NCBI GenBank assembly: GCA_041645165.1
Contig: JBAZQN010000009.1
Coordinates: forward strand, 4,674 to 68,673
Reading direction: 5' to 3'
Source of the DNA: Patescibacteria group bacterium
Lineage (GTDB): Bacteria; Patescibacteriota; Patescibacteriia; 2-02-FULL-49-11
Length of the DNA: 64,000 nt
The notes below the pieces were generated by a model. That model searched no databases, was not told the DNA's origin, and saw only the letters and a list, made by a program, of their open reading frames with translations. Of this stretch, positions 1 to 64,000 are shown piece after piece (the first letter of the stretch is position 1; each line of letters opens with the position of its first letter). Made by a program: the position numbers and the translations under genes.

Positions 1-501
1 TCAAGAGTCGTCCGGCTCCCTTTGAATAGAATCGGAGCCATCAACAAAGTCGGACGAGCGCTTGAAGCTTTGGAAAAAGAGCACGGGCGCGAGCCAAGCA
101 TGGAAGAGATCGCCGATAGAATGGAAATGACTTCTTTCGAAGTTGCCGACGTACTCAAAACTTCGGCGCGCCATCTATCATTGGATGAGCCATTCAAAGA
201 GGAAGAAGGGAACAGCTTATTGGCTGTTCTTGAAAGCGATCGCTATGAGCCGCCTGATATGGGATTGACGCAAGAATCTTTAATGCAAGAAATTCAAAAT
301 GTATTAAAGACTCTACCATCCGATAGAGAAGCTGAGATCGTCAAGCTTTATTTCGGGTTGGATGGGGAGCATCTAACCATAGAACAAATTGGTAAGCGTT
401 TTACGCTCACCAGAGAACGGGTACGGCAAATTAAAGAAAAAGCGTTGCGGCGCTTGCGACATCGGTCGCGCTCGGAGCGACTGAGAAAGTATCTAGGTTA
501 A
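1..501 (+). CDS. RNA polymerase sigma-70 family factor, C-terminal part (regions 3-4); 5' end lies outside the window
   Basis: Region 4 HTH-like signature RERVRQIKEKALRRLR and a region-3-like segment; the ORF runs to the window edge so the true start is upstream. Confidence 0.8.
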   Translation, partial: SRVVRLPLNRIGAINKVGRALEALEKEHGREPSMEEIADRMEMTSFEVADVLKTSARHLSLDEPFKEEEGNSLLAVLESDRYEPPDMGLTQESLMQEIQNVLKTLPSDREAEIVKLYFGLDGEHLTIEQIGKRFTLTRERVRQIKEKALRRLRHRSRSERLRKYLG

Positions 502-502
502 A

Positions 503-532
503 AAAGCCCTTATGTATCAACATGAGGGCTTT
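503..532. terminator. hairpin after the sigma gene (8-bp stem aaagccct/agggcttt, 14-nt loop); no T-run on the plus strand
   Basis: Inverted repeat read directly from the sequence; the A-run upstream means it would only act as an intrinsic terminator on the minus strand. Confidence 0.3.
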
Positions 533-648
533 GCACATATAACTATTCGCATGATGCAGAGTATTTACTTATTATTTCAGTGCGGATTGTTGTATTCTCC
601 CATAGTTATTGATATACTACTAATTGCTGTAATACTAATAAAATAAAT

Positions 649-1524
649 ATGCTTAATGACACAAAAAAGATAGAATTGGTTCGGCAGTATGTGGAGAGCG
701 CGAGTTTGAGCCTGCAGGAGGCCAAACAGCTCCTTGAAGACATGACTGGCGTGCACGCGACCAGCCAGGCGCTTGAGAAAGCGCGCGCCGCCGGCGCCAT
801 TCTCTCGTCCTCTGACGGATCTAATGTGATTGAAGGGGTCTTTGACGGCCAGCAAATGGTAGGGCCGGACGGGAAACAGTATTCCATGCCGGCCAATTAC
901 GCATCGAAATCAAAGCTCGTGGAAGGGGATCTGCTGAAACTTACCATCGCGCTCAATGGATCATTTATTTATAAACAGATCGGCCCGGTGGAAAGGAAGC
1001 GGCTGCGGGGGAAACTCATCCAGGAAGAGGAGACAGGGGAGTTTCGCGTGCTTGCCGAAGGGAGATCCTATAAAACGCTCATGGCGTCCATTACGTATTT
1101 TAAAGGGAATGTGGGAGACGATGTGGTCATTCTGGTCCCGCGCGACAAGATTTCCTCATGGGCTGCGGTTGAAAATATTATTTCCGCCGGATCCGGTGAT
1201 TTCCAAGACGAACCAATAGAAGAAGGCAAGGTGGGAGAAAAAGCGCCTCCTAAAGAGCTCAAAGATGAACAGGTGGAAGAAGAGGAAGAAACAGAGGTAG
1301 AAAAAGCGCCTGCAGAACCCAAAGATGAGCAGGAAGAAGAGGAAGAAACAGAGCCGGATGAGCCTAAGCTTGCGCCACCTCCGAAAGAGGAGTTACTATC
1401 AACTGAAGAACCAAAACCCGAACTGAACGCCCCGCAGGTCCCCCCCGCTGTTCCTCTCCAGACACCCGCACCTGCGCCGGTAATCCAGTTTGATGATGAT
1501 AAGGATGAGTTTGAGGAAATCTAA
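649..1524 (+). CDS. hypothetical protein with an acidic E/P-rich low-complexity C-terminal tail
   Basis: 291-aa ORF; structured N-terminal two-thirds, then EEEEETE/PKDEQ repeats; no family recognised. Confidence 0.5.
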   Translation: MLNDTKKIELVRQYVESASLSLQEAKQLLEDMTGVHATSQALEKARAAGAILSSSDGSNVIEGVFDGQQMVGPDGKQYSMPANYASKSKLVEGDLLKLTIALNGSFIYKQIGPVERKRLRGKLIQEEETGEFRVLAEGRSYKTLMASITYFKGNVGDDVVILVPRDKISSWAAVENIISAGSGDFQDEPIEEGKVGEKAPPKELKDEQVEEEEETEVEKAPAEPKDEQEEEEETEPDEPKLAPPPKEELLSTEEPKPELNAPQVPPAVPLQTPAPAPVIQFDDDKDEFEEI

Positions 1525-1691
1525 TTCGTAGAAGCCATACACGCCATTACCACGCCACTATACGCCAAATATTTCCCTTAATTATCTCTTCCCTAAGGGG
1601 GGAGAGCTTTTTCAATGTTGTGTATGCGTACTATTCAGGATAAAATTATGCGTGTTAAGGCGTCGTAAAGGCATATAAATGCGATTGAAAT

Positions 1692-3512
1692 ATGTTAGCG
1701 TTATACCGTAAATACCGGCCGGCAAAATTCAGCGAGCTTATCGGCCAGGACATGATCCGCGATACGCTACTCTCGGAAGTGGCCAATAAGATGCTTGCGC
1801 ACGCGTATCTTTTTACTGGTCCTCGGGGATTAGGAAAAACCTCTACCGCGAGGATTTTGGCTGCGGCCGTGAATTGCGAGCGCCTGAAAGACGGAGAGCC
1901 CTGCGGCGAATGCAGTCGTTGTGTCGCGATTAGGGGCGGGAGATATCTCGATCTCATTGAAATCGATGCGGCATCGCAAACGGGCGTGGATAATGTGCGG
2001 GAAAATATCATTGAGAGCGCGCGGTTTATCCCCCAAGCTGGTCCTTATAAAATCTACATTCTTGACGAAGCGCACATGCTTTCCACTTCCGCGTGGAACG
2101 CGCTTTTGAAAACCCTTGAGGAACCTCCTTTAAGCGTCATATTTATTTTTGCGACCACTGAATCGCGCAAAATCCCGGATACCATCCTTTCGCGGTGCCA
2201 GCAATTCAGGTTCCGCCCTGTGGAGCACGAGGTGCTGAAAAAAAGGCTTGTGAGTATTGCCAAGGCCGAATCCATAATAGTTGATGAAGAGGTCTTTGAC
2301 GAAGTTGCGCTGCGCGCGGGCGGCTACGTACGCGATGCTGAATCGCTTCTTGGGCAGCTGTTTTCTTTAGGGGGAAAATCTGTCACGTGGAAGGACGCGC
2401 AGGTTATTTTGGAGCGCTCATCACTGGAGAGTGTTTCTTCTTTCTTAAAAACGCTCCTCAAGGGGGATGCTGAAAATGCGTTTCAGCAGCTGAATGAGCT
2501 TCAAGAGGAGGGTGTGGACGTGCCGCGGTTTACCTTAGACCTCTTGGAGGCGTTGCGCGCCATGCACTACCGCGCGATTACCGAAGACAACCATCCGTTG
2601 TACATCAGGCGCCACGGGAAGGCAGGCATTGCCATGATCGGGGAAATGTTGAAACTCCAGCATGACCAGGCAATATTGCGCAAAGCGTTGGGAATAATCA
2701 TTGACCAGTTGGATAAATCGCGTGAAGTGCCAAGCGACCTTGTGTTAGAAATCATCGCAGGCGATCTTGCGCACCATTTTAGCGTTTCATCCGGCAGCCA
2801 AAGCAACACTCATAACGAGAATGTTAGTGCTCAGTCTGGGTCCTCACCGCTCGGAATGCACAATTTTTCTGCGGACGCGACCAAGCCGCTTGAACGCTTA
2901 AGCCTGTCTGAAACAGGCTTAAGTCCTCGAAAAATTGGCATTCCTTCGCGTCGCATTGAAGCCAGTGAGCAGTTACCTCATAACGAGAATGATCGCACCC
3001 TGCCACCGGTTTCCCCAGCCCCTGTGACAGAACAAAAGGACAGGAGTCAGATAAAAAATATTCCTGCTCCTGCGATTAAAGCGAATATAAAGGAGGCAGT
3101 GGTAGAGCCAATTTCAGAAACATTGGCTGATGAATCAGCTGAATCAAAACTTGAGTCAAAAAAGCATAACCCTGTCGGCATTACCCTTCATAAAGTCAAA
3201 GAATTATGGGAGACAGTCATTGAAAAGGTGCATAAGAAAAATCATGCATTGCCATTCGTCCTTAAATTTGCAGAGCCTCTGGAAGTGCAGGCGAATCAAG
3301 TGCGCCTCGGGTGCAAGTACCAATTCCATCATGACCGGCTCATCAATCATGAAAATCGTCTCATAGTTGAGCAAGCGCTCAGCGAGGTGCTCGGCGCGCC
3401 CACTGTCATCAAAATTGAATTTGTTGCAGCGCCTATTGCATTGCCAAAACCCGAAGATGCTGCGTTTGATAAAATGGTAAATTTATTCGGCGGGAAGGTG
3501 GTGGAGAGGTAA
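1692..3512 (+). CDS. dnaX: DNA polymerase III subunit gamma/tau
   Basis: Walker A GPRGLGKTS, zinc module CGECSRC and conserved clamp-loader order LDLIEIDAAS. Confidence 0.9.
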   Translation: MLALYRKYRPAKFSELIGQDMIRDTLLSEVANKMLAHAYLFTGPRGLGKTSTARILAAAVNCERLKDGEPCGECSRCVAIRGGRYLDLIEIDAASQTGVDNVRENIIESARFIPQAGPYKIYILDEAHMLSTSAWNALLKTLEEPPLSVIFIFATTESRKIPDTILSRCQQFRFRPVEHEVLKKRLVSIAKAESIIVDEEVFDEVALRAGGYVRDAESLLGQLFSLGGKSVTWKDAQVILERSSLESVSSFLKTLLKGDAENAFQQLNELQEEGVDVPRFTLDLLEALRAMHYRAITEDNHPLYIRRHGKAGIAMIGEMLKLQHDQAILRKALGIIIDQLDKSREVPSDLVLEIIAGDLAHHFSVSSGSQSNTHNENVSAQSGSSPLGMHNFSADATKPLERLSLSETGLSPRKIGIPSRRIEASEQLPHNENDRTLPPVSPAPVTEQKDRSQIKNIPAPAIKANIKEAVVEPISETLADESAESKLESKKHNPVGITLHKVKELWETVIEKVHKKNHALPFVLKFAEPLEVQANQVRLGCKYQFHHDRLINHENRLIVEQALSEVLGAPTVIKIEFVAAPIALPKPEDAAFDKMVNLFGGKVVER

Positions 3513-3544
3513 ATGCTCACTTCCAAAATTTAACTTTTAATAGT

Positions 3545-3660
3545 ACGCTTCGGGAACTGACAATTTTATTCGGCGTCGCGATCACACAGCTTGATGCGCC
3601 TTTCCGCCTCAAAAATTGCAATTCCCTCGCGTTCCTTATTTTTTGGGTAGTGAGCAATTT
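3545..3660. repeat. about 110-nt intergenic repeat, copy 1 of 2 (second copy at 59774-59890)
   Basis: Near-identical string acgcttcgggaactgacaattttattcggcgtcgcgatca..cagcttgatgcgcctttccgcc..aaaaattgca.ttccc at both loci; predicted long-range stem gggaactg..caatttt / aaaaattgca.ttccc with an inner hairpin. Confidence 0.6.
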
Positions 3661-3720
3661 TGTGGAGGGGAGTTGAGGTGAAAACGAAAGTATGATACCG
3701 TGGCTGCGGGCACAGTGTAT

Positions 3721-3791
3721 TCGGGGATCGTCTAATGGTAGGACAGCAGGCTCTGGACCTGCTAATCTTGGTTCGAGTCCAAGTCCCCGAG
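3721..3791 (+). tRNA. tRNA-Gln (anticodon CTG)
   Basis: Manual fold: acceptor stem TCGGGGA/TCCCCGA, anticodon stem GCAGG/CCTGC with loop CTCTGGA (anticodon CUG), T-arm GGTTCGAGTCC; CCA is not encoded. Confidence 0.8.
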
Positions 3792-3830
3792 ATTAATTTG
3801 AATTATAAAAATCGTAATAAATATATTCCT

Positions 3831-4094
3831 ATGACACGAGAAATGCAAGAAAATAATTCTCGGGAATTCGATTCAGTGCCCACGGCAGTGGATTGGGTAC
3901 GGAGCCAGTTAGGAGAAGCTGGTATATATGGCGGTGATATCACTCTAAATTGTGAAGTAACAGAGGAGGTAAAGAGTGAGCTAAGAAAGATCTTCCATAG
4001 TAAGCCGAGGTGCGCAAAATGTATTGTGACAAATGTAGAGGGCAATCCAAATATGGCGCATATCGAGATAATTCGTGATGAGGATAAAGTGTGA
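3831..4094 (+). CDS. small hypothetical protein
   Basis: The ORF-track start at 3735 overlaps the tRNA, so the start was moved to the first internal ATG (3831); AT-rich, no family recognised. Confidence 0.3.
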   Translation: MTREMQENNSREFDSVPTAVDWVRSQLGEAGIYGGDITLNCEVTEEVKSELRKIFHSKPRCAKCIVTNVEGNPNMAHIEIIRDEDKV

Positions 4095-4124
4095 AAATAA
4101 ATTATAATAAATATAAAGAACGAC

Positions 4125-4403
4125 ATGGCTACAATACATAAAAAAGTCTGGAAAGAATATTTTAAGGAGATCGTCTCTCATAAGAAAAAATTTGAGCTGC
4201 GCCTTGCGGATTTTGAGGTCCGTGAAGGCGATACGTTGGTTCTGGAAGAATGGGACCAGATTAAGAAAAAATATACCGGCAGGAGAGTGGAGGTGACTGC
4301 CACGTATGTCCTCAGGACCAAGGATCTGCACTTCTGGCCGCAAGCAGAAGTTGATAAACATGGGTATCAGGTTATCCAGTTTGAAGCGAAAAAGGGTGCA
4401 TAA
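4125..4403 (+). CDS. DUF3850-like (ASCH/PUA-like fold) small protein
   Basis: N-terminal pattern KKVWKEYFKEIVSHKKKFELRLADFEVREGDTLVLEEW resembles the DUF3850 signature as I recall it, not the Pfam profile; 92 aa. Confidence 0.55.
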   Translation: MATIHKKVWKEYFKEIVSHKKKFELRLADFEVREGDTLVLEEWDQIKKKYTGRRVEVTATYVLRTKDLHFWPQAEVDKHGYQVIQFEAKKGA

Positions 4404-4452
4404 ATATGTGGCCAAAATGCTGTATGTTGGCCACAATACGAGTTAGAACATT

Positions 4453-4953
4453 ATGAAGAATAAGGGAGCCATTGGGGATATATTAATACGAAAGGCTAAC
4501 AAGGAGGATATTGGCGCCATTGTGCGTCTGAACAGTTTGCTTGCCGATTATCATCACGACCTTGATCCTTACTGGAAGACGGGAAGTCGTGTCAGAAAAT
4601 CGTATAGAAAAATTTTTGTTAAGGAGTTGAGGAGAAGAAACATACGGTATTATGTTGCGGAAGATAAGGGGAGGGTAGTGGGTTACTTCTGTGCGCTTAT
4701 TAAGGCAGCGTCTTCTACGGTGAATACGAAGCACATAGGGCATATCCGGATTGGTTTTGTGCAGAGGGAATATCGCGGCAAAGGCATTGGGCGAGAAGCA
4801 GTCAAGATTTTTTTGGATTGGTTTAAACAGAAAAAGATTCGCTATGTCGAGCTGAATGTTGATGCACGGAATGCCCTGGGAGTGAGCGTATGGAAGCGTT
4901 TTGGGTTTAAAGAATGCATGAAAAGGATGCGGCTTGAATTATCTGGGGAATAG
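4453..4953 (+). CDS. GNAT family N-acetyltransferase
   Basis: Acetyl-CoA-binding motif VQREYRGKGIGREAV; 166 aa. Confidence 0.8.
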   Translation: MKNKGAIGDILIRKANKEDIGAIVRLNSLLADYHHDLDPYWKTGSRVRKSYRKIFVKELRRRNIRYYVAEDKGRVVGYFCALIKAASSTVNTKHIGHIRIGFVQREYRGKGIGREAVKIFLDWFKQKKIRYVELNVDARNALGVSVWKRFGFKECMKRMRLELSGE

Positions 4954-4975
4954 GATATATTATTCTCTATTATCA

Positions 4976-5004
4976 TGTGGCTCATTTGCAGCAAATGAGC
5001 CACA
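4976..5004. terminator. perfect 14-bp inverted repeat (tgtggctcatttgc a gcaaatgagccaca) just after the GNAT gene
   Basis: Read directly from the sequence; no strong T-run follows, so terminator function is inferred. Confidence 0.45.
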
Positions 5005-5058
5005 TTGAGCCTTTCGTAAAACTGCGAAAACTAAGCGTAAAAACTAACCTTATTTTAT

Positions 5059-6630
5059 ATGAGCTTGGCATTTACTAAGCGTTTTTTTATCTCTCTGGGG
5101 ATCATGGCGACTGTTTTGATATTCGTTGTTTTATATAAGACATATACTCCCTCGGGGACGCCAGTGCAACCAAGTCAGACGGATAATGCGGTTAAGCAGT
5201 CCAATAATGGTGTGATTGTTCCTGTTCAAGAAGTACCCCATCCGGTATCCCTGCAGGCGCTGATGGAAAAGGAGTATAACGGCAGCGAGTTGACGCTTGG
5301 CGAGGTGCTGGTGGAAAATGAAGCCTATACCCGTTATTATGTTACCTATAAAAGCGGCGCGCTCACGATATCAGGCATCATGAATATACCGAAAAAAGGC
5401 GGCCCTTTCCCTTTGATTATTCTTAACCATGGGTACATAGATCCCGAGGTATATACGAACGGACGCGGCCTAAAGCGCGAACAGGATTATCTGGCGCGGA
5501 GGGGGTACGCGGTCCTGCATCCCGACTACCGCAATCATGCGGATTCCGATTCCGATCCCGACGCCGAACTGCGGTTCCGTTTGGGCTATACTGAAGATGT
5601 GGTCAATGCGGTGTCTGCGGTAAAGAACTCTTCCCTTGCGGAAATAACAAAAGACCGCATCGGCATGCTTGGGCATTCCATGGGCGGGGGCATCGCGTTG
5701 AATGTGATGGTGGCGCAGCCGGATTTAATCAAGGCGTTTGTGCTGTTCGCGCCTGTCAGCGCCGACGTAAAAGATAATTTTGAAAAGTGGACTTCCCGCA
5801 GACCAGAACTCGCACAACAGTTGATTGCTACGTATGGCTCGTTTGAAACAGCGCCTGAATTTTGGCATAACCTGTCTCCCCTCAATTTCCTTGATCGAGT
5901 GACCGCGCCAGTGGAGATCCACCATGGCACTGCGGATGAGTCAGTGCCTCTTGAGTGGTCTGAAAAGCTCGAGCGCGCGTTTGAGGCGCAGAATAAGGAT
6001 GCGAAACTCTTTACTTATCCGAGAGAGCCGCACGAGTTTATTAATGCGTGGCCTTTGGTGATGGAGCGCACGGTCGTGTTTTTTGACCGTGCTTTGAAGG
6101 GGAACCGGGCGGCGAATACGGAAAAAACACAGGATCGTTTTGTCCCCCCAATCGATAATTGGGAGTCGCGGGTTACGAAAAAGCCATTTGGCATCTATAT
6201 CACACCCGACAATTCTCCCGTTTCCCCGGAGCGGTTTGCCGGTTACCATACAGGCACTGATTTCGAAACATTACCTGATGAGCAGGGAAAAGGCGTGTTA
6301 ATTTATGCGATCTGCAATGGCCCGCTGGTTGCCAAGAGAACCGCATCAGGATACGGGGGTATAGCCGTGCAGCAGTGCGTGTTCCAGGGGGAGACGGTGA
6401 GCGTGGTCTATGGCCATGTGAGGCTTTCAAGTGTTACTATAAATGTAAATGAAACGCTTCGTGCGGGAGACACCCTTGGGGTGCTGGGAAAAGGGTACAG
6501 CAGCGAAACAGACGGGGAAAGGAAACATCTGCATTTAGGGATATACAAGGGAGAGGGGATTAGCATCCTTGGATATGTGCAGAATAGCGAAGAATTAGGC
6601 GGCTGGATAGACGCTACAAAATATTTCTAA
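5059..6630 (+). CDS. membrane-anchored fusion protein: S9/dienelactone-type alpha/beta hydrolase plus C-terminal M23 (LytM-type) metallopeptidase
   Basis: N-terminal TM helix; GHSMGGG nucleophile elbow and HGTADESVP; C-terminal M23 motifs YHTGTDF (HxxxD) and HLHLGIY (HxH). Confidence 0.7.
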   Translation: MSLAFTKRFFISLGIMATVLIFVVLYKTYTPSGTPVQPSQTDNAVKQSNNGVIVPVQEVPHPVSLQALMEKEYNGSELTLGEVLVENEAYTRYYVTYKSGALTISGIMNIPKKGGPFPLIILNHGYIDPEVYTNGRGLKREQDYLARRGYAVLHPDYRNHADSDSDPDAELRFRLGYTEDVVNAVSAVKNSSLAEITKDRIGMLGHSMGGGIALNVMVAQPDLIKAFVLFAPVSADVKDNFEKWTSRRPELAQQLIATYGSFETAPEFWHNLSPLNFLDRVTAPVEIHHGTADESVPLEWSEKLERAFEAQNKDAKLFTYPREPHEFINAWPLVMERTVVFFDRALKGNRAANTEKTQDRFVPPIDNWESRVTKKPFGIYITPDNSPVSPERFAGYHTGTDFETLPDEQGKGVLIYAICNGPLVAKRTASGYGGIAVQQCVFQGETVSVVYGHVRLSSVTINVNETLRAGDTLGVLGKGYSSETDGERKHLHLGIYKGEGISILGYVQNSEELGGWIDATKYF

Positions 6631-6727
6631 TTGAAAGTTTATCGTGCGATAAGCAATGTGGTACAATAATCCCAAAATTGGGATTGTTTTGTTTTAAATC
6701 GTTCATTAACAAAGAAAGGAATCAAAC

Positions 6728-8206
6728 ATGAAGGTATTGCTTGTGTATCCAGAAATTCCAGACACTTTCTGGAGTTTTAAGTATGCTCTCCCTTTTATAG
6801 GGAAGCGTGCTCTGATGCCACCATTAGGGCTCTTGACGGTGGCAGCGATGTTACCGCCTACATGGGATCGGCGTCTCGTTGATCTCAATGTAACATCACT
6901 CACAGAAATGGATCTTGCGTGGGCTGATTACGCATTTATTAGTGCAATGGTCGTGCAGAGGGAATCAGCCCGTCATTTGATCCATCGATGTAAAGAAGGA
7001 GGACTTAAGGTCGTGGCCGGAGGTCCACTTTTTCGGTGGGAGCATCAGCAGTTTGGAGAGGTTGATCATTTTATATTAGGGGAGGCAGAGGTTACACTTC
7101 CATCGTTTCTAGTGGATCTGGAAAGTGGTGATCCACAACATGTCTACTTTTCTACGGGATTTGCAGCGATGGAAAAGTCCCCAGCTCCTCAGTGGGATTT
7201 GGTTAACTTTAGGTATTATTCGTCAGCGGCTATTCAATTTTCACGTGGATGCCCTTTTGACTGTGAATTCTGTGATATCACTAGTACTTTGGGACGTAAG
7301 CCACGAGTGAAGACTTCTGCTCAAGTTATAACAGAACTAGATAAGTTGCATCGCCTCGGATGGCATGACCCAGTGTTTTTTGTTGATGACAACTTTATTG
7401 GGCCCAAAAGAGCCTGTAAGATGCTCTTATCTGAGCTGATCGTATGGCGGAAAGGTAAGGAGGGCATGCCGTTTAATACCCAGGCATCTCTAAACCTCGC
7501 CGATGACGAAGAACTTATGGACTTGATGGTCAAAGCTGGATTTGACTCCGTTTTTGTGGGTATTGAAACGGTGGATGAAGAAGGACTGAGAGAATGCGGG
7601 AAGCGTCAAAATTTAAAACGCGATCTTCTTCACGATGTTCAAACTATCCAGTCAGCCGGACTCGAGGTCCAAGGTGGATTCATTTGTGGATTTGACCACG
7701 ATGACCATTCGATTTTCGAACGGTTGAAAGATTTTATCCAGAGGAGCGGTATTGTTACTGCAATGGTCGGTCTCCTCCAGGCGCTACCGGGAACTAAACT
7801 CCATAAACGTTTAGCTGAGGAGAAACGTCTTTTAGATGTTACATCTGGGGATAATGTGGATGCCGTTACGAACCTTTATCCGGTTATGGGGCCGGAAGCT
7901 CTCCTTAAAGGGTACAAGGATGTCTTGGCTTTTCTCTATGAGCCAAGGAACTATTACGCTCGTATAAGAGTTTTATTACGAGTTTTAAATCCTCCGAAGG
8001 TTAGGACGCCCTTCGAATGGCGATATGTTACGGCTTTTATTCGTTCTCTTGTTTTCCTTGGAATAGTAGGGAGAGAGCGGGTTTATTATTGGCGGTTGCT
8101 ATTATGGACCGTTTTTAATCGACCCACGTTATTATCACATGCGGTTACGTATATGATCTTTGGCTACCATTTCCGTAAAATTCGCGAAAGGGTAGCCCCT
8201 ACATAG
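6728..8206 (+). CDS. B12-binding (class B) radical SAM protein with a DUF4070-type C-terminus
   Basis: CxxxCxxC as CPFDCEFC about 175 aa in, preceded by a Rossmann-like N-terminal domain typical of cobalamin-binding radical SAM enzymes; 492 aa. Confidence 0.85.
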   Translation: MKVLLVYPEIPDTFWSFKYALPFIGKRALMPPLGLLTVAAMLPPTWDRRLVDLNVTSLTEMDLAWADYAFISAMVVQRESARHLIHRCKEGGLKVVAGGPLFRWEHQQFGEVDHFILGEAEVTLPSFLVDLESGDPQHVYFSTGFAAMEKSPAPQWDLVNFRYYSSAAIQFSRGCPFDCEFCDITSTLGRKPRVKTSAQVITELDKLHRLGWHDPVFFVDDNFIGPKRACKMLLSELIVWRKGKEGMPFNTQASLNLADDEELMDLMVKAGFDSVFVGIETVDEEGLRECGKRQNLKRDLLHDVQTIQSAGLEVQGGFICGFDHDDHSIFERLKDFIQRSGIVTAMVGLLQALPGTKLHKRLAEEKRLLDVTSGDNVDAVTNLYPVMGPEALLKGYKDVLAFLYEPRNYYARIRVLLRVLNPPKVRTPFEWRYVTAFIRSLVFLGIVGRERVYYWRLLLWTVFNRPTLLSHAVTYMIFGYHFRKIRERVAPT

Positions 8207-8210
8207 ATTA

Positions 8211-8245
8211 AAGGCAGGCTGCTATATGTGACCTGCCTTTTAAAA
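8211..8245 (+). terminator. intrinsic terminator after the radical SAM gene
   Basis: Stem aaggcagg/cctgcctt with a 13-nt loop followed by ttttaaaatt. Confidence 0.6.
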
Positions 8246-8273
8246 TTGCTACAGATATGGCATAGTTATATAT

Positions 8274-9029
8274 ATGTCCATCTACTATAACCCTAAACGC
8301 GTGAAGAATTTATTTGACCCTGTTTCGCAGGAGCCGTTTCGGTTGAGCCGATCGAAAATTGAGCTCTTCATGAATTGTCCGCGGTGTTTCTATCTTGATC
8401 GGCGGTTAGGGATTTCCCAGCCGCCGTCTTTTCCGTTTTCCCTGAATTCCGCGGTTGATACATTATTGAAAAAAGAGTTCGATATCCACCGCGCGCATGG
8501 CACCGCGCATCCGCTCATGAAGGTCTATGGCATTGACGCGGTTCCTTTGCCGCACGAGAAGATTGAGGAGTGGCGCGATGCGCTGCGCAGAGGCATTACG
8601 TACCATCATACTGCCACCAATTTTATCGTCACTGGCGGCATTGATGACCTCTGGGTGAATGCAAAGGGCGAGCTTCATGTGGTGGATTATAAAAGCACCT
8701 CAAAAGAGCAGGAGGTGAATATTGATGCGGAGTGGCAGATCAGCTACAAGCGCCAAATGGAGATATACCAATGGCTTTTCAGGAAAAATGGGTTCAAAGT
8801 TTCTTCCACAGGATATTTTGTTTATTGCAATGGGATTACTGACCGCAAGGCGTTTGACGGCAAGCTGGAGTTTGACGTGAAATTAATCCCTTATGAAGGG
8901 GGCGATGCGTGGATAGAGGATACGCTTGGAGATATTGCGCAATGTTTAAAGCAAAACTCACTCCCGAAGCCGGGGAGAGAATGCGATTATTGCGGATATC
9001 GCCTAAACGCCGCAGAATATGAGAAATAA
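8274..9029 (+). CDS. PD-(D/E)XK-family nuclease with N-terminal CxxC and C-terminal CxxC (Cas4/RecB-like domain)
   Basis: GGIDD...ELHVVDYKS matches the D..(D/E)xK catalytic pattern; four Cys (CPRC near the N-terminus, CDYC at the C-terminus) suggest an Fe-S or Zn site. Confidence 0.55.
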   Translation: MSIYYNPKRVKNLFDPVSQEPFRLSRSKIELFMNCPRCFYLDRRLGISQPPSFPFSLNSAVDTLLKKEFDIHRAHGTAHPLMKVYGIDAVPLPHEKIEEWRDALRRGITYHHTATNFIVTGGIDDLWVNAKGELHVVDYKSTSKEQEVNIDAEWQISYKRQMEIYQWLFRKNGFKVSSTGYFVYCNGITDRKAFDGKLEFDVKLIPYEGGDAWIEDTLGDIAQCLKQNSLPKPGRECDYCGYRLNAAEYEK

Positions 9030-10560
9030 TCTCATTGTTTCAGTATTAATTGGATTAGCCATTACTCTTGGAGTAGTATGGCTCGTTTTTTTGTTTAACG
9101 GGGGAGGAGAGGGCTTGGTATCGCACATTATCACTTTGCAGAGGGGCGCAAGCATAATAAGAATGCCGGCAGTGGCTGGTGCATTTTATCCTGATGCAAA
9201 GGAGGAACTTTCTGCGCAGATCGATTATTTATTAACACAGGCAAGTACTACGCCAATCAGTGAGCATATTCGAATAATGATAGTACCCCATGCAGGATAC
9301 GAGTATTCAGGCGCCGTTGCCGCGTCTGCCTATCGAGCGCTCTCTGCCAACAGAGCAGGAGTGCGCAGTGTGCCTACCATAATCCTCATCGGTTCAGGGC
9401 ATAAGGTGAGTGTGGAAGGAGCGGCTTTTGACAGTCATGACGCATGGCAGACGCCGTTGGGGAAAATACCCGTCAATAAGGAGCTGCGGGATATGCTTGT
9501 GCGTCAGAGTACGCTTTTTCATCTTGATGCAGCAGCTCATAAAGATGAACATTCATTAGAAGTGCAGCTCCCTTTCCTCCAAAAAACCTTTGTACAATTT
9601 GAAATAGTGCCCCTACTCGTGAACAAGGCCACTGAAGAAGAGCAGAATCGTATCAGCGCTGCGCTCGCGTCCCTGCCCGGTGATATAATACTTATCGCCA
9701 GTACTGATCTTTCGCATTATCCCATCTATGAAGACGCCACCGCTGCCGATACAAAAGTGATAGAATCGTTATTAAGCGGGAATGCGGAACAGATGAAGCG
9801 TTCTATAGCGCAATTGGAGACACAGCATATCAGGGAAGCAGTTACCTTTATGTGCGCACAACCTGCGGTTGAAATTGCGCTCAAGGTCGCCCAATTATGG
9901 GGTGCGGATGAACGCCGACTTCTCAAATATGCAAATTCAGGAGATTCTTTTGTGGGTGATAAGTCACGGGTAGTAGGCTATGCCGCAATGACATTTACGA
10001 GCGCGCGCAAAGACAGCGAATTACTCCCTATAGAGCAGGAGCAGTTATTGCGTATTGCACGCACTTCCGTTGAGTCCTATGTGAATACGCAGGTGATCCC
10101 GCAGGTGCAAGATGATTCTTTTTTCCTTAATCAGGAGAGAGGGGCTTTCGTCACGATTAAAAAGAATGATACGCTCCGTGGGTGCATTGGTCAGTTTAAT
10201 CCTGATGCGCCCCTCTACCAACTTGTCTCCCAGATGGCCATAGCCGCAGCAGTGGAGGACCATCGGTTCCTTCCCATAAATCAAGGGGAACTCGGAGAGC
10301 TAACGTATGAAATTTCGATCTTAAGTCCTTTGAGGAAGATTAAGGATTGGCGGGAAATCGAAATTGGAAAACATGGAGTCCGTGTGCGAAAAGGCTCCCG
10401 GGAGGGGATATTTCTTCCACAAGTTGCCACAGAAAACAATTGGGGATTAGGGGAATTTATGGGTGAACTCTGCAGCCAAAAAGTGGGAATGGCAAGTGAT
10501 TGTTGGAAAGACCCTCACGCCGAACTTTATATATTCACTGCACAAGTATTCGGAGAATAG
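9019..10560 (+). CDS. membrane-anchored fusion of a Memo/AmmeMemoRadiSam-system protein B-like domain and an AMMECR1 (protein A-like) domain
   Basis: N-terminal TM helix; Memo signature AGAFYP...IVPHAGYEYSG; C-terminal AMMECR1 signature GAFVTIKKNDTLRGCIGQF...DHRFLP...GIFLPQVATE. Confidence 0.8.
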   Translation: MRNNLIVSVLIGLAITLGVVWLVFLFNGGGEGLVSHIITLQRGASIIRMPAVAGAFYPDAKEELSAQIDYLLTQASTTPISEHIRIMIVPHAGYEYSGAVAASAYRALSANRAGVRSVPTIILIGSGHKVSVEGAAFDSHDAWQTPLGKIPVNKELRDMLVRQSTLFHLDAAAHKDEHSLEVQLPFLQKTFVQFEIVPLLVNKATEEEQNRISAALASLPGDIILIASTDLSHYPIYEDATAADTKVIESLLSGNAEQMKRSIAQLETQHIREAVTFMCAQPAVEIALKVAQLWGADERRLLKYANSGDSFVGDKSRVVGYAAMTFTSARKDSELLPIEQEQLLRIARTSVESYVNTQVIPQVQDDSFFLNQERGAFVTIKKNDTLRGCIGQFNPDAPLYQLVSQMAIAAAVEDHRFLPINQGELGELTYEISILSPLRKIKDWREIEIGKHGVRVRKGSREGIFLPQVATENNWGLGEFMGELCSQKVGMASDCWKDPHAELYIFTAQVFGE

Positions 10561-10611
10561 AAATTATGCTATAGTATTAGTAGGGAAACTATTACTAAGT
10601 TTTCTAATAAT

Positions 10612-10833
10612 ATGTTTTTAAACATACTACTTGCCGCAAACCAGCGCATGATTCTTGCAAGTGAGGGTATCGCGTCAGTAAGCAAAGACGACGAAAAGAT
10701 TGTTTCTTTTTTTGCCATGGCAAGTTCTCCTTATGCGGCAACGATTATTTTGGGTATTTTCGTCATTCTGGTCGTCGCAGTCGCGTATGTATTAGTAGGT
10801 ATTATTCTTTTTACTCTATTTGCGTATCGTTAA
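10612..10833 (+). CDS. small hydrophobic (1-2 TM) protein
   Basis: 73-aa ORF with a long hydrophobic stretch; overlaps the pduL start by 14 nt. Confidence 0.35.
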   Translation: MFLNILLAANQRMILASEGIASVSKDDEKIVSFFAMASSPYAATIILGIFVILVVAVAYVLVGIILFTLFAYR

Positions 10834-11410
10834 TATGAATATCATCCGTGTACCCGTAGAGGTTTCTGCGCGGCATGTGCACTTGAGCCAAAAGGACCTT
10901 GAGCGCCTTTTTGGCAAAGGCTACCATCTCCATGCGGATCATCCGCTTTCGCAACCGGGGCAATTTGCGGCCCGGGAAACGGTGAGTGTCATTAAGGGCA
11001 AGAAAAAGCTAGAGCACATGCGTATCGTAGGGCCGGTTCGGCCCAATTCCCAAGTGGAGCTTGCGCGGACTGATGCGCTGCATCTTGGTTTTGACCCGCA
11101 AGTGCATGTGTCAGGGTCTTTAGCCCATACGCCAAGCATTGTACTCAAAGGACCTCGCGGTTCGGTAAAACTTTTAAAAGGCGTAATTATCCCTCAGCGC
11201 CATATTCATGCATCGCCACTAGCCGCGAAGAAGGCGGGACTAAAAGACCGCGCCATCGTTTCTCTGAAATTGGAAGGCCCGCGCGCGCTTACCTTCCATA
11301 ATGTCATCGTGCGCGTGCACCCCACTTTCTCCTGGCACTGCCACATCGACACGGACGAGGGGAACGCGGCGGGGATAAAAAGGAAAGGGTCTGCGGTAAT
11401 AGTAAAATGA
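10820..11410 (+). CDS. pduL: PduL-type phosphate acyltransferase (phosphate propanoyl/acetyltransferase)
   Basis: Two PduL repeats with the SARHVHL and IHASP motifs; 196 aa. Confidence 0.75.
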   Translation: MRIVNMNIIRVPVEVSARHVHLSQKDLERLFGKGYHLHADHPLSQPGQFAARETVSVIKGKKKLEHMRIVGPVRPNSQVELARTDALHLGFDPQVHVSGSLAHTPSIVLKGPRGSVKLLKGVIIPQRHIHASPLAAKKAGLKDRAIVSLKLEGPRALTFHNVIVRVHPTFSWHCHIDTDEGNAAGIKRKGSAVIVK

Positions 11411-11464
11411 TGATTACTTCGCTTACATGCTAGCTCTTGCTCACAGTTAGAAAAACACTAAACC

Positions 11465-11580
11465 CAAAACTCTAAATCCTAAACAAATCCAAATAACCAA
11501 ATCATCGAAACACGTTTTGAATTTGGTGCTTGTTTAGGATTTCGGATTTATCTGGCTACGCCAGATCTCGCGTAGCGAGA
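11465..11580. repeat. CCAAAT/ATTTGG long-hairpin intergenic element plus a gctacgc..gcgtagc hairpin module
   Basis: aaatcctaaacaa (11477-11489) pairs with ttgtttaggattt (11531-11543); the atttggtgcttg module is shared with 48731-48742. Confidence 0.5.
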
Positions 11581-11604
11581 GAGTTTAGAATTTCCCATTA
11601 ATGT

Positions 11605-12678
11605 ATGGATTCGCTCCTCGTCTTCAACATCGGCTCTTCCTCGATCCGCTATCACCGGTATGCGCACGAGTCGCTCGAGCTCCTCCATGAGGGCCACCAT
11701 GATTTTGCAGCCGACCGCAGTTCTCGCGAGGATTTTATGCGCACGTTCCGCGAGTGCGTGCGTGATATCGGCGACGTGTCGGCGATTAAGGGCATCGGCC
11801 ATAGGGTGGTGCACGGCGGCAGCCGGTTTATATCGCCGGTTGTCGTGAATGCGGATATTTTGGCGGAATTGAAAAATCTGAATCATCTCGCGCCGCTGCA
11901 TAATCCATGGAATATTTTAGGGATAGAAGCGTGCCAAATTTACTTGCAGGGCATACCCAATGTCGCAGTTTTTGACACAGGATTTTTTGCGCACCTTCCC
12001 GCGCTTGCGGCGCGCTACCCGCTGCCCGCAGAATTCAGCGAGTATCGGCGTTTTGGGTTTCACGGTATTTCCCACGCGACCGTCGCAGATTTGTTAAGCC
12101 TACGCTTAAAAAAACCGCAGAAGCAACTTACCTTCATCAGCTGCCATTTGGGAAGCGGTTCGAGCATCGCATTGATTGAAAAAGGGGAGCCGGTTGACAC
12201 CAGCATGGGATATACTCCTCTCGAAGGGCTTGTCATGATGACAAGGAGCGGCGATATAGATCCGGGGATCATATTTGACCTCGTGCAAAAAAAGCTGAAG
12301 GAGGCGCCAACATTGGAAAGGGCGCAGGAAGAGGTGCAGAAGCTGGTCGAAGCATTTTATAAATCATCGGGTTTGAAGGCTTTAAGCGGTTATGCAACAT
12401 TTCTCGACATTCTTGAGCAGAAAAAAATAGGAGTTGAGCAGGCGGTATTCGCATTTGACTATTTCGTGCGGCGGGTAAGGAAGTATATCGGCGCGTACGC
12501 CGCCTTAGTCCCTCGACTTGATGCGATTGCCTTTACGGGTGCGGTAGGGGCAGGGGATTCTGTCACCCGCCAAGCGATCACAAAAAATTTGGGATGCGCG
12601 AAAGGGGTGCCGGTACATGTGTTTCCCCATTCTGAAGAAATAACCATTGCGCGGCAGGTACAAGCTCTCATTGTCTGA
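11605..12678 (+). CDS. ackA: acetate (propionate) kinase
   Basis: N-terminal LVFNIGSSSIRY and HLGSGSS motifs of the ASKHA acetate kinase family; sits immediately after pduL. Confidence 0.85.
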   Translation: MDSLLVFNIGSSSIRYHRYAHESLELLHEGHHDFAADRSSREDFMRTFRECVRDIGDVSAIKGIGHRVVHGGSRFISPVVVNADILAELKNLNHLAPLHNPWNILGIEACQIYLQGIPNVAVFDTGFFAHLPALAARYPLPAEFSEYRRFGFHGISHATVADLLSLRLKKPQKQLTFISCHLGSGSSIALIEKGEPVDTSMGYTPLEGLVMMTRSGDIDPGIIFDLVQKKLKEAPTLERAQEEVQKLVEAFYKSSGLKALSGYATFLDILEQKKIGVEQAVFAFDYFVRRVRKYIGAYAALVPRLDAIAFTGAVGAGDSVTRQAITKNLGCAKGVPVHVFPHSEEITIARQVQALIV

Positions 12679-12776
12679 CTGTTAAATTGTCACATGGTTA
12701 CATGGTTTTATGGGCTTTGTTTATTGTGTAACAGTTTAACAATATAAGGTATAACCATTTAGCCATTTCGATTTTC

Positions 12777-13256
12777 ATGGTAGTTGTTCTTCACAACATC
12801 CGCAGTATGCACAATGTGGGATCCATTTTCCGCACTGCAGATGCGGCAGGCGCAGAGAAGCTCTATTTGTGCGGCATTACCCCGGGACCGCTTGACCGGT
12901 TTCAGCGGCCAAACACACCATTGCTTAAGGTTTCCTTGGGCGCAGAGCGCTCCGTAGTTTGGGAACATGCGCCATCTGCATCACGGCTTATAGGGAGATT
13001 GAAGCGCAATGGGTTCAAGATACTCGCGCTCGAACAGGATCCTTCATCCATTCCCTATATGCGGGTGTCTCTATCTGCTTCACAATGGCAGACAACTGCA
13101 CTGCTTTTAGGTGAAGAGGTGAATGGGTTGCGTCGGGCATTATTAAAGAAAGCGGATAAAATCCTTGAAATTCCCATGCATGGCAAAAAGGAGTCGCTCA
13201 ATGTTTCTGTCGCATTCGGGGTCGTGATATTCCACCTCTTGGCGGGGAGGGGATAG
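12777..13256 (+). CDS. SpoU/TrmH-family RNA 2'-O-methyltransferase (TrmL-like)
   Basis: VLHNIRSMHNVGSIFRTADAAG and the C-terminal knot region ILEIPMHG..SLNVSVA. Confidence 0.8.
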   Translation: MVVVLHNIRSMHNVGSIFRTADAAGAEKLYLCGITPGPLDRFQRPNTPLLKVSLGAERSVVWEHAPSASRLIGRLKRNGFKILALEQDPSSIPYMRVSLSASQWQTTALLLGEEVNGLRRALLKKADKILEIPMHGKKESLNVSVAFGVVIFHLLAGRG

Positions 13257-13415
13257 AGGTAATTTGTCCCCATTTTTAGTGCCCTTTTCCCTCTGGCAGG
13301 GGGTATTTTTTTGTGCTATAATAAAACCAGATGAAAGAGACTAAAAATATAGATTTTTCTGCGAATTTGCCTCTCTATAAATGGCAAGTTTTGCATTATT
13401 TATTACGTCTATTAT

Positions 13416-15584
13416 ATGGTTAAAAAGAGCGCTTCATCGGATTATCAAGCAAGGCACATTACCGTACTCGAGGGTCTTGATCCGGTCCGGAAAAGGCCGG
13501 GCATGTACATCGGGTCAACCGGCGTGGAAGGGCTCCATCATTTGGTATGGGAAGTGGTTGATAACTCGATTGACGAGGCGATGGCCGGATTTTGCACCGA
13601 GATTACCGTCCGGCTGCTCCCGGGGCGCATGGTGGAGGTGAGCGATAATGGCCGCGGCATCCCCGTTGATATCCATAAACAGACGAAAGTATCCGCGCTG
13701 GAAGTGGTGCTCACCAAGCTCCATGCGGGCGGCAAGTTCGGCCAAGGAGGCTATAAAGTATCGGGAGGGCTGCATGGGGTAGGCGTTTCTGTGGTGAATG
13801 CCCTTTCTTCTTACATGAAGGCAGAGGTGAAGAGAGAGGGGAAGTTATGGGAGCAGGAATATGAACGCGGCAAACCCCGCAGGAAAGTGCGTCCCGTGGG
13901 AAGAGCCTCAGGCACCGGCACCATGATTACCTTCGTGCCTGATACGGAAATTTTTGGCGACATTGGTTTTGATTTCCAAACGGTGCTTGACCACCTCCGC
14001 CAACAGGCATATCTCACGAAGGGGGTGAAGATCATTGTGCGGGATGAACGGATGCGCGAAAAGGTTGACGCAAAAATAAAAGAAAAAGAGCCTCACCCGG
14101 AAGAAAAAGAGCCTCTCGCCTTTGATTTCCTCACTTCTTATATCTTTTATTTTGAAGGCGGCATCCGTTCCTATGTGGCCCATTTAAATCACAACCGGAG
14201 CGTGAAGCAGGAGGTGGTGTTTTATATAGAAAAAGAAATTATACCCAACGGGTCAAACGGCGCGCTTGATAAGGAAACCGCACAGAAAGAAACACAGGTT
14301 GTATCTCATGCGCAAAAGTCTGCCACGCCGATCAAGGTGGAGGTTTCCCTTCAGTATACGGATGATTATCGTGAGACCGTCTATGCGTTCGCCAATAATA
14401 TTTACAACCCTGAAGGCGGCACCCACTTGGTGGGATTCCGCGGCGCGCTCACCCGCGTGCTCAATTCATATGCACGGGCGAAAAGTTATTTGAAAGAAAA
14501 AGACGATAATCTTACCGGCGAGGACGTGCGTGAGGGCTTAACCGCAGTCGTATCGGTCAAGGTGCCGGAGCCGCAATTTGAGGGGCAGACAAAAGCAAAG
14601 CTGGGGAATCCGGAGGTGAAGAATGCGGTGGAATCGGTGTTGGGTGATGCACTCGCTTCATTTTTGGAAGAACATCCGCGCGATGCAGAAGAGATTTTGG
14701 AGAAATGCGTCCTGACACAACACGCAAGAGTGGCCGCGCGCGCGGCGCGCGATACCGTGCTGCGCAAGGGGGCGCTCGATGGGCTCACGCTCCCGGGGAA
14801 GCTCGCAGATTGCTCCACTAAGGATTCGCACCATTCTGAATTGTATATTGTAGAGGGAGACTCTGCGGGCGGCAGCGCGAAACAAGGGCGCAATCGGGAG
14901 TACCAGGCCATTCTCCCCTTGAGAGGCAAAATCCTGAATGTGGAACGCGCGCGGCTGGACAAGATGCTGACCAATAATGAATTGAAATCGCTCATCATTG
15001 CTATAGGCACGAATTTTGGCGAAAATTTCAATCTCGCGGACCTTCGGTATGAGCGTATCATTATCATGACTGATGCGGACGTGGACGGCGCGCATATCAG
15101 GACATTACTCTTAACCTTTTTTTACCGTTATTTCAAGGAACTTATTACCACCGGTCATCTTTTTATCGCACAGCCGCCCCTTTATCGCATACAAAAAGGG
15201 AAAGAGTTTTGGTATGCGTATTCTGACCAGGAAAAGGAAAAAGTGCTCTCATCTATAAGGAGCGTTATTCGCGGGAAAGCGGGAGATGCGCAGACAGAAG
15301 CATCCTCAAAAGAAGAGGTGGGGACAGCGCGTGCGGGCGAGATAGATATCGGTGAAAAGGTGGGCGGCGCGGTAATCCAGCGATATAAGGGTTTGGGCGA
15401 AATGAACCCTACGCAGTTGTGGGAGACGACGATGGATCCCGTAAGGCGGTTCATGTACCAAGTAACCGTCGATGATGCGGAAAAAGCGGATAACATTTTT
15501 GACGTACTCATGGGATCTGAAGTTGATCCCCGCAAGCGCTTCATCCAGACCCATGCGAAATTGGTGAAGAATTTGGACGTGTAG
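13416..15584 (+). CDS. gyrB: DNA gyrase subunit B
   Basis: HITVLEGLDPVRKRPGMYIGST and GLHGVGVSVVNALS in the GHKL ATPase domain; Toprim EGDSAGG and PLRGKILN. Confidence 0.95.
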   Translation: MVKKSASSDYQARHITVLEGLDPVRKRPGMYIGSTGVEGLHHLVWEVVDNSIDEAMAGFCTEITVRLLPGRMVEVSDNGRGIPVDIHKQTKVSALEVVLTKLHAGGKFGQGGYKVSGGLHGVGVSVVNALSSYMKAEVKREGKLWEQEYERGKPRRKVRPVGRASGTGTMITFVPDTEIFGDIGFDFQTVLDHLRQQAYLTKGVKIIVRDERMREKVDAKIKEKEPHPEEKEPLAFDFLTSYIFYFEGGIRSYVAHLNHNRSVKQEVVFYIEKEIIPNGSNGALDKETAQKETQVVSHAQKSATPIKVEVSLQYTDDYRETVYAFANNIYNPEGGTHLVGFRGALTRVLNSYARAKSYLKEKDDNLTGEDVREGLTAVVSVKVPEPQFEGQTKAKLGNPEVKNAVESVLGDALASFLEEHPRDAEEILEKCVLTQHARVAARAARDTVLRKGALDGLTLPGKLADCSTKDSHHSELYIVEGDSAGGSAKQGRNREYQAILPLRGKILNVERARLDKMLTNNELKSLIIAIGTNFGENFNLADLRYERIIIMTDADVDGAHIRTLLLTFFYRYFKELITTGHLFIAQPPLYRIQKGKEFWYAYSDQEKEKVLSSIRSVIRGKAGDAQTEASSKEEVGTARAGEIDIGEKVGGAVIQRYKGLGEMNPTQLWETTMDPVRRFMYQVTVDDAEKADNIFDVLMGSEVDPRKRFIQTHAKLVKNLDV

Positions 15585-15616
15585 ATAACTCAAAATTCAA
15601 AGTTCATAAATAGAAA

Positions 15617-15745
15617 ATATGGAGGTCCGACGTTACGTCGGACCGTAAATCCTTTATTTTGATATTTGTCCCGCACCTATTATTAAACTCATTGGCATGC
15701 GGGATCCCGCTTCTGCGGTGACATTTTGGATTTTACATTAAGGTC
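15617..15745. repeat. composite intergenic element, copy A: cgacgttacgtcgg palindrome module plus an about 85-nt hairpin element with a gcgggatcccgc core
   Basis: Shared with 23318-23400 and, inverted, with 31141-31290; perfect 12-nt palindrome gcgggatcccgc. Confidence 0.6.
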
Positions 15746-15747
15746 AT

Positions 15748-16968
15748 ATGCTTTTCCTAAGCACCCTCCGCAACGCTCCTGTCTATGACAGCAGTTTTGC
15801 GCTGGTCGGGAAATATAAGGATATTATCGCTTCTGCGGTCGCTGACCAATATGCTCCCGTGAAATCATTGGTGGTGACGCTTTTAAAAGGAAAGGGAGAG
15901 TTCGTGATCCTTTGGAGCGTCGTCGAGAATGCGAGCAGGGTGGGTATCCACCTTTCCGCCTTATTATCGCGCGTGACGTCTGCGCAAGTAGACCCTACGG
16001 ATATCCGTCTGCGGGAAAAGGTCCTTGATCATCAGATTGTCGATATTACTGGCGCGCGTGTGGTGCGCGTGAATGATTTGCAATTGGGGACCATTGAAGG
16101 CCGCATGTGCGTCATTGCGATTGACGTGAGCCTGAAAGCGCTTTTGAGACGCCTCAACCTTGATTGGGTGGATGTATTTAATATGATACCGGTGAGGCTT
16201 ATTGACTGGAGGCAGGCGAACCTTGTATCCGGATCAGTGCAGGTTGCAGCACTTTCCAAAGACGTGGTGCATATGCACCCCGCAGACATCGCAACGATTG
16301 TGGAAGATTTAAATGTGAACCAAGGGAGCGAACTGGTAAAATCCTTGGATCTCGCAACGGCTGCACGGGTATTTGAAGAAATAGACCCTGAAACGCGGCG
16401 CATCTTAGTGAAAGCGTTGAGTCCCGACAAAGTAGCGCTGATTACCGATAAAATGCCGCTTGATGAAGTCGTTGATCTTTTAAAATCTCTTCCTGCGGCA
16501 ACGAGCGCGGAGCTGCTCTCTCATCTTCAGTCATCGCGCGCTGCCACAGCGGAACGCTTGCTGCAATACTCAAACCATTCCGCGGGAGGGCTCATGACGA
16601 CGGAATTTATTAAGTGCAGTATTTCCTGTACCGTTGCCCAAGTCATAGAAGAAATTAAGAAGCGCTCTTTTACCTTTCGTTTCATCCACTATGTGTATGT
16701 AGTGGATGATGAGAATCATTTCATGGGAGTTGCCTCTTTTCGGAGGCTGATTACGAGCGATCCGAACCAAACCATGCAGGAGGTCATGCGCGACCGTAAG
16801 GGCTTAAAAACATTAAAGCCTGAACAGCCATTGAGAGAGGTTGCGGTTATCATGGCTAAATACAAGCTATTTTCGGCGGCAGTCGTTGATAAAAAAAGGC
16901 AGCTGCTGGGAGTGATAACTCTCGATGACATCATGCGCCAGCTCGTATCGCACATATACGATGTATAA
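15748..16968 (+). CDS. MgtE-N plus tandem-CBS cytosolic protein with no membrane domain
   Basis: MgtE N-terminal region (HPADIATIVEDL..) followed by a CBS pair; ends before any TM segment. Confidence 0.8.
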   Translation: MLFLSTLRNAPVYDSSFALVGKYKDIIASAVADQYAPVKSLVVTLLKGKGEFVILWSVVENASRVGIHLSALLSRVTSAQVDPTDIRLREKVLDHQIVDITGARVVRVNDLQLGTIEGRMCVIAIDVSLKALLRRLNLDWVDVFNMIPVRLIDWRQANLVSGSVQVAALSKDVVHMHPADIATIVEDLNVNQGSELVKSLDLATAARVFEEIDPETRRILVKALSPDKVALITDKMPLDEVVDLLKSLPAATSAELLSHLQSSRAATAERLLQYSNHSAGGLMTTEFIKCSISCTVAQVIEEIKKRSFTFRFIHYVYVVDDENHFMGVASFRRLITSDPNQTMQEVMRDRKGLKTLKPEQPLREVAVIMAKYKLFSAAVVDKKRQLLGVITLDDIMRQLVSHIYDV

Positions 16969-17097
16969 TTAGACAGTAGAAGTATAATTTTCAGAGCCGT
17001 TTCAGTGTATGTTTCGGTGTGCATTCAGTGTAAAAAGCTTCTCTCGCGGAAAAACCTGAATCTTACACGGAAATATACTGAATTGTTCTATAATCTC

Positions 17098-18354
17098 ATG
17101 GTACCTATCTTCAAACGCTGGTTGCTGCGTGCGAGCATCATATTGAGCGTGATCGGTCCGGGTATTATTTCCGGGGCGGCGGATAATGATGCGGGTGGCA
17201 TTACGACCTATTCGATTGTCGGCGCCCATTACGGGTACCAGATGCTTTGGCTTCTTCCCCTCGTCGGGCTTGTGCTCTGGCTTACGCAGGACATGGGTGC
17301 GCGTCTTGGGCTTGTAACGGGCAAGGGTCTTGCGGCCCTTATTCGGGAAAATTTCAGCATTCGGCTCACGGTGATCGTCATTGTGCTTACCGCCATATCA
17401 AACTGGATGAATATTGTGGCGGAATTTGCCGGCGTCGCATCAGTCGCGCATCTCTACCATATTCCCAAGACGCTTCTCGTGGCGATTGCCGCCTCCGCCA
17501 TATCATTCGTTGTAATAAAAGGTAATTTTCAGATAGTCCAGCGCGTATTTCTTACTTCATCCTTACTATATCTTGCGTATGTCATCGCAGGATTGAAAGC
17601 AAATCCTGATTGGGCGGCGATAGCCAGTGGTTCATTTATTCCTCATTTTTCAATGGAGCACGGGTTTTTGTTTACTGCCATTGCCTTAGTGGGGACCACC
17701 GTGACCGCCTGGGGGCAGTTTTTTATTCAATCGTATTATGTGGATAAGGGAGTGAAGGATGCGGATATTAAATTAATGAGGTGGGATATCACTGCAGGCA
17801 CTTTGTGGACTATCGTGGTTGCTTTTTTTATTGTCGTTGCCACTGCGAGCACGCTTTACCCAAAGGGTATCCAGATCAATGATGCCGCGCAAGCGGCTGC
17901 GGCCTTAGAGCCCTTTGCAGGATATCTCGCCAAGCACCTGTTTGCGTGGGGATTGCTTAACGCGTCGCTTTTGGGGGCGGGCGTGGTTACCATTGCGACG
18001 TCATATCTCATCACAGAGGCTTTTGGATGGGAAGGGAAGGTGGATTTGGGATTGCGTGAATCTCCCGCGTTTTATAAATTGTTCCTTTTTTTTATCATCA
18101 CCGCAGGGCTCTTCGTGCTGATTCCCTCAATACCCCTCGTGCCGACCATCGTGTTTTCCCAAGCGCTCAATGCCATGGTGCTCCCTCTGCTTTTTATCTG
18201 CATGATGGTTCTCTTAAACAGAAAAGATATTATGGGAATGAAAACAAATTCCCGCCTAAACAACGTGTTAGTCCTTGCCGCAATTTTATTGGTGAGCGCA
18301 CTCAATGTCAGTTATTGTTATGCGCTCGTTTCGAAATTTTTCAAAATACTATAA
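17098..18354 (+). CDS. NRAMP (SLC11)-related divalent cation transporter, non-canonical, possibly NRMT-like
   Basis: TM1-like GPGIISGAADNDAGGITTYS...HYGYQMLWLL resembles the NRAMP DPGN region, but DPGN and MPH are replaced; 11-12 predicted TM segments; start taken at the first ATG inside ORF 17005-18354. Confidence 0.7.
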   Translation: MVPIFKRWLLRASIILSVIGPGIISGAADNDAGGITTYSIVGAHYGYQMLWLLPLVGLVLWLTQDMGARLGLVTGKGLAALIRENFSIRLTVIVIVLTAISNWMNIVAEFAGVASVAHLYHIPKTLLVAIAASAISFVVIKGNFQIVQRVFLTSSLLYLAYVIAGLKANPDWAAIASGSFIPHFSMEHGFLFTAIALVGTTVTAWGQFFIQSYYVDKGVKDADIKLMRWDITAGTLWTIVVAFFIVVATASTLYPKGIQINDAAQAAAALEPFAGYLAKHLFAWGLLNASLLGAGVVTIATSYLITEAFGWEGKVDLGLRESPAFYKLFLFFIITAGLFVLIPSIPLVPTIVFSQALNAMVLPLLFICMMVLLNRKDIMGMKTNSRLNNVLVLAAILLVSALNVSYCYALVSKFFKIL

Positions 18355-18494
18355 CATTTTACTAAACAATATTTTTCCGGACCTGCAAGTCTATACAGGT
18401 TCTTTTTTTTATGCTATACTGCTCTGTTACGTAATAAAAAAAGCGCATTTTGGTCGATGCGCAATTAATACAAATATAAACAAACACCATTTTT

Positions 18495-18932
18495 ATGTTT
18501 ATTAAAAAAATATTACATTGGATCGGTTATTTCGCGGTGTTGGGCTCATTTACGCTCATCATGATTGTGGGACCAGGGAAATTCACCTCGATTGAGGAGG
18601 TCCTGGCCCAAGGCTTTGATGATGTGGCGGAAGGTGAGCTTTTTATATTGTCTGATGTGCCTTCAAGTGGGCATCCGTCTCTGCGGCTCTCGCAACGCGA
18701 GCAAGTATGCCGCATAAAAAGTGATTTATTTGAAAGGCTTGCATCAGAATTGCCAAGTTTTAACGGCAGGGAAGTGCAGATTGGCCATGCGCGTGTGAGG
18801 CTTTTGAATACTACTGGCACAAATATTGACGTGTTGGAATTTATGCGGAAGTTTCGGTTAGGGGAGGAAGACTGCATGACGGTGTCGTTTCACAGCTTTT
18901 TATATCCGTTTTTCCATGGCGGGGTGAGTTGA
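18495..18932 (+). CDS. hypothetical membrane-anchored protein
   Basis: 145-aa ORF with an N-terminal TM helix; no family recognised. Confidence 0.4.
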   Translation: MFIKKILHWIGYFAVLGSFTLIMIVGPGKFTSIEEVLAQGFDDVAEGELFILSDVPSSGHPSLRLSQREQVCRIKSDLFERLASELPSFNGREVQIGHARVRLLNTTGTNIDVLEFMRKFRLGEEDCMTVSFHSFLYPFFHGGVS

Positions 18933-18933
18933 C

Positions 18934-19074
18934 GCAAGGGATGACGGCATGAAAAGACGCAGTTGTCTCGCCCGGCGAGCGAGACACTGCTTGACTCTCG
19001 GCCTCGTTCTCCCGCATAGCGGGAACCATGCCCACTCGGCCTCCGAGACACTTTTCATTACCGTCATCCCTTGC
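18934..19074. repeat. about 140-nt multi-hairpin inverted-repeat element
   Basis: 23-nt terminal arms caagggatgacggcatgaaaag / cttttcattaccgtcatcccttg enclose the inner hairpins gtctcgc-ccggc-gagcgagac and cccgc-atag-cggg. Confidence 0.5.
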
Positions 19075-19168
19075 TGGAGTGATAAGAATTGAGACTATGA
19101 ATATACTTCAAACTTTATAGATATCTGCTCGATTTATATGAAGTCTAGTCAATAACATTTTCCTTGAT

Positions 19169-20425
19169 ATGGAAAAGGTGCTTCACAAACTATTTTACGG
19201 ATTTTTGGTCGGTGCATTGGTGGCGTCTCTCGCATTATTCCTAAATTATCAATTATCATCCGCGACAGGATATTGGAACGCCTTTGGGAGAATTTATTTT
19301 TATTTTCTTATCGCCTATACTTGGTATATATTTTTACTCCTTTTTGTGGATGATTTCCGGGTTAAGAAATACCCTGCGTATGACGGTGCGCTTATATCCG
19401 TGATCATGCCTTGTTATAATGAAACCCCGGAGCTTCTTGCGCTCTCTCTCCGTTCCATTATGGAGGCGCGGGGCAATATGGAGATAATCATAGTCGACGA
19501 CGGGTCGACAAATGCCACAAAAGATACCCTTGCAAGGCTTGAAGGTTATGCGAACATTCGGGTGCACCGTTTTCCTGCCAATAAAGGGAAACGCCATGCG
19601 CTCCATTACGCGGTAACGCATCTGGTAAAAGGAGAGTTCGTGGCATGCGTCGACAGCGATACGGTAGTGGACCGAGATGCGCTGACGCGCGTGGTGGAGC
19701 CGCTTTTGGATCCCTCGGTCGGCGCATCCACTGGCGATGTGCGGCTATTGAATGAACGCACGAATTGGCTGACGCGCATGGTAGGCGCGTATTACTGGGT
19801 AGGATTGAATATTTATAAACGCGCGCAGTCTGCGCTTGGCATCGTGGTATGCTGCAGCGGATGCCTTTCCGCCTACCGGCAGGAAACACTTTTAAAGATT
19901 ATTGATGAATTTGTCGCGCAGGAATTTTTCAATGAGCCGTGCACCCATTCCGAAGACCGGCACTTGACCAATCTCGTCTTAAAGCAGGGGTACAGGGTGG
20001 TTTACCAGGACCGCGCAGTAAGCTATACCCATACGCCTGATACGCTCAAAGGGTTTCTCAAACAGCAGCAGCGCTGGAAAAGGGGTTACGTGCGCGAATC
20101 TATTTATACGCTCTCATGGGCGTGGCGCACGAGAAAAATTCTCTTCTTCGAAATCATCCTCTGGGATTTGACACTCACCTTTCTCTCGCTCGGGATCCGT
20201 GTCGCGTCGCTTCTTCTCTTCATCACCCAGCCGCTTTTCTTCATCCGGTTCATACTGCCCGGTTGGCTCTACTTCATGAGCGTGCGGTACGTCTTCATGC
20301 TCTTTTATGCGCCCCAAAAAATCCTCGGCCTTATCTACTACACGTTCCTCTATGAATTCGTGCTCTATTGGCAGAATATCATCGCGCTCTTTACCCTGAA
20401 AAATAAGAGCTGGATTACGAGATAA
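19169..20425 (+). CDS. processive family-2 glycosyltransferase (NodC/HAS/cellulose-synthase-like), integral membrane
   Basis: IIVDDGSTN, DSD, ED and the QQQRWKRG (QxxRW) motif; TM helices at both ends. Confidence 0.8.
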   Translation: MEKVLHKLFYGFLVGALVASLALFLNYQLSSATGYWNAFGRIYFYFLIAYTWYIFLLLFVDDFRVKKYPAYDGALISVIMPCYNETPELLALSLRSIMEARGNMEIIIVDDGSTNATKDTLARLEGYANIRVHRFPANKGKRHALHYAVTHLVKGEFVACVDSDTVVDRDALTRVVEPLLDPSVGASTGDVRLLNERTNWLTRMVGAYYWVGLNIYKRAQSALGIVVCCSGCLSAYRQETLLKIIDEFVAQEFFNEPCTHSEDRHLTNLVLKQGYRVVYQDRAVSYTHTPDTLKGFLKQQQRWKRGYVRESIYTLSWAWRTRKILFFEIILWDLTLTFLSLGIRVASLLLFITQPLFFIRFILPGWLYFMSVRYVFMLFYAPQKILGLIYYTFLYEFVLYWQNIIALFTLKNKSWITR

Positions 20426-20577
20426 CCTCTATAATTCTGTTTAAATATGGATTTCATTGAACAAGAGCAATCCTGTTTTTGTGTCATGTAGGTTGCTTTT
20501 TCCCGCAGATCATGTAAAATCGTTGAGAATAAATAATGTTCGTTGACAATTTCCATTCAACAAAGAAAGGCAAAGAC

Positions 20578-22170
20578 ATGAAAAGATTTGCTTTATTACT
20601 GGGGATGTTAATCTCCTTGCAGTCGTATGCAATTCAAAGGTTGCAGGTCGAGGTTAAGGGGGATAGTGTCTGGATGAAGTGTAAAAATTCAGTCCAGACC
20701 TTCTACACTCCCGGCTATCATTCTGCTGATAGCACATTGGGAGTGCTCACCTTCGATTCCGTTGCAGTTCGGCTGCCCGAATTGGGGAGAAATAATTCCT
20801 GTGGGCAGCATGATGGGATTGGATTGTATCATCTCACTTCGGGCTTGGTGCCGGAAAAATTTGGTGATAATTTACAAGTCACCTTTCGTGCATCAGGTAA
20901 GGTGATTTTTTGTCGAGGGGAGATCTTTAGAGAAGAGGCGGAATTGGAATTTCCCAATCTCTTCACGGCGCGGGAATTCCCGATATTCTGGGCTGATTCA
21001 ACGAATTATTCGGTGGATTATTTTCCGCTGAATAATCTAGATACTGTCAGGACAGTCTTTATCTGGACTGATAGTGGGAAGGCACTTTTAGATTCTGCAC
21101 GAATTCTTATTGCGGAGGCAATCCGGGAGGTGGGGAACTACGCGCCTCAATTTTGGCATAAACATCTGCAGAATTGGGGAGGATCGCATTACACATTGAC
21201 TGTAATGTTGGGAACTCCCTACATCGGTTTGGAGCATTTGAATACTCCATTTGCTGGTGTGTCAAAGGAATACTTACCACTGTTAAAACCACTTATAGTT
21301 CACGAAATGTTTCATAGTTTCGTGGGCAAAAGTCTAATGCCCGCCTCATACGTAAATCTTGTGGGATACCATCCTACCGATGCCCTCGGCTTTTATGAAG
21401 GTTTAACGACTTTCATAAGTCAGCGTTATACAATATTTCCCGTCGAGTTCATACAGGATTTGACATATTCTTGGATGAGGACAGATATGTCCAAGGGGCG
21501 AGACTTAATTGAATTAAGTTACGTACCAGGAGAATTAGAATCCCCCTACTGGAATGGAAGGATATTTTGGATCGCCATGATTGGGAAAATAAATATTGAT
21601 GATTGGTTGGAGTGGATGTTCGAGAAAAAATTAATCGATCGTAATATTCCAATTTCAGTCAGCATGGATTCTATATATACATGGCTAAGCGACTATAAAG
21701 CAGGTGTTGGGGATTATGCTCAACGAATTATCCATGGTGAATATTATCATGATGCTGATTCGTTACTTCAGTATCATGGATATCGAAAAACATATCTCCG
21801 TGATTATAGCATTAACTATATAGGCCCTTACTATTGGAGGGACGGGAAGGTTGGAGGATACATTTATGAGGGTATGGATCAGTATCATTTACCCTTAGAC
21901 TATAAATTTAGTTGTATCCTTAGCGGAAGTGATTCGCTATCTTTAGGTCCAAACGGTGACGGTATGAAATTATTGCGACAATTTCCTGATAGTTTATTTT
22001 CTGTCCTAGTTACCTCTTCACGGGGGAGGGAAGTGATAAAGCTTTCTAAAAATTTATATTTCCCTTCTGGGGAATCTTATTACTTTGAGGGCAAGATACA
22101 TTTTGCCCAGGTGCCCCTTGCGAGGCGGGAAGAGACCCTAAAATTCTGGCGGCAGTTGGTCCGCCAGTAA
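20578..22170 (+). CDS. secreted protein with a HExxH motif (putative zincin-like metallopeptidase)
   Basis: Signal peptide MKRFALLLGMLISLQSYA; IVHEMFHSF; start placed at the signal-peptide Met. Confidence 0.5.
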   Translation: MKRFALLLGMLISLQSYAIQRLQVEVKGDSVWMKCKNSVQTFYTPGYHSADSTLGVLTFDSVAVRLPELGRNNSCGQHDGIGLYHLTSGLVPEKFGDNLQVTFRASGKVIFCRGEIFREEAELEFPNLFTAREFPIFWADSTNYSVDYFPLNNLDTVRTVFIWTDSGKALLDSARILIAEAIREVGNYAPQFWHKHLQNWGGSHYTLTVMLGTPYIGLEHLNTPFAGVSKEYLPLLKPLIVHEMFHSFVGKSLMPASYVNLVGYHPTDALGFYEGLTTFISQRYTIFPVEFIQDLTYSWMRTDMSKGRDLIELSYVPGELESPYWNGRIFWIAMIGKINIDDWLEWMFEKKLIDRNIPISVSMDSIYTWLSDYKAGVGDYAQRIIHGEYYHDADSLLQYHGYRKTYLRDYSINYIGPYYWRDGKVGGYIYEGMDQYHLPLDYKFSCILSGSDSLSLGPNGDGMKLLRQFPDSLFSVLVTSSRGREVIKLSKNLYFPSGESYYFEGKIHFAQVPLARREETLKFWRQLVRQ

Positions 22171-22266
22171 AAAGAATTAACGTGAAAGGATTTGGAAAGG
22201 GCCTTAGATTAAAAACCTAAGGCTTTTCAAATTGTCGAAAATGCTGGAGAAGGGTATAATACCATT

Positions 22267-23235
22267 ATGCAAAAGAGTTTTTATCGGAAAAGGCAGCACA
22301 TAGAAACTTCATGGGATGAGTCGGCGCAGTGGTACCACGGGCTGGTGGGCGAGAAGGGGATGGAGCTCCAAAGAGCGGTCGTGTTCCCACAGGCGCTTCG
22401 GTTGCTTCATTTGCAGCCTCACGAGAGGCTGCTTGATGTCGCGTGCGGGCAAGGCGCGTTTTGCCGGGAAGCGGTGCGTTATTGTAGAGAGATCGCAGGT
22501 ATAGATGCATCACCGCAGTTGATTGCATTAGCTCGCAATAATTTTTTATATCGGAATTCTAATCTTACATCCAAGGAAACCTCCCCTCACATCCCCTCCT
22601 TCGTAAGGAGGGGAGGGGGTGGTCTCGTTAATATATCAAAAAAAATTAAATATTATGTAGGCGACGCAAGGAAATTGCCAAAGGAAGTGGTAGGGGAGCG
22701 TTTTGACGCCATTTCATGCATACTTGCCATTTCAAATATTGATCCCATAAAACCCGTATTTGAAGAATGCAAGAAAATTTTAAAACCGTCAGGCCGCTTG
22801 GTGCTGGTGGTTGCGCACCCCTGTTTCCGCATCCCGCGGCAGAGCGGGTGGGGGTGGGACGAGCAGAGGAAGCTGCAGTACCGGAGGGTTGACCGCTATT
22901 TGAGTGAAATGAAAATTCCCATTCAAATGCATCCGGGAGGGCGTTCGCACGAGGTGACGTGGACATTTCATCGTCCGCTCGGGGTGTATATGCGCGCATT
23001 GACAGAAGCAGGTTTTGCTGTTGACGCGATGGAAGAATGGACTACCAACCGCAAAAGCACGCCCGGACCACGTGCGCGCGCAGACATGAATTCTAAACAG
23101 GAAATACCACTATTTTTAACGATGAGAGCAATCAGTGTTAATGTCAAAGCTCAAAGTTTCCCACCTCAGCGGGATCCCGCTTTCCTTGAGAATAAGAAAT
23201 CAAGGAGCGGGACAAATGCCATGGTTCGACAGTAG
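22267..23235 (+). CDS. class I SAM-dependent methyltransferase with an internal low-complexity insertion
   Basis: Motif I LDVACGQGAF; the insertion at 22578-22620 holds a perfect 9-bp-stem palindrome. Confidence 0.75.
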   Translation: MQKSFYRKRQHIETSWDESAQWYHGLVGEKGMELQRAVVFPQALRLLHLQPHERLLDVACGQGAFCREAVRYCREIAGIDASPQLIALARNNFLYRNSNLTSKETSPHIPSFVRRGGGGLVNISKKIKYYVGDARKLPKEVVGERFDAISCILAISNIDPIKPVFEECKKILKPSGRLVLVVAHPCFRIPRQSGWGWDEQRKLQYRRVDRYLSEMKIPIQMHPGGRSHEVTWTFHRPLGVYMRALTEAGFAVDAMEEWTTNRKSTPGPRARADMNSKQEIPLFLTMRAISVNVKAQSFPPQRDPAFLENKKSRSGTNAMVRQ

Positions 23236-23317
23236 TTCGACAGGCTCACTATGACATAGCTCACCATGACAAATAAGATGTGTCATCCTGAGCCGAGTCG
23301 AAGGGTTGTCATTCCTT

Positions 23318-23400
23318 TGAACTTTGTCCCGCACTATGAATTATTTTATCTAAGGTATGCGGGATCCTGCCTGAGCAGTGAGATTTTGAATTTTGAAATT
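23318..23400. repeat. GGATCC-core hairpin element, copy B
   Basis: tttgtcccgcac..gtatgcgggatcctgc..agtgagattttgaattttg aligns with copies A and C. Confidence 0.55.
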
Positions 23401-23408
23401 ATTGTGAT

Positions 23409-23936
23409 ATGACCGAACAAATTACATCAAAAGATTTTTTTAATGATGTGCTTAAATGCCAAGTGTTAGGTTTGTTTGTCCATCCCACCCGCAATACTCC
23501 GGTGGTGTTTATCGGGACTGAAGATGAGCGCATTGTGATACCAATATGGATAGGATTTTTGGAGGCGCAAGCAATCCTCTTTGCTTGGAAGAAAATCACC
23601 CCGCCCCGCCCCTTAACGGTTGACCTTCTGGTATCTCTGATTACCGAAGATTTCAATGCGGCGGTTGAAGAGGTAAAAATCCATACGTTGCAGGAGGGCA
23701 CGTATTACGCTTCTCTTGTCATTGTGTCCCGCGGAGGCGAGCGCAAGGTGAGGGACGCGCGCCCATCGGACGCGATCGCGATTGCGCTCCGCACTCATGC
23801 GTCACTCACCATAAATCCTGCGCTTCAGGATGCGACCGCGCATGAACAGAAGGATGCCAAAGCGCTTCTTGATTTCCTTCGGCTTGAGCATGAAGATCAG
23901 CAGGATACCCTTCAAGAGGAACAAAGTTTATCATAA
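23409..23936 (+). CDS. bifunctional nuclease (BFN/DUF151) family protein
   Basis: The segment VVFIGTEDERIVIPIWIGFLEAQAI..PRPLTVDL.. matches the DUF151 core as I recall it; 175 aa. Confidence 0.65.
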   Translation: MTEQITSKDFFNDVLKCQVLGLFVHPTRNTPVVFIGTEDERIVIPIWIGFLEAQAILFAWKKITPPRPLTVDLLVSLITEDFNAAVEEVKIHTLQEGTYYASLVIVSRGGERKVRDARPSDAIAIALRTHASLTINPALQDATAHEQKDAKALLDFLRLEHEDQQDTLQEEQSLS

Positions 23937-24261
23937 ATAATTGTATAGGAATTTCAATAAGCGTTAAGTCGCATATCATGTGGCGACAGGTGGCTCCTTA
24001 TCCCATCAGTAGAGGCTAGTTTACACTAGCACCATGCCAGTTTACGCAACAAAAGTACGGAGTTTAATTTAGTGCATTATTTTTGAATTTTTGGTTTAAT
24101 GCAACTATGCCAAGTAATACTACATTCAAGAGGGAGGCAGGATCTATGCACTTATTTGTTGGGAATATAATTTAGCGAAAACATATTAGCCCTATAAAAT
24201 TCGCTCAGTAAAAGAAGAAAATATAAATTAAATTCACCCAAAGCATGGATATAATATAAAT

Positions 24262-24826
24262 ATGCGACGCAAAGGTTTTACCTTGATAGAATTATTAGTG
24301 GCGATCTCCACATCGGCCTTTTGGCGACTTTGGCCGTCACCAGCTTGAATAACGCCAGGGTTAAGGCCAGAGACGCGAGGAGATTGGGCGATATTGACAG
24401 CATCAAAAGGCGCTTGATCTAATGTATGATGATCACGGTAATTATGCGATATCATGCACCGGAACCAGAATTGCGACCTGTAATATGCAGCCGTATCTTG
24501 AGTCCGTAAATGTGCTCGATCCCTTAAAATCAACTACAGCGTGTAATGGCGCTAATTCAAGTGACTGCGATTATTCATTCTTATTTCGTTTACCCACTGG
24601 GCAACATTACTTAATTTATTTTCGCTTAGAGGGCGCAACCAGCCTTGGCAATAGCGGGCCGACAAATTGCGCGACTAATGAGGAAATGACTATTTGCGCC
24701 GATGATTTATCCATGGCTGGCTGTAATTTGAAAGATGTGTCTTACAATCCTGAGTGCGCTGTTGTTGATTTTGATAAAGATGGTATAATTAGCAGGGCGT
24801 CAGAACTTGCCGCTTATAGCCAATAA
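24262..24826 (+). pseudogene. disrupted type IV pilin-like gene, first member of the tandem array
   Basis: Intact prepilin N-terminus [13 protein letters not shown], then a 1-nt deletion frameshift near 24300-24316, an in-frame TAA at 24420-24422 and a second frame change; ORF 24422-24826 matches the C-terminal halves of the downstream paralogs. Confidence 0.6.
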
Positions 24827-24894
24827 ATATAATTTTTTAACCAATTTCCTTGAGAGTTTATTTATCGCTAACCCTAATACATAATACAAAAATT

Positions 24895-24970
24895 ATATGT
24901 TAGACATCAACAGATTCGCTCGGGAAAAGAAGCAATTAAAGTTCACCCAAAGTATGGGTATAAAATAAAT
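24895..24970 (+). promoter_or_regulatory. conserved about 76-nt pilin leader/promoter region, copy 1
   Basis: atatgttagacatcaacagattcgctcgggaaaagaagcaattaaagttcacccaaagtatgggtataaaataaat is nearly identical to 26241-26322 and partly conserved at 24200-24261; ends in a tataaaat -10-like box. Confidence 0.55.
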
Positions 24971-25561
24971 ATGCGACGCAAAGGTTTTACATTGATAGAG
25001 TTATTAGTTGTCACTAGCATTATTGGTTTGCTGGCAACTTCAGCCGTGGTAGCGCTAAATAATGCGAGGCAGAAAGCCAGAGATACGGCGCGGTTGAGTA
25101 CTGTAGATAAAATTAGAAAAATAATGTCATATAAACTTAATAATAATGATGTAAATTTTGGTTGCAGCGCTGTTGACACTACTTATCCGGTTTATACCTG
25201 TTCAACTTTTCCAGAATATGTGGCAAATTTAGAAACTTTTAAAGATCCGACTAAGCCAACAGAAGCGTGTAATGGCACAAATACAACTAATTGTAATTAC
25301 GCTTTTAATTATAATCCATACAGAGGAACAATCTATCTTTTATATTTTAGATTAGAAGGCCCAACCATTTTAGGCAATACTGGTGCGATTAATTGCGTTG
25401 CCACGCCAACAGGTATGGCTTGCGGGACTGATATTTCAATTTTTGGTTGTAGCAGTTCGTGCAGTGGGAGCTCAAACTGGAGCTATTGTTCTATATTTGA
25501 TTTTAACGGCAGTGGGTGCGTGGATGCAAACGATAGGTCTTATACTTGGAATAATAGATAA
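24971..25561 (+). CDS. type IV pilin-like protein (prepilin, class III signal), Cys-rich
   Basis: MRRKG|FTLIELLVV with Glu at +5; the N-terminal hydrophobic helix is followed by a Cys-rich globular domain. Confidence 0.8.
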
Positions 25562-25586
25562 TATTCTTTTATAAAACTTAATAAAT

Positions 25587-26198
25587 ATGCGACGCAAAGG
25601 TTTTACATTGATAGAGTTATTAGTTGTCACTGGCATTATTGGTTTGCTGGCAACTTTGGCCGTGGTGGCGCTAAATAATGCGAGGCAGAAAGCCAGGGAT
25701 ACTAAAAGATTAGTTGACATTAATGCTATTAGAAAAGCCATGGCTTTTAAATTTGATAATAATGAAGTTGGTGATTATCAGTGCGACGAGGCGCGCGGTC
25801 CAAGTAATGCTTGGGTTTTTCCAGTTTATACTTGTGATGGGCTTGCCTCTTATCTGCCAAGATTTGCTAATATTAAGGATCCTTTAAATACTGATAATCC
25901 TTGCGATGGAACTAATACAGATGGTTGTAATTATGCCTTTTATAACCCACCATATAGCGGTACTGCTTATTTAATTTATTTTCATTTAGAAGGTAGCACT
26001 AAGTTGGGTAACAGTGGTGCAGCTAATTGTGTGGCGACAGCTAGCAATTATTCATGTGCTGATAATGTCTCTTTTTTCTATTATTGCAGTAATACTTGTC
26101 AAGGTGATCAAAAGTGGCAGACATGTTCTATTTATGATGCTAATGGCAGTGGTTGCATTGACGCCAATGATAGATCATATTTTTGGAATAATAGATAA
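25587..26198 (+). CDS. type IV pilin-like protein, paralog 3
   Basis: Same prepilin N-terminus; about 97% identical to paralog 4; the 25-nt spacer after paralog 2 suggests co-transcription. Confidence 0.8.
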   Translation: MRRKGFTLIELLVVTGIIGLLATLAVVALNNARQKARDTKRLVDINAIRKAMAFKFDNNEVGDYQCDEARGPSNAWVFPVYTCDGLASYLPRFANIKDPLNTDNPCDGTNTDGCNYAFYNPPYSGTAYLIYFHLEGSTKLGNSGAANCVATASNYSCADNVSFFYYCSNTCQGDQKWQTCSIYDANGSGCIDANDRSYFWNNR

Positions 26199-26240
26199 AT
26201 TTTTTTCATAAGACTTAATTTATTATTACTTTTTTAAATC

Positions 26241-26322
26241 ATATGTTAGACATCAACAGATTCGCTCGGGAAAAGAAGCAATTAAAATTAAAGTTCACCC
26301 AAAGCATGGGTATAAAATAAAT
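26241..26322 (+). promoter_or_regulatory. conserved pilin leader/promoter region, copy 2
   Basis: Duplicate of 24895-24970 with a 6-nt insertion. Confidence 0.55.
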
Positions 26323-26934
26323 ATGCGACATAAAGGTTTTACATTGATAGAGTTATTAGTTGTCACTGGCATTATTGGCTTGCTGGCAACTTTGGCCGTG
26401 GTGGCGCTAAATAATGCGAGGCAGAAAGCCAGGGATACTAAAAGATTAGTTGACATTAATGCTATTAGAAAAGCCATGGCTTTTAAATTTGATAATAATG
26501 AAGTTGGTGATTATCAGTGTGACGCGGCGCGCGGTCCCAGTGATATTTGGGTTTATCCAGTTTATACTTGTGATGGGCTTGCCTCTTATCTGCCAAGATT
26601 TGCTAATATTAAGGATCCTTTAAATACTGATAATCCTTGCGATGGAACTAATACAGATGGTTGTAATTACGCCTTTAATTCTCCACCATATAGCGGCACT
26701 GCTTACTTAATTTATTTTCATTTAGAAGGTAGCACTAAGTTGGGTAACAGTGGTGCAGCTAATTGTGTGGCGACAGCTAGCAATTATTCATGTGCTGATA
26801 ATGTTTCTTTTTTCTATTATTGCAGTAATACTTGTCAAGGTGATCAAAAGTGGCAGACATGTTCTATTTATGATGGCGATGGTAGTGGTTGCATTGACGC
26901 CAATGACAGATCATATTTTTGGAATAATAGATAA
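26323..26934 (+). CDS. type IV pilin-like protein, paralog 4
   Basis: MRHKG|FTLIELLVV; near-duplicate of paralog 3, with differences clustered in three short patches. Confidence 0.8.
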   Translation: MRHKGFTLIELLVVTGIIGLLATLAVVALNNARQKARDTKRLVDINAIRKAMAFKFDNNEVGDYQCDAARGPSDIWVYPVYTCDGLASYLPRFANIKDPLNTDNPCDGTNTDGCNYAFNSPPYSGTAYLIYFHLEGSTKLGNSGAANCVATASNYSCADNVSFFYYCSNTCQGDQKWQTCSIYDGDGSGCIDANDRSYFWNNR

Positions 26935-27212
26935 TATTCTTTTATAAAACTTAATTTATTGTAATATAAAATTTATTTCTAACCTCCCCCACCGATCGCC
27001 ACACTCCTGTCCCCAATCTTAGTATGAATCATTCCACCATAGTCTCATTCATCCACTATAATTATCGAACGTCAACTATGTGTGGCATTGGAAGTTGACC
27101 CTATAGAATCACTTAATGCTTCACACATAATGTTTAGATTAACCTTTATTCCCCCATACCATCCGTGGTGTACGTATACCTGGGTGAGTTCTACGTGGTT
27201 GATATATTGGAT

Positions 27213-29015
27213 ATGACAACCAATGAATTGCGGGAAAAATTCCTTGATTTTTTTGCCACCAAAGGGCACGCTATCATCCCTTCTGCATCCCTTATTCCAG
27301 AGCACGATCCCACCGTGCTTTTTACCACCGCGGGCATGCATCCGCTGGTTCCTTATCTCTTAGGGGAATCGCATCCTAAGGGGAAGAGAATAGCTGACGT
27401 GCAAAAATGCATACGCACGACGGATATTGATGAGGTGGGAGACCAATGGCATCTCACTTTTTTCGAAATGCTAGGCAATTGGTCGCTCGGGGACTATTTT
27501 AAGAAAGAAGCGATTGAATGGAGTTGGGAATTTTTAACCGATTCTCGGTGGCTCGGTATTGACTCTGAACGGCTCGCAGTAAGCATATTTGCAGGTGATA
27601 AGGATGCGCCGCGCGATGATGAAGCGGAAGGCTACTGGCTCAATGCCGGCGTGCCCAAGGAGCGCATTTTCACCTATCCCAAAGAGAAGAATTGGTGGGG
27701 GCCTGCGGGCGAGACAGGGCCGTGCGGCCCGGATACGGAAATGTTTTATGACACCAGGCGTCCCCACGATCCACACTATGGCCAAGAATGTCATCCGAAC
27801 TGCGATTGCGGGCGCTGGACTGAAATTTGGAATGACGTATTCATGCAGTTTAATAAGCAGGCTGATGGAGCCTTTGTGCCGCTGAAACAGAAAAACGTGG
27901 ACACTGGTATGGGTCTCGAGCGGGTCGTCGCGGTGCTCACGGGCAAGACGACTGTATTTGAAACGGATGCATTCCAAAGCACCATTGACGCGATCATCGG
28001 GCTTCTCCCGAATTCTGTGGCACAGCCGTCCGCAAATTCAAGCATACGCATTATCGCCGATCATATACGCGCCGCGGTGTTTATCATGGGTGACGATCTC
28101 GGCGTGCTCCCGTCCAATGTGGACCAAGGATATGTGGTGCGGCGCCTGATACGCCGTGCCGTGCGGCATGGCCACACCTTGGGGATAGAGCGGGGATTTA
28201 CCAAAGTCGTCGCGAGCGCGGTCATCGGACATTTTGCGTCCACCTATCCTGAACTTGAGCGGAATGCGGACCGGATACTGAAAGAAATTGATGCGGAAGA
28301 AGTGAATTTCAGAATGACACTAGAGAGGGGGAGTAAGGCATTGGAGAGGATTTTAGCGGGCAAGAACGCCGTAAACGGCAATGACGCGTTCGAGCTCTAT
28401 ACTACCTATGGATTCCCCCTTGAACTCATTAAGGAAATCGCGAAGGAAAAAGGAGTGCCAGTTGATGAAACTGGATATAGCAGCGCATTTGCGGCGCATC
28501 AGGCGCTTTCTCGAAGCGGCGCACAGAAGAAATTTAAAGGAGGACTTGCTGACCATACGGAAAAAATCGTCCGCATGCATACGGCAACCCATCTTCTCCA
28601 TCAGGCGCTGCGCATGGTGCTGGGCAAGGACGTATATCAGAAAGGTTCAAATATTACTGAAGAACGATTACGATTTGATTTTTCCTATCCTCAACGGCTC
28701 ACTCCCGAGGAGCTTGCCCGCACAGAGGGGATAGTGAATGAAAAAATTGCAGAAGATCTGCCTGTACTCTGGGAGGAAATGGCCGTGGAGGAAGCTAAGC
28801 AAAAAGGCGCCATGGGCATATTTACCGAACGATATGGAGAAAAGGTGAAAGTGTATCGCATCGGGGATGCCTCGAAAGGTTCAGGACAGATTTTTTCCCA
28901 AGAAATTTGCGGAGGCCCTCATGTAGACCACACAGCCCTTGTGGGCCATTTTTCCATAGTAAAGGAAGAAGCGGTCAGCGCGGGGGTGCGCCGCATTAAA
29001 GCAGTAGTCACATAA
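27213..29015 (+). CDS. alaS: alanine--tRNA ligase, short form without the C-Ala domain
   Basis: N-terminal LREKFLDFFATKGHAIIPSASLIPEHDPTVLFTTAGM; editing-domain HTATHLLHQAL and CGGPHV; ends about 250 aa before a full-length AlaRS would. Confidence 0.85.
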   Translation: MTTNELREKFLDFFATKGHAIIPSASLIPEHDPTVLFTTAGMHPLVPYLLGESHPKGKRIADVQKCIRTTDIDEVGDQWHLTFFEMLGNWSLGDYFKKEAIEWSWEFLTDSRWLGIDSERLAVSIFAGDKDAPRDDEAEGYWLNAGVPKERIFTYPKEKNWWGPAGETGPCGPDTEMFYDTRRPHDPHYGQECHPNCDCGRWTEIWNDVFMQFNKQADGAFVPLKQKNVDTGMGLERVVAVLTGKTTVFETDAFQSTIDAIIGLLPNSVAQPSANSSIRIIADHIRAAVFIMGDDLGVLPSNVDQGYVVRRLIRRAVRHGHTLGIERGFTKVVASAVIGHFASTYPELERNADRILKEIDAEEVNFRMTLERGSKALERILAGKNAVNGNDAFELYTTYGFPLELIKEIAKEKGVPVDETGYSSAFAAHQALSRSGAQKKFKGGLADHTEKIVRMHTATHLLHQALRMVLGKDVYQKGSNITEERLRFDFSYPQRLTPEELARTEGIVNEKIAEDLPVLWEEMAVEEAKQKGAMGIFTERYGEKVKVYRIGDASKGSGQIFSQEICGGPHVDHTALVGHFSIVKEEAVSAGVRRIKAVVT

Positions 29016-29023
29016 AACACGGT

Positions 29024-30592
29024 ATGCCTCCTGTTTCAATCGGCGATGATGCAGCGGATATGTCTCCGCAGAAGGAATTCGTGCGCGTGTCTGACACTGT
29101 TTCGCTTATTTTTGACGAGCATCACACTCTTTGGGAGCTCGTGAAAGCGGTAAAAAGGGCGCGTGGAATCCGCATAGAGGTAACCGTGCCCGCTCGCCAT
29201 CCTAGTTTCCAGTCGGCGGTGGCGATGGAATATCTCTCAATAGCATTGTTGCGGATCAAAAAAGAAATATGTTTCATCACGCATGATCCTGAATTACAGG
29301 AGCGACTGGCACTGTACGGTTTGAATGCTATCGCTCCTCGCGCCCCCCAAGAACTGACGGAACCTCCTGCCCGCGATCATCTTATACGTTCATTTTTTAA
29401 ACAGCCTATGCGGCCGTTCCAACGCCAAAAAAAGAAATACTTGCGAGGTTGGTGGTTTATTTTATTTATTGCGTTGGCCGTCATATTATTTTTATTTACT
29501 TCGATCACTCCCCGTGCGCATATTACTCTTATTCCGGATGTGAAAGTCATAGAACGCAAAGCAGGCGTGCTCATTAATGCCGAATGGCCCAATCAGCAGA
29601 GGGACGCCGCCCATCTGCGCGGGAAGGTGCTCAAGGAGGAAGGGACATATGCGACGACCACCCCTATCACCGACTTATCAGAAAGCGGAGAAAAAGCAAA
29701 GGGTGAGGCGCGCATAGAAAATCAGACAGGACAAGAGGTGGCGCTCTCTATTGGCACCGAATTATTAAGCGACGACGGCATGGTGTATGTCAGCGAGAGC
29801 GCACTTACGATCCCTGCCGCGTATGTTGCGGAGGATGCCACCATAAAATTTGGCACGCTTTCCGCAACGCTCACCGCCAAGGAACCTGGAGTTAAAGGAA
29901 ATCGCTCAAGCGGCAGGTTTACGATTCCGTCGCTCCCCTCAAACAAGCAGCAGCGCATCTGGGCGGTCATCACGTCTCCCTTTACCGGAGGGTCGGATCG
30001 CATGGGGAAGGTAGTGCGCCAAGAGCACGTGGCTGCACTTGAACCGCTATTATGGGACAGACTGCAGCAGGATTTATTCCAGACGCTAGAATCGCGATTG
30101 GGCAATGAATGGTTTGTTGCCTTTCCGCTTACTACGGCAACCGTGACGAACCTCACCGTGGACCCACCGTTAGGGGTAGAAGCAGATGCTGTTTCTTTAA
30201 ATATGAAAGGGACCATGCAGGCGCTTGCGTTTTCTTCCGCAGACGTACTCCGCGCGTTTGGCGCTAATGTACAAATATGCGGTTCATTTCAGAATGGAAA
30301 ATCAGAGGTCTGCGCGATACGCGTGGATAAAGTGCGAAAACTTGATATGGAGAAAAGGAAAGGGGACGCAGAGTTTGTATTTTCCAAAGTCCAGACGCCT
30401 CCTTTTGATCCTGTTGCGCTTTCTGAAAAAATTACAGGGAAAAGCGTGCAGCAAGCGCGCCTCACCCTGCTCTCTCTCCCGGGAGTAAAAGATGTAAGGA
30501 TTTCATTGCGTTGGAGTTTGAGAAACTATATACCGCGGGATGCGGACCGTATTACCATTGAAGTTGCGCAACAAGAGTTGACACAACCGTGA
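29024..30592 (+). CDS. hypothetical membrane protein (cytoplasmic N-domain, one TM, large extracytoplasmic domain)
   Basis: 522 aa; TM helix WWFILFIALAVILFLF; no family recognised. Confidence 0.45.
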   Translation: MPPVSIGDDAADMSPQKEFVRVSDTVSLIFDEHHTLWELVKAVKRARGIRIEVTVPARHPSFQSAVAMEYLSIALLRIKKEICFITHDPELQERLALYGLNAIAPRAPQELTEPPARDHLIRSFFKQPMRPFQRQKKKYLRGWWFILFIALAVILFLFTSITPRAHITLIPDVKVIERKAGVLINAEWPNQQRDAAHLRGKVLKEEGTYATTTPITDLSESGEKAKGEARIENQTGQEVALSIGTELLSDDGMVYVSESALTIPAAYVAEDATIKFGTLSATLTAKEPGVKGNRSSGRFTIPSLPSNKQQRIWAVITSPFTGGSDRMGKVVRQEHVAALEPLLWDRLQQDLFQTLESRLGNEWFVAFPLTTATVTNLTVDPPLGVEADAVSLNMKGTMQALAFSSADVLRAFGANVQICGSFQNGKSEVCAIRVDKVRKLDMEKRKGDAEFVFSKVQTPPFDPVALSEKITGKSVQQARLTLLSLPGVKDVRISLRWSLRNYIPRDADRITIEVAQQELTQP

Positions 30593-30711
30593 GAGTATTC
30601 TATGATATTGTCACCGTGTTCTTTGGTGTTATTTTTCAAAATTTTCGAATAATTCACCTATTATAACCCAACCTTCTGGGAAATAAGATAAAGAAGGTTG
30701 AGGTTTAATTT

Positions 30712-31008
30712 ATGCAACAAAACCAAACAGGGAGCAGCGGGGCGGTACCATCTGCCGCACCCATAAGCAATGAGGGGAATTTAGGGATCCAAACGAACCG
30801 GAAAGGTTTTATTGACGCCATTGGCGAAGTCGTTGAATTACTGCCGGCGGCCACCTTTAGAGTGAAATTGGAGAACGGCCATGAAATTTTATGCCATCTC
30901 TCCGGGAAAATGCGTATGAACCGCATTCTTCTTTTGCCGGGTGACAGGATAAAAATAGAAATGAGTCCGTATGATCTGAGTAAAGGAAGAATTACTTACA
31001 GGTTTTGA
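30712..31008 (+). CDS. infA: translation initiation factor IF-1 with an N-terminal extension
   Basis: [50 protein letters not shown] matches the IF-1 S1-like fold. Confidence 0.85.
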
Positions 31009-31019
31009 ATCGTTCTGTT

Positions 31020-31133
31020 ATGAAAGTACGTGCATCAGTAAAGCCAATTTGTACGAAATGCAAGATAGTGCGGCGCCATGGCCGTCTTTATGTCACATGT
31101 GCGAATCCGAAACATAAGCAGAGGCAAGGATAA
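31020..31133 (+). CDS. rpmJ: 50S ribosomal protein L36
   Basis: Found by eye (below the ORF-track size cutoff): [37 protein letters not shown] with the zinc-ribbon Cys/His pattern. Confidence 0.85.
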
Positions 31134-31140
31134 GTCTTGA

Positions 31141-31290
31141 AAATGCAAAACGCAAAATCTCACCGCTTTAGCGGGATCCCGCATACCATTGAGATTAACA
31201 ATAAGGTGCGGGACAAAAGTCAAAATTATGGAGATACGACGTTACGTCGGATCGGAATACCTTCATTTTGATTTTTGAGTTTTGGTTTTT
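31141..31290. repeat. composite intergenic element, copy C: GGATCC-core hairpin inverted relative to copies A and B, plus the acgacgttacgtcgg module
   Basis: The reverse complement of 31141-31228 aligns at about 80% with 15668-15745; the module tatggagatacgacgttacgtcggatcgg matches 15617-15645. Confidence 0.6.
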
Positions 31291-31305
31291 GATTTAATTT
31301 AAGAT

Positions 31306-31695
31306 ATGGCTCGTATTGCAGGTGTAACGCTTCCTCCACATAAGAGAATAGATATCGGCCTAAGCTATATTTATGGCATAGGGCGTTCATTAAGCGTGCG
31401 CATACTTGCGCAGACGAATGTGAATCCGGCAACGCGCGTAAAAGACCTGAACGATGATGAGGTATCACGTCTGCGCGAATACATCGAGAAGCAATACAAA
31501 GTGGAAGGTGATCTGCGGAGAGAGGTGATGCTCAACATTAAACGTTTGAAAGAAATTGGATCCTACCGCGGCATCCGCCATGCGCGGGGTTTGCCGGTAC
31601 GCGGCCAGAGGACAAAGACCAACTCAAGGACGGTGAGGCACAATGAGCGCCGTACCATGGGATCTGGCCGCAAGCCTGCCGCACAAAAGACTTAA
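31306..31695 (+). CDS. rpsM: 30S ribosomal protein S13
   Basis: [26 protein letters not shown]. Confidence 0.95.
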
Positions 31696-31703
31696 GATTT
31701 TTT

Positions 31704-32159
31704 ATGGAAGAAAATACTACACCAAATTCTCCATTACCACAAGAATCTCAAAAAATTGAGGTAGCCGCAGCAAAAGCAGCGGCACCCCACCCCCATAAGG
31801 CGAACAAACCGCTGCAAAGCCGTGGGCATGTCCATATTCTTGCTACCTTCAATAATACCTTGGTGACCGTGACAGACCTTGGCGGCAATGTACTCACCTG
31901 GGCTTCTGCGGGAAAATGCGGATTCAAGGGCCCCAAGAAAGCGACACCCTACGCGGCCGGGGTCATCATTCGTGCGGTAGCGGACAAGGCGAAGGAAATG
32001 GGGATCCGTGAAATAGAAGTATTTGTGCGTGGTGTGGGTGCAGGCCGCGAATCGGCAGTGCGCGCACTTGCGGCAAACGGCTTTTTGATTACTGCAATTC
32101 GCGATGTGACCCCTATACCTCATAATGGGGTTCGTGCGCCGAAACCGAGACGAATTTAG
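31704..32159 (+). CDS. rpsK: 30S ribosomal protein S11
   Basis: [28 protein letters not shown]. Confidence 0.95.
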
Positions 32160-32190
32160 TTTTATAATCACGAGTTAGGAATTACTTCGT

Positions 32191-32826
32191 ATGGGACGAA
32201 AATTAGGGCCAAAAGGTAAGATTAGCCGCAGAATTGGAGAAAAGCTCCAGCTTAAAGGTGAGCGCGATTTGAGCGCGAAACATGCGTTTACCAGAAGGAA
32301 TTATCCTCCCGGAATTCATGGACCGAAAGGATACGGGCGCCTCACAGAATATGGTATTCAGCTGCGGGAGAAGCAAAAGCTCAAAGCGCTTTTTGGGATG
32401 ATGGAGCGACAGTTTGCGCGCGCCATGGAGAAAGCTTTGACATTTAAAGGGGAGACGGGCTCGAAGCTGCTTGAATTGCTGGAGCGCAGGTTAGACAATG
32501 TGATTTTCCGATTGCATCTTGCGTCATCGCGCGCGCAGGCTCGCCAACTCGTCAGTCACAGATATGTGCTCGTAAATAATAAAAGAGTATCTATCCCTTC
32601 TTATGAGATAAAGGTAGGGGACAGTATAAGTTTTACTCCGCGGTTTTTATCGCTCCAGATTGTGAAAGACCGTCTTGCCGCTCAAAAATCGATGAATTTA
32701 AATGCACCCTCGTGGCTTGAGTTTGATTATGATGCGCTCAAAGGAATGGTGGTCCATATTCCGGAGCTAAAAGAGTGCGAACCTAATATCGATACGCGGC
32801 TCATTGTAGAATTTTATTCACGTTAA
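32191..32826 (+). CDS. rpsD: 30S ribosomal protein S4
   Basis: MGRKLGPKGKISRR N-terminus and the S4 domain. Confidence 0.95.
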   Translation: MGRKLGPKGKISRRIGEKLQLKGERDLSAKHAFTRRNYPPGIHGPKGYGRLTEYGIQLREKQKLKALFGMMERQFARAMEKALTFKGETGSKLLELLERRLDNVIFRLHLASSRAQARQLVSHRYVLVNNKRVSIPSYEIKVGDSISFTPRFLSLQIVKDRLAAQKSMNLNAPSWLEFDYDALKGMVVHIPELKECEPNIDTRLIVEFYSR

Positions 32827-32863
32827 TTATTATTGACCTCAATTATAATACCACCACTTTCAT

Positions 32864-33715
32864 ATGGTAGAACCTCTTATTCATCCAAGACACATTACTC
32901 TCGTTGAAGAAACTGATAATCGTACACAGTTTACGATCGAACCTCTCTATCCGGGATATGGGACGACGCTCGGGAATTCCTTAAGGCGCATACTTCTCTC
33001 TTCACTGCCAGGGTGCGCGATCAGCGCGATGGCGATCCCCGGGGTCCACCATGAATTTTCCACTTTAAAGGATATCAAAGAGGATGTGGTAGATATTCTA
33101 TTGAATTTAAAACAAGTGCGGTTCCGCATGGAGGGCGAACATGAGGAACCGGTTCCCATAACGCTGGAATTTAATGGGAGCGGTGAGATTTTGGCAAAGG
33201 AATTCAAAACATTCGCAGGGATAGAGGTTGTAACACCGCTGGTGCATATCGCCACCGCGACCAGCCCCGATACAGAATTTAACCTCGTCGTATATCTTAC
33301 GCGTGGGAGAGGATTTTTGCCTGTGGAGTCCCGAGAAAAAGAGAAGCTTGATATTGGCACTATTGCCATAGATGCGATTTATTCGCCTGTGCGGCACGTA
33401 GCGCTCAATTTAGAGCATGTGCGGGTGGGCCAGATGACAAATTTCGATAAGATAGTGCTTACCGTAGAAACTGACGGAAGCATATCCCCGAAAGACGCTC
33501 TTATTCAGTCACTTGATATATTCCGCGATCAAATATCATCACTCGTGTTTGAGGATGCGCAGGAACACATGAAATCGTCTGTGGAGGAACCAACGCATGA
33601 GTCCGGAGAATCGCAGCCTCAAGAAAAATCAGACGGGGGAAATAATGTACAAGAAGAAGCAGCGTTAGATGCGCCTAAGAAAAAGACAAAGCGAAGCAAG
33701 AAGAACGCGGCATAA
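32864..33715 (+). CDS. rpoA: DNA-directed RNA polymerase subunit alpha, apparently without a canonical C-terminal domain
   Basis: The alpha N-terminal domain (LYPGYGTTLGNSLRRILLSSLPGCAI) is followed only by an acidic then Lys-rich tail; 283 aa. Confidence 0.9.
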   Translation: MVEPLIHPRHITLVEETDNRTQFTIEPLYPGYGTTLGNSLRRILLSSLPGCAISAMAIPGVHHEFSTLKDIKEDVVDILLNLKQVRFRMEGEHEEPVPITLEFNGSGEILAKEFKTFAGIEVVTPLVHIATATSPDTEFNLVVYLTRGRGFLPVESREKEKLDIGTIAIDAIYSPVRHVALNLEHVRVGQMTNFDKIVLTVETDGSISPKDALIQSLDIFRDQISSLVFEDAQEHMKSSVEEPTHESGESQPQEKSDGGNNVQEEAALDAPKKKTKRSKKNAA

Positions 33716-33760
33716 TGCCTGACGGGTCAGAATTGCTAATCGTATAAATACCTGACTTGT

Positions 33761-34111
33761 ATGAGACACCGAAAAAACAAAATTACCCTGGATCGAGGTT
33801 CCGCCCATCGGAATGCCTTACTTCGTAATATGGCAACGAGTCTGGTATTGTATGATCAAATCCAGACGACAGAGGCAAAGGCGAAGGCGCTCCGCCCCTT
33901 CGTGGAACGGCTCATTACCCTCTCGAAAAATCCCACATTGGCAAACCGAAGGATGCTCATCAAAGTGTTCTACACGAAAGGCGCGGTGCGCAAGGCATGT
34001 GACGTATTAGGGCCTCGATATAAGGATCGCAAAGGAGGATTTTTACGGATTACCCATCTCGGGACACGCCGTGGCGATGCGGCGCGTTTGGCGCATATCA
34101 CATTTGTATGA
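33761..34111 (+). CDS. rplQ: 50S ribosomal protein L17
   Basis: MRHRKNKITLDRGSAHRNALLRNMATSL. Confidence 0.9.
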   Translation: MRHRKNKITLDRGSAHRNALLRNMATSLVLYDQIQTTEAKAKALRPFVERLITLSKNPTLANRRMLIKVFYTKGAVRKACDVLGPRYKDRKGGFLRITHLGTRRGDAARLAHITFV

Positions 34112-34467
34112 ACGCAGTATCCAAACCCGCAGCCATCACACTCGATGCGTCAGGGGAGAGTTTAGGTAGGCTCGCGTCTCTCGCTGCCCAGTATCTTCAA
34201 GGCAAGCATCTCGTGTCATATAGTCCCAATAAAGACGAGGGTGTGTCAGTCACAGTTAAGAATCTCTCGTCAGTGCATATGGCAGTGCCAAAACTTACGG
34301 GTAAGCGTTATTATACCCACACCAATTATCCCGGCAATATGCGTATTGCCACCTTGAAGGAGAAATGGACAAAGAACCCGCAAAAATTATTCGTGAAGAT
34401 GGTAGGAGGCATGTTGCCTAAAAATAAATTAAGAAAAGAAAGGCTCAAGAGGCTCTTGTTCGCATAA
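34108..34467 (+). CDS. rplM: 50S ribosomal protein L13
   Basis: YYTHTNYPGNMRIATLKE..KMVGGMLPKNKLRKERLKRL matches the uL13 C-terminal half. Confidence 0.85.
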   Translation: MNAVSKPAAITLDASGESLGRLASLAAQYLQGKHLVSYSPNKDEGVSVTVKNLSSVHMAVPKLTGKRYYTHTNYPGNMRIATLKEKWTKNPQKLFVKMVGGMLPKNKLRKERLKRLLFA

Positions 34468-34611
34468 TTTATTATTTCGACATTTTACACTTTCCGCGTA
34501 GTTCCGCGTAACGTCGGCGTAAGTCCGCGTTAAAAACCTTATTATCGCAGACATACGCGGACTCCACGCAGACTGACGCAGACGATATGAACTGTAGGTT
34601 AATTTAATTTT

Positions 34612-35175
34612 ATGTCTTCCAGCAGCGCATCAACACCCAAAAAAATAGCACGCAAGCCCGCTACAAGACGCACCCCCGCGCCAAAGTATACGCGAACGGA
34701 AAAAGCTATACCTGTCGTAAGGCACGTCACCCCCAAAGCGCATCATGAATTGAAAAGCGCAACGCCAAAGGCAGAGCAGAGCGAGAAGCGTTTTTTCTAT
34801 GCGGTCGGGCGGAGGAAAGAATCTATCGTGGGGGTGAGGCTCTATTTCACGCAACCTGCAGCATTTAAAGTCAATGGGAAGGATCTTGAAAAGTATTTTT
34901 CCTATCCTTTATATGAAGCACTCGGTCACGCACCTTTGGGTGCCGTGGGTTTAGAGGGCAAGGTATCAGTGATTGCACGCGCGCAAGGGGGAGGGAAACA
35001 CGGTCAGGCGGTAGCGCTGCGTATGGCGGTAAGCCGGGCGCTTGTGGTATATGATGAGCAATTGCGCCCCACCTTGCGTGCGCACGGGTATCTGACGCGC
35101 GATCCAAGAGCAAAAGAAAGGAAGAAATACGGCTTAAAACGCGCCAGGCGCGCGCCGCAATGGCAGAAACGCTAA
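34612..35175 (+). CDS. rpsI: 30S ribosomal protein S9 with an N-terminal basic extension
   Basis: YYAVGRRKESIVGVRLY...KKYGLKRARRAPQWQKR. Confidence 0.9.
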   Translation: MSSSSASTPKKIARKPATRRTPAPKYTRTEKAIPVVRHVTPKAHHELKSATPKAEQSEKRFFYAVGRRKESIVGVRLYFTQPAAFKVNGKDLEKYFSYPLYEALGHAPLGAVGLEGKVSVIARAQGGGKHGQAVALRMAVSRALVVYDEQLRPTLRAHGYLTRDPRAKERKKYGLKRARRAPQWQKR

Positions 35176-35232
35176 CCCTAGACGCAGATATACGCAGATC
35201 AAAACGCAGATTAACGCAGATAGTGTAGAGTT
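35176..35232. repeat. four tandem-spaced ACGCAGAT motifs downstream of rpsI
   Basis: cctagacgcagatatacgcagatcaaaacgcagattaacgcagatag; the same 8-mer or its complement recurs at 34577-34600, 52890-52908 and 58834-58960. Confidence 0.5.
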
Positions 35233-35291
35233 ATTTAATCCTGCCTTTCTAGGCGGGATTTTCATTTTGATAGTTTAGCGATACACTATAG

Positions 35292-36386
35292 GTGATGTCG
35301 GTACCGCAATTACCCAAAGGGAAAATATTATTGGTAACTACTGATTACCCGCCTGCGACAGGAGGGGTAGCGTGGTATTATGAAAATTTAGTGCGCAGAT
35401 TGAACGCTGCGGAGACCCCCTCCGTCTCCCCCATGGCAAGGGAGAGATTCAGAGGAGGTGATGCGAGAGTTGTAGTATTATTGTTGGGTCGATGGACGCT
35501 CACGCCATGGTGGCCGTTATTGATATTTCCCTTATTACTTAAAACTATTAAACTTAAAACTGATGTCTGGTGGGTGGGGCAGGTGCTGCCAGTGGGTACG
35601 GTGGTATGGCTGTTATCACATCTTTGGCCTAAATATTATATTGTTTCAACACATGGCATGGACGTGCTTTTGCCTTTGTATTCCCCAAGGAAGCGATGGC
35701 TCATGAAGCGTATATTAAACCGCGCCACATTGATTACTACAAACAGCGAATGGACGAAGCAAAAAATTATTGAAAATTATTTTTCAAGGAACAAGGAACA
35801 AGGAACAAGAAACAAAATTGAGGTAATATATCCTGAACCGAAACCGAAACGAAAGGCGGCGCGTGAAGAGATTTTAGCGTTGCGGACAAGGCTGGGAATC
35901 CCTCATGATGCGAAAGTCTTACTGACGGTGAGCAGGCTTGTGGCGCGAAAAGGAATTGATTGCGTATTGCGCGCATTGCCGGAGGTATGGCGCCGTTCGC
36001 CCCATCTTCATTATGTGATTGTGGGAGAAGGCGACCAGTTGCCAGTTTATCAGTCCATAGTTTATCAGTTGGCGCCATCCGTAGGGGTGAATGGCCATTT
36101 ATCCATACACTTTGTCGGGAAGGCGAGCGACGAGGAGTTGGCGGTTTATTATTCTTTGGCGGATGAATTTATTTTATTACCGCGAGAATCTCACGGCGAT
36201 GTGGAAGGATTCGGCATTGTATTTTTAGAAGCGGATCAGTACCATGTACCAATTATTGCAACACTTTCTGGAGGCACGGGAGAGGCATTGCAAAAATGCA
36301 AGCAGGTGACTGTTGTTCATGATCCTTTCAATATTCACGAGGTAGCAAATGCAATTATATCAAATCTTAAACCTATTGATGGTTAA
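35292..36386 (+). CDS. family-4 glycosyltransferase
   Basis: GT-B fold with the EGFGIVFLEA motif; 364 aa. Confidence 0.8.
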   Translation: MMSVPQLPKGKILLVTTDYPPATGGVAWYYENLVRRLNAAETPSVSPMARERFRGGDARVVVLLLGRWTLTPWWPLLIFPLLLKTIKLKTDVWWVGQVLPVGTVVWLLSHLWPKYYIVSTHGMDVLLPLYSPRKRWLMKRILNRATLITTNSEWTKQKIIENYFSRNKEQGTRNKIEVIYPEPKPKRKAAREEILALRTRLGIPHDAKVLLTVSRLVARKGIDCVLRALPEVWRRSPHLHYVIVGEGDQLPVYQSIVYQLAPSVGVNGHLSIHFVGKASDEELAVYYSLADEFILLPRESHGDVEGFGIVFLEADQYHVPIIATLSGGTGEALQKCKQVTVVHDPFNIHEVANAIISNLKPIDG

Positions 36387-36392
36387 TGTGCT

Positions 36393-37163
36393 ATGGATAC
36401 AATTTCAATAATAATCCCCGCCTTTAACATGCAGCGTGCGCTTGCGCGCTGTAGTGTGCATGTTGCGGAACAAACTCTAAAACCCTCGGAGGTTATTATT
36501 GTTGACGACGGTTCAATCGATGGAACTGCCATATGGGCAGAAGAAGCAAGGCGTACATTACCCTTTGAGGTCAGCGTACTGACACAAGACCATCGGGGGG
36601 CATCAGCAGCCCGTAATTGTGGATTTAAACAATCTCACGGCACACTGGTCGTATTTCTTGATGCGGATGTGATATTGAAAAAACACGCGTTGGAAAGGTT
36701 GTATATATCGTTAAATCAAAAATCAAAAATCTCCGCCCAAGGCGGATCCGCCTCAGGCGGAAAAAATCAAAATTTAGGAGTAGGTTATGCCTACAGTTCA
36801 TTTAGATGGGGGCGGAAGAAGTTCCCTTCCTACCCTTTTGATGCAGCTCGCTTGCGCCAGATGCCCTATATCCATACTACCTCCCTGATAAAACGCGAAA
36901 CGCTCCCGGAGAATCCATTTGATGAACAATTAAAACGGCTGCAGGATTGGGATCTTTACCTCACGCTTCTTGAACGGGGTACCATAGGTGCCTATGTGCC
37001 GGAAATTCTATTTACCGTGGAAACAAAAGGCACCATGAGCCGTTGGTTGCCGTCCATCATGTACCAGATACCTTTTACCAAGTTTGGCATGAATATTTCG
37101 AGACTTAATAAGTACCGCGAAGCAGAACAAATTATTAAAACGAAACACAAGCTTAATAATTGA
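36393..37163 (+). CDS. family-2 glycosyltransferase carrying an in-frame 30-nt palindromic insertion
   Basis: IIVDDGSIDGT...FLDADV; the segment encoding SAQGGSASGG coincides with the repeat at 36732-36761. Confidence 0.75.
   Translation: MDTISIIIPAFNMQRALARCSVHVAEQTLKPSEVIIVDDGSIDGTAIWAEEARRTLPFEVSVLTQDHRGASAARNCGFKQSHGTLVVFLDADVILKKHALERLYISLNQKSKISAQGGSASGGKNQNLGVGYAYSSFRWGRKKFPSYPFDAARLRQMPYIHTTSLIKRETLPENPFDEQLKRLQDWDLYLTLLERGTIGAYVPEILFTVETKGTMSRWLPSIMYQIPFTKFGMNISRLNKYREAEQIIKTKHKLNN
36732..36761. repeat. 30-nt GGATCC-centred double-hairpin element, copy 1, inside the GT2 CDS and in-frame
   Basis: tccgcccaaggcggatccgcctcaggcgga flanked by aaaaatc / aaaaaatc; second copy at 47579-47608. 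Confidence 0.55.
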
Positions 37164-37211
37164 GCACGTGGCGAGATGCTGAATGTTAATACTTGATGAA
37201 ATTGTGTAATA

Positions 37212-38222
37212 ATGTATTCTATAGGTATGGGTAATCTAAAAAAGATGAAAAGAATTGCACACAGAACCGAGAAGGTTCTGTTATTCGTTCGTGAATTGTC
37301 TAGTATTTCAAAAAAGGATATTGCTCTTGCAGGTGGGAAGGGGGCAAGTTTGGGTGATTTGATGCGGGCGGGGCTGCCGGTACCCGCTGGATTCGTAGTG
37401 ACAGCAGCGGCATTTGATCGGTTTCTGGAAGAAAATGAATTGCTTGAAGATATCGATGCGCAATTAAGCAGAGTGAATTATAAAGATACGAATTCAATTG
37501 ATCGTGCATCAAATGTGATTCGTGCGCTTATCCTTGAGGCTCCGTTTCCTAAAGACCTGCGGCAGGAAGTTATAAAATTTTTTGGCACACTTAATACTTC
37601 CTTCGTGGCAGTGCGCAGCAGCGCGACTGCGGAGGATTCAAAGACGGCAAGCTGGGCAGGGGAGTTGGAGACTTATTTAAATACTATTGCAAAGACATTA
37701 TTTGCGAATATCCAAAAATGCTGGGCGTCGCTTTTTAGCCCACGAGCGATTTTTTACCGTCATGAGAAGCGATTGCACCGCGTGAAAGTGTCAGTTGCGG
37801 TTGTCGTGCAGGCGATGGTCGAGTCAGAGGTTGCCGGAATCGCATTTACGGTGCATCCGGTGACGAAAGACAAAAATCAAATGATTATAGAAGCAGGGTG
37901 GGGATTGGGGGAAGCGGTGGTGTCCGGCCAGATTACCCCTGATTCGTATGTGCTGCATAAAAAAGATTATTCAGTAATAGATCTCCATACTGCCAGACAA
38001 GAAAAAAAACTTGTACGCAATCAAAAAGGAAATGGCGACTGTTGGGTTTCTGTACCTAAAAAACTACGGACAAAGCAAAAGCTTACGACTGCACAAATAA
38101 AAACATTAGCGGAGCTCTGTATGCGCGTCGAGCGCCATGAGCGATTTCCTTGCGACATTGAGTGGGCATTAGTCCGTGGCAAGTTTTACCTGCTCCAGAG
38201 CAGACCTATCACAACCTTATGA
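37212..38222 (+). CDS. stand-alone PEP-utilising-enzyme N-terminal ATP-grasp domain protein (PPDK_N / PpsA N-domain only)
   Basis: ALAGGKGASLGDLMRAGLPVPAGFVV..; 336 aa and ends where the PpsA/PPDK mobile His domain would begin. Confidence 0.7.
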   Translation: MYSIGMGNLKKMKRIAHRTEKVLLFVRELSSISKKDIALAGGKGASLGDLMRAGLPVPAGFVVTAAAFDRFLEENELLEDIDAQLSRVNYKDTNSIDRASNVIRALILEAPFPKDLRQEVIKFFGTLNTSFVAVRSSATAEDSKTASWAGELETYLNTIAKTLFANIQKCWASLFSPRAIFYRHEKRLHRVKVSVAVVVQAMVESEVAGIAFTVHPVTKDKNQMIIEAGWGLGEAVVSGQITPDSYVLHKKDYSVIDLHTARQEKKLVRNQKGNGDCWVSVPKKLRTKQKLTTAQIKTLAELCMRVERHERFPCDIEWALVRGKFYLLQSRPITTL

Positions 38223-38224
38223 CT

Positions 38225-38530
38225 ATGCCCAGTTATACAACTTCCCATATGTTCTTTTATGTCTATGTACTACAAAGTATAAAGGATAATAATAAATACA
38301 TAGGGTATACGAATAACCTGAAAAGGAGACTGGAAGAACATAGGAAAGGCTTAAATTTTGCAACAAAGTTTAGACTACCATTTAAACTCATTTACTTCGA
38401 AGGATGTCTTAATATAAACGACGCCAAACGCCGTGAACATTATCTGAAAGGAACTCAAGGCCGGAGATTCCTAGGTCTGCGACTACAGGAATACACTCGC
38501 AGTAAACCAGCGTTTGGCGTGGGAAGTTGA
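38225..38530 (+). CDS. GIY-YIG nuclease-domain protein
   Basis: FYVYVLQS..KYIGYTNNLKRRLEEHRKG matches GIY-YIG; the start is uncertain (ATG at 38225 or 38249; the ORF-track GTG at 38162 overlaps the upstream gene). Confidence 0.65.
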   Translation: MPSYTTSHMFFYVYVLQSIKDNNKYIGYTNNLKRRLEEHRKGLNFATKFRLPFKLIYFEGCLNINDAKRREHYLKGTQGRRFLGLRLQEYTRSKPAFGVGS

Positions 38531-39419
38531 TATACTGGGTATGGATTTTTCAGTAATTATTGTAAGCTGGAATTCCAAAGAGTTTCTTGAGCGTTGTGTG
38601 AAGTCGGTGCAAAGGTGCGCCCAAGGCCTGTCATGTAAAATTATCGTGGTCGATAATGCGTCTACCGATGGGAGCGCGGATTTTGTGCGCGATACCTTCC
38701 CTATGGTGATTCTCGTACGCCTTCCTGCAAATACGGGCTTTGCGCACGCGTGCAATGTAGGCATTACACATGCGCAAGGGCGTTATATTTGTTTTTTAAA
38801 TCCTGATACGGAGTTACTAAATAGCGCACTTCAGCATTTAGTATCTTTTATGGATCAGCACCCAATAGCCGGAATCGCAGGGGGGATGCTGCAAAATGTT
38901 GATGGGAGCAGGCAGGTATCAGTCAGATCATTTCCCGCACCCCTCGTCGCGCTGGGGTTGGCGCTTAAAATTCCCCATATACCGGTGCTGCGTGCATTGT
39001 TCCGCACCTATTTTCAGGACGCCTTCAATTATGAAGTAAGCCAGCAGGTAGATCAGGTTATGGGAGCTTTTTTCATCGTGAGGAATTCCTTCTTAACCCA
39101 GGTGGGCGGATTTGATGAGCGTTTTTTTCTCTGGTTCGACGAGGTTGACCTTATGCGGCATGCACATGAGTTGGGGTGGCAGGTGTGGTATTATCCTCGC
39201 GCAAAAGCAATCCATTGGGGGGCGCAAAGCTTTTCCAAAGTTTCCTCCTATGAGAACCAGAAGCAATTTCTCATCAGCATGAAACGTTATATTGGCAAGT
39301 GGCATGGAAAGCACGCCGCGTTGCCGCTCATTATTTCGACTCCTCTTGTGTTATTTGTATATCGAATTTTTTTATTAATTTTATTTAAAATAAACAAGGC
39401 AAACGCCACAAATATATGA
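38514..39419 (+). CDS. family-2 glycosyltransferase
   Basis: IIVVDNASTDGS..FLNPDTE. Confidence 0.8.
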   Translation: MAWEVDILGMDFSVIIVSWNSKEFLERCVKSVQRCAQGLSCKIIVVDNASTDGSADFVRDTFPMVILVRLPANTGFAHACNVGITHAQGRYICFLNPDTELLNSALQHLVSFMDQHPIAGIAGGMLQNVDGSRQVSVRSFPAPLVALGLALKIPHIPVLRALFRTYFQDAFNYEVSQQVDQVMGAFFIVRNSFLTQVGGFDERFFLWFDEVDLMRHAHELGWQVWYYPRAKAIHWGAQSFSKVSSYENQKQFLISMKRYIGKWHGKHAALPLIISTPLVLFVYRIFLLILFKINKANATNI

Positions 39420-40885
39420 AGAAAGCCTTCGGTGCCGCCCTTCTATTTTTTTTATGTTCGTTTCTTAGTTGGCAATGGCCATTCCTCAATGGGATATTTG
39501 CCGGCATTATTACCATTTGCATCATATATTTATATTTAAAATATCCTGAGATTGCGTTCGGTCTTGTATTCGCCGAGCTGGCCATGGGAGGAAAAGGCTG
39601 GTGGCTGAGCTTACAATTTGGCGATACTATATTGCCTATCAGAATTCTCATTTTTACAGGAGTATTTTTGTCGTGGTTTGGCACTATCTTAATTCACTCT
39701 AGAAATAGCTCGTCGCCATTCGCCCTATTGAAAAATATACCTGCGGGGATCCGCAGTGTGCTTATTATATTGGGATTGAGTATAATATGGGGAGTCGGGT
39801 GGGGCTTGGTGAGAGGGAATGGGTTTGGGCCAGTTTTTTTTGACGCGAACGCGTGGATATATTTAATTATTCTATTCCCGTTGTTGTCCATCGTTGATCA
39901 AGGGAAAGGAAATATTTTTTTAAATCGTACCGTAACGTATGTGCTCGGGGCAGGCCTTGCAAATGCGCTGCTCACACTCATATTTTTTCATGTATTTGCG
40001 CATCAATATGTATTTACCCACACTATTTACTTATGGATTCGGGACATGCAGTTTGGCGAGATTACTTTTATTCGCCCTGGCGCATGGCGTGTTTTCCTTC
40101 AAAGCCAGGTATGGCTGCTCTTTGTGGCGGCGTGGTTCTTTCTCACGAGTATCGCTAAATCTCAACAGAATAAAATTGCTCATATTGCTTTATTATCAGT
40201 CACTCTTTCAGCGCTTTTCATCAGCTTCAGCAGGAGTAATTGGATTGGACTTATTGCAGTAGGTATAACCGGAGTCACATTGACGTTGTATCATCACGCT
40301 GCGCCTGTAAAACGCATCCTTGCAGTGACTGCGGGAGGAATACTGGGAGCCATGCTCCTTATGATTGCATTTCAGCGCATTCCGCCGATTCCCGCAGGAG
40401 GGATCCCTCTGCGTGAACGATTAGCGATAGAAGCAGCGGGATCAAGCAGGATGAACCAATTAAGCCCGTTAATGAAGGCAATAGCCAAACATCCTGTCAT
40501 CGGCTCTGGATTCGGTACAGCCCTCACCTACATCAGCGCAGATCCGCGGATCGTCGCACGCTCGCCGGGGGGGAGCGGCATGTATACCACAAGCGCATTT
40601 GAGTGGGGCTTTTTAGACATTTGGTTAAAAATAGGACTTGTGGGATTGGCGGGTTATTTGTGGCTTATTGCGGTAATCGGGAAAAATTTATGGGATATGA
40701 TGGAACAGACAGAAATTCCCACGCTCGCGGCAGCACTATTGTTAGCATTGGTTGGCATAAGTACTGTTAATATCACCAGCCCGTACCTGAATCATCCGTT
40801 GGGGATCGGGTTGGTGTTATTGTGTATTTGCGTTATAGTATTAAAGCAACAAGACCTGCAGCCACAGAGTGGTGCAGGCCTTTGA
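39416..40885 (+). CDS. polytopic membrane protein, O-antigen ligase/Wzy-like (tentative)
   Basis: At least 10 TM segments with a loop of the kind found in O-antigen polymerase/ligase families, embedded in a GT locus; family assignment not verified. Confidence 0.45.
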   Translation: MKKAFGAALLFFLCSFLSWQWPFLNGIFAGIITICIIYLYLKYPEIAFGLVFAELAMGGKGWWLSLQFGDTILPIRILIFTGVFLSWFGTILIHSRNSSSPFALLKNIPAGIRSVLIILGLSIIWGVGWGLVRGNGFGPVFFDANAWIYLIILFPLLSIVDQGKGNIFLNRTVTYVLGAGLANALLTLIFFHVFAHQYVFTHTIYLWIRDMQFGEITFIRPGAWRVFLQSQVWLLFVAAWFFLTSIAKSQQNKIAHIALLSVTLSALFISFSRSNWIGLIAVGITGVTLTLYHHAAPVKRILAVTAGGILGAMLLMIAFQRIPPIPAGGIPLRERLAIEAAGSSRMNQLSPLMKAIAKHPVIGSGFGTALTYISADPRIVARSPGGSGMYTTSAFEWGFLDIWLKIGLVGLAGYLWLIAVIGKNLWDMMEQTEIPTLAAALLLALVGISTVNITSPYLNHPLGIGLVLLCICVIVLKQQDLQPQSGAGL

Positions 40886-40900
40886 TGTTCAGCTTTTGGT

Positions 40901-41113
40901 TTAGCTGATTTCCCAACGTACCATCATGCTGTGTATTAACACGTCCCACAGGCAAAACACACCTGCGAACACCAACCCAATGTTTTCAAGCACGGGATAA
41001 CTAAATATATCTCTCCCGGCGTAAAAACACGCTCCTGCAGATATGATGGCGATAAAAATGTGAATGGTATTACCCAGAACTCTTTTTTCGCTCCCGCGTG
41101 ACATTCGTATCAC
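40901..41113 (-). CDS. small 2-TM membrane protein
   Basis: 70-aa minus-strand ORF with two hydrophobic helices, sitting between GT genes; may be spurious. Confidence 0.3.
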   Translation of the reverse strand: MIRMSRGSEKRVLGNTIHIFIAIISAGACFYAGRDIFSYPVLENIGLVFAGVFCLWDVLIHSMMVRWEIS

Positions 41114-41204
41114 CTCCTTTAATCGCTAGAGTTAACAGTTTTAGATTTTAAAATAGGTTTAACGTTGTAAAATAGCAGAAGAAGAAGAAGTCAAGAGGGG
41201 AGGT

Positions 41205-41372
41205 AATGTCCCAATTTCCAATCTCCAATATCAAATTAATGTCCAATGCCCAACGAATGATTAAATGCCTGAATGGCCAGTTTGATGTTTTATGAATTGG
41301 GTTTTCAGCCGAAGGCTGGTCCGCCTCTGGCGTGATATTGGAAATTGGTCATTGGGGTTTGGGATTTTTCAC
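41205..41372. repeat. CCAAT/ATTGG long inverted repeat upstream of the GT2 gene
   Basis: Left arm gtcccaatttccaatctccaatatcaaattaatgtccaatgcccaa (41209-41254); right arm ttggtcattggggtttgggattt (41345-41367). Confidence 0.45.
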
Positions 41373-41379
41373 CTTAAAT

Positions 41380-42357
41380 ATGCCCAAAGTTTCTGTCCAT
41401 ATTGTCACGCATAATTCGCAGCCTTTTTTGGAATCAGTGTTGCTGTCGCTTGAACATCAGACCTTTAGTGACTGGTCCGTGCTTTTGGTGGATAACGCAT
41501 CAAGCGATGGTACCTTGAGCTATCTTGCGGAACGTTGGCCGCAGTACAGGATTGTGCGGAATCGGGAGAATGCCGGGTATGCGCGGGCGCATAACCAAGC
41601 GATCCACTTTACCGAGAGTGATTATGTGCTCACGCTCAATCCCGATGTGATTCTGCATGAGTGGTATCTCGCGCGGGTGGTTGAGGCATTGGATCAAAAC
41701 CAGCACGCAGGGAGCGCCACTGGCAAAATTTTGCGCGCGCAAGGGAATCCCGGCGAATTAGGGAACAGCACCTTTTCCCGCACGCTTGACAGTACCGGTA
41801 TTCTCATTGACCGCAGGCGTTGGTTTCGTGATCGTGGGGCAGGGGAGGAGGATCGCGCACAGTACGATTCGAGTACAGAAATTTTCGGCCCTAGCGGCGC
41901 GGCGGCGCTTTATCGCCGAAAGGCGCTTGAGAGCACCGCATATCGCGAAAAAGAAAGAGTGGAATATTTTGACGAGCTGTTCCACTCCTATAAGGAAGAT
42001 GTTGACCTTGCATGGCGATTGCAGCGCCGAGGCTGGCGCGCGCTCTTTGTGCCGCGCGCACGCGCATACCACTATCGCCGCGCAGGCACGACAGGCACAG
42101 ATTTGAGGACTATTTGGCATGAGCACGCATCCCGCACTGCACGCATTACTTTTCTCTCTTACCGCAACCATATATTTTTACTTGTTAAAAATGAACGTTG
42201 GCTCAAGAACTGGAAAGAGCTGCCATGGCTTTTATCATGGGAATTTGGTAAGATAGGATATCTTCTTTGTACGCATCCTATTATACTTTTTCGTGCGTGG
42301 CTGGATGTTATGAAGAATTGGCGGGTCCTTATAGACAGGAGAAAATATCTCAAATGA
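41380..42357 (+). CDS. family-2 glycosyltransferase
   Basis: LLVDNASSDGT..LNPDV; start moved to the ATG after the hairpin arm. Confidence 0.8.
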   Translation: MPKVSVHIVTHNSQPFLESVLLSLEHQTFSDWSVLLVDNASSDGTLSYLAERWPQYRIVRNRENAGYARAHNQAIHFTESDYVLTLNPDVILHEWYLARVVEALDQNQHAGSATGKILRAQGNPGELGNSTFSRTLDSTGILIDRRRWFRDRGAGEEDRAQYDSSTEIFGPSGAAALYRRKALESTAYREKERVEYFDELFHSYKEDVDLAWRLQRRGWRALFVPRARAYHYRRAGTTGTDLRTIWHEHASRTARITFLSYRNHIFLLVKNERWLKNWKELPWLLSWEFGKIGYLLCTHPIILFRAWLDVMKNWRVLIDRRKYLK

Positions 42358-42370
42358 TAGTTGAGCAAAT

Positions 42371-43189
42371 ATGTATCTTTCCATAATTATCTTGAACTAT
42401 AAAAAAATCAATCTGGTGCGGCAGCAACTCCGTTCATTAGACGAGCTCCATCTGCCATTTTCTTATGAAACAATTGTGGTTGATAATGCGTCAGGCGATC
42501 GTATAGAGACGCTTTCAAAAGAGTTTCCCAACGTTCTGGCATTGCCGCTTACATGGAATTGCGGAATGGGCGCAGGGAATAATACCGGCCTGAAACGCGC
42601 GCAAGGAGAATATGTGCTGATCCTTAACCCTGATGTCATCCTGTTGCCGCGCGCGATTGAAACGCTCTGCGAATACCTTTCAAAGTCACCGCGGGTCGGT
42701 ATGGCAGGACCAAAATTGCTAAACCCTGACCAGACTCTCCAATACAGCTGTTTCCGTTTTCCGCGCTGGTATACCCCTTTTTTTCGAAGAACAAAACTGT
42801 CGCATTTCAGCGCTGGCAAAAGTGAACTGGACCGTTTCTTAATGCGCGAATGGGATCATAATGATATCCGCTCCGTCGAATGGCTGCAGGGTTCTGCGTT
42901 TCTTGTGCGGCGCAATGCGCTCGAGGAGGTTGGTTTATTTGATGAGCGATTTTTTCTTTTTTTTGAAGATACGGACTGGTGCCGGCGTTTTTGGCAGAAG
43001 CATTGGGAGGTGGCGTATGTGCCAGATGCGGTTATGGTCCACTATCCGCAGCGACTTTCATCGTTTGACGGGATCTGGACTTTTTTTAACCGGCTCACCT
43101 GGATCCATATATCCTCATGGGTCAAATATTTTTGGAAGTGGAGAAACCAGAGGTTAAATCCCAATGACCAATTCCCAATGACCAATTAG
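42371..43189 (+). CDS. family-2 glycosyltransferase
   Basis: IVVDNASGD..LNPDV; its 3' end overlaps the first CCAAT-repeat arm. Confidence 0.8.
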   Translation: MYLSIIILNYKKINLVRQQLRSLDELHLPFSYETIVVDNASGDRIETLSKEFPNVLALPLTWNCGMGAGNNTGLKRAQGEYVLILNPDVILLPRAIETLCEYLSKSPRVGMAGPKLLNPDQTLQYSCFRFPRWYTPFFRRTKLSHFSAGKSELDRFLMREWDHNDIRSVEWLQGSAFLVRRNALEEVGLFDERFFLFFEDTDWCRRFWQKHWEVAYVPDAVMVHYPQRLSSFDGIWTFFNRLTWIHISSWVKYFWKWRNQRLNPNDQFPMTN

Positions 43190-43245
43190 TGACGCGGATT
43201 CGTATATTGCGAAGTTTGGGATTTGGAATTTGTAATTTGGAATTT
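43156..43245. repeat. CCAAT/ATTGG long inverted repeat
   Basis: aaatcccaatgaccaattcccaatgaccaatt (43156-43187) faces tttgggatttggaatttgtaatttggaattt (43215-43245). Confidence 0.55.
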
Positions 43246-43255
43246 ATCATGTGAT

Positions 43256-45205
43256 ATGCCTATTTCCGCCTTAAAAATTTCAAGCTCTCATGAATTCGAA
43301 GGAGCGCATCCACATGAGTCTAAAAGTGAAGAAAAATCGGATAAGCGCCATCCCTTGAGGGTTGTCGCGGGCGCGTTCTTTATCATATTCATATTATTAT
43401 GCATACTTATCGCCGTCGTGGCGGCCCCTTTTTATTCCCTCTGGAAGCAGAGGGGCGCGCTCCCTGCATCGGCGTATGCATTTAAGGAAAGTATTGCGTA
43501 TGAACCGATTGGCGAAGTTTTAACCCGCTATGCAGATTTTCGGAATAATATGGAAGTGTCACGCGCTTCATATGAGAAGATTTCCGGGCGAATACCTTTT
43601 GTATTTAAAGATCAAAAGAACAAGCTGAATGATACATTCCAGTATGCATCTCAAGCGATGGTAGATTTAGAGCCTCTTTTACCGCAGATGATAGAAGTGC
43701 GGGATGCGCTCGGGAAGAACACCTTTTTTGATTTGCCAGCGGAGTCACGCCTTCAGCTTACCCGCCGTTTGGGTGAAATTTCACCTAAACTTCAGACGAT
43801 AACCCGCGATGTTTCTCTTTTTACCGATGCGTATGGGGAGCTGCCGCAGACCGTACGCACCTATGTATTTCCACAATTGCCATCCCCTGAAGCGCTGCGG
43901 TCATTGAGGGACGGTGCGCTGTTTGTCGCAAATATTTCAGCGTTGATACCGTATCTGCCTCTGGAGGGACAGCGGTATCTCATTCTCTTGCAAAATTCAA
44001 CGGAACTGAAACCAACAGGAGGTTTCATTGGCACGTATGCGGTTGCCACCATTCTTCACGGGAAGCTGGTTGAATTTGAGAGTGATGATGTATATAACTT
44101 TGATATAAGAGGGAGGGACGGCCTTCCTCCTCCTCCGCCGCAGCCCATAAGGACTTATGCGGGCCAAGATGCTACCTATTTGCGTAATATCAACTGGTCG
44201 CCTGATTTCCCTACCACCGCGCGTGCCATTCTGGAATACTGGAAAGCAAAGGGCAGTGCACAGTCTTTGAGCGGCGTGATCGCCCTGACTCCAGAAGCAA
44301 TCACGCCCATGCTTGAAATTTTAGGTCCCTTAAATGTATATGAAAGGATGGTGACCAGCGAAAATCTCGTGTCAGTGCTTGAGGAAGAAGTTGAAATGGA
44401 ATATTGGAAGCGGGGGATTGAGAAGTCGCGCAGAAAAGATTTGGTTGGGCTCTTGGGCCGCGTGCTAATAGACCGCATAAGCAACACTGAGAACGCAACG
44501 CTTTTTGAGATCGCTGCAAATCTTACGCGCTCGTTCGCCACAAAAGACATCCAGGCATATTATTCCCAAGCGCAGGCACAGGATTCATTACGCGAAAGCG
44601 GATGGGCAGGCGCAGTGCCGCCACCGGGAGACAATGACGTAGTGTTTGTCGTGGACGCCAATATGGAGGCGTTAAAAACAGATGCAGTCATCAAGCGGAC
44701 TATTTCCTATTCATTGGATGCGACGAAATCGGGTGTACCGCCGCTTGCCACGCTTTCCATTACCTATGACCATCAAGGAAAGCCTGACTGGAAAACATCG
44801 CGCTACCGCACGTACACGCGCATCTATACGAACCAAGGGGCTATCAGGTCCGTGGATGGCAATGTTGATGAGCAGGGGAAGCAAACGCCTTTGGATGTCA
44901 CTGAAGAGCTTGGATATGTGATATTTGGCACGTTCACTACGGTGGAACCTAGCACCTCACGCACGCTCACGTTCAAATACTCGCTCAATAATTCTGCGCT
45001 AATTAAAAAACTCTCAAAAGGAGCCTATACCCTCCATGCCGAACGCCAAGCCGGCAGCGGCACGCCAACCCTCAACCTTAATTTCCATTTTCCAAAATCT
45101 ATTATACTTCAGGATAAAATTCTCCAGTCAAAATCAAAAAAATCAGATGAGTTTACTTATTCATACCCTCTTACCCAATCAAGAACCTTTTTCGGCAGTG
45201 AATAA
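43256..45205 (+). CDS. large membrane-anchored extracytoplasmic protein, DUF4012-like (tentative)
   Basis: N-terminal TM helix; central segment LLQNSTELKPTGGFIGTYAV...; family recalled from memory, not verified; the ORF-track TTG start at 43223 was replaced by the ATG at 43256. Confidence 0.45.
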   Translation: MPISALKISSSHEFEGAHPHESKSEEKSDKRHPLRVVAGAFFIIFILLCILIAVVAAPFYSLWKQRGALPASAYAFKESIAYEPIGEVLTRYADFRNNMEVSRASYEKISGRIPFVFKDQKNKLNDTFQYASQAMVDLEPLLPQMIEVRDALGKNTFFDLPAESRLQLTRRLGEISPKLQTITRDVSLFTDAYGELPQTVRTYVFPQLPSPEALRSLRDGALFVANISALIPYLPLEGQRYLILLQNSTELKPTGGFIGTYAVATILHGKLVEFESDDVYNFDIRGRDGLPPPPPQPIRTYAGQDATYLRNINWSPDFPTTARAILEYWKAKGSAQSLSGVIALTPEAITPMLEILGPLNVYERMVTSENLVSVLEEEVEMEYWKRGIEKSRRKDLVGLLGRVLIDRISNTENATLFEIAANLTRSFATKDIQAYYSQAQAQDSLRESGWAGAVPPPGDNDVVFVVDANMEALKTDAVIKRTISYSLDATKSGVPPLATLSITYDHQGKPDWKTSRYRTYTRIYTNQGAIRSVDGNVDEQGKQTPLDVTEELGYVIFGTFTTVEPSTSRTLTFKYSLNNSALIKKLSKGAYTLHAERQAGSGTPTLNLNFHFPKSIILQDKILQSKSKKSDEFTYSYPLTQSRTFFGSE

Positions 45206-45334
45206 ATTTAGTCACAATTAAGTGTCTAAATTGATAGAAGATATAGTTATTAATAACCTCTCACGGGCATACCGTTGAGGTTTTGTTATTATACATTCTG
45301 TAAAACAAGAATAATTATTAAAAGATACCTGTAC

Positions 45335-45362
45335 CTATATACAGCGATCGTTGCTAATAGGG
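45335..45362. repeat. 28-bp imperfect palindrome, copy 1, 49 nt upstream of the PaaX-like gene
   Basis: cctatatacagcgatcgttgctaatagg; second copy cctatataccacgatcgctgctaatagg at 45984-46011 (3 mismatches). Confidence 0.55.
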
Positions 45363-45410
45363 AGGGATATGATATACTCTTTTTATACTTTTATCCATTA
45401 AGAAGTAAAT

Positions 45411-45959
45411 ATGAGTTTGCGCACTAAGGAGTCTCTCACAGAACGTGTACTTTCTAAACTCACTGAGCTTGAGCCGATTTTTAGTATGTCATCAGGCGCG
45501 GCGTATGAGCTTTTCGGTTTTAATGATCTTAGAAAAATGAGACGGTGGGACCGCTATAAGCGCGAAAAGGCAAAACGTGAACAAGATCGCATTAAGAAAG
45601 CGTTTAGGAATCTGGTAAATGCAGATCTTGTGACTTTGATAAAAGGAAAAGAGGGTAAGTACCGCCTTACCCCAAAAGGATGGCTTAAATATGCGTATAC
45701 CTACTCACAGCATTTCAAAACATCAAATGCTCCTCAAGGTAAGCAAGGTGGCTACATCCTTATTTTCGATATACCCGAACAATATCGGCATTTCCGCGAT
45801 ACCTTTCGTAACGTGCTCTATTCGCTTGGATTCAGCCAGTTGCAAAAGAGTGTTTTCTTTACCCAAGACAAGAAAGCGTTCGAATTCGCAGGCAGAATTG
45901 TAGTGAATTGTGAATTAGAAGAGAGGGTAAAATTTGTAGTTGCGGATAAGATATTCTAG
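45411..45959 (+). CDS. PaaX-like protein (winged-helix N-domain plus PaaX_C/Cas2-like-fold C-domain), putative transcriptional regulator
   Basis: Wing-like KGKEGKYRLTPKGW; C-terminal GGYILIFDIPEQYRHFRDTFRNVLYSLGFSQLQKSVFF resembles PaaX_C/Cas2. Confidence 0.45.
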   Translation: MSLRTKESLTERVLSKLTELEPIFSMSSGAAYELFGFNDLRKMRRWDRYKREKAKREQDRIKKAFRNLVNADLVTLIKGKEGKYRLTPKGWLKYAYTYSQHFKTSNAPQGKQGGYILIFDIPEQYRHFRDTFRNVLYSLGFSQLQKSVFFTQDKKAFEFAGRIVVNCELEERVKFVVADKIF

Positions 45960-45983
45960 CGAAAAAGTGTATTTGTATCTATG

Positions 45984-46011
45984 CCTATATACCACGATCG
46001 CTGCTAATAGG
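45984..46011. repeat. 28-bp imperfect palindrome, copy 2, 25 nt downstream of the PaaX-like gene
   Basis: See copy 1 at 45335-45362. Confidence 0.55.
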
Positions 46012-46261
46012 CACTGATTCAAATTAAGGAATGGAGAGAAATAACAAGATGGAAGATGGATGGAAGATAGAAAGAAGAAAATTGAAGGTTTCTGTTTTTT
46101 GTGAGGTGAAAGAAAAAGTATCGTAGGGGGAAAAGTGTATAATAGTTCAATAAAAAGCAAAAACCGCGAATGATTATACGAGTGGAATATCGTACATCAC
46201 TGCGGCTTTTTTGATGTCAGTCGTGAGGTGCGGTTGGTGGGTGATTTAGGGAGGGTAATTC

Positions 46262-47059
46262 TTATAGCCCTACGATAGTGGAGGATTTTAACGAAACTGG
46301 CGGATATAACTGGTCGGCTATATCGTTTACCAGCCTCATATACCATTTTTTCGCTTGCGCTAAAGTTGCGGGCTTGAAAAATAGAGTCTCCCTGGGAATT
46401 TGCTCCCACGGTAAAATATCTGTGATCGTTTCCCCCCAACGGTTTACAATCGAGTAATAGAAGAATGCGACGAACCATTGAATTCCATGGTATTTCCATG
46501 TGAATTCGGTATTTTTCATTTTTTTTAAATAAGTAAATGAAAAATCACCTGAATAAATTTGGTAGATTATTTCCCGCCGGTCATCCCACTGCTGCGCCGA
46601 GATGACAACGAGCGGTGTGGTGGGAGTGTTGATTTCTGGATGGAACCACGGTCCCAGACTGGATTTGGATACAGAATCTGGGGGGGTGGAAACCACCATT
46701 TTAAATGGTTCACCATTAATCAAAAATCCTCCGCAATGTGCGACGGAGAGCTTTTGATAGAAGTCCAGCCGTGCCGTATCCATTGGCACTAGACTTTGAA
46801 TAACAGCAGTCCAATTTTTCCTACGAAGGCCTGTATCGACTTTATTAAAGTCGACGGCACATCCATAGGAATTCCTCCACATGGATTCTACCACCTCATA
46901 GAAGTAAGTTTCTGCTGTCGTGACGTACCTTTCTCTCTCGTCACGATACGCTTCCTGCTGCTGTTCCTTCTCCAACTGACTTTGGCCGCTATTGCAGCCA
47001 AAATACGAAAACAAAAAAATCCCCAGGACCCCTGCCAATAAAATTGCTCGTGCGTTCAT
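46262..47059 (-). CDS. hypothetical secreted protein or lipoprotein
   Basis: The only long minus-strand ORF in this region; N-terminal signal-like LLAGVLGIFLFSYFGC; no family recognised. Confidence 0.5.
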   Translation of the reverse strand: MNARAILLAGVLGIFLFSYFGCNSGQSQLEKEQQQEAYRDERERYVTTAETYFYEVVESMWRNSYGCAVDFNKVDTGLRRKNWTAVIQSLVPMDTARLDFYQKLSVAHCGGFLINGEPFKMVVSTPPDSVSKSSLGPWFHPEINTPTTPLVVISAQQWDDRREIIYQIYSGDFSFTYLKKMKNTEFTWKYHGIQWFVAFFYYSIVNRWGETITDILPWEQIPRETLFFKPATLAQAKKWYMRLVNDIADQLYPPVSLKSSTIVGL

Positions 47060-47269
47060 GGCGCACCTCCATTAGGTTTAGTGAAACATTGTTTTGATTT
47101 ATAGACTTTTTTATAGTGTATCACACCTCCTCATTTGTTAATGAAACAATTTTTATTTGATTGGCTTATAAAGGATTGGTTTACTACTCTTTCTCTCTCC
47201 TGTCAAGGGTGGATAAGTGGGGAGGGGGGGAGTAGGTAGGAGCGATTATAAAGTAATGGGGGAATGGTT

Positions 47270-47575
47270 ACGGTCATAAGGTGAATAGGACGGATAAGTC
47301 GTAATAGGGTGGATAGGTCGGATAAGATTGTAAGTCGGAATAGGGCAGATAAGGCAAATAGGGTGGGTGAGTCGTGATTAGGGCGGATAAGTTGGAAAGG
47401 TTGGATAAATTAAATTGGACTGGTGGGTTGGATAGGTTAATGTATTGAGATAATAGTTTGTTTATTTTTGACGAAAGGGGGATTTTTATGTATAGTAAAG
47501 ACACTGAATGAGCACTGAATTGGTTGTGGTGTAACACTGAAATGACACTGAAGTTGAGACACTGAAGTTATGAGT
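47270..47575. repeat. low-complexity tandem repeats: G-rich GGATAAG/GGATAGG units, then five CACTGAA units
   Basis: ggataagtcg, ggataggtcg, ggcagataag, gggcggataag... followed by acactgaatgagcactgaat..cactgaaatgacactgaagttgagacactgaag. Confidence 0.45.
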
Positions 47576-47578
47576 TTT

Positions 47579-47608
47579 TCCGCCCGAGGCGGATCCGCCT
47601 TTGGCGGA
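47579..47608. repeat. 30-nt GGATCC-centred double-hairpin element, copy 2 (intergenic, 26 nt upstream of mreB)
   Basis: tccgcccgaggcggatccgcctttggcgga flanked by gagtttt / gagtt. Confidence 0.55.
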
Positions 47609-47633
47609 GAGTTCTAAGTTTTGAGTTCCTGTT

Positions 47634-48641
47634 ATGTTCATCAAGAGAATCGGGATTGATTTGGGTACGACGTATACGCTGGTGTATGTGCCCACGAAAG
47701 GTATTGTAATCAATGAACCTTCGGTGGTGGCGCATTCGCTTTCGGACCGTAGGGTGCTCGCGGTTGGGGAGGAAGCCAAGGAAATGATCGGCCGCACGCC
47801 TGACACGATTGTGGCGTCCCGGCCATTGAAAGATGGCGTGATCGCGGATTACCGCACCACAGAAGCTATGCTGCGGTATTTTATTAATAAAGCCATTGGC
47901 GGCGTGCGGCTTTTTAGGCCTGAAGTTATGGTTGCGGTGCCCGCAGGCATCACTTCCACGGAGCGCCGTGCCGTTATTGACGCAACAATAGCCGCAGGCG
48001 CGAAAACCGCCTATCTCATCAAGGAACCGATTGCCGCCGCCATTGGCGCAAAAATCCCTATTGGTTCAGCATCCGGCCATATGATTGTGGACACAGGAGG
48101 AGGCACTTCTGAAGTCGCAGTCATATCGCTCGGCGGTATAGTGGCCAATACTTCTATGCGCACCGGCGGCAACAGGTTTGACAGCGCTATCACAGAGTTC
48201 ATCAGGCGCAAGTATAACCTTGCGATAGGCGAGCGCACCGCGGAAGACATCAAGATTTCCATAGGTTCTGCATTGTTTCTTGAAAAAAAGCTTTCTATGA
48301 ATGTGCGCGGCCGCGACACGGTCACCGGTCTTCCCCGTACCATTACCGTAACCTCGGACGACGTGACGGAAGCAATTCAGCATGAGCTGGAAACTGTCAT
48401 TTCCGCAGTGAAATCCGTGTTTGCAGCAACACCGCCAGAGCTATGCGCTGACGTGATTGATAAAGGCATGGTGCTCTCAGGCGGCAGCTCTTTGTTAAGA
48501 AACATCGACAAGCTGCTCTCCCAAGCGACGGGTGTGCCTTCCTATGTGGCAGATGAACCGCTGCTGTGCGTCGCGCGCGGCACTGGGGTGGCGCTTGATA
48601 ATTTAGATGCGTATAAGAGGAGCATACTCGCTACGCGATAG
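47634..48641 (+). CDS. mreB: rod shape-determining protein MreB (actin-like ATPase), paralog 1
   Basis: IGIDLGTTYTLVYV..GIVINEPSVVA.. with phosphate-1/2 and adenosine motifs. Confidence 0.9.
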   Translation: MFIKRIGIDLGTTYTLVYVPTKGIVINEPSVVAHSLSDRRVLAVGEEAKEMIGRTPDTIVASRPLKDGVIADYRTTEAMLRYFINKAIGGVRLFRPEVMVAVPAGITSTERRAVIDATIAAGAKTAYLIKEPIAAAIGAKIPIGSASGHMIVDTGGGTSEVAVISLGGIVANTSMRTGGNRFDSAITEFIRRKYNLAIGERTAEDIKISIGSALFLEKKLSMNVRGRDTVTGLPRTITVTSDDVTEAIQHELETVISAVKSVFAATPPELCADVIDKGMVLSGGSSLLRNIDKLLSQATGVPSYVADEPLLCVARGTGVALDNLDAYKRSILATR

Positions 48642-48648
48642 ATCGCGT

Positions 48649-48755
48649 AAATCCCAATGCCCAATGCCCAATAAAATTCCAAATCCCAATATCCAAATCA
48701 TAAATACCCTTCGACAGGCTCAGGGTGACAATTTGGTGCTTGCAATTTGGAATTT
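48649..48755. repeat. CCAAT/ATTTGG long inverted repeat plus the adjacent gctacgc..agatc..gcgta module
   Basis: aaattccaaat (48675-48685) faces aatttggaattt (48744-48755); atttggtgcttg is shared with 11521-11532. Confidence 0.5.
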
Positions 48756-48763
48756 ATAATGTT

Positions 48764-49684
48764 ATGCGCGAGAGTAATATAATTCTATTTCACAGAGAAA
48801 TTAGGGCACGATTAGGCCGTGAATATCAAGCTGGCACCATGCACCATGCCTATCTTTTTACCGGCCCGCGCGGCATAGGCAAGGCCACATTGGCCAAGTG
48901 GTGCGCGCAAATGGTCCAGTGTGAAGCTTTAGCATTATCTGACGCGCCATGCGGAAAATGCGCACATTGCCGCGCGATTGAGCACGGCACCATGCCGGAT
49001 GTGACTATAGCCGCTGCGGACCGCAACGTGCGCACCGTCAGTATTCGCGAAGTGCGGGACGCGCAGGAGAGGCTTCATCAGACTCCTCTTAAGGGCCGTT
49101 TTTCCGTCCTTATTCTCATAGACGCAGACCGCGGTACGATTGCCGCACAGAACGCCTTCTTGAAAACGCTGGAAGAGCCGCATCCGCGCTCACTCCTTAT
49201 TCTTACTGCAACGCAGCCATCACTGCTACTGCCCACCATCCATTCGCGGGTCGCCGCGATCCCTTTCAAGCGCATCTCCCATCATGATATGATGAGTGCT
49301 CTTAAATCAGAGTCCGTTGCCGCAGAACAGCTCATCCCTCTTGCTAACTATGCGCAGGGAGTGCCAGGAAAAATTTTCGATAATTTTAAACTGCGCGAGG
49401 ATGTGGCGTCTATGTTGGCGCAAGTTGATGCGCTTAAAGATTTTAAAAACGCGCCTTTTTGGGAATTACAGACGCAGATTCGCAAGATGCTGGCGCGCTA
49501 TGGGAAAGCGCCTGACGCGTTATTGCAGCTCTTGCGCAATGAAATGGCGCTCCTGTTCCGTGATCAGGACGTTTCACCCTGCGCGCGCAAGGCGCTTGGC
49601 GCACTTTGGTCCGCGCACGCGCATCATGTCAATCAAGATTTAGCCCTTGATATATTATCGTTATCACTTGCGCAACGCCTATGA
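48764..49684 (+). CDS. holB: DNA polymerase III subunit delta'
   Basis: HAYLFTGPRGIGKATLA and zinc module CGKCAHC; start placed at the ATG at 48764. Confidence 0.8.
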   Translation: MRESNIILFHREIRARLGREYQAGTMHHAYLFTGPRGIGKATLAKWCAQMVQCEALALSDAPCGKCAHCRAIEHGTMPDVTIAAADRNVRTVSIREVRDAQERLHQTPLKGRFSVLILIDADRGTIAAQNAFLKTLEEPHPRSLLILTATQPSLLLPTIHSRVAAIPFKRISHHDMMSALKSESVAAEQLIPLANYAQGVPGKIFDNFKLREDVASMLAQVDALKDFKNAPFWELQTQIRKMLARYGKAPDALLQLLRNEMALLFRDQDVSPCARKALGALWSAHAHHVNQDLALDILSLSLAQRL

Positions 49685-50730
49685 TGAAATCCATTCTCTT
49701 TATCCTTCTTTCCATGATGCTTTTTACCGGAATTTCATGCAGTACCATATCATTGTCAACGAACAAGGCGACAGATGGCGGGGTGTATAAGTCCCTGAAT
49801 CGCGGCGAAATATGGGAACAGAAAGTATTTGTGGAAAAAGTAAAAAAGAAAATCAACACTATTGCGAGTGTCAATGTGAAGCGATTTGTGGCAGATCCGG
49901 AAGATAGCAGAGTTATCTACCTTATTACGCGCGAATCCGGCCTTTGGAAGACTACAGATGGGGCGGAGCGGTGGTTCTCCATTTACCAAGGAGGGGGCAT
50001 CTCCTCGCTGGTACTTGATGCGCGCGATACCGCCCGGCTGTATCTCGCGGCAGGGAATAGGATATTGACCTCTGGCGACGGGGGGAATACCTGGGAAGAG
50101 ATATATCTTGAACCGCGTTCCAATGTCAGCATTACGAGCCTTTTGATAAATCGTAATGATGCGCGGCACGTAATCGCTTCTACGAGCGCGGGAGATATCC
50201 TGGAAAGCAGGGATGAGGGAGGAAGTTGGAAAGTAGCGTACCGTTTCGATATGCCGGTATTGGGGCTTTTGCAGTTGCCGAAATCAAATTATATTTTTGC
50301 CACCACGCAGAATCAGGGCATTTGGCGCAGCACGGACGAAGGCAAAACATGGAAGTCGGTTTCAGAATCACTGAAGGAGTTCTCCGGTGCGCTTGAAAAT
50401 AAGACGCTCATTCCCGATCCCGCCACCCCAAACGCGCTTTTGCTCGCGACAGTATACGGCATTTTTCGCACCACGAACAACGGCGATGCATGGCAGTCCA
50501 TACCCCTCATATCAAAGCCGGGGACCATAGAAATCCTTTCATTGGCGGTGAATCCAAAGAATTCGTCACAAATCTATTACACGGTGCCTCAAGCGCTCTA
50601 TGCAAGCAGCAATGGCGGCGCGCGTTGGGCAACGCTCGCGCTTCCCAGCGGCAGACTCCCTACTGCGCTTTCCGTTGATGCGTATAACCCGGATATCCTC
50701 TATATGGGGGTTACGAATCCCAAAAAGTAG
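49681..50730 (+). CDS. secreted BNR/Asp-box repeat beta-propeller protein (Ycf48-like)
   Basis: Seven SxDxGxxW-type repeats (TTDGAERW, SGDGGNTWEE, SRDEGGSWK, STDEGKTWKS, TTNNGDAWQS, SSNGGARWA); N-terminal signal/lipobox-like LFTGISC. Confidence 0.7.
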   Translation: MMKSILFILLSMMLFTGISCSTISLSTNKATDGGVYKSLNRGEIWEQKVFVEKVKKKINTIASVNVKRFVADPEDSRVIYLITRESGLWKTTDGAERWFSIYQGGGISSLVLDARDTARLYLAAGNRILTSGDGGNTWEEIYLEPRSNVSITSLLINRNDARHVIASTSAGDILESRDEGGSWKVAYRFDMPVLGLLQLPKSNYIFATTQNQGIWRSTDEGKTWKSVSESLKEFSGALENKTLIPDPATPNALLLATVYGIFRTTNNGDAWQSIPLISKPGTIEILSLAVNPKNSSQIYYTVPQALYASSNGGARWATLALPSGRLPTALSVDAYNPDILYMGVTNPKK

Positions 50731-50839
50731 TGTCGGAGATTGTCTCCGACCAATCGGTGGCAGACAAGCTGCCACGCTACACGATTTCTTAATTCTTCAT
50801 TCTACATTCTAAATTCATATTTTTTAATTCTCATATTGT

Positions 50840-51391
50840 ATGCCTACTCCTCTTGACTCCCTCGTCTCTGATTACCAAAAAATCAAAGAGCATTTTGAGC
50901 ATGAGCTTTCCACGATACGCACAGGGAGAGCCATGCCATCGTTGATTGAGCACGTGCCGATCGCGGCATACGGCTCCACGATGCGCCTTATGGAAGTGGC
51001 GTCCATTTCTGTGCCAGACCCTAAAACGTTGGTCGTTGAGGCATGGGATAAGCAGCTGATCCGCGATATTGAACGGGGGCTGATAGAAGCGAACACTGGC
51101 TGCAGCGTGGCGGTGGACAAGGACGTCATCAGGCTTTCTGTCCCCGCTCTTACCCAAGAAACGCGCGAGAAGATGAAAAAAAGCGTCCAGAAAGAAGTGG
51201 AACAGGCAAAAGTAGCGCTTCGCGCGTTAAGGGATTCGGTGAAGCAACAGATTAACGGGCAAGAAAAAGAAAAGGCCATTTCGGAGGATGAGAAATTCCG
51301 CCTTTTGGAGCGCCTTGATAAGGAAATAAAGCAATTTCAGGATGCGTTTGACGAGCTGGGGAAGAAGAAGGAGAAGGAGCTTGAATTTTAA
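50840..51391 (+). CDS. frr: ribosome recycling factor
   Basis: LIEHVPIAAYGSTMRLMEVASISVPDP..VIRLSVPALTQETREKM. Confidence 0.9.
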   Translation: MPTPLDSLVSDYQKIKEHFEHELSTIRTGRAMPSLIEHVPIAAYGSTMRLMEVASISVPDPKTLVVEAWDKQLIRDIERGLIEANTGCSVAVDKDVIRLSVPALTQETREKMKKSVQKEVEQAKVALRALRDSVKQQINGQEKEKAISEDEKFRLLERLDKEIKQFQDAFDELGKKKEKELEF

Positions 51392-51412
51392 TTAGGCAGC
51401 CCGCATAAAGCT

Positions 51413-52579
51413 ATGGCCACATTCATTACATTTATTATCATCTTCAGCCTTCTCATCTTCCTGCATGAGCTGGGGCATTTTTTGACTGCGCGGCGCTTCG
51501 GGGTTCGCGTCATTGAATTTGGTTTCGGGCTTCCCGCGAGGCTTATTGGGGTCATGCGAATGAACGGCACATGGAAGGTGGTGGGAAGTTCTTATGCGCC
51601 CCAAGAGCAAGACTCGACCATCTATTCCCTGAACTGGATACCATTTGGAGGTTTTGTAAAACTTTACGGCGAGGATAAAGTGGACGAAGAGCAGGGAAAG
51701 GGGAGCATTTCCCGCTTACCCGCGTGGCAGCGCATCATCATATTAAGCGCAGGCGTTGCCATGAATGTGCTTTTTACCATTGTGCTGTTCAGCGCCGGAT
51801 TTATGACCGGTACACCCTCAGTCATTGAAGATGATCTTTCATCTCATGCCAGCCTCCGCGATGTCCGCATTCAGATTGTCGAAGTCATCCCGAATTCTCC
51901 GGCTTCAGCCGCGAATATTGCGCTTCGAGACACGATACGCGCCATTAACGGCGTAGAGGTTGATTCTATCCAGGAGTTTCAAAATACGATCCGGAGCATG
52001 GAAGGAAATTCCCTCACGCTTACTCTTGAGAGCAATGGCATCACGCGCGATGTCTCGGTAAAGCCTCAAAAGCTCCCCGAGGGGGGCGATGTTCCTCTTG
52101 TGGGAGTCGGGCTTATCCGCACCGGAGTCGTATCCTACCCATGGTACCTTGCCGTGTACGAGGGGATAAGGAGCACCTATTATCTCACGCAGCACCTTAT
52201 CCAGACGTTTATCGCCATACTTGTTAAATTAATTACCACGGGGAGCACTCAAGCGGTCATATCCGGCCCGGTAGGAATTGCAGTGCTTACCGGTGAGGTG
52301 GTCCATTTGGGATTTTTGTATGTGCTGCAATTCGCGGCAACACTTTCGCTTAATCTCGCCATCCTGAATTATCTGCCTATTCCCGCGCTTGACGGCGGGA
52401 GGGTGCTTTTCATTTTTATAGAGATATTGCGAGGAAAAGCGGTAAACAGAAAATTAGAGTCCATAACCCATACGGTCGGCTTTGCGCTGTTGCTCCTCTT
52501 GATTGTATTTGTGACTTACCGGGACGTGCTTCGCTACGGGGCGGGGATACTCCAGGCTCTTAAATCTTTTATTGGCTAG
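51413..52579 (+). CDS. rseP: site-2 protease RseP (M50 family) with PDZ domain
   Basis: HELGH in TM1, a PDZ segment and the LDGG motif near the C-terminus. Confidence 0.85.
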   Translation: MATFITFIIIFSLLIFLHELGHFLTARRFGVRVIEFGFGLPARLIGVMRMNGTWKVVGSSYAPQEQDSTIYSLNWIPFGGFVKLYGEDKVDEEQGKGSISRLPAWQRIIILSAGVAMNVLFTIVLFSAGFMTGTPSVIEDDLSSHASLRDVRIQIVEVIPNSPASAANIALRDTIRAINGVEVDSIQEFQNTIRSMEGNSLTLTLESNGITRDVSVKPQKLPEGGDVPLVGVGLIRTGVVSYPWYLAVYEGIRSTYYLTQHLIQTFIAILVKLITTGSTQAVISGPVGIAVLTGEVVHLGFLYVLQFAATLSLNLAILNYLPIPALDGGRVLFIFIEILRGKAVNRKLESITHTVGFALLLLLIVFVTYRDVLRYGAGILQALKSFIG

Positions 52580-52945
52580 TGCCGTAACAATTTAATTATG
52601 CCATATCACTGGCGCGTTTTGAACAGTATTTACAGGGAGATTTGGCACTATGCATGTTGCGAAACTTAATTGTTACGGTACTAGGGCACGTAAATTAATA
52701 AACTTTTCAACTTCCACTGTCATTCCCGCCCCGTATGCCGTTACGGGGTAAACTCCAGCGGGAATCCAGAAATTAAAAGAAACATCTATTTTTGTTTATT
52801 TTTGTCTGGATTCCAGATCAAGTCTGGAATGACGGAATGAATAACTTATTGTTTTACAACGCCTTAGTTCCATAATGAGATAGAAAAAGAATATCTGCGT
52901 AAATCTGCGTGAAAACTCTTTTACTATATTGTTCTATACTTTCAT

Positions 52946-54178
52946 ATGAGACAGTCACAATTATTTGGACATACCATGAAACAGGATCCGAAGGATGAGG
53001 TAAGCGCGAATGCCAAATTATTGGTACGCGCCGGTTTTGTCGACAAAGTGGGCGCGGGGATCTACAGCTATCTGCCTTTGGGGATTCGCGTGATCCAGAA
53101 AATTTCTGATGCCGTACGGCGCGCCATGAATGCATTGGGAGGGCAGGAGTTGCTCATGCCCACCTTGCATCCGAAAGAATATTGGGAAGCAACAGGCCGA
53201 TGGGACAGTTTTGACGTGCTCTACCGCTTGAAAGCGCGCGAGGACCGTGAATTTGCCCTTGGACCTACCCATGAGGAAATCCTTACCCCCTTGGCCGCGA
53301 AGTTTATTTCTTCTTATAAGGATTTGCCCCTGTCACTTTATCAGATTCAAACTAAATTCCGCGATGAGCCGAGGGTAAAATCAGGTGTCTTAAGGGGGCG
53401 CGAATTTCTCATGAAAGACATGTATAGTTTCCACACCAGCGGAGATGATTTACAGGTTTATTACGACAAGGTGAAAGAAGGCTATCAGAAACTGTTTGAA
53501 TCATTTGGGCTTCTCGCGTATTGCGCGGAGGCAACAGGCGGGACCTTTTCTAAATATTCACATGAATTCCAAGTGCTCACCCCTGCAGGGGAAGACACCA
53601 TTTATTACTGCACGCATTGCGCATACGCGCGCAACAAAGAGATTATTGATGAATTAGACGATACGTCCCATTGTCCCCGCTGCGGCCATGCTTTTTCGCA
53701 AGGGCTCATGTCGGAAGTGGGCAATATCTTCAATTTGGGGACAAAATTTTCTGATTCCTGCAATCTCCAGTATACTGACGAATCAGGGGAGAAACACCCG
53801 ATTCTCATGGGTTGTTATGGGATCGGCATTTCACGCTTGATGGGAGTGCTCACCGAAGTGTTTCATGATAACGACGGCATACTCTGGCCGGAATCCGTGG
53901 CGCCGTATGCAGTCCATCTGGTCACGCTGGGAGGCGACGCGTCCATAATTAAGTCAGGCGAGGAAATGTATCAGTCGCTGCTTAATGCAGGCATAGAAGT
54001 GTTATTCGATGAAAGGTCTATATCGAGCGGTGAAAAATTGAAAGATGCCGACCTTATAGGCCTGCCGCTGCGGCTGGTGATAAGCGAAAAAACAAAAGGG
54101 CAAGTCGAGATGAAATACAGGAACCAAAAAAATGTATCTTTCGTCGCACGTGATGAGGTGTTAAAGAAACTTAAATAA
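52946..54178 (+). CDS. proS: proline--tRNA ligase, short form
   Basis: Class II aaRS motifs; LLVRAGFVDKVGAGIYSYLPLG..LGPTHEE; Cys-cluster insertion CTHC..CPRC; 410 aa. Confidence 0.85.
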   Translation: MRQSQLFGHTMKQDPKDEVSANAKLLVRAGFVDKVGAGIYSYLPLGIRVIQKISDAVRRAMNALGGQELLMPTLHPKEYWEATGRWDSFDVLYRLKAREDREFALGPTHEEILTPLAAKFISSYKDLPLSLYQIQTKFRDEPRVKSGVLRGREFLMKDMYSFHTSGDDLQVYYDKVKEGYQKLFESFGLLAYCAEATGGTFSKYSHEFQVLTPAGEDTIYYCTHCAYARNKEIIDELDDTSHCPRCGHAFSQGLMSEVGNIFNLGTKFSDSCNLQYTDESGEKHPILMGCYGIGISRLMGVLTEVFHDNDGILWPESVAPYAVHLVTLGGDASIIKSGEEMYQSLLNAGIEVLFDERSISSGEKLKDADLIGLPLRLVISEKTKGQVEMKYRNQKNVSFVARDEVLKKLK

Positions 54179-54294
54179 TTTATTGTATTGATATTTCAAT
54201 CATTGAGACCTCCCCATCCCCTTCCCGCGTCAAGCTCGGGACAGGCTCTTAGTAAGGAGGGGACGTGAGAGGGCGGTTTCCTTAATTCAGTTTT

Positions 54295-55335
54295 ATGTTT
54301 GACGGCATTTTGGGAAAATTTTCACATGATTTAGGGGTTGATTTGGGTACCGCGAATACGCTGGTATATGTGCGTGATAAGGGCATTGTGATCAATGAGC
54401 CTTCGGTGGTGGCGGTCAATACGCGAAACAATCAAATCGTGGCAGTAGGGGATGATGCCAAAAAGATGATCGGGAAAACTCCTCCGCATATTGTTGCGAC
54501 GCGGCCGCTGGTGGACGGCATTATTTCAGACTTTGAAGCGACAGAACGCATGCTGCGATATTTTATTGATAAGGTGCACCAGGACGGATTTTCCCTCGTG
54601 CCGCGCCCTCTGGTAGTGATTGGTATACCACTTGATGTCACTGAGGTGGAGAAAAAAGCAGTGGAAGACGCCGCGCTCTCCGCGGGTGCGCGCAGGGTCT
54701 ATCTGGTGGAAGAGCCGATGGCCGCGGCGATCGGCGCGCGGCTGCCTGTCCATGAAGCGGCAGGGAACATGGTGGTGGACATAGGCGGAGGCACGACTGA
54801 AATTGCTGTCATTTCATTGGCAGGAGTCGTGAATTGGCGAAGCCTGCGCATCGCGGGCGATGAGCTCACTGCTGATATCGTCCAGTATGTGAGGGATAAT
54901 TTTAATGTGCTGATCGGCGATAAAACGGCAGAAATGGTTAAGATAACGCTTGGTTCCGCCTATCCATCCGCCGAGCCGAGATTCATGAAAATACGCGGCA
55001 GGGATTTGCTCACCGGCTTGCCGAAAGAAGTTTCGCTTAATGATGCGCAGGTGAGGGATGCGTTAAGCCGTACGGTCCATTTGCTTCTTGAGAATATCAC
55101 TGCGACGGTGGAGCTCACCCCTCCCGAGCTCGTTTCCGATATTTACGAACGCGGCATTGCGTTAAGCGGCGGCGGGGCGTTATTGAGAGGGCTGCCTGAA
55201 CTTATCATGGCAGAGACTGGCATTCGCACTTTTATGGTTGACGATCCGCTCACGTGTGTGGCGCGGGGGACTGGAATAATTCTTGAAAATATTAAAGAAT
55301 ATCAGTCATTGCTCGTGCCCCTGACTACAGAGTAA
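54295..55335 (+). CDS. mreB: rod shape-determining protein MreB, paralog 2
   Basis: LGVDLGTANTLVYV..GIVINEPSVVAV; heads the mreC/mreD/PBP2 operon. Confidence 0.9.
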   Translation: MFDGILGKFSHDLGVDLGTANTLVYVRDKGIVINEPSVVAVNTRNNQIVAVGDDAKKMIGKTPPHIVATRPLVDGIISDFEATERMLRYFIDKVHQDGFSLVPRPLVVIGIPLDVTEVEKKAVEDAALSAGARRVYLVEEPMAAAIGARLPVHEAAGNMVVDIGGGTTEIAVISLAGVVNWRSLRIAGDELTADIVQYVRDNFNVLIGDKTAEMVKITLGSAYPSAEPRFMKIRGRDLLTGLPKEVSLNDAQVRDALSRTVHLLLENITATVELTPPELVSDIYERGIALSGGGALLRGLPELIMAETGIRTFMVDDPLTCVARGTGIILENIKEYQSLLVPLTTE

Positions 55336-55338
55336 CAT

Positions 55339-56124
55339 ATGGCATCATCATCACGAAATTTGCTGTGGGCAATTGTGGGCGGATGCGTATTCACGCTTCT
55401 TCTTTTTTTTCATACGCTTGATCTGCTTCTTCAGCCATTGCAGAGAGCTCTAGATCCGCTTGAGCGTTTTTTTATGTTGCGCTCCCAAACGGTCCAACAA
55501 TGGTTTGAGGACCGCAATGCAGTGATTCAGGAACGGGACGCGCTGCGCAGCACGCTTCAAGGGTTCTATCAGCAAGTGCAGGATGCGGAATCCTGCATGC
55601 AAGAAAATGCGGAACTTAGCGAGCTTCTCGGTATACATACTACTTACCGCATTGAACAGGTGGCTGCGAAAATTGTGAATTATGCAAATTTAAGCCGCAC
55701 CCGCATTACCATTGATAAAGGGTTACGGGAGGGGGTCACCAAGGGTGATGCGGTGGTGGTGGGGAGCGGCATAATTATAGGTAAAGTGGTGGACGCTACA
55801 AATGAACGCGCAACCGTCGCATTATTGACTGATGCCGATGTATCGCTTGCCGCAACTTTGGCAGGCAGTACTAACGAGGAAGGCATCGTGCGAAGCCGCA
55901 GAGGAGCGCTTATGCTTGATTTTATTCCTCAAGGGATGGAGCTGCCGGTCGGCCATCTTGTAGTTACTGCGGGAAGCGATGAGCGCATACCGCGTAACTT
56001 CACGATTGGTTATGTAACTGCGTTAGTGACCGATAAAAGCGCGCCATTCCAATCAGCGCTCATTGAGCAATCTATTTCCATTGCTGATTATGCCTTTGTT
56101 TCAGTACTTAAGGGGAACCAATAA
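55339..56124 (+). CDS. mreC: rod shape-determining protein MreC
   Basis: N-terminal TM plus coiled coil, then the MreC beta-domain (VTKGDAVVVGSGIIIGKV..); follows mreB. Confidence 0.8.
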   Translation: MASSSRNLLWAIVGGCVFTLLLFFHTLDLLLQPLQRALDPLERFFMLRSQTVQQWFEDRNAVIQERDALRSTLQGFYQQVQDAESCMQENAELSELLGIHTTYRIEQVAAKIVNYANLSRTRITIDKGLREGVTKGDAVVVGSGIIIGKVVDATNERATVALLTDADVSLAATLAGSTNEEGIVRSRRGALMLDFIPQGMELPVGHLVVTAGSDERIPRNFTIGYVTALVTDKSAPFQSALIEQSISIADYAFVSVLKGNQ

Positions 56125-56629
56125 AGGAAAAGACAAGCATCTTTTTTCAAAATTGCTTCTTTTTGCATGGGGAGTTGCGCTCACGCTCTTTATTTTATTT
56201 TTATCCACACTATTCCCGTACCCTATTAGCCTGATTTCATTCGCGCTTGTAAGTGTTATAATGTTGCGAAAGTATGCAGGAATACCCCCTACGCTTGCAT
56301 GGCTACTCATGATAGGCCTGTATCATGATATCGAGGCTTATCCCGCCATGCCGCTGCTTACCATGCAGCTTTTATGCGCGCTGCTCGTGTTTGAAGCTGT
56401 CGGGCACAGGTTTCACATTTTCGTAAATATAAGCGCGGCCGCAGGCATGGCAGGTGTGATTGCATGGACGGGGGAGTTGATCACCCATAACGGTTCGGGA
56501 ATAATAAATATAAAAATGATGGCAATCTCTATCGTATTGACTGCACTCACATCTGCAGTGTTCATAAATCTCGCATCTCTAATAATGCATGTGGTTAAGA
56601 AATTATTTCGATTCCGTTATGCCCAGTAA
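56063..56629 (+). CDS. MreD-like membrane protein (position-based)
   Basis: Polytopic small membrane protein between mreC and PBP2; the ORF-track start overlaps mreC by 62 nt, so the true start is probably downstream (for example TTG near 56153). Confidence 0.45.
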   Translation: MSNLFPLLIMPLFQYLRGTNKGKDKHLFSKLLLFAWGVALTLFILFLSTLFPYPISLISFALVSVIMLRKYAGIPPTLAWLLMIGLYHDIEAYPAMPLLTMQLLCALLVFEAVGHRFHIFVNISAAAGMAGVIAWTGELITHNGSGIINIKMMAISIVLTALTSAVFINLASLIMHVVKKLFRFRYAQ

Positions 56630-56819
56630 TACAATATCCAAGAGGGAGGCGAAAACTTTAGTGCAAGGAATGGATAATGTAACATAATTCAGGTCAGAAT
56701 ATTAAAGAGCATCTTCATAGCCTCCCTCACCAATCGCCAAACGCTTTCCTCAATCATTATTATGCATCACCACTCCAAGGTCGCATTCATTCTATGGATT
56801 TATACAATGCCAGTCGCGT

Positions 56820-58751
56820 TTGGCGTTGGATATTGATATTCTGGGTATGCAACCTGATCCATTGTTTGGCCCGCAAGAACTATCCTATAAAGGAAGGTCA
56901 TCCCATACGCAGCAAGGATATGACGTTGATTCTCCTCTGCCGCAGGAATCAAAATCTGCCCTTACCCCTCCTCTGTCCCGCAATGCGCTCCGTGTAATGA
57001 CTTTAGCAATGTTCGCGATAGGCATAGTATTTTTTTTTCGCATTATCTATCTCGAAATTATTAAAGGGAGCGAATACCGTGCGGTGTCTGAAGAGAACAG
57101 GCTGCGCGTCGAATGGATTCCTGCAGTACGGGGGTTAATTTATGACCGGCAGGGGAATGCATTGGTATCAAATGAACCGCAATTAAGTCTCCTGCTCTTT
57201 CCTAAATTGTTACCCGCGGACGCATTGAAAAGAAAAGAAATGGCAGCGCTTCTTAAACGCCTTGAGCCGCGCATTGATGAAGCAACCACTTTTGCGATTA
57301 CCGATCCAAGCAATGCGCTGGGCGCTTCTGTGCCGCTTCTTGATTCGCTTGATCGCCAGAATGCGGTAAAAATAATGGCATATAGCGATCAGTTGCCTGG
57401 CATCCAAGTGGAAACTGCGCTTATGAGGTTTACCAAAGAGGGAGAATCGCTTTCGCACGCAGTAGGATTCATGGGACGCATTGATCCAGAATCGTTTAAA
57501 CGCTTGGAAGCGCACCCTAAGCAGTATCAGCAGAATGATTTTATTGGCAAGACGGGCATAGAACAGTATTATGAAGAGACGCTGCGCGGAATGCCAGGGA
57601 GAAGAGTGGTGGAGGTGGATGCGCGGGGGGAGACGAAAGCAACCATCGCGGAAGAATCACCTGTGCACGGTACGGACCTTACCCTCAGTATTTCTGTTTC
57701 GCTCCAGGATGCCCTTTTCAACGCGCTTACGCGCGAGGTGCGCGTTTGCAATAGTCCCGGTGGCGCCGCAGTGGCTTTAGATCCCAGAAATGGCGAAATC
57801 CTTGCACTGGTAAGCGCCCCATCTTTTAATGCGCATACTTTTGCAGGTGGAGACGCCACCTATACCCGTTCTATTATTGAAGACACGCAATACCCTCTTT
57901 TTAACCGGGCCATCGCCGGCCAATATCCCACCGGTTCCATAATTAAACCGATTTTTGCGGCAGCAGCACTCAATGAAGGAATAGTAACTCCTTCTACGGT
58001 CATATCTTCCACAGGAGGGTTGAAAGTGGGTGCATGGTTTTTTCCTGACTGGAAGGCGGGCGGCCATGGATTGGTGACCTTGCGGGGCGCATTGGCAGAA
58101 TCCGTGAACACGTATTTCTATATTATTGGCGGAGGATATGAGGACCAAGAAGGATTAGGGGTCGAACGCATGGCACGGTATGCAGGCGCGTTTGGTTTGG
58201 GTGATCAAACGCATCTAGACCTATTCGGCGAGGCCACAGGATTTCTTCCTACACCGCAATGGAAAGAAGATGCCAAAGGAGAGCCATGGTATATTGGCGA
58301 TACGTACCACTTTGCGATCGGACAAGGGGATGTGCTTGCCACCCCGCTCCAAATGGCGATCATGACTGCGGTATTTGCCAATGGGGGAAACGTGGTAATA
58401 CCTCATCTTTTACAGAATGGCACCAAATCATATATTAAAGAAAATCTTCTCACGAGCGGAGTATTAAATAATAATGCGATCGATGAAGTGAAGAAAGGCC
58501 TTGTGGAAACGGTACGTACAGGGAGCGCTAGGTCACTCGCGGGTTTTCCGGTGCCTATAGCCGGCAAAACAGGAACTGCCCAAATTGGAGGAGATGCGTC
58601 TCCTCATGCCTGGTTTACCGCGTATGCGCCAGCAGACGCGCCGGAAATCGTCATAACAGTCATTGTAGAGCAAGGAGGGGAGGGGAGCGCAGCGGCGGTT
58701 CCCGTGGCCAGGGACGGCTTTTTGTGGTGGTACCAGCAGAGAAATGATTGA
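56820..58751 (+). CDS. mrdA: penicillin-binding protein 2 (class B transpeptidase)
   Basis: SxxK GSIIKP, SxN ESVNT and KTG GKTGTA, after an N-terminal TM and dimerisation domain. Confidence 0.85.
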   Translation: MALDIDILGMQPDPLFGPQELSYKGRSSHTQQGYDVDSPLPQESKSALTPPLSRNALRVMTLAMFAIGIVFFFRIIYLEIIKGSEYRAVSEENRLRVEWIPAVRGLIYDRQGNALVSNEPQLSLLLFPKLLPADALKRKEMAALLKRLEPRIDEATTFAITDPSNALGASVPLLDSLDRQNAVKIMAYSDQLPGIQVETALMRFTKEGESLSHAVGFMGRIDPESFKRLEAHPKQYQQNDFIGKTGIEQYYEETLRGMPGRRVVEVDARGETKATIAEESPVHGTDLTLSISVSLQDALFNALTREVRVCNSPGGAAVALDPRNGEILALVSAPSFNAHTFAGGDATYTRSIIEDTQYPLFNRAIAGQYPTGSIIKPIFAAAALNEGIVTPSTVISSTGGLKVGAWFFPDWKAGGHGLVTLRGALAESVNTYFYIIGGGYEDQEGLGVERMARYAGAFGLGDQTHLDLFGEATGFLPTPQWKEDAKGEPWYIGDTYHFAIGQGDVLATPLQMAIMTAVFANGGNVVIPHLLQNGTKSYIKENLLTSGVLNNNAIDEVKKGLVETVRTGSARSLAGFPVPIAGKTGTAQIGGDASPHAWFTAYAPADAPEIVITVIVEQGGEGSAAAVPVARDGFLWWYQQRND

Positions 58752-58985
58752 TGAGTTTTGATTTATGATTTATGATGATATCTAGACAGGTGAATAAATC
58801 GTAGAGCTTAATTAGACAGTAGAAGAATATCTGCGTACACCTGCCCGCCATAGCCTTTCCCCTAGGAATATCGCGCCCATGGTGTTGCATCTGAATATTG
58901 AGACTGCATTTGTTGATTATAGACAGGCGTAGGCAGGCGGGTCTGCGTGAATACTTTTCATTGAATTATTCTACGTTCTCATAAT

Positions 58986-59768
58986 ATGAAAGGCATTATT
59001 ACTGCAGGCGGGACAGGGTCGAGGCTTTATCCCCTGACGAAAGTGACAAATAAACATTTGCTGCCGGTCTATGACAGGCCGATGATTTATTTCCCCTTAT
59101 GCGCTCTGGTGCAGGCGGGGGTAGATGATATTCTTATCGTGTCAGGGACTGCGCATGTCGGTGATATTTCAGAGCTCCTTTCGGACGGAAGCGCATTTTT
59201 GGATGATATCCGGAGGCTTGACGGGCCTGATAAGTTCTCTGATGTTAAGTTAAAGCTCTCTTACGCGGTGCAAAAAGAAGCGGGCGGCATTGCCCAGGCA
59301 TTATCGCTTGCCGAGGATTTTTCTGATCATGAGCTGATTACTGTGATTTTAGGGGATAATATTATAATAGACGATCTTTCCGCGGGAATAGCTGCTTTTT
59401 CACGGCAGAAAAAAGGCGCTAAAATTTATTTAAAGGAGGTAGCGCATCCAGAACAATATGGCATTGCGGTGATTGAACAGGAGCGCATCGTCAAGATTGT
59501 AGAAAAACCAAAAATGCCGACCTCAAATCTCGCGGTGATCGGCGTATACCTCTATGATGCGCAAGTGTGGGACATCCTGAAAACACTAAAGCCCTCTGGG
59601 CGCGGAGAGCTGGAAATTACGGATGTCAATAATGCTTATATTGAGCGGGGCGAAATGGCGTATGAGATATTGCACGGATGGTGGGGGGATGGGGGTGAAT
59701 CCTTTGATTCGCTTCTTGAAGCAGCACAGCTTATTGCGTCGTCGCGTAATTCACCCCGGCACCATTAA
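58986..59768 (+). CDS. sugar-phosphate nucleotidyltransferase (RmlA/glucose-1-phosphate thymidylyltransferase-like)
   Basis: MKGIITAGGTGSRLYPLT..KHLLPVYDRPMI. Confidence 0.8.
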   Translation: MKGIITAGGTGSRLYPLTKVTNKHLLPVYDRPMIYFPLCALVQAGVDDILIVSGTAHVGDISELLSDGSAFLDDIRRLDGPDKFSDVKLKLSYAVQKEAGGIAQALSLAEDFSDHELITVILGDNIIIDDLSAGIAAFSRQKKGAKIYLKEVAHPEQYGIAVIEQERIVKIVEKPKMPTSNLAVIGVYLYDAQVWDILKTLKPSGRGELEITDVNNAYIERGEMAYEILHGWWGDGGESFDSLLEAAQLIASSRNSPRHH

Positions 59769-59773
59769 TTTTA

Positions 59774-59890
59774 ACGCTTCGGGAACTGACAATTTTATTC
59801 GGCGTCGCGATCAAGCAGCTTGATGCGCCTTTCCGCCGAAAAAATTGCAGTTCCCTTGCTGTTTATATGTAGTCAGTGAGCACTCAATTT
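59774..59890. repeat. about 110-nt intergenic repeat, copy 2 of 2
   Basis: See 3545-3660; identical over most of its length. Confidence 0.6.
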
Positions 59891-59909
59891 AGGCGTTTCG
59901 TTAGCCAGT

Positions 59910-61244
59910 TTAGGGTAAATCGTATTTGAAAATTTTATTTTGCGAAGCAAGATAAAGTGTATCTGAAGAAAAGCCAAGAATGTCGGATTCAGGGAGGGGA
60001 AAGGGAGTGTGGGGATATGCGTCTATTTCAGGATTTATAGAAATAAATGAGAGGTGAGTGGGGGTGGTATATGCGACATAGCCGATTTCAGGGATAAAAA
60101 GCACGGACCGCAAGGTATCTGATATTCGCGTCAAGAGAATGGCACGCTGGGCATTCTTTTTTTTGTCGTAGAGGTAAAGAGATATTTCATGATCATTGGA
60201 AAGGATGAGGCTTTCGCTATTTTGCGACCATGCCGCGCGTGTGATGAATGAAAATTCAAGTGGGGGGAGGCTTGTGTCCGTGAGATCAATGAGCACTACA
60301 CGGGAATTGCGATTATCGAAAAGAGTGAGCGTATTTGTGGGCGAGTGGTTAATAAATTGGGTCTCTGTGGACAACGCGAGGTTTGAGAGGGTGCGGTACA
60401 CATTAGGATCATCGTTGTCGCGGAGTCGGAGCGCCACACTGCCCGTGGGATCTGTTTCGAGCGTATAAAGTCCATTTTGCATAGGCAATATATCTATGAT
60501 ATTTAGTTTGGCATTTAAATATTGGCTTCCTAAATTCAAGACACGGCTTACGGATGCAGAATCCCACACCCAAGCATCGCGGTCATTCAGATGAGCGACA
60601 TGAGTTGCGGTGCGCTTTAATGGGAAACTCTTAATATTATCCTTACCTATCAATGAAGAGGTAACTATAGTTAACACGGTTTGACGAGATTGTGTGAGCA
60701 TCACAAAAGAATTTCCCGTAAGATCTTCTGCGGTGGCGATAAGAGCACCTTTTGTGTCTAGAAATACGCACGTTTCATTATTTGCATTAAAGAGTATAAA
60801 AGGATCAGTTGATGAGGAAGAGAGCAATGTCCACGGGGATGAAGGATTATGAAAGAGAACGGAATGATATGTGCAAGAGGAGGGTAATGCGATAGGGGAA
60901 GCAAGTGAAAATAGGCGGACCGATGAATATAATTTATTTTCCCAAGGTTCTACTGCGGCAGTGGTTTCCCATGACGTATAACCTTGTTTCTCGATTTTAA
61001 TATGGTAGGTCGTGGGGGAGAGTTGGGTGATTCGAAAAGGTGTAAGGTTATTTTGTACAATGCCGTTTATGGTTACTGTGGCGCCTTTTGGTTTGGTTGA
61101 GATAGTAATGGCGCCTGTACCTTGAATGGTGCCGCGTTTGCGATTATAGCGATATCCAGAAGCATACAGGATGATGAGGGGGGCGGTAATTAAAAAAGCA
61201 AGGATGAATAATCCAGCGATAATCCGGCGGGTATTCCGTGTCAT
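59910..61244 (-). CDS. membrane-anchored PEGA-domain protein with a large extracytoplasmic domain
   Basis: N-terminal TM helix; PEGA-like TISTKPKGATVTINGI..TPFRI..L..TYHIKIEKQGY. Confidence 0.6.
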   Translation of the reverse strand: MTRNTRRIIAGLFILAFLITAPLIILYASGYRYNRKRGTIQGTGAITISTKPKGATVTINGIVQNNLTPFRITQLSPTTYHIKIEKQGYTSWETTAAVEPWENKLYSSVRLFSLASPIALPSSCTYHSVLFHNPSSPWTLLSSSSTDPFILFNANNETCVFLDTKGALIATAEDLTGNSFVMLTQSRQTVLTIVTSSLIGKDNIKSFPLKRTATHVAHLNDRDAWVWDSASVSRVLNLGSQYLNAKLNIIDILPMQNGLYTLETDPTGSVALRLRDNDDPNVYRTLSNLALSTETQFINHSPTNTLTLFDNRNSRVVLIDLTDTSLPPLEFSFITRAAWSQNSESLILSNDHEISLYLYDKKKNAQRAILLTRISDTLRSVLFIPEIGYVAYTTPTHLSFISINPEIDAYPHTPFPLPESDILGFSSDTLYLASQNKIFKYDLP

Positions 61245-61466
61245 ATAGCCGCATTATAACATTTATCGTTACTCTCAGCTATATGATAATTGGTACGCGC
61301 TCACTGGCCATGACACCCCCACCAAGCCTCCCTTGTGAGGGGGAGAATAACGAGAGGGGGTTTCATTCGTGAATACATATCCCCTCAGTGAGCGCGTACG
61401 GTAATTGGCATAGGACATAATAATTGGTACAATATAATTGTAAAGGATTTATAAAATAAGGTATCC

Positions 61467-62372
61467 ATGAATTCATATTGTATCGTATCAGGCTCATCGC
61501 ATAAGGCATTTGCTTCTGCTCTTTCTCGGCTACTGCGGGCGCCACTATTGACTGCCGATATACATCCCTATAGCGATAGCGAGACTTATGTGAGGATTAC
61601 TGCATCATCTCAGCAAGTCTATCGTAAACATGCCGTAGTAGTGCAATCGGGGTGCCGTCCTGCATGTGACCATATGGTAGAACTGTTCCTGCTTATTGAC
61701 GCCCTCACGCGCATGCATCCGCGCAGCATCACCGCCGTAATCCCATTTCTTCCCTTTAGGCGTCAAGAGCACGTCAATGTGAGAGGCGAAGGAGTAGGAG
61801 GCGAGTTGTTTGCTAATATATTGAGGGAAGCGGGAGTTACACGGGTGCTCACCAGCGATTTACATCATGAGTCATTCAAACGCTTTTATACAGGCTTGGT
61901 GGAGATAAGCGCGCTTCCTCTCTTTATTGCATATTTTCAAAAGATACGCTCTCATGCGGTTATAGTGTCGCCAGACGAAGGAGGGCAGGTAAGAGCGCGG
62001 CGTCTTGCGGATGCGCTCCATCTGCCTATGTTTTATATTCCAAAGGAGCGTCCGCAACATGACAAGGTTAGGATGCGCAGGTTCGTTTGCAAGGATTCAT
62101 ATCAAACTGCGATTATTATTGATGACGAAATAAACACCGCAGGCACTATCAGTACCAGTGTTGACGTGCTTTGGCAATGTGGCATACACGATATCAGGGT
62201 TGCTGCCACCCATCCGGTGCTGAGCGGTCTAGCCACAGAACGTTTGAAAGATCCAAAGATTAAAGAAGTAGTGTTTGCGGACACCATCCCCATTCCTGCG
62301 CAACTAAAGCTAAAAAAGTACACAGTTCTGAAACTGGAACCTCTTTTTGCTGATATTCTGGAGAAATTATAG
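61467..62372 (+). CDS. prs: ribose-phosphate pyrophosphokinase
   Basis: PRPP synthetase pattern; PRPP-binding loop IIDDEINTAGT. Confidence 0.9.
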   Translation: MNSYCIVSGSSHKAFASALSRLLRAPLLTADIHPYSDSETYVRITASSQQVYRKHAVVVQSGCRPACDHMVELFLLIDALTRMHPRSITAVIPFLPFRRQEHVNVRGEGVGGELFANILREAGVTRVLTSDLHHESFKRFYTGLVEISALPLFIAYFQKIRSHAVIVSPDEGGQVRARRLADALHLPMFYIPKERPQHDKVRMRRFVCKDSYQTAIIIDDEINTAGTISTSVDVLWQCGIHDIRVAATHPVLSGLATERLKDPKIKEVVFADTIPIPAQLKLKKYTVLKLEPLFADILEKL

Positions 62373-62589
62373 AACGTAATTTATCCGAAGTAACTACTCA
62401 TCTTTTCCAGACCAATTACCTTCCTTCTGTTCATACGCTCGGGAACGCACGATTTTTTCGGGCAGACGACCACACCGCCGGTGACGCCTAGCCCTTAAAA
62501 ATCGGCATTCCCCTCGCTTCATCAAACACGCTGAGTAGTTACCCTACACTACATAGTCATAAAGCAATTCTTCATGTTATAATTCAATC

Positions 62590-63882
62590 ATGGCAGAAAG
62601 CACTTCAAGCATAGGGACAGGGAAGAATAGAAGTTGGGTAAAACAAGCTTTGCTCACCTTGCTTTATATTGGGGCGATTTTTGGCGCATATGTGGGAGGC
62701 TTTAGTTTGGGACGTGAAGAAGGGCTTAAAGGCGGCATTCAGACAGGAGGAGAAGGAGGTAAGGTTACCAATAAGGACGCGGGGTCAAGCGCGTCATTGT
62801 TGCAAAATGCCGATTTTAACCTATATTGGGATGTTTGGAAATGGATTCAAGGGAATTTTATTGATAAACCCATAGATGAAAAGAAATTATTTTATGGCTC
62901 TCTCGCAGGCATGGTTGCATCACTGGACGATCCTTATTCTGCATTTATGGAACCAAAACAAGCTCAAGAATTTTCAGAAGAATTGCAGGGGAAATTTCAA
63001 GGAATAGGCGCCGAAATCGGTATTCGCGATAAAAAGTTAACCGTGGTGGCTCCATTGCCCGAAACGCCCGCGGAACTAGAGGGATTGAAAAGCGGGGATT
63101 GGATAATCGAAATTGACGGGACCGACACGACAGGAATGATGCTTGACGATGCCGTTAATCGCATACGCGGAGAAAAAGGCACGCAAGTTAAACTTTTAAT
63201 CATGCGTGAAGATTTCAAAGAGCCGAAAACATTCGTGATCACACGCGACAATATTAAAATTGTGAGCGTGCGTTCAGAGGTAAAAGAAGGCGGAATCGGT
63301 TACGTGCAAATTTCTAATTTTAATGCAGATACGGGAGAACGATTTAGAAATGCCGCAGAATCAATGCTTGTGCAAAATGTAAAAGGGTTAGTGCTTGACC
63401 TTCGCAATGATCCTGGAGGCTATCTTTCCATGGCGGTAGAAATTGCGAGTTACTGGGTGGATGTGGAGAGCCCCGTGGTACTCGAGCGTTCAGGCGATAC
63501 GCTCGTGGAAGAATACCGCGCAATAAAAAATCAAGCACTCAAGGGTATACCGACAGTTGTTTTGATAAACCGCGGATCAGCATCTGCTTCAGAGATTGTT
63601 GCGGGCGCGTTGCAGGATTATGCATTAGCCACCCTCATAGGCCAGCAATCGTTTGGCAAGGGTTCCATCCAGGAGATGCATGACTTCTCCGATGGATCTG
63701 CAGTGAAGCTCACCATTGCGCGATGGTTTACGCCTAAAAACAGGCAGATAGATAAGGAAGGCATTGCGCCAGATGTCGAAGTTGATATAAAGGAAGAGGA
63801 CATAACTGCAGGCAAGGATCCGCAGTTAGAGAAGGCATTAGAGATTCTTAAATCCCAAGCTCAAAGTTCAAATGCCAAATGA
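62590..63882 (+). CDS. ctpA: carboxyl-terminal processing protease (S41 family) with PDZ domain
   Basis: PDZ segment GLKSGDWIIEIDG; catalytic regions LDLRNDPGG and INRGSASASEIV. Confidence 0.85.
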   Translation: MAESTSSIGTGKNRSWVKQALLTLLYIGAIFGAYVGGFSLGREEGLKGGIQTGGEGGKVTNKDAGSSASLLQNADFNLYWDVWKWIQGNFIDKPIDEKKLFYGSLAGMVASLDDPYSAFMEPKQAQEFSEELQGKFQGIGAEIGIRDKKLTVVAPLPETPAELEGLKSGDWIIEIDGTDTTGMMLDDAVNRIRGEKGTQVKLLIMREDFKEPKTFVITRDNIKIVSVRSEVKEGGIGYVQISNFNADTGERFRNAAESMLVQNVKGLVLDLRNDPGGYLSMAVEIASYWVDVESPVVLERSGDTLVEEYRAIKNQALKGIPTVVLINRGSASASEIVAGALQDYALATLIGQQSFGKGSIQEMHDFSDGSAVKLTIARWFTPKNRQIDKEGIAPDVEVDIKEEDITAGKDPQLEKALEILKSQAQSSNAK

Positions 63883-64000
63883 ATAGCCAATCAGTGAACA
63901 ATGACTGAATCGAGTTTCAAATTTTCAATGCTCAATTTTGCAATTTTTAATTAATGATAGAATGCTACAATTTTCAAATTTTGCATCATTGAAAATTATT

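Follow-up and report, generated by a model that had tools for sequence, protein, structure and literature searches.

A dispersed double-hairpin repeat, probably of the REP/BIME/MITE kind, at the apex of AT-rich spacers in Patescibacteria

Short palindromic repeats that fold into hairpins are found in several well-described bacterial systems. The REP classes carry a conserved 5′ tetranucleotide of the GTAG type, and their cognate RAYT, a Y1 transposase, is encoded by a single-copy gene that the repeats typically flank. The subterminal hairpins of the IS200/IS605 insertion sequences and their palindrome-associated derivatives are imperfect, sometimes with an extra-helical T, and are read as single-stranded DNA by a Y1 HUH transposase; these insertion sequences are not known to have inverted terminal repeats or a target duplication. 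REP, BIME, and REPIN sequences are described as imperfect palindromes with GC stems, the REPINs being mobilized by RAYTs (PMC3116915, PMC3337134), and a REPIN is defined as a pair of REPs, one inverted relative to the other, that lie a short distance apart and together fold into a single long hairpin (PMC3337134). MITEs such as Correia/NEMIS, ERIC, RUP, BOX, and SPRITE can supply promoters, IHF sites, RNase III/RNase E sites, and terminator-like hairpins, and the Rickettsia palindromic elements (RPEs) are approximately 150 bp long and lie mainly inside genes (PMC10969869).

The repeat described here was found in the window, i.e., the whole stretch of 64,000 nucleotides of Patescibacteria DNA that was analyzed. 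Our preferred reading, to which we assign a probability of roughly 0.6, is that it is a small, non-coding, dispersed palindromic module of the REP/BIME/MITE kind whose copies are gained and lost at the apex of AT-rich spacers. The family is undescribed and recurs in many uncultivated lineages, and its general kind is already known; we regard it as a new family of that kind because it has neither the REPIN architecture nor the terminal inverted repeats and target duplications of MITEs, and no RAYT was seen in the 39 ORFs scanned. A full-text literature search for the palindrome and for repeats, hairpins, or MITEs of Patescibacteria retrieved only primers or unrelated papers. Like REP and BIME sequences, the copies are short imperfect palindromes with GC stems, located mostly in the spacers of co-directional genes and in both orientations, and, as in BIME mosaics, they occur singly, in pairs, or in small groups interspersed with other short motifs. 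They also share with REPs a greater likeness within genomes than between them (the interior of hairpin 1 is on average 77% identical within genomes vs. 60% between genomes) and a stem sequence that is conserved as if it were read by a protein. The architecture, on the other hand, is unlike that of REPs and REPINs: the unit consists of two tandem hairpins with an identical foot rather than of one hairpin or one long REPIN hairpin, and the only inverted pair, formed by the copies D and B described below, has its members 106 nt apart and encloses another module. Nor does the element have a GTAG-type 5′ tetranucleotide, and no RAYT (Y1 transposase) gene, Y1_Tnp domain, or other transposase domain was found among the 39 ORFs of the window that were scanned. 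Moreover, unlike the lineage-specific REP classes, this element has a stem sequence that recurs in lineages named as different phyla.

With MITEs the element shares its small size, its non-coding nature, its location near genes, the hairpins it would form in transcripts, and a presence that varies between related genomes (PMC10969869). Such presence and absence is seen here at orthologous sites, where the element is either missing (gyrB-mgtE and rpmJ-rpsM) or replaced (MTase-BFN). However, its length of about 57 nt falls well below that of most MITEs, and it has no parent insertion sequence, no clear terminal inverted repeats separate from the hairpins, and no clear target-site duplication. 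A search for terminal inverted repeats distinct from the hairpin feet found none, the outermost arms being the feet themselves, and the words that flank the element in the window mismatch copy by copy (ATTTG/ATTTTG for copy A, CTTTG/ATTTTG for copy B, and ATTTG/CTTTG for copy D). Across genomes the flank words, with TTTG/ATTTTG recurrent, correlate between the two sides, yet they are subfamily-specific, so we do not read the flanks of the metagenome copies as duplications. RPEs offer a parallel for palindromes read in frame in a small genome, as copy D forms the tail of a methyltransferase and a sister element lies in a GT2 glycosyltransferase; unlike RPEs, the element is about 57 nt long, mainly intergenic, and without sequence similarity to them. 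By analogy, its two similar imperfect hairpins, sometimes with a bulged T and with neither terminal repeats nor duplication, may recall the hairpins of IS200/IS605, but no transposase, cleavage-site motif, or guide-sequence pairing was identified, and the likeness serves as a mechanistic lead only.

When a covariance model built from the wider family (R1) was run on the window with its filters off, it recovered exactly four full copies, scoring between 66 and 78 bits, while the next match reached 25 bits. The first-pass annotation of this DNA had counted three; all three are present where it placed them, but a fourth, copy D, had been overlooked. Sequence, fold, and a covariance score of 77.8 bits define copy A, whose core occupies positions 15665–15721 of the forward strand. 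It opens with TTTG (15665–15668) and continues with hairpin 1, in which TCCCGCA (15669–15675) pairs with TGCGGGA (15698–15704) around an AT-rich interior of 22 nt, and with hairpin 2, made up of TCCCGC (15705–15710), the loop ttct, GCGG (15715–15718), a bulged T (15719), and GA (15720–15721). Downstream, a T-rich tail extends to 15739, and the ATG of the gene coding for the MgtE_N/CBS protein is at 15748. Copy B, equally apparent from sequence and fold (23323–23381, forward strand, 70 bits), has its hairpin 1 at 23327–23364 and its hairpin 2, TCCTGC-ctga-GCAG-T-GA, at 23365–23381, where a double change (C>T and G>A) keeps the pair; the BFN gene begins downstream with an ATG at 23409. Copy C is inverted (31160–31217, reverse strand, 74 bits, again with support from sequence and fold) and is located between rpmJ, which ends at 31133 (stop codon 31131–31133), and rpsM, whose ATG is at 31306. 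Copy D, also inverted (23159–23216, reverse strand, 66 bits), was recovered by repeat finding. Its hairpin 1 has an extended stem, TCCTTGA/TCAAGGA, and its hairpin 2 reads TCCCGC-tgag-GTGGGA; it stands head-to-head with copy B, 106 nt apart, and the 3′ end of the methyltransferase ORF runs into it.

The identity of about 80% that had been noted among the copies agrees with repeat finding, which pairs the copies of the window at 79–82%. Allowing at most one mismatch, the 12-mer GCGGGATCCYGC has nine strand-hits in the window, where 0.55 would be expected, and not one of 100 shuffles reached nine. The repeat family is not a chance observation. The perfect 12-bp palindrome is present in three of the four copies, and the interiors of hairpin 1 are just 62–80% identical among the copies of the window, so none of these copies is recent.

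Alignment of the window copies, and then of approximately 50 relatives, delimits a conserved core of about 57 nt composed of TTTG, hairpin 1, and hairpin 2, with the consensus TTTG-TCCCGC(N)-AT-rich-(N′)GCGGGA-TCCCGC-loop-GCGG(T)GA. The two hairpins stand end to end, and each of them is closed by a common 6-bp foot, 5′-TCCCGC...GCGGGA-3′; the interior of hairpin 1 is AT-rich and 16–29 nt long, and hairpin 2 has a tetraloop and, in one subfamily, the bulged T. What had been proposed as a family of hairpin elements of about 85 nt is indeed a repeat family of hairpins, but its conserved core is shorter. The proposal that the 12-nt palindrome gives rise to alternative folds, in turn, is contradicted by the predictions, as every fold, on either strand, consists of hairpin 1 followed by hairpin 2: these are the minimum-free-energy folds on both strands in all four window copies. 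The palindrome (gcgggatcccgc, or GCGGGATCCCGC) arises where hairpin 1 ends with its 3′ arm and hairpin 2 begins with its 5′ arm, and the GGATCC at its center is merely the GA-TC junction between the tandem hairpins; in the variants of the family that bear insertions, hairpin 2 stays paired while the palindrome does not. The foot reads identically in its reverse complement, and for this reason either DNA strand, or an RNA in either direction, forms this pair of hairpins. The T-rich tract had also been taken as part of the element, and a T-rich stretch does follow hairpin 2 in copies A and B, but it belongs at least partly to the flanking spacer, since a relative keeps the stretch around a different hairpin.

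Pfam bears out the identities given to the surrounding genes (gyrB, MgtE_N/CBS, methyltransferase, BFN, L36, and S13), the neighbors of the copies being GyrB, an MgtE_N/CBS protein followed by Nramp, a class I methyltransferase, a BFN-domain protein, and IF-1, L36, and S13. The copies were said to lie between convergent or co-directional genes; only the latter holds, because all the flanking genes are on the forward strand and no copy can therefore be located between convergent genes. The copies of the window sit at the meeting points of unrelated genes or operons. Three of the four cores are fully intergenic, whereas copy D is found under the 3′ tail of the methyltransferase ORF, which has 322 aa, compared with 255–285 aa in its homologs, and whose last 33 residues or so are encoded by the spacer arm together with copy D. 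A sister double hairpin with the stem TCCGCC also lies in frame, within the GT2 glycosyltransferase ORF (36393–37163), and the Pfam match of this ORF spans it. At NCBI the methyltransferase is recorded under "MAG: Patescibacteria group bacterium", and the nearest named relative is Candidatus Uhrbacteria RIFCSPLOWO2_02_FULL_49_11; exact-sequence look-ups gave no match for L36 and only the same genome for S13. The window also holds pilin-like genes, at 24971–26934.

The second module that the first-pass annotation had placed near copies A and C is present, since repeat finding recovers 64 nt at 80% identity in two places. One copy of this module 2 (15605–15668, forward strand, 62 bits) has the hairpin GGTCCGACG-tta-CGTCGGACC at 15624–15644, around which the frame aaaat(a/t)tggag...cc(t)ttcattttgat is conserved, and the other (31214–31277, forward strand) has GATACGACG-tta-CGTCGGATC at 31233–31253. 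At both sites module 2 adjoins the TTTG end of the element, once through its 3′ end and once through its 5′ end, and because opposite ends of module 2 meet the same end of the element, the two are independent of each other. In a relative, an Uhrbacteria genome (L027), module 2 also adjoins an inverted copy of the element, and there its flanks are conserved while the hairpin TCCCGC-attg-GCGGGA replaces CGACG-tta-CGTCG; a reciprocal comparison with an empty site was sought for this copy, and its flanking genes are without a homolog in the window. A further spacer module of 106 nt, which we call family X (23217–23322, forward strand), is enclosed by the inverted pair D/B, and a homolog of it fills the gyrB-mgtE spacer in Uhrbacteria relatives (L128–L135, nhmmer E about 1e-10).

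Besides these modules, the window has compact double hairpins that are sisters of the element. The one inside the GT2 ORF is at 36732–36761 (TCCGCC-caa-GGCGGA followed by TCCGCC-tca-GGCGGA, 24.9 bits). Another, at 47579–47608, likewise with TCCGCC/GGCGGA stems, belongs to an inverted copy of 36700–36775 and ends 25 nt before the ATG of mreB at 47634, and a third, at 11551–11580 (TCTGGC-tac-GCCAGA followed by TCTCGC-gta-GCGAGA), has different feet with the same GA-TC junction. Under strict rules we counted 15 tandem hairpins centered on GATC, compared with 0–2 in shuffles; a scan under loose rules gave no excess (24 vs. 18 in shuffles). The double hairpins recognized by the strict rules include, in other genomes, hybrids of the TCCCGC and TCCGCC feet. 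Typically, a spacer has A-rich words on its left, their complements on its right, and GC hairpins at the apex. The view that these spacers are built from exchangeable short modules is broadly right, because relatives have other contents or another hairpin in orthologous spacers, and another hairpin within the conserved flanks of module 2.

Orthologous sites, of which three could be compared, gave the most telling evidence. The gyrB-mgtE-Nramp order is conserved in relatives with an MgtE-like protein of 91, 90, and 85% identity, and the gyrB-mgtE spacer has four different contents in four genomes: module 2 and copy A in the window, an unrelated module in the Uhrbacteria genome and seven other contigs, another GC-rich hairpin in L136, and only AT-rich words, with no GC hairpin, in L137. 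In four contigs with an S13 that is 90–97% identical, the rpmJ-rpsM spacer is AT-rich and has neither copy C nor module 2. At the MTase-BFN site of an Uhrbacteria relative, a CCTGCCCGCC...GGCAGGCGGG hairpin takes the place of the double hairpin, and the flanks are kept, the right one being identical over 30 nt up to the ATG and the left one over 16 of 17 nt (cattcttttgaactttg vs. cattcctttgaactttg); the identical substitution is found in the inverted slot on the side of copy D. Since the flanks persist around a swapped hairpin, the hairpins are the exchangeable unit and the T-rich tail is part of the spacer at this site. Two further sites that carry the element in other genomes (L109 and L034) are syntenic with positions 49650–52580 of the window, where other hairpins sit. 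These comparisons show an element that appears to be gained, lost, or swapped on the time scale over which the flanking proteins retain 85–97% identity. As no insertion junction was seen between near-identical genomes, we infer this mobility from presence and absence in species-level relatives.

The family extends far beyond the window. We scanned one genome per species (596 Gb) with the pattern TTTGTCCCGC-N18-34-GCGGGATCC and obtained at least 120 loci, where our own arithmetic predicts about 74 matches by chance; because the pattern fixed 19 bases, the E-values of these matches are inflated. A full second hairpin with its tail follows the pattern directly in approximately 45 of the 120 loci listed, for which we estimate a chance of about 1 in 4000. 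These loci are named as Patescibacteria (Uhr-, Falkow-, Kerfeld-, Gottesman-, and Parcubacteria), Saganbacteria/Margulisiibacteriota, and Omnitrophota, although some of the MAG labels are doubtful. An independent scan of metagenomes, anchored only on hairpin 2 and the tail (ATCCCGC-N3-6-GCGGTGATAATT), gave at least 92 unique matches, and in about 80 of the 92 listed a paired hairpin 1 is located directly upstream, with an interior of 3–30 nt. In all, well over 100 further copies came from the pattern scans, their hosts being named as Patescibacteria, Saganbacteria/Margulisbacteria, and Omnitrophota. Tandem copies are found at four loci (L202, L146, L224, and L233), and at nine others (L012, L064, L019, L005, L029, L020, L007, L111, and L095) hairpin 2 carries insertions of 15–45 nt that are themselves hairpins, its foot being still paired. 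Two pattern matches in viral contigs both lack hairpin 2, so we take them as chance matches, and no viral copy was found.

Both orientations had been reported for the window, where A and B are on the forward strand and C and D on the reverse strand, and they recur in the wider family: among the 112 unique copies listed from the two scans, co-directional ORFs flank 27 sense and 29 antisense copies, divergent or convergent ORFs flank nine, and no placement was possible for 47, the flanking genes having been called crudely as the longest ORFs. Among the metagenome matches listed, taken alone, 19 are sense and 13 antisense. In an alignment of 52 copies fitted to the model, 92% of the cells pair. 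Six of the seven pairs of hairpin 1 are invariant in these copies, but the search itself had fixed them; at position 7, 22 copies have C-G, 10 have U-A, 8 have A-U, and 12 have no pair. Of the 13 modeled pairs, six are constant and only two show changes in both partners, in one case in just one copy, with stems that the searches had partly fixed. Paired changes are seen in copy B (CTGC/GCAG) and in L088 (TCCCGAC/GTCGGGA). Pairing is kept and the stem sequence is conserved, which suggests recognition of sequence as well as shape. Wobble pairs, of which there are few, number five on the transcribed strand vs. three on the other. An all-against-all BLASTP of the ORFs of the 45 listed loci found no recurring neighbor protein, only housekeeping synteny. 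The idea that the side of hairpin 2 always abuts a gene end was dropped, as it failed in the larger metagenome sample.

If the element is a mobile module of the REP/BIME/MITE kind, new copies would arise when the folded single strand is copied or when hairpin modules recombine with one another, and the copying would probably be mediated by a putative enzyme that recognizes the sequence of the foot, a proposal made because the stem conserves its sequence and not pairing alone. Where it is transcribed within an operon, the double hairpin would probably act as a stable structure, like REP, Correia, or ERIC sequences, on the stability of mRNA 3′ ends, on processing, or on read-through, and this effect on the transcript would be a general one rather than gene-specific regulation. 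A counterpoint to a selfish nature is how little the stems vary between lineages that bear the names of different phyla; selfish repeats do not usually behave in this way, and a conserved function in the host could be the reason. This leaves some room, although we think it unlikely, for a conserved host signal, in which the double hairpin, or just the foot UCCCGC/GCGGGA, would be a binding or processing site in Patescibacteria and neighboring ultra-small lineages for a protein such as an RNase, a termination/anti-termination factor, or a single-strand DNA-binding enzyme, with operon boundaries marked in either orientation by virtue of the symmetric structure. The near-invariance of the stem sequence across classes of Patescibacteria, Saganbacteria/Margulisbacteria, and Omnitrophota argues for such a signal, together with the sister modules of the same genome, which keep the TC...GA ends and the GA-TC junction with other stems, the module 2 of the relative, which has the same foot, the position of the window copies where unrelated genes or operons meet, and the symmetry of the foot, which makes orientation irrelevant. 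However, the same spacers exist in close relatives without the element, so no particular gene needs it, and other spacers have unrelated hairpins or none. Part of the apparent invariance of the stems is, besides, ascertainment, because each search fixed a part of the unit, the stems of hairpin 1 in one case and hairpin 2 in the other, and no candidate protein was found among the 39 ORFs of the window or the neighbors of the 45 listed loci. We likewise think it unlikely that the double hairpin is read by a putative conserved protein common to Patescibacteria, Saganbacteria/Margulisbacteria, and Omnitrophota, instead of being a lineage-specific selfish repeat. If true, a hairpin-specific HUH-type enzyme would make it a pan-lineage REP-like system or, alternatively, an RNA-processing or termination factor would mark operon boundaries where canonical terminators are not evident; the near-invariant foot, the exchange of hairpins in conserved frames, and the sisters with TC...GA ends and a GA-TC junction would then represent the rules of recognition.

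Very unlikely, in our opinion, is that the element is a cis-regulatory RNA or an intrinsic terminator or attenuator for the adjacent gene, with the palindrome allowing alternative folds. Copies A and B are each 27 nt upstream of a start codon and have the T-rich tract after hairpin 2, and the folds of C and D are clearly more stable than those of shuffles (z −3.5 and −2.5, respectively), but those of A and B are not clearly better (z about −1.5). Half of the copies are antisense to the flanking genes (27:29 in the wider family), the downstream genes are mutually unrelated, the element is missing from orthologous spacers, and there is little covariation in the stems. Rfam at its gathering score found only a tRNA in the whole window, and at 15560–15780, with E values up to 10, no family was matched, the best hit having 16 bits against a threshold of 44 bits. 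The terminator-like folds ascribed to the copies did not survive a consensus scan, which called none of them a terminator; terminator-like sites overall are at the level of shuffles (26 vs. 21), and in one large subfamily (subfamily 2, ending GCGGGAAAATTTG) the A's come directly after the stem of hairpin 2. A short distance to the next gene failed in the larger sample as well. The orientation data and the orthologous comparisons largely refute a role as a cis-regulatory RNA or terminator. A reading as promoter, suggested by many copies located 14–28 nt before an ATG or a tRNA gene, with loops similar to TATAAT and with GATAAT after hairpin 2, was also rejected, as no copy is called a promoter, promoter-like sites are at the level of shuffles (35 vs. 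33.8), the spacing of the hexamers is wrong, and half of the copies are antisense. Least probable of all is that GCGGGATCCCGC is an operator in double-stranded DNA, bound by a dimeric protein, or that TCCCGC is a DNA-uptake word. The perfect 12-bp palindrome of three of the four copies would suit an operator, and Patescibacteria have pilus and competence genes, among them the pilin-like genes of this window. Nevertheless, the distances between the half-sites vary widely, from 3 to 30 nt in the interior of hairpin 1 and from 3 to more than 40 nt, with nested hairpins, in the loops of hairpin 2, which fits extruded hairpins and not a fixed duplex site, and the stems are kept by paired changes (copy B, L088, and position 7). 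As for uptake, the core words show no excess in the window (TCCCGC, 29 vs. 30.8 expected; GCGGGA, 42 vs. 39.5), where GATC is not unusual either.

The genomes of Patescibacteria are tiny, and few regulatory signals are known from them, yet their spacers are densely filled with exchangeable hairpin modules, and genes read through some of these modules. A searchable family of such modules can serve as a marker for assembly breaks, as several contigs of the relatives end in spacers of this kind, and as a handle for finding the enzyme that copies or reads the hairpins. It is also a test case for whether the small repeats of reduced genomes are parasites or operon punctuation; should the family prove only selfish, it would be one more bacterial repeat of the ordinary sort. 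The sequence analyzed here is also present in the ENA assembly ERZ27249422 and in the Logan run SRR8449827.

At the methyltransferase-BFN site, two copies of the double-hairpin repeat with TCCCGC/GCGGGA feet, D (23159-23216, minus strand) and B (23323-23381, plus strand), form an inverted pair separated by a 106-nt module (23217-23322). This module carries motifs of the GTCATCCTGAGC...GAAGG type; in the Uhrbacteria relatives (L128-L135, at about 1058-1165) a homologous module fills the spacer between gyrB and mgtE. Particular word compositions also mark the spacers at 41204-41360, 43140-43255 and 48647-48765 of the window, as well as the rpmJ-rpsM spacers of contigs L138-L141: A-rich words (CCAAT, CAAAT, TCAAAA) lie on the left and their T-rich complements on the right, so that each spacer as a whole reads as one long, imperfect palindrome that is rich in AT and varies at its apex. 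Three contigs (L138, L139 and L122; relatives' contigs and one from the same genome) end inside or adjoining these spacers, which is consistent with repeats breaking short-read assemblies.

Repeat or repeat-like sequence also lies within coding regions. The GT2 glycosyltransferase ORF at 36393-37163 holds an in-frame 76-nt repeat (36700-36775), spanning residues 103-128 approximately, with the double hairpin of the compact TCCGCC sister element (36732-36761) at its centre. The inverted counterpart of this repeat is intergenic (47565-47640), and its own double hairpin (47579-47608) ends 25 nt upstream of the mreB start. In the methyltransferase ORF (22267-23235) there is an in-frame insertion of about 31 amino acids, NNFLYRNSNLTSKETSPHIPSFVRRGGGGLVNIS, at 22558-22650, which is absent from five homologs. 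Part of it was recovered in the window repeat analysis as an inverted match to intergenic sequence at 54248-54272, upstream of a second mreB-like gene. The methyltransferase insertion looks like another small repeat, one that entered this gene in frame.

Other hairpins and repeats are present in the window. The stretch 18930-19075 (about 140 nt) forms a palindromic element: its outer arms are GCAAGGGATGACGG and CCGTCATCCCTTGC, and its centre is a TCCCGC-ata-GCGGGA hairpin. Two copies of an 86-nt direct repeat (3545-3630 and 59774-59859; 93% identity) lie 56 kb apart, each just 3′ of a gene and each containing a TTCGGCG..CGCCGAA hairpin. At 52722-52836, a hairpin composed of ATTCCCGC, 28 nt and GCGGGAAT is followed by ctggattccagatcaagtctggaatgac; spurious ORFs in numerous uncultivated genomes often contain these motifs.

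Finally, several genes of the window deserve mention. Three paralogous genes of about 200 amino acids each are arranged in tandem at 24971-26934, the first with an N_methyl (pilin-type) domain on record, and both coding sequences and spacers of this trio show 63-97% repeat similarity. The ORF at 45411-45959, within the region 45326-46018, encodes a Cas2-like domain of the PaaX central type, with 43-nt repeats (45326-45368 and 45976-46018) on either side of the ORF. The ORF at 37212-38222 has a PPDK domain, the N-terminal one only, and its end is overlapped by a GIY-YIG nuclease ORF (38162-38530); in this region (37212-38530), an insertion resembling a homing endonuclease may have interrupted a gene.

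Follow-up and report, generated by a model that had tools for sequence, protein, structure and literature searches.

The pilin array and its gene calls

Four consecutive prepilin genes occupy positions 24262-26934, on the plus strand, of the window, the whole 64-kb stretch of DNA that was analysed. Three are intact, encoding 196, 203 and 203 amino acids, and copy 1 is broken. The leaders of all four run M-R-R/H-K-G and continue F-T-L-I-E-L-L-V (MRRKG then FTLIELLVV, but MRHKG in copy 4), and no further leader of this type is found elsewhere in the entire window. The sequence-only reading of this DNA, which described four consecutive prepilin genes with a class III signal and cysteine-rich globular domains, is borne out at these positions. 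Copies 2-4 are NCBI entries MFA4873113-115, from a Patescibacteria MAG; an exact look-up of copy 4 (P0001) gave no record. The array and its flanks comprise the following features:

24073-24261, plus strand: ancestral upstream region of the locus, today preceding copy 1, from alignment with the sequence upstream of the single pilin gene in the related loci L001 and L002
24262-24829, plus strand: copy 1, a pilin pseudogene assigned to a distinct paralogue type, from three-frame translation
24890-24970, plus strand: upstream repeat preceding copy 2, repeated at 26236-26322 and, more diverged, at 24199-24261
24971-25561, plus strand: copy 2, intact prepilin ORF of 196 aa with 10 Cys and a globular domain of the P0006 type; N_methyl match of 31.9 bits
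25562-25586, plus strand: spacer of 25 nt between copies 2 and 3, from the sequence and the alignment of upstream regions
25587-26198, plus strand: copy 3, intact prepilin ORF of 203 aa with 10 Cys; N_methyl match of 29.7 bits
26236-26322, plus strand: upstream repeat preceding copy 4, almost the same as the copy 2 repeat but for a 6-nt AATTAA indel
26323-26934, plus strand: copy 4, intact prepilin ORF of 203 aa with 10 Cys
26932-26955, plus strand: 3' flank TAATATTCTTTTATAAAACTTAAT, the same as the flank 3' of copy 2 (25559-25582); repeat family D3

The region 24073-24335 is 71% identical to that upstream of the single pilin gene in the syntenic loci L001 and L002. The upstream duplication proposed earlier is clearly present, the repeats before copies 2 and 4 being near-identical save for the indel and the one before copy 1 more diverged. 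The copy 2 repeat holds a small hairpin (ACCCA-AAGTA-TGGGT) and a TATAAA box directly 5' of the ATG. Copy 3 has no upstream repeat of its own in the alignment of upstream regions, which makes its co-transcription with copy 2 likely. In a promoter and terminator scan, promoter-like sites were fewer than in shuffled sequences and none preceded the pilin genes, and an Rfam scan of the array gave nothing credible (AfaR at 22.9 bits versus 100).

The array is AT-richer than its surroundings, as had been noted, with a GC content of 35-39% compared to about 47%. The GC3 of the pilin genes is 0.27-0.30, while that of 46 other genes is 0.507 +/- 0.052 (minimum 0.408); ribosomal protein genes are ordinary in this respect (0.47-0.53). 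Duplication alone is insufficient to account for the deviant GC3 (0.27-0.30 versus 0.51), which points to a foreign origin or to repeated import of alleles.

The four-gene array is not an assembly artefact: in an independent ENA assembly one contig ends within copy 3 and another spans the 3' part of copy 3 through copy 4, and a Logan contig carries the frameshifts of copy 1.

Prepilin identity and predicted fold

All four copies match Pfam N_methyl (29.5-31.9 bits, cut-off 21.2) and NCBIfam TIGR02532 (29.6-31.4, cut-off 16.3), and all have the hallmarks of a class III signal, a short basic leader to Gly followed by Phe+1 and Glu+5. Known families match the N-terminal methylation/cleavage motif only, and a profile of the family aligns with solved pilins and with GspG in the alpha1 region. 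For copy 4, the AF2 model (pLDDT 92.6, pTM 0.86) is a helix-plus-sheet "lollipop", with a helix at residues 8-57, strands at 76-79, 130-134, 146-150 and 155-158, and helices at 177-183 and 193-201. The predicted packing of a long N-terminal helix on a beta-sheet is that of the pilin fold. PAK pilin and TcpA are the top Foldseek matches to the model, and these are weak (best E 0.044, TM 0.3-0.4). A Pfam or NCBIfam scan of all ORFs of at least 120 aa found no PilB/C/D/M/T genes in the 64-kb window, where two MreB matches carry a sub-threshold PilM_2 match; the assembly of the array products into a filament is accordingly something that we infer.

A cysteine-rich family with a calcium-type loop

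Database comparison places the globular part in a small family of pilins of about 200 aa that is confined to Patescibacteria: among 1.84 billion proteins it is matched by just 18 representatives at 50% identity. Two further representative matches, P0129 and P0135, proved spurious, being low-complexity repeat proteins, and were left out. Eight cysteines are invariant or nearly so in the family, and the intact array copies have ten. Cys171 and Cys190 occur together in 5 of the 18 aligned sequences; none of the remaining 13 has Cys190, and P0008 alone among them has Cys171. The globular head would be a module peculiar to the family, made stable by four or five putative disulfides. A globular-domain alignment search of a genome collection that holds neither this MAG nor the genome of L001 returned no relatives, and a scan of a metagenome collection gave three distant loci only and no second array.

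An extra C-terminal module of about 46 residues ends in an EF-hand-like helix-loop-helix, with the following candidate loops:

25499-25534, plus strand: EF-hand/dockerin-like 12-residue loop of copy 2, by pattern match
26136-26171, plus strand: EF-hand/dockerin-like loop of copy 3 (DANGSGCIDAND), by pattern match
26872-26907, plus strand: EF-hand/dockerin-like loop of copy 4 (DGDGSGCIDAND), between predicted helices 177-183 and 193-201

The calcium-loop pattern, D-x-[DN]-x-[DNSG]-G-x-[IVL]-x-x-x-[DE], has three matches in the 128,000 six-frame residues of the window, all of them in the intact pilins. Of 21 family members, 18 have an EF-hand-like loop at this same place; the roughly 88 ordinary CPR pilins of 150 aa all lack it. 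Profile matches are low: EF-hand_6 and EF-hand_1 score about 12 bits on the C-terminal tails of copies 2 and 4 (E 0.13-0.19, cut-offs 25), for each protein, and Dockerin_1 scores 10.8 bits, the 32.6 bits of three concatenated tails being an artificial sum. In the AF2 model of copy 4 the loop (residues 184-195) is flanked by predicted helices, the second of which begins at loop position 10. Calcium is probably bound in this helix-loop-helix and would help to stabilise the head.

A probable lineage-specific expansion and mosaic genes

In L001 and L002 the gene order is methyltransferase, BFN nuclease, one pilin and AlaRS, with flanks 84-90% identical to the window; window positions 26311-30998 are collinear with L001 1652-6333 at 84%. 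On the 5' side the orthologous border with these loci is the flank of copy 1, and on the 3' side it is that of copy 4. By synteny, copy 4 is the positional orthologue, on the 3' side, of the single gene of the relatives. Since relatives have one pilin between the same neighbours, we interpret the array as a lineage-specific tandem expansion.

The genes of the array are mosaics of three segments. Within the array the first 99 nt are 96-97% identical, while the next 90 nt and the globular part differ from each other in their relationships to relatives. The globular part of copy 2 is 78% identical in nucleotides to P0006 of L008 and 59% to copy 3, and that of copy 3 is 91% identical to the single gene of L001. 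Along the gene, the informative sites for copy 2, copy 3 and L001 fall 24:1:2, then 20:0:4, then 144:15:13; the 223 sites form 62 runs, a number as low as which was reached in none of 100,000 permutations. The segment-type combinations B1C1, B2C1 and B1C2 are all present. Such differing relationships of the segments point to recombination among paralogues, for which the evidence is stronger than that on which gene conversion had been suggested from the sequence.

Copy 1, a recently inactivated paralogue

Copy 1 has lost two single bases, the first from an ATC codon at about 24310-24311 and the second from the A-run 24405-24408. An earlier description of this copy as decaying, with a frameshift, an internal stop and a second frame change, was right about the pseudogene, but the stop (TAA, 24420-24422) is a mere out-of-frame result of the deletions: with the two bases restored, copy 1 has an uninterrupted pilin frame of 189 codons with 8 Cys. 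A 7-nt gap that an initial DNA alignment placed in this copy was artefactual, and the true lesion is the 1-nt deletion in the A-run. Both frameshifts are reproduced by three assemblies, the ENA and Logan contigs being identical to copy 1, and the suspicion that they are assembly errors can be dismissed.

Beyond the first 99 nt, copy 1 is just 47-54% identical to copies 3 and 4. It is 78-79% identical in nucleotides to P0009, an intact 197-aa gene in L003 (dN/dS 0.146), and its orthologues are intact genes at other loci in other genomes (dN/dS 0.15). The complete 5' end, the ancestral upstream region, the divergence from the other copies and the intact orthologues together identify copy 1, on alignment, as a distinct paralogue that was inactivated recently; the same features speak against the suggested silent cassette.

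Clustered differences between copies 3 and 4

Aligned with each other, the last two genes of the array show mismatches at 23 positions in 612 nt and at 9 in 203 residues (3, 68, 74, 75, 78, 119, 120, 185 and 186). The sequence-only reading rightly placed their differences in short patches; the DNA identity is 96.2%, not about 97%, and the reading missed R3H in the leader and nine evenly spread synonymous differences. Apart from R3H, the residue changes fall in three patches:

26525-26555 (copy 3: 25789-25819), plus strand: variable patch 1, residues 68, 74, 75 and 78, in the alpha-beta loop, from comparison of copies 3 and 4
26677-26682 (copy 3: 25941-25946), plus strand: variable patch 2, residues 119-120, YN versus NS, from the same comparison
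26876-26878 (copy 3: 26140-26142), plus strand: variable patch 3, residues 185-186, AN versus GD, from the same comparison

This clustering exceeds chance, as there are six same-codon pairs (p = 1.7e-4) and the changed codons themselves are clustered (p ~0.005-0.01). In the AF2 model the patches lie in predicted loops (alpha-beta, after strand 117-118, and C-terminal), which are also the variable, indel-rich columns of the family, in agreement with the earlier assignment of the changes to loops. Patch 3 coincides with positions 2-3 of the EF-hand-like loop, and its states recur in relatives, AN in P0002 and GD in P0003. In ENA contig k141_181725, copy 4 has the copy 3 states over nt 348-384, a patch that accounts for the sole 7 mismatches in 6865 nt.

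Gene-wide diversifying selection, the other explanation offered for the patches, finds no support in a dN/dS of 0.23 (dS 0.10) between copies 3 and 4 and of 0.15-0.31 across all pairs, values by which the three intact copies are under purifying selection.

Origin of the array

We consider it likely that, in this lineage of the Patescibacteria (CPR), an "orphan" type IV pilin locus has expanded in tandem. A single ancestral pilin gene between the BFN nuclease gene and alaS would have become four as a unit consisting of the gene and about 85 nt in front of it was duplicated; recombination with further genes of this pilin family would have contributed too. The conserved 5' end, encoding the leader and the alpha1-N helix, may aid this recombination, which would have homogenised the first 99 nt in the array and left mosaic genes downstream. 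Two single-base deletions inactivated one copy recently; three stay intact. After cleavage behind Gly5 by a prepilin peptidase whose gene would lie elsewhere, the products would polymerise through their N-terminal helices to form a type IV pilus, in which subunits with different exposed loops would either replace one another or assemble together. Antigenic variation, host attachment and DNA uptake, the roles suggested from the sequence, are candidate functions.

An origin by horizontal acquisition from lower-GC Patescibacteria, perhaps repeated via natural transformation, would mean that the array grew at a recombination hot spot by taking up foreign alleles more than by duplication in place. 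The GC3 anomaly relative to the 46 other genes favours this, as do family members elsewhere that lie in loci of 36-43% GC and at unrelated positions, adjoining Band_7, DUF5674/HD or SerRS; moreover, the closest relatives of copy 1 and of copy 2 are not copies 3 and 4 but genes that lie elsewhere in other genomes, and natural competence is a trait of Patescibacteria (PMC11665869). However, the single gene of L001 has the same anomaly (GC3 0.289), so the low GC is older than the split of the lineages and not the mark of a recent import, and local duplication is plain for copies 3 and 4 and for the upstream repeats. We regard acquisition as improbable in its own right; it is compatible with the tandem expansion and differs from it mainly in emphasis. 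Recombination-driven pilin diversification in an uncultivated episymbiont is likewise a speculative and unlikely extension: mobile low-GC family members would be imported, perhaps by a pilus-dependent competence system, then duplicated, and their segments shuffled through the conserved 5' ends, altering loops on a disulfide-rich pilus head, stabilised by calcium, that serves in recognition of the host cell or is itself recognised by phages. If true, it would allow host-range shifts or escape from pilus-specific phages.

In Neisseria, pilS copies lack a promoter and the 5' part of the coding sequence (PMC2188579), and a G4 element located 5' of pilE is required for conversion (PMC2188579, PMC3547852). 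The array resembles pilE/pilS in its several copies, segmental exchange and variable patches in exposed parts. Programmed variation of that kind, with one expressed copy and the others, copy 1 included, as gene-conversion donors, would be consistent with the segmental mosaics, with the clustered, multi-nucleotide differences in loop codons of copies 3 and 4, with the copy 3 patch in the ENA copy 4 and with the recurrence of the AN/GD and NS states in family members, although bubble merging in a de Bruijn assembler can explain the ENA patch. Yet every copy, even the pseudogene, has a start codon, a leader and a full alpha1, being full-length at the 5' end, and copies 1, 2 and 4 have their own upstream region. 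The two G4 patterns of the window (55720 and 59992) both lie away from the array, with none in 23900-27200, and the array has no inversion repeats or slippage tracts. Past nt 99, copies 1 and 2 share no more than 47-63% identity with copies 3 and 4, which makes them far more diverged than the Neisseria copies and too diverged for efficient conversion; the window holds no donors for the patch variants; and the synonymous divergence between copies 3 and 4 (dS 0.10) is evenly spread, which argues that conversion is not frequent. Programmed variation is therefore very unlikely here. A Moraxella-type invertible switch was also sought: the inverted matches are AT-rich low-complexity sequence or repeat-internal palindromes only, and no recombinase is found near the array.

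There is hardly any likelihood that the products are pseudopilins, built into a pseudopilus of the type II secretion-like or competence (Com) kind, and not components of an extended pilus. The database name of the array genes is "type II secretion system protein", and their top NCBIfam equivalog is GspG (36 bits), followed by weaker ComGC/ComGD/ComGE; some 150-aa relatives match Pfam T2SSG (PF08334), and the C-terminal part of GspG-type pseudopilins is calcium-dependent. But the TIGR01710 scores of 28-36 bits, versus a cut-off of 88.85, cover residues 4-60 only, the shared N-terminal helix, and PF08334 has no match in the array proteins at E <= 0.01. With about 200 aa and a large disulfide-rich head, these proteins are far bigger than ComGC, and no outer-membrane secretin pathway is known in Patescibacteria. 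The likeness to GspG/PulG lies in the N-terminal similarity, the annotation and the calcium-dependent C-terminal region of GspG, whereas the array loop has the canonical 12-residue EF-hand/dockerin pattern in an added module and is not the GspG site.

Comparison with other pilin systems

Like the type IVa major pilins (PilA of Pseudomonas aeruginosa, PilE of Neisseria), the array proteins have a basic leader to Gly, Phe+1, Glu+5, a hydrophobic alpha1-N and, in the model, a long N-terminal helix on a beta-sheet. They differ in a globular part that matches solved pilins not at all in sequence and weakly in fold, in heads with 8-10 Cys instead of the usual two, and in the extra C-terminal module.

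Type IV pili are among the few surface structures with a demonstrated role in host contact and motility in cultivated Patescibacteria. There they are described as conserved and as essential or host-binding, with orphan pilin genes distant from the machinery (PMC11623550, PMC11665869). In the Saccharibacteria strain TM7x, the pili are tied to host binding and motility (PMC11623550), and PilA1/PilA2 and the orphans PilJ/PilK resemble the array in coming from the same phylum-level group, in having several paralogues and in lying apart from the assembly genes. By the protein search, the array family is confined to a few uncultivated lineages, and the passages of the TM7x paper (PMC11623550) that a term search brought up mention no four-gene tandem array, Cys-rich head or calcium-type loop. 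The Pam pilus of CPR bacteria (PMC13278184) was set aside as an unrelated, donor-strand-exchange system.

The locus offers a clean natural comparison, one gene in the sister lineage versus four here with a recent loss of one copy, and it defines a small pilin family with an unusual head, putatively of four or five disulfides and an EF-hand-like loop. It leaves the understanding of pilin gene families unchanged, being an ordinary but clean case of multiplication and segment swapping, and is a useful example and a target for structural and expression work.

Streptococcus sanguinis, a bacterium without an outer membrane, has tandem, near-identical major pilin genes, pilE1 and pilE2, whose products are co-assembled; PDB entry 8pfb is its PilE1. 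The globular domains are unrelated to those of the array, but the genes, like copies 3 and 4, are adjacent, highly similar and full-length. By this analogy, pilE1/pilE2 is a plausible model for a mixed filament of copies 3 and 4.

Array of cysteine-rich pilin genes

At this locus of a CPR bacterium, an uncharacterised type IV pilin family rich in Cys has undergone lineage-specific tandem expansion and shuffling of segments. Four consecutive genes on the + strand (24262-26934) share the prepilin leader M-R-R/H-K-G|F-T-L-I-E-L-L-V, which a six-frame motif scan of the 64 kb detected nowhere else. The sequence-only reading had described this array correctly in nearly every detail. Its elements are as follows.

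24262-24829, + strand: copy 1, a pseudogene with two frame changes
24890-24970, + strand: upstream repeat before copy 2, the ~85 nt that precede the ATG
24971-25561, + strand: copy 2, intact, 196 aa
25587-26198, + strand: copy 3, intact, 203 aa
26236-26322, + strand: upstream repeat before copy 4, the ~85 nt that precede the ATG
26323-26934, + strand: copy 4, intact, 203 aa

Copies 2-4 match Pfam N_methyl and NCBIfam TIGR02532 above cut-off, and no other model does so. In copy 1, an ATC codon is short of one base at ~24310-24311 and one base is gone from the A-run at 24405-24408; with both bases put back, the pilin frame is open over 189 codons and encodes 8 Cys. The internal stop noted earlier in this copy is therefore present but is not a separate lesion, being only an out-of-frame effect of the two deletions.

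The upstream repeats of copies 2 and 4 are distinguished by a 6-nt AATTAA indel and few other differences, and copy 1 is preceded by a more diverged version. Only 25 nt separate the copy 2 stop from copy 3, and copies 2 and 4 share the same 24 nt past their stop codons. A hairpin, ACCCA-AAG(T/C)A-TGGGT, lies 11-25 nt ahead of the ATG of copies 2 and 4 (24946-24960 and 26298-26312); copy 1 has a weakened form of it, and the upstream region of L001, a syntenic single-pilin locus, lacks it together with the ~28-nt stretch in which it lies. No inversion repeats, slippage tracts or G4 motifs were associated with the array, and no Rfam family matched the region.

Assembly support

NCBI lists copies 2-4 as proteins MFA4873113-115 (locus tags WC659_), encoded on a 71,480-bp contig of a Patescibacteria MAG. 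In an independent ENA assembly (ERZ27249422) the region falls in two contigs, one identical to 20422-25959 and terminating within copy 3, the other running from 26070 (within the 3' part of copy 3) through the spacer and copy 4 into the downstream genes; assemblies are expected to break in this way at a genuine near-identical repeat. From run SRR8449827, a Logan contig matches 23338-24924 without a mismatch and includes both copy 1 deletions. The array and its frameshifts are real, and neither copy 1 lesion resembles an assembler error, although the assemblies may share reads. The ENA contig k141_181725 (L019) is 99.9% identical to the window over 6865 nt, and all 7 of its mismatches fall in copy 4 nt 348-384 (L019 601-637, window 26670-26706), where it carries the copy 3 states. 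Either the population contains a conversion variant with this patch, or bubble merging during de Bruijn assembly created it.

Origin of the expansion

Two related MAGs, GCA_040960375.1 (L001) and GCA_040960315.1 (L002), share the gene order of the window (methyltransferase, BFN nuclease, pilin, AlaRS, 526-aa protein, IF-1, S13) with 84-90% identity in the flanks, and hold only one pilin gene. The upstream region of copy 1 is orthologous to that of this single gene. Copy 4 is collinear with the single gene, and the collinearity extends over everything downstream. Judged by these comparisons, the array is an expansion in the lineage of the window, since its relatives hold a single gene with borders matching the 5' side of copy 1 and the 3' side of copy 4. 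The dS between copies 3 and 4 is 0.10, as compared with 0.44 between either copy and L001. Downstream, a short AlaRS (616 aa, with the tRNA_SAD domain at its end) is directly followed by a conserved 522-aa protein without a Pfam or NCBIfam match (27165-30592), and this pair is kept in L001 and L002.

Copy 1 has its closest relative in another metagenome, where an intact gene of 197 aa (L003; 78-79% nucleotide identity, dN/dS 0.146) occupies an unrelated locus. Copy 1 is thus a distinct paralogue; it came to lie after the ancestral upstream region, and its inactivation is recent.

Mosaicism and divergence among the copies

Informative sites of copy 2, copy 3 and L001 were followed along the codon alignment in three blocks, and identities were calculated for three segments.

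Shared informative sites by alignment columns, and segment identities in copy 3 coordinates
Columns 1-135: copy 2 = copy 3, 24; copy 2 = L001, 1; copy 3 = L001, 2
Columns 136-225: copy 2 = copy 3, 0; copy 2 = L001, 20; copy 3 = L001, 4
Columns 226-end: copy 2 = copy 3, 15; copy 2 = L001, 13; copy 3 = L001, 144
Segment nt 1-99: within the array 96-97%; to L001 73-75%
Segment nt 100-189: copy 2, 86-89% to L001/L009; copies 3/4, 71% to L001 and 82% to L020
Segment nt 190-end: copies 3/4, 90-91% to L001 and L020; copy 2, 78% to L008

The informative sites form 62 runs among 223, a number equally low in 0 of 100,000 permutations. Of the four ways to combine the middle-segment types with the head types, three occur in nature, which indicates recombination among members of the pilin family. 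Gene conversion, as earlier proposed from the pattern of copies 3 and 4, is thus supported, on better grounds than those first offered. The suggestion that copy 1 is a silent cassette finds no such support: pilS cassettes have an incomplete 5' end, whereas the 5' end is complete in every copy of the array.

Copies 3 and 4 differ at 23 of 612 nt (96.2% identity). Nine of the differences are synonymous and scattered along the gene; the other 14 fall in nine changed codons (3, 68, 74, 75, 78, 119, 120, 185 and 186). The differences are clustered (6 same-codon pairs, p = 1.7e-4), as are the changed codons (p ~0.005-0.01). The structure model places the changed residues within loops or at their edges (the alpha-beta loop, the loop past strand 117-118, and the C-terminal loop at its positions 2-3), and they correspond to variable, indel-rich columns of the family alignment. 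Some patch states recur in relatives: AN and GD both do, and NS is found in the related proteins P0121 and P0005. Diversifying selection had been offered to explain the patches, but the gene-wide dN/dS of 0.23 does not support it and implies purifying selection overall.

Protein family and predicted head

Ordinary Patescibacteria pilins (~150 aa) match only the first ~70% of the array proteins, and relatives over the full length are scarce: grouping at 90% identity gave ~11 clusters. The globular part is matched by only 18 of the 50%-identity representatives of 1.84 billion proteins, and two of these 18 are spurious repeat proteins. Eight cysteines (66, 83, 106, 114, 148, 157, 167 and 180) show no or almost no variation. 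In the 18-sequence alignment, the first 5 sequences have both Cys171 and Cys190; none of the remaining 13 has Cys190, and only P0008 has Cys171. This co-occurrence is consistent with a fifth disulfide. The disulfides would be expected to join 66-83, 106-114, 148-157, 167-180 and 171-190.

A confident AF2 model of copy 4 (pLDDT 92.6, pTM 0.86) combines helix 8-57 and a sheet with a pair of short helices near the C-terminus (177-183 and 193-201). Foldseek against the PDB places PAK pilin and TcpA at the top, weakly, and the match of the family profile to solved pilins is limited to the alpha1 region. Between the two C-terminal helices sits a loop, D-x-[DN]-x-[DNS]-G-x-[IV]-x-x-x-D, with the EF-hand/dockerin calcium-loop pattern, the second helix beginning at loop position 10. 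The pattern is found in 18 of 21 family members, is absent from ~88 ordinary CPR pilins, and does not recur elsewhere in the window. Because Pfam EF-hand models match the loop with only ~12 bits per protein, we infer calcium binding by the loop rather than assign it; the family is probably calcium-binding.

Identity with GspG was rejected, as the equivalog score is far under cut-off and covers the N-terminal helix alone; "type II secretion system protein", as these genes are named in databases, is therefore a generic label.

The family occurs in at least four different genomic contexts. In another lineage, adjacent members of 209 and 201 aa lie beside a Band_7 gene (L013 1498-2716 and L014 72-1290); tandem pairs therefore recur. 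In a groundwater metagenome (ERZ909571; L020 2273-2915), a closely related pilin of the P0137/P0139 type, also beside a Band_7 gene, is broken into two ORFs of 46 and 162 aa, and represents either a second frameshifted family member or an assembly error.

Composition and translation signals

The GC content of the array is 35-39%, against ~47% in its surroundings, and the deviation sits mainly at synonymous sites: GC3 is 0.27-0.30 in the pilin genes and 0.507 +/- 0.052 (minimum 0.408) in 46 other genes, a difference of >4 SD. Ribosomal protein genes have an ordinary GC3 (0.47-0.53). Neither amino-acid content nor expression level accounts for the low GC, and it is old, since the single L001 orthologue (1664-2275) shows the same anomaly (GC3 0.289, locus GC 0.485).

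The absence of a Shine-Dalgarno motif before the pilin genes is normal here, as only 2 of 40 + strand gene starts across the window have one within 20 nt. In copies 2 and 4 a TATAAA box ends 6 nt ahead of the ATG. Several starts in the window lie 6-14 nt past a TATAAT-like box (for example 22267, 32864, 62590, 24971 and 26323), which suggests that mRNAs in this genome are leaderless or have very short leaders.

Pilus machinery and gene neighbourhood

No pilus assembly or prepilin peptidase gene was found within the 64-kb window. PMC11623550 and PMC11665869 describe type IV pili as conserved in Patescibacteria and as essential or host-binding in cultivated Saccharibacteria, where orphan pilin genes lie apart from the pilus machinery; going by this literature, the genome of the present organism likely encodes such machinery.

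The window also contains a full rod-shape module of two MreB paralogues, MreC and a PBP2-type transpeptidase (47634-48641, 54295-55335, 55339-56124, 56820-58751), and a glycosyltransferase/Wzy-like/DUF4012 cluster (35292-45205), within which the ORF at 37212-38222 encodes only the N-terminal ATP-binding domain of pyruvate phosphate dikinase.

What the first reader, a model, noticed from the sequence alone, without database searches (positions are those of the whole stretch)
36732..36761. 30-nt GGATCC-centred double-hairpin element present twice, once inserted in-frame in a glycosyltransferase CDS
tccgcccaaggcggatccgcctcaggcgga at 36732-36761 and tccgcccgaggcggatccgcctttggcgga at 47579-47608 are about 90% identical and centre on the perfect 12-nt palindrome ggcggatccgcc. 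Each can fold as two adjacent hairpins. Copy 2 is intergenic, just upstream of mreB. Copy 1 lies inside the GT2 gene 36393-37163, is exactly 30 nt (ten codons, SAQGGSASGG) and is flanked by aaaaatc/aaaaaatc, which resembles a short target-site duplication. This looks like a miniature mobile palindromic element that tolerates in-frame insertion into a protein loop.
Basis: seen in the sequence. Interest (0 to 1): 0.55.

Follow-up and report, generated by a model that had tools for sequence, protein, structure and literature searches.

The report
Tiny 30-nt double-hairpin insertion element
The 30-base sequence is real and belongs to a very small, apparently mobile DNA repeat made of two 15-base hairpins, found in over a hundred uncultured bacterial species from many phyla; it survives inside genes because it reads as a harmless ten-residue Ser/Ala/Gly linker on either strand.

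Summary
The 30-mers at 36732-36761 (in frame in a GT2 gene) and 47579-47608 (25 nt upstream of mreB) are exactly as described.

They are not a private oddity. The same 30-mer occurs in at least 108 species-level MAGs, mostly Patescibacteria/CPR but also Omnitrophota, PVC phyla, Ignavibacteria, Chloroflexota and others. A degenerate scan shows a modular family: two abutting 15-nt hairpins (6-bp stem, 3-nt loop; loops NRA then TYN). The stems covary (TCCGCC, TCAGCC, CCAGCC, TCGGCC, CCCGCC and others) and combine freely. The GGATCC centre is therefore incidental to the TCCGCC/TCCGCC combination.

GT2 orthologues lack the ten codons, and removing exactly 30 nt restores their sequence, so this is a clean insertion.

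The supposed target-site duplication is not one. The loop is a 7-nt tandem array with the same unit count in orthologues that lack the element.

Copies inside genes are overwhelmingly in the one frame that gives S-A-x-G-G-S-A-x-G-G (79 of 99), including in TsaD, DnaJ and tRNA synthetases.

Preferred sites are T(T/C)|(A/G)A at heptamer-unit boundaries and at hairpin apices, tRNA loops included.

The closest analogues are the cyanobacterial "small dispersed repeats", mitochondrial double-hairpin elements and Rickettsia palindromic elements. The mobilising mechanism is unknown.

The parts
36732..36761 (.). Double-hairpin element, copy 1 (TCCGCC-caa-GGCGGA + TCCGCC-tca-GGCGGA). It sits in frame 0 of the GT2 gene and encodes SAQGGSASGG.
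   Evidence: It is absent from orthologues, and removing exactly 30 nt restores their sequence. The DNA-parameter fold is a double hairpin at -12.8 kcal/mol, z = -5.7.
36713..36775 (+). Heptanucleotide tandem array (CAAAAAT x about 4.3), split at a unit boundary by copy 1. It encodes the loop residues NQKSKI...KNQN.
   Evidence: TRF found period 7 at 36713-36731. The orthologous loops L126 (CAAAACT) and L125 (CAACAAT) carry arrays with the same unit count and no element.
36393..37163 (+). Host gene: family-2 glycosyltransferase.
47579..47608 (.). Double-hairpin element, copy 2 (TCCGCC-cga-GGCGGA + TCCGCC-ttt-GGCGGA). It is intergenic, 25 nt upstream of the mreB ATG.
47500..47630 (+). Short-period repeats flanking copy 2: ACACTGAA-type units upstream, and GAGTTTT / GAGTTCT / AAGTTTT / GAGTTCC heptamers on both sides.
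   Evidence: (lag-7 match 0.60).
47634..48641 (+). mreB gene downstream of copy 2.
   Evidence: PF06723, E = 4.7e-132.
11551..11580 (.). Family member with different stems (TCTGGC-tac-GCCAGA + TCTCGC-gta-GCGAGA). It is intergenic, 24 nt upstream of an acetate kinase gene, between TTTAGGA/TTTCGGA heptamers.
41305..41334 (.). Degenerate family member (TCAGCC-gaa-GGCTGG + TCCGCC-tct-GGCGTG). It lies between inverted CCAAT-type heptamer arrays, upstream of a second GT2 gene.

Best explanation
The two 30-mers are copies of a very small, non-coding, insertional (mobile or formerly mobile) repeat.

Anatomy. The unit is a 15-nt GC-rich hairpin with a 6-bp stem and a 3-nt loop. The element is two such units abutted head to head, so that on either strand the 5' hairpin has an NRA loop and the 3' hairpin has a TYN loop.

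Insertion. The element enters as exactly 30 bp, with no obligatory target duplication. It prefers T(T/C)|(A/G)A sites, especially at unit boundaries of heptanucleotide tandem arrays and at the apex of other hairpins (tRNA D-, anticodon- and T-loops, and longer palindromes).

Survival inside genes. The length is 30 nt and the sequence is pseudo-palindromic. The TCCGCC type therefore reads S-A-x-G-G-S-A-x-G-G in one frame on either strand. Purifying selection leaves almost only that frame inside genes, in surface loops and linkers.

What is shown: the insertion, the family, the hairpin covariation, the frame bias and the site preference.

What is inferred: that the element is moved in trans as single-stranded DNA hairpins, either by a structure-specific enzyme (for example a RAYT/IS200-like HUH protein or a hairpin-recognising recombinase) or by replication template switching. 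No enzyme was identified.
For: (1) Insertion. Close GT2 orthologues lack the 10 residues. At the DNA level, the window minus exactly 30 nt aligns codon for codon with L125 and L126.

(2) A second clean case. In a TsaD homologue (L111), SARGGSASGG aligns to a 10-residue gap in E. coli TsaD, PDB 4ydu.

(3) Dispersal. These are about 108 different MAGs from many phyla, including contigs longer than 1 Mb.

(4) Structure. In the degenerate scan, complementarity was not imposed at three stem positions per hairpin. Even so, 120 of 138 matches are perfectly paired in both hairpins, against a chance rate of 1/256. On alignment A2 both stems are 99.3% paired, with UA/CG and CG/AU/GC/UA exchanges. The single long-hairpin model leaves about 50 of 135 cells unpaired at the variable columns.

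(5) Strand type. DNA energy parameters give the double hairpin as the minimum-energy fold. RNA parameters give the long hairpin.

(6) Selection inside genes. Frames are 79:6:14 among 99 in-ORF copies, and 62:4:12 in the stricter set. The TCAGCC type, which puts TGA in that frame, is depleted in ORFs (5/23 versus 73/145, p = 0.013) and never occurs in frame 0. 46% of copies lie in long ORFs, against 64% of random positions.

(7) Site preference. T is 82% at -2 and A is 76% at +2. Flanks agree as 7-nt direct repeats at 0.384 versus 0.290 in controls, z = 9.6. 12 of 117 copies sit in heptamer arrays, against 0.8% of control positions.

(8) tRNA loops. In L203 the tRNA-Leu is found only after the element is deleted. 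L086, L187 and L248 show further tRNA-loop cases.

(9) No linked gene. No protein family recurs near copies (at most 8 of about 250 loci), as expected for a non-autonomous element.
Against: - No filled-versus-empty polymorphism between near-identical strains was seen, so recent movement is not demonstrated.
- The loop is hypervariable among orthologues, so replacement rather than simple insertion cannot be excluded at this one site.
- Two pairs of orthologous genes from different species carry the element at the same site (L149/L169, L082/L196). The stems are 24/24 identical while the flanks are only 69-77% identical. This fits conservation in place or gene conversion as well as it fits repeated insertion.
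- No transposase, autonomous partner or conserved terminal tag was found.
- The identity of the stems across phyla is hard to explain for an ordinary genome-bound repeat.
- All hits are MAGs. Some taxonomic labels, such as 'uncultured Gammaproteobacteria', were not verified.
Confidence: 0.7

Rival explanations
1. It is a conserved functional nucleic-acid motif rather than selfish mobile DNA. The double hairpin would be maintained by selection as a binding site or structural signal, for example for a hairpin-binding protein, for mRNA 5'-end stabilisation or processing, or for replication or transcription pausing. It would spread by occasional transfer and gene conversion.
For: - Stems are invariant while loops and flanks diverge in orthologous copies.
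- There is strong covariation.
- Copies are enriched 10-30 nt upstream of start codons: 23 observed versus 6.8 expected from random positions. Three intergenic window copies lie 24, 25 and 45 nt upstream of an ATG.
- Several copies lie next to tRNA genes.
Against: - About 40-46% of copies lie inside unrelated protein-coding genes at unconserved positions, where they are plainly insertions.
- Copies are nested in other repeats and in broken tRNA fragments.
- No gene family or position is shared between loci.
- The start-codon control was not restricted to intergenic DNA, and short spacers in compact genomes could produce that enrichment by themselves.
Confidence: 0.15
2. It is a classical MITE: abutted terminal inverted repeats of an insertion sequence, moved by that element's DDE transposase with a 7-bp target-site duplication. 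The heptamer arrays would be accumulated excision footprints.
For: - The two halves are inverted copies of one another in loop type.
- Perfect 7-nt direct repeats flank copy 1 (AAAAATC) and other copies, such as L034 AGGATTT and L062 AAAAGTC.
- There is a register-7 signal at z = 9.6.
- Arrays inside genes have about 4.3 units, which is one unit plus three extra and so stays in frame.
Against: - At the GT2 site the array has the same unit count with and without the element, so this insertion made no duplication.
- About 80% of copies have no flanking direct repeat of 5 nt or more.
- The stems covary within each half, which is a hairpin constraint rather than a transposase-binding sequence.
- The two halves carry different stems in two thirds of members.
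- No longer element bounded by single units, and no linked transposase, was seen.
Confidence: 0.08
3. There is no element: the match is chance, an assembly or sequencing artefact, or a Gly/Ser/Ala linker that converged at the protein level.
For: - All genome hits are metagenome-assembled genomes.
- GGC GGA TCC is also a common synthetic GGS/BamHI linker in cloning primers.
Against: - The count is far above chance.
- The element is present in assemblies from many laboratories, including megabase long-read contigs (L029, L073, L012).
- About half the copies are intergenic.
- Synonymous positions in the stems are invariant while flanking codons diverge.
- Hairpin complementarity holds across different stems.
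Confidence: 0.02

Closest known systems
Small dispersed repeats SDR4-6 of Nostocaceae (Elhai et al. 2008, Genome Res 18:1484; recalled from memory because the paper was not held; cited in PMC4390886 and PMC5861425)
   Same: Both are far smaller than any MITE (21-27 nt there, 30 nt here) and non-coding. From memory, the SDRs form hairpins, insert precisely without target duplication, and are nested in tandem heptameric repeats and in other repeats. SDR5 inserts at a fixed position inside a short palindrome (HIP1), as stated in PMC4390886.
   Different: [quoted passage not shown] This family spans CPR and at least ten other phyla, and no cyanobacterium was among the hits. It has a fixed two-hairpin architecture with covarying stems, and it shows a strong reading-frame signature inside genes. 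Sequence relatedness to the SDRs could not be tested.
Mitochondrial double-hairpin elements and GC clusters (Allomyces and other fungi, yeasts; literature found)
   Same: Both are short GC-rich elements that fold into two adjacent hairpins. They are dispersed in AT-richer genomes and occur in intergenic regions, and sometimes inside coding or rRNA genes. The mobilising enzyme is unknown in both cases.
   Different: Those are organellar, lineage-specific, longer and variable in size. The element here is bacterial, exactly 30 nt, and has identical stems across phyla.
Rickettsia palindromic elements (RPE) (own knowledge)
   Same: Both are palindromic repeats inserted in frame into protein-coding genes, including essential ones. 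They add a peptide segment at surface positions without destroying the protein.
   Different: RPEs are about 100-150 bp, are restricted to Rickettsia, and add 30-50 residues. This element adds 10 residues and encodes the same peptide in both orientations.
REP / REPIN elements with RAYT transposases (PMC3116915, PMC3733652)
   Same: Both consist of short GC-rich hairpins arranged as inverted pairs. They are non-autonomous and are presumed to be handled as single-stranded DNA hairpins by an enzyme acting in trans.
   Different: REPs carry a conserved unpaired GTAG or CGTC tag, are essentially extragenic, reach tens to hundreds of copies, and are species-specific. Here there is no such tag (the flanks are TT...AA), nearly half the copies are inside genes, and the same stems recur across phyla.

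Membership tests
MITE | Target-site duplication of fixed length made at insertion | tested here: not met
   At the GT2 site, removing exactly 30 nt restores the orthologous array with the same unit count. Only 24 of 115 copies have a flanking direct repeat of 5 nt or more.
MITE | Terminal inverted repeats matching those of an autonomous insertion sequence; size about 50-500 bp | tested here: not met
   The element is 30 nt. The halves are inverted in loop type, but two thirds of members have different stems in the two halves. No longer element bounded by single units, and no recurrent transposase, was found near about 250 loci. Whole genomes could not be searched.
REP/REPIN-RAYT | Short GC-rich hairpin units, often in inverted pairs | tested here: met
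REP/REPIN-RAYT | Conserved unpaired 5' tetranucleotide tag (GTAG or CGTC) | tested here: not met
   The flank consensus is tTT|element|AAa, with no GTAG or CGTC.
REP/REPIN-RAYT | Extragenic location | tested here: not met
   46% of copies lie inside long ORFs.
REP/REPIN-RAYT | A RAYT (Y1 HUH) gene in the same genome, usually flanked by the repeats | not tested
   Only 64 kb of the source genome and 2-15 kb loci were available. No family recurs near copies.
Cyanobacterial SDR (Elhai 2008) | Dispersed repeat shorter than about 30 nt, hairpin-forming, inserted precisely without duplication | tested here: met
   The size is 30 nt against 21-27 nt for the SDRs.
Cyanobacterial SDR (Elhai 2008) | Nested within tandem heptameric repeats and within other repeats | tested here: met
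Cyanobacterial SDR (Elhai 2008) | Sequence similarity to the SDR4/5/6 consensus; Nostocaceae host | not testable with these tools
   The paper and its consensus sequences were not held. None of the 120 GTDB hits is a cyanobacterium.
Mitochondrial double-hairpin elements | Two adjacent hairpins, dispersed copies, also inside genes | tested here: met
   The host compartment (organelle) is obviously not met.
Intrinsic transcription terminator | GC-rich hairpin followed by a T run on the transcribed strand | tested here: not met
   The hairpins are preceded by T and followed by A on both strands, and many copies lie inside ORFs.
Iterated palindrome or restriction-modification site (HIP1-like, GGATCC) | The short palindrome itself is the conserved, over-represented unit | tested here: not met
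   GGATCC is present only in TCCGCC/TCCGCC combinations, which are 40 of 120 perfect members in the unbiased scan.
CRISPR repeat | Regularly spaced array of repeats with unique spacers | tested here: not met
   Copies are single and dispersed.
Rfam structured RNA | Match to a curated covariance model | tested here: not met
   Only tRNA matches and sub-threshold chance microRNA matches were returned.

The most novel reading that the evidence does not exclude
The 15-nt hairpin module may be an undescribed, pan-bacterial class of ultra-small mobile DNA. It would cross phylum boundaries, home to single-stranded hairpin loops (including tRNA loops) and to heptamer-array boundaries, and move by a mechanism that does not depend on an element-encoded protein or uses an as yet unrecognised enzyme. 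It may itself generate the heptanucleotide arrays. It has been shaped so that both orientations encode a benign flexible linker, which would make it a recurrent source of loop and linker insertions in essential proteins of streamlined genomes.
Probability: 0.3. Interest if true: 0.85.

Novelty: new variant of a known kind. Interest (0 to 1): 0.66.

Why it matters
If confirmed, this element is far below the usual size of mobile DNA. It would extend the poorly understood 'very small mobile repeat' phenomenon from one cyanobacterial family to the Candidate Phyla Radiation and many other uncultured lineages.

It offers a simple sequence signature (YCNSCC-NRA-GGSNGR + YCNSCC-TYN-GGSNGR) with which several things can be tested directly:
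- its mobility;
- its host range;
- any co-occurring enzyme;
- its link to heptanucleotide arrays.

On the practical side, it explains a recurrent 10-residue SAxGGSAxGG insertion in annotated proteins, some broken tRNA-like fragments, and a class of hairpins that could be mistaken for regulatory RNAs or terminators in MAG annotation.

Tried and rejected
- Literature search for the 12-mer returned only cloning primers.
- Rfam found no family in the window or in eight loci.
- The Elhai 2008 paper could not be read. A search on 'heptameric' was uninformative, and other literature searches found no description of this element.
- P0003 could not be located on a contig.
- Clustering all ORFs of 100 aa or more from about 250 loci found no recurrent neighbouring gene, so there is no transposase candidate.
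- The flanking T/A runs do not covary, so they are not a closing stem.
- BLAST against PLSDB plasmids and INPHARED phages gave only chance partial matches.
- Viral contigs hold few copies: 2 exact-stem loci and 9 from the degenerate pattern. Phages are therefore not an obvious reservoir.
- I considered and rejected several readings, for the reasons given in the membership table: terminator, CRISPR repeat, a restriction or methylation site centred on GGATCC, a recombinase core site (the stems covary within each half), and a protein-level convergent linker.

Full report
**Observation**

The two 30-mers are present exactly as reported. They differ at three positions, all in the 3-nt loops. Each is two abutting perfect hairpins: TCCGCC-NNN-GGCGGA, twice.

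The 12-mer GGCGGATCCGCC occurs only at these two sites. A scan for any perfect 6+3+6 / 6+3+6 double hairpin finds three in the window, against about 0.004 expected (my arithmetic). The third, at 11551-11580, has unrelated stems (TCTGGC/TCTCGC). A decayed copy lies at 41305-41334.

Copy 1 is in frame in a Pfam-confirmed GT2 gene. Copy 2 is 25 nt upstream of mreB.

**Is copy 1 an insertion?**

Yes. In an alignment of 22 homologues, the close orthologues P0003, P0005-P0007 and P0012 lack the ten residues.

At the DNA level, the window with exactly 30 nt removed aligns codon for codon with two orthologues:
- Window without the element: ...caa aaa tca aaa atc | aaa aat caa aat tta...
- L126: ...caa aac tca aaa ctc aaa act caa aat tta...
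- L125: ...caa caa tca aca atc aac aat caa cat tta...

This also settles the proposed target-site duplication. In all three genes the loop is a heptanucleotide tandem array (CAAAAAT, CAAAACT or CAACAAT, three full units plus a partial one). The unit count is the same with and without the element. The AAAAATC on each side is therefore array sequence, not a duplication made by this insertion.

The nearest orthologue (L123) carries a different nested C7/G7 hairpin at the same loop, and L124 has yet another sequence there. This loop is a hot spot for small repeats.

**Distribution**

Nearly all matches are exactly 30 nt.

All are MAGs, from about 108 different assemblies. By my count of the record titles:
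- about 62 loci are Patescibacteria/CPR;
- 10 are Omnitrophota;
- 12 are PVC phyla (Kiritimatiellae, Lentisphaerae, Planctomycetes, Verrucomicrobiota);
- 4 are Ignavibacteria/Bacteroidota;
- the rest include Chloroflexota, Firmicutes, Margulisbacteria and others.

Several hits lie on contigs longer than 1 Mb. Two hosts carry the element inside what look like type IX secretion C-terminal sorting sequences (NYPNPF|...|NPST; my own knowledge). That fits a Bacteroidota/Ignavibacteria-type host and argues against mis-binning.

Viral contigs hold few copies. PLSDB plasmids and GenBank phages hold none.

**Family and structure**

Relaxed searches showed variants with compensatory stem changes. I then scanned metagenomes and viral contigs with YCNSCCNRAGGSNGRYCNSCCTYNGGSNGR. 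This pattern leaves three stem positions per hairpin free and does not impose pairing.

Of 138 matches, 120 are perfectly complementary in both hairpins and 16 have one mismatch. The chance rate for perfect pairing is 1/256.

The stems include TCCGCC, TCAGCC, CCAGCC, TCGGCC, CCCGCC, TCTGCC, TCACCC and TCGCCC, and the two hairpins combine freely. Only 40 of the 120 are TCCGCC/TCCGCC, so the GGATCC centre is incidental.

On a 135-sequence alignment, the two-hairpin model is 99.3% paired in both stems, with UA/CG and CG/AU/GC/UA exchanges. A single 30-nt hairpin leaves about 50 of 135 cells unpaired at the variable columns.

The loops follow a rule: NRA in the first hairpin and TYN in the second, on either strand. 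The element is therefore a head-to-head pair of oriented units. The two loops are otherwise nearly independent: 23 of 115 are exact complements, against about 15 expected (my arithmetic on the counts).

DNA energy parameters give the double hairpin as the minimum-energy fold (-12.8 kcal/mol; z = -5.7 and -4.8). RNA parameters prefer the long hairpin. This weakly favours a single-stranded DNA form.

Single units also occur alone, and rare three-unit runs exist.

**Coding context**

Among perfect copies lying well inside long ORFs, 79 of 99 are in the frame that reads S-A-[K/E/Q/G/R]-G-G-S-A-[S/F/L]-G-G. In a stricter set the frames are 62:4:12. Because the element is pseudo-palindromic and 30 nt long, both orientations give this peptide.

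Variants with TCAGCC stems put a TGA in that frame. They are depleted in ORFs (5/23 versus 73/145, p = 0.013) and never occur in frame 0. Copies are moderately depleted from ORFs overall: 46% against 64% of random positions. These are signatures of purifying selection acting on an insertion process that does not itself respect the reading frame.

The hosts are ordinary and often essential proteins:
- A TsaD homologue, where the ten residues align to a clean gap in E. coli TsaD (4ydu).
- Three independent hits in what look like DnaJ proteins (J-domain HPD motif followed by a Gly/Phe-rich stretch; my reading of the translations).
- What look like an AspRS-like and a ValRS-like synthetase (my reading of the flanking peptide motifs).

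Two pairs of orthologous genes from different species carry the element at the same site (L149/L169 and L082/L196). The stems are 24/24 identical, while the flanks are 69-77% identical and the loops differ. Either the stems are constrained at the nucleotide level, or the site is hit repeatedly.

**Target sites**

The flank consensus is tTT|element|AAa: T is 82% at -2 and A is 76% at +2. The two flanks do not covary, so they are not a closing stem.

Flanks agree as direct repeats in a 7-nt register (0.384 versus 0.290, z = 9.6). 12 of 117 copies sit exactly at a unit boundary inside a heptamer tandem array, against 0.8% of control positions. The window itself is rich in period-7 arrays, both intergenic and inside the neighbouring GT4 gene.

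Other copies sit at the apex of longer palindromes (L035, L076, L148, L188, L190).

Several copies sit in tRNA loops:
- In L203 the element lies between T34 and A35 of a tRNA-Leu(TAA). ARAGORN finds the tRNA only after the 30 nt are deleted.
- In L086 it lies in the T-loop of a partial tRNA-Ser copy.
- In L248, L187, L194 and L152 it lies in the D-loop of a partial tRNA copy; L168 shows a weaker D-loop-like flank (CAGTT|GGTAG).
- In L187, L248, L203, L202 and L086 the adjoining flank (15-25 nt) recurs 24-70 nt away on the other side of the element; in the four tRNA cases the repeat lies in an intact tRNA gene.

These [A][element][spacer][A] arrangements suggest that insertion can be accompanied by variable local duplication.

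**Mechanism**

Shown: precise 30-nt insertion, no obligatory duplication, hairpin-level constraint, a head-to-head unit arrangement, a preference for T(T/C)|(A/G)A in loops and array boundaries, and no linked gene.

Inferred: the element moves in trans through single-stranded DNA hairpins. This could be by a structure-specific enzyme (RAYT/IS200-like HUH or a hairpin-recognising recombinase), or by replication template switching at stalled hairpins and slippage-prone arrays. Template switching would also account for the variable duplications. I could not identify an enzyme.

Whether the heptamer arrays are the preferred target or footprints of insertion-excision cycles is open. The equal unit count at the GT2 site argues against a duplication at that event.

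**Comparison with known elements**

The closest analogue is the set of small dispersed repeats of Nostocaceae. From memory of Elhai et al. 2008, these are 21-27 nt, hairpin-forming, and nested in tandem heptameric repeats. That SDR5 inserts precisely inside HIP1, and that no SDR-like repeat was found outside Nostocaceae, are stated in PMC4390886 and PMC5861425.

The element also resembles:
- mitochondrial double-hairpin elements;
- Rickettsia palindromic elements, in being inserted in frame (own knowledge);
- REP/REPIN elements, in being paired hairpins.

It fails the defining tests for a MITE (no target-site duplication, no matching insertion sequence), for REP (no GTAG/CGTC tag, not extragenic), for a terminator, for a CRISPR repeat, and for an iterated restriction-type palindrome. 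Rfam has no matching family.

**Verdict**

This is a real element, not chance and not an artefact. The target-site duplication and the GGATCC emphasis do not.

I found no description of this family in the searchable literature. I classify it as a new variant of a known kind (very small hairpin repeats). What is unusual about it:
- its cross-phylum spread;
- its fixed two-hairpin architecture;
- its orientation-independent linker coding.

Noticed in passing
window 31266-31295, 35537-35561, 35785-35815, 41205-41253, 43161-43245, 48653-48696, 50786-50831, 58744-58776: There are many heptanucleotide tandem arrays of about 4-7 units. Most are intergenic. Two lie inside the GT4 gene 35292-36386; one of them, CAAGGAA x4.4, encodes SRNKEQGTRNK. 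Some occur as inverted pairs of arrays flanking a short centre upstream of a gene (43161-43245; 41205-41375). Similar heptamers (AGGATTT/AAATCCT, CCAATnn) recur in unrelated MAGs, for example L034, L110 and L006.
   Followed up: partly
window 34493-34583 and 35182-35222: There are tandem arrays with a period of about 10 nt in the spacers on either side of the S9 gene: TCCGCGTAAG-type units, then their reverse complement ACGCGGAC/ACGCAGAC, and later ACGCAGATnn x4. Together the first two form a long imperfect palindrome built of repeats.
   Followed up: no
window 47284-47392: An imperfect 18-nt-period array (AATAGGGCGGATAAGTCGT, x5.8) lies upstream of the mreB leader, ahead of the ACACTGAA repeats and copy 2.
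   Followed up: no
window 22592-22614 and 23168-23181: Two other GC-rich palindromes are present. TCCCCTCCTT-cgt-AAGGAGGGGA is of the same C-run/G-run hairpin type that hosts the element in L076, L188 and L190 and that fills the GT2 loop in L123. AGCGGGATCCCGCT is another GGATCC-centred 14-mer.
   Followed up: no
window 25733-25748 and 26469-26484: An identical 16-nt palindrome AAAAGCCATGGCTTTT with identical flanks (gctattag...aaatttga) occurs twice, 736 nt apart, in the lowest-GC part of the window (38% GC, 24001-26000). It looks like part of a longer direct repeat.
   Followed up: no
L203 2425-2454 and 2658-2687; L248 3282; L187 8234; L194 1973; L152 2245; L086 1730; L168 4044 (weaker): Double-hairpin elements sit in the anticodon-, D- or T-loop of partial tRNA copies that lie 24-70 nt from an intact tRNA gene. 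In L187, L248, L203 and L086 the adjoining 17-25 nt is repeated in that gene. One tRNA-Leu(TAA) is interrupted between T34 and A35, the position I recall as the site of the classical cyanobacterial group I intron (own knowledge).
   Followed up: partly
L005 4569-4752 and 6390-6572; L051 around 7325: In a Kiritimatiellae MAG the element is embedded in a longer repeat of about 185 nt that contains a ...GTCATTCCGAGCG... motif. A decayed second copy lies alongside at L005 4778.
   Followed up: partly
window 47579 (25 nt), 11551 (24 nt), 41305 (45 nt), and 23 loci: Intergenic copies are often 10-30 nt upstream of the ATG of a long ORF: 23 observed versus 6.8 expected from random positions. The control was not limited to intergenic DNA, so this may only reflect short spacers in compact genomes.
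   Followed up: partly
window 38162-38530: A small ORF whose N-terminal motif (YVYVL...KYIGYTNNL...R..EH) looks like a GIY-YIG (URI) nuclease domain lies 1.4 kb downstream of copy 1. This is judged by eye only and was not scanned against Pfam. No link to the element was found.
   Followed up: no
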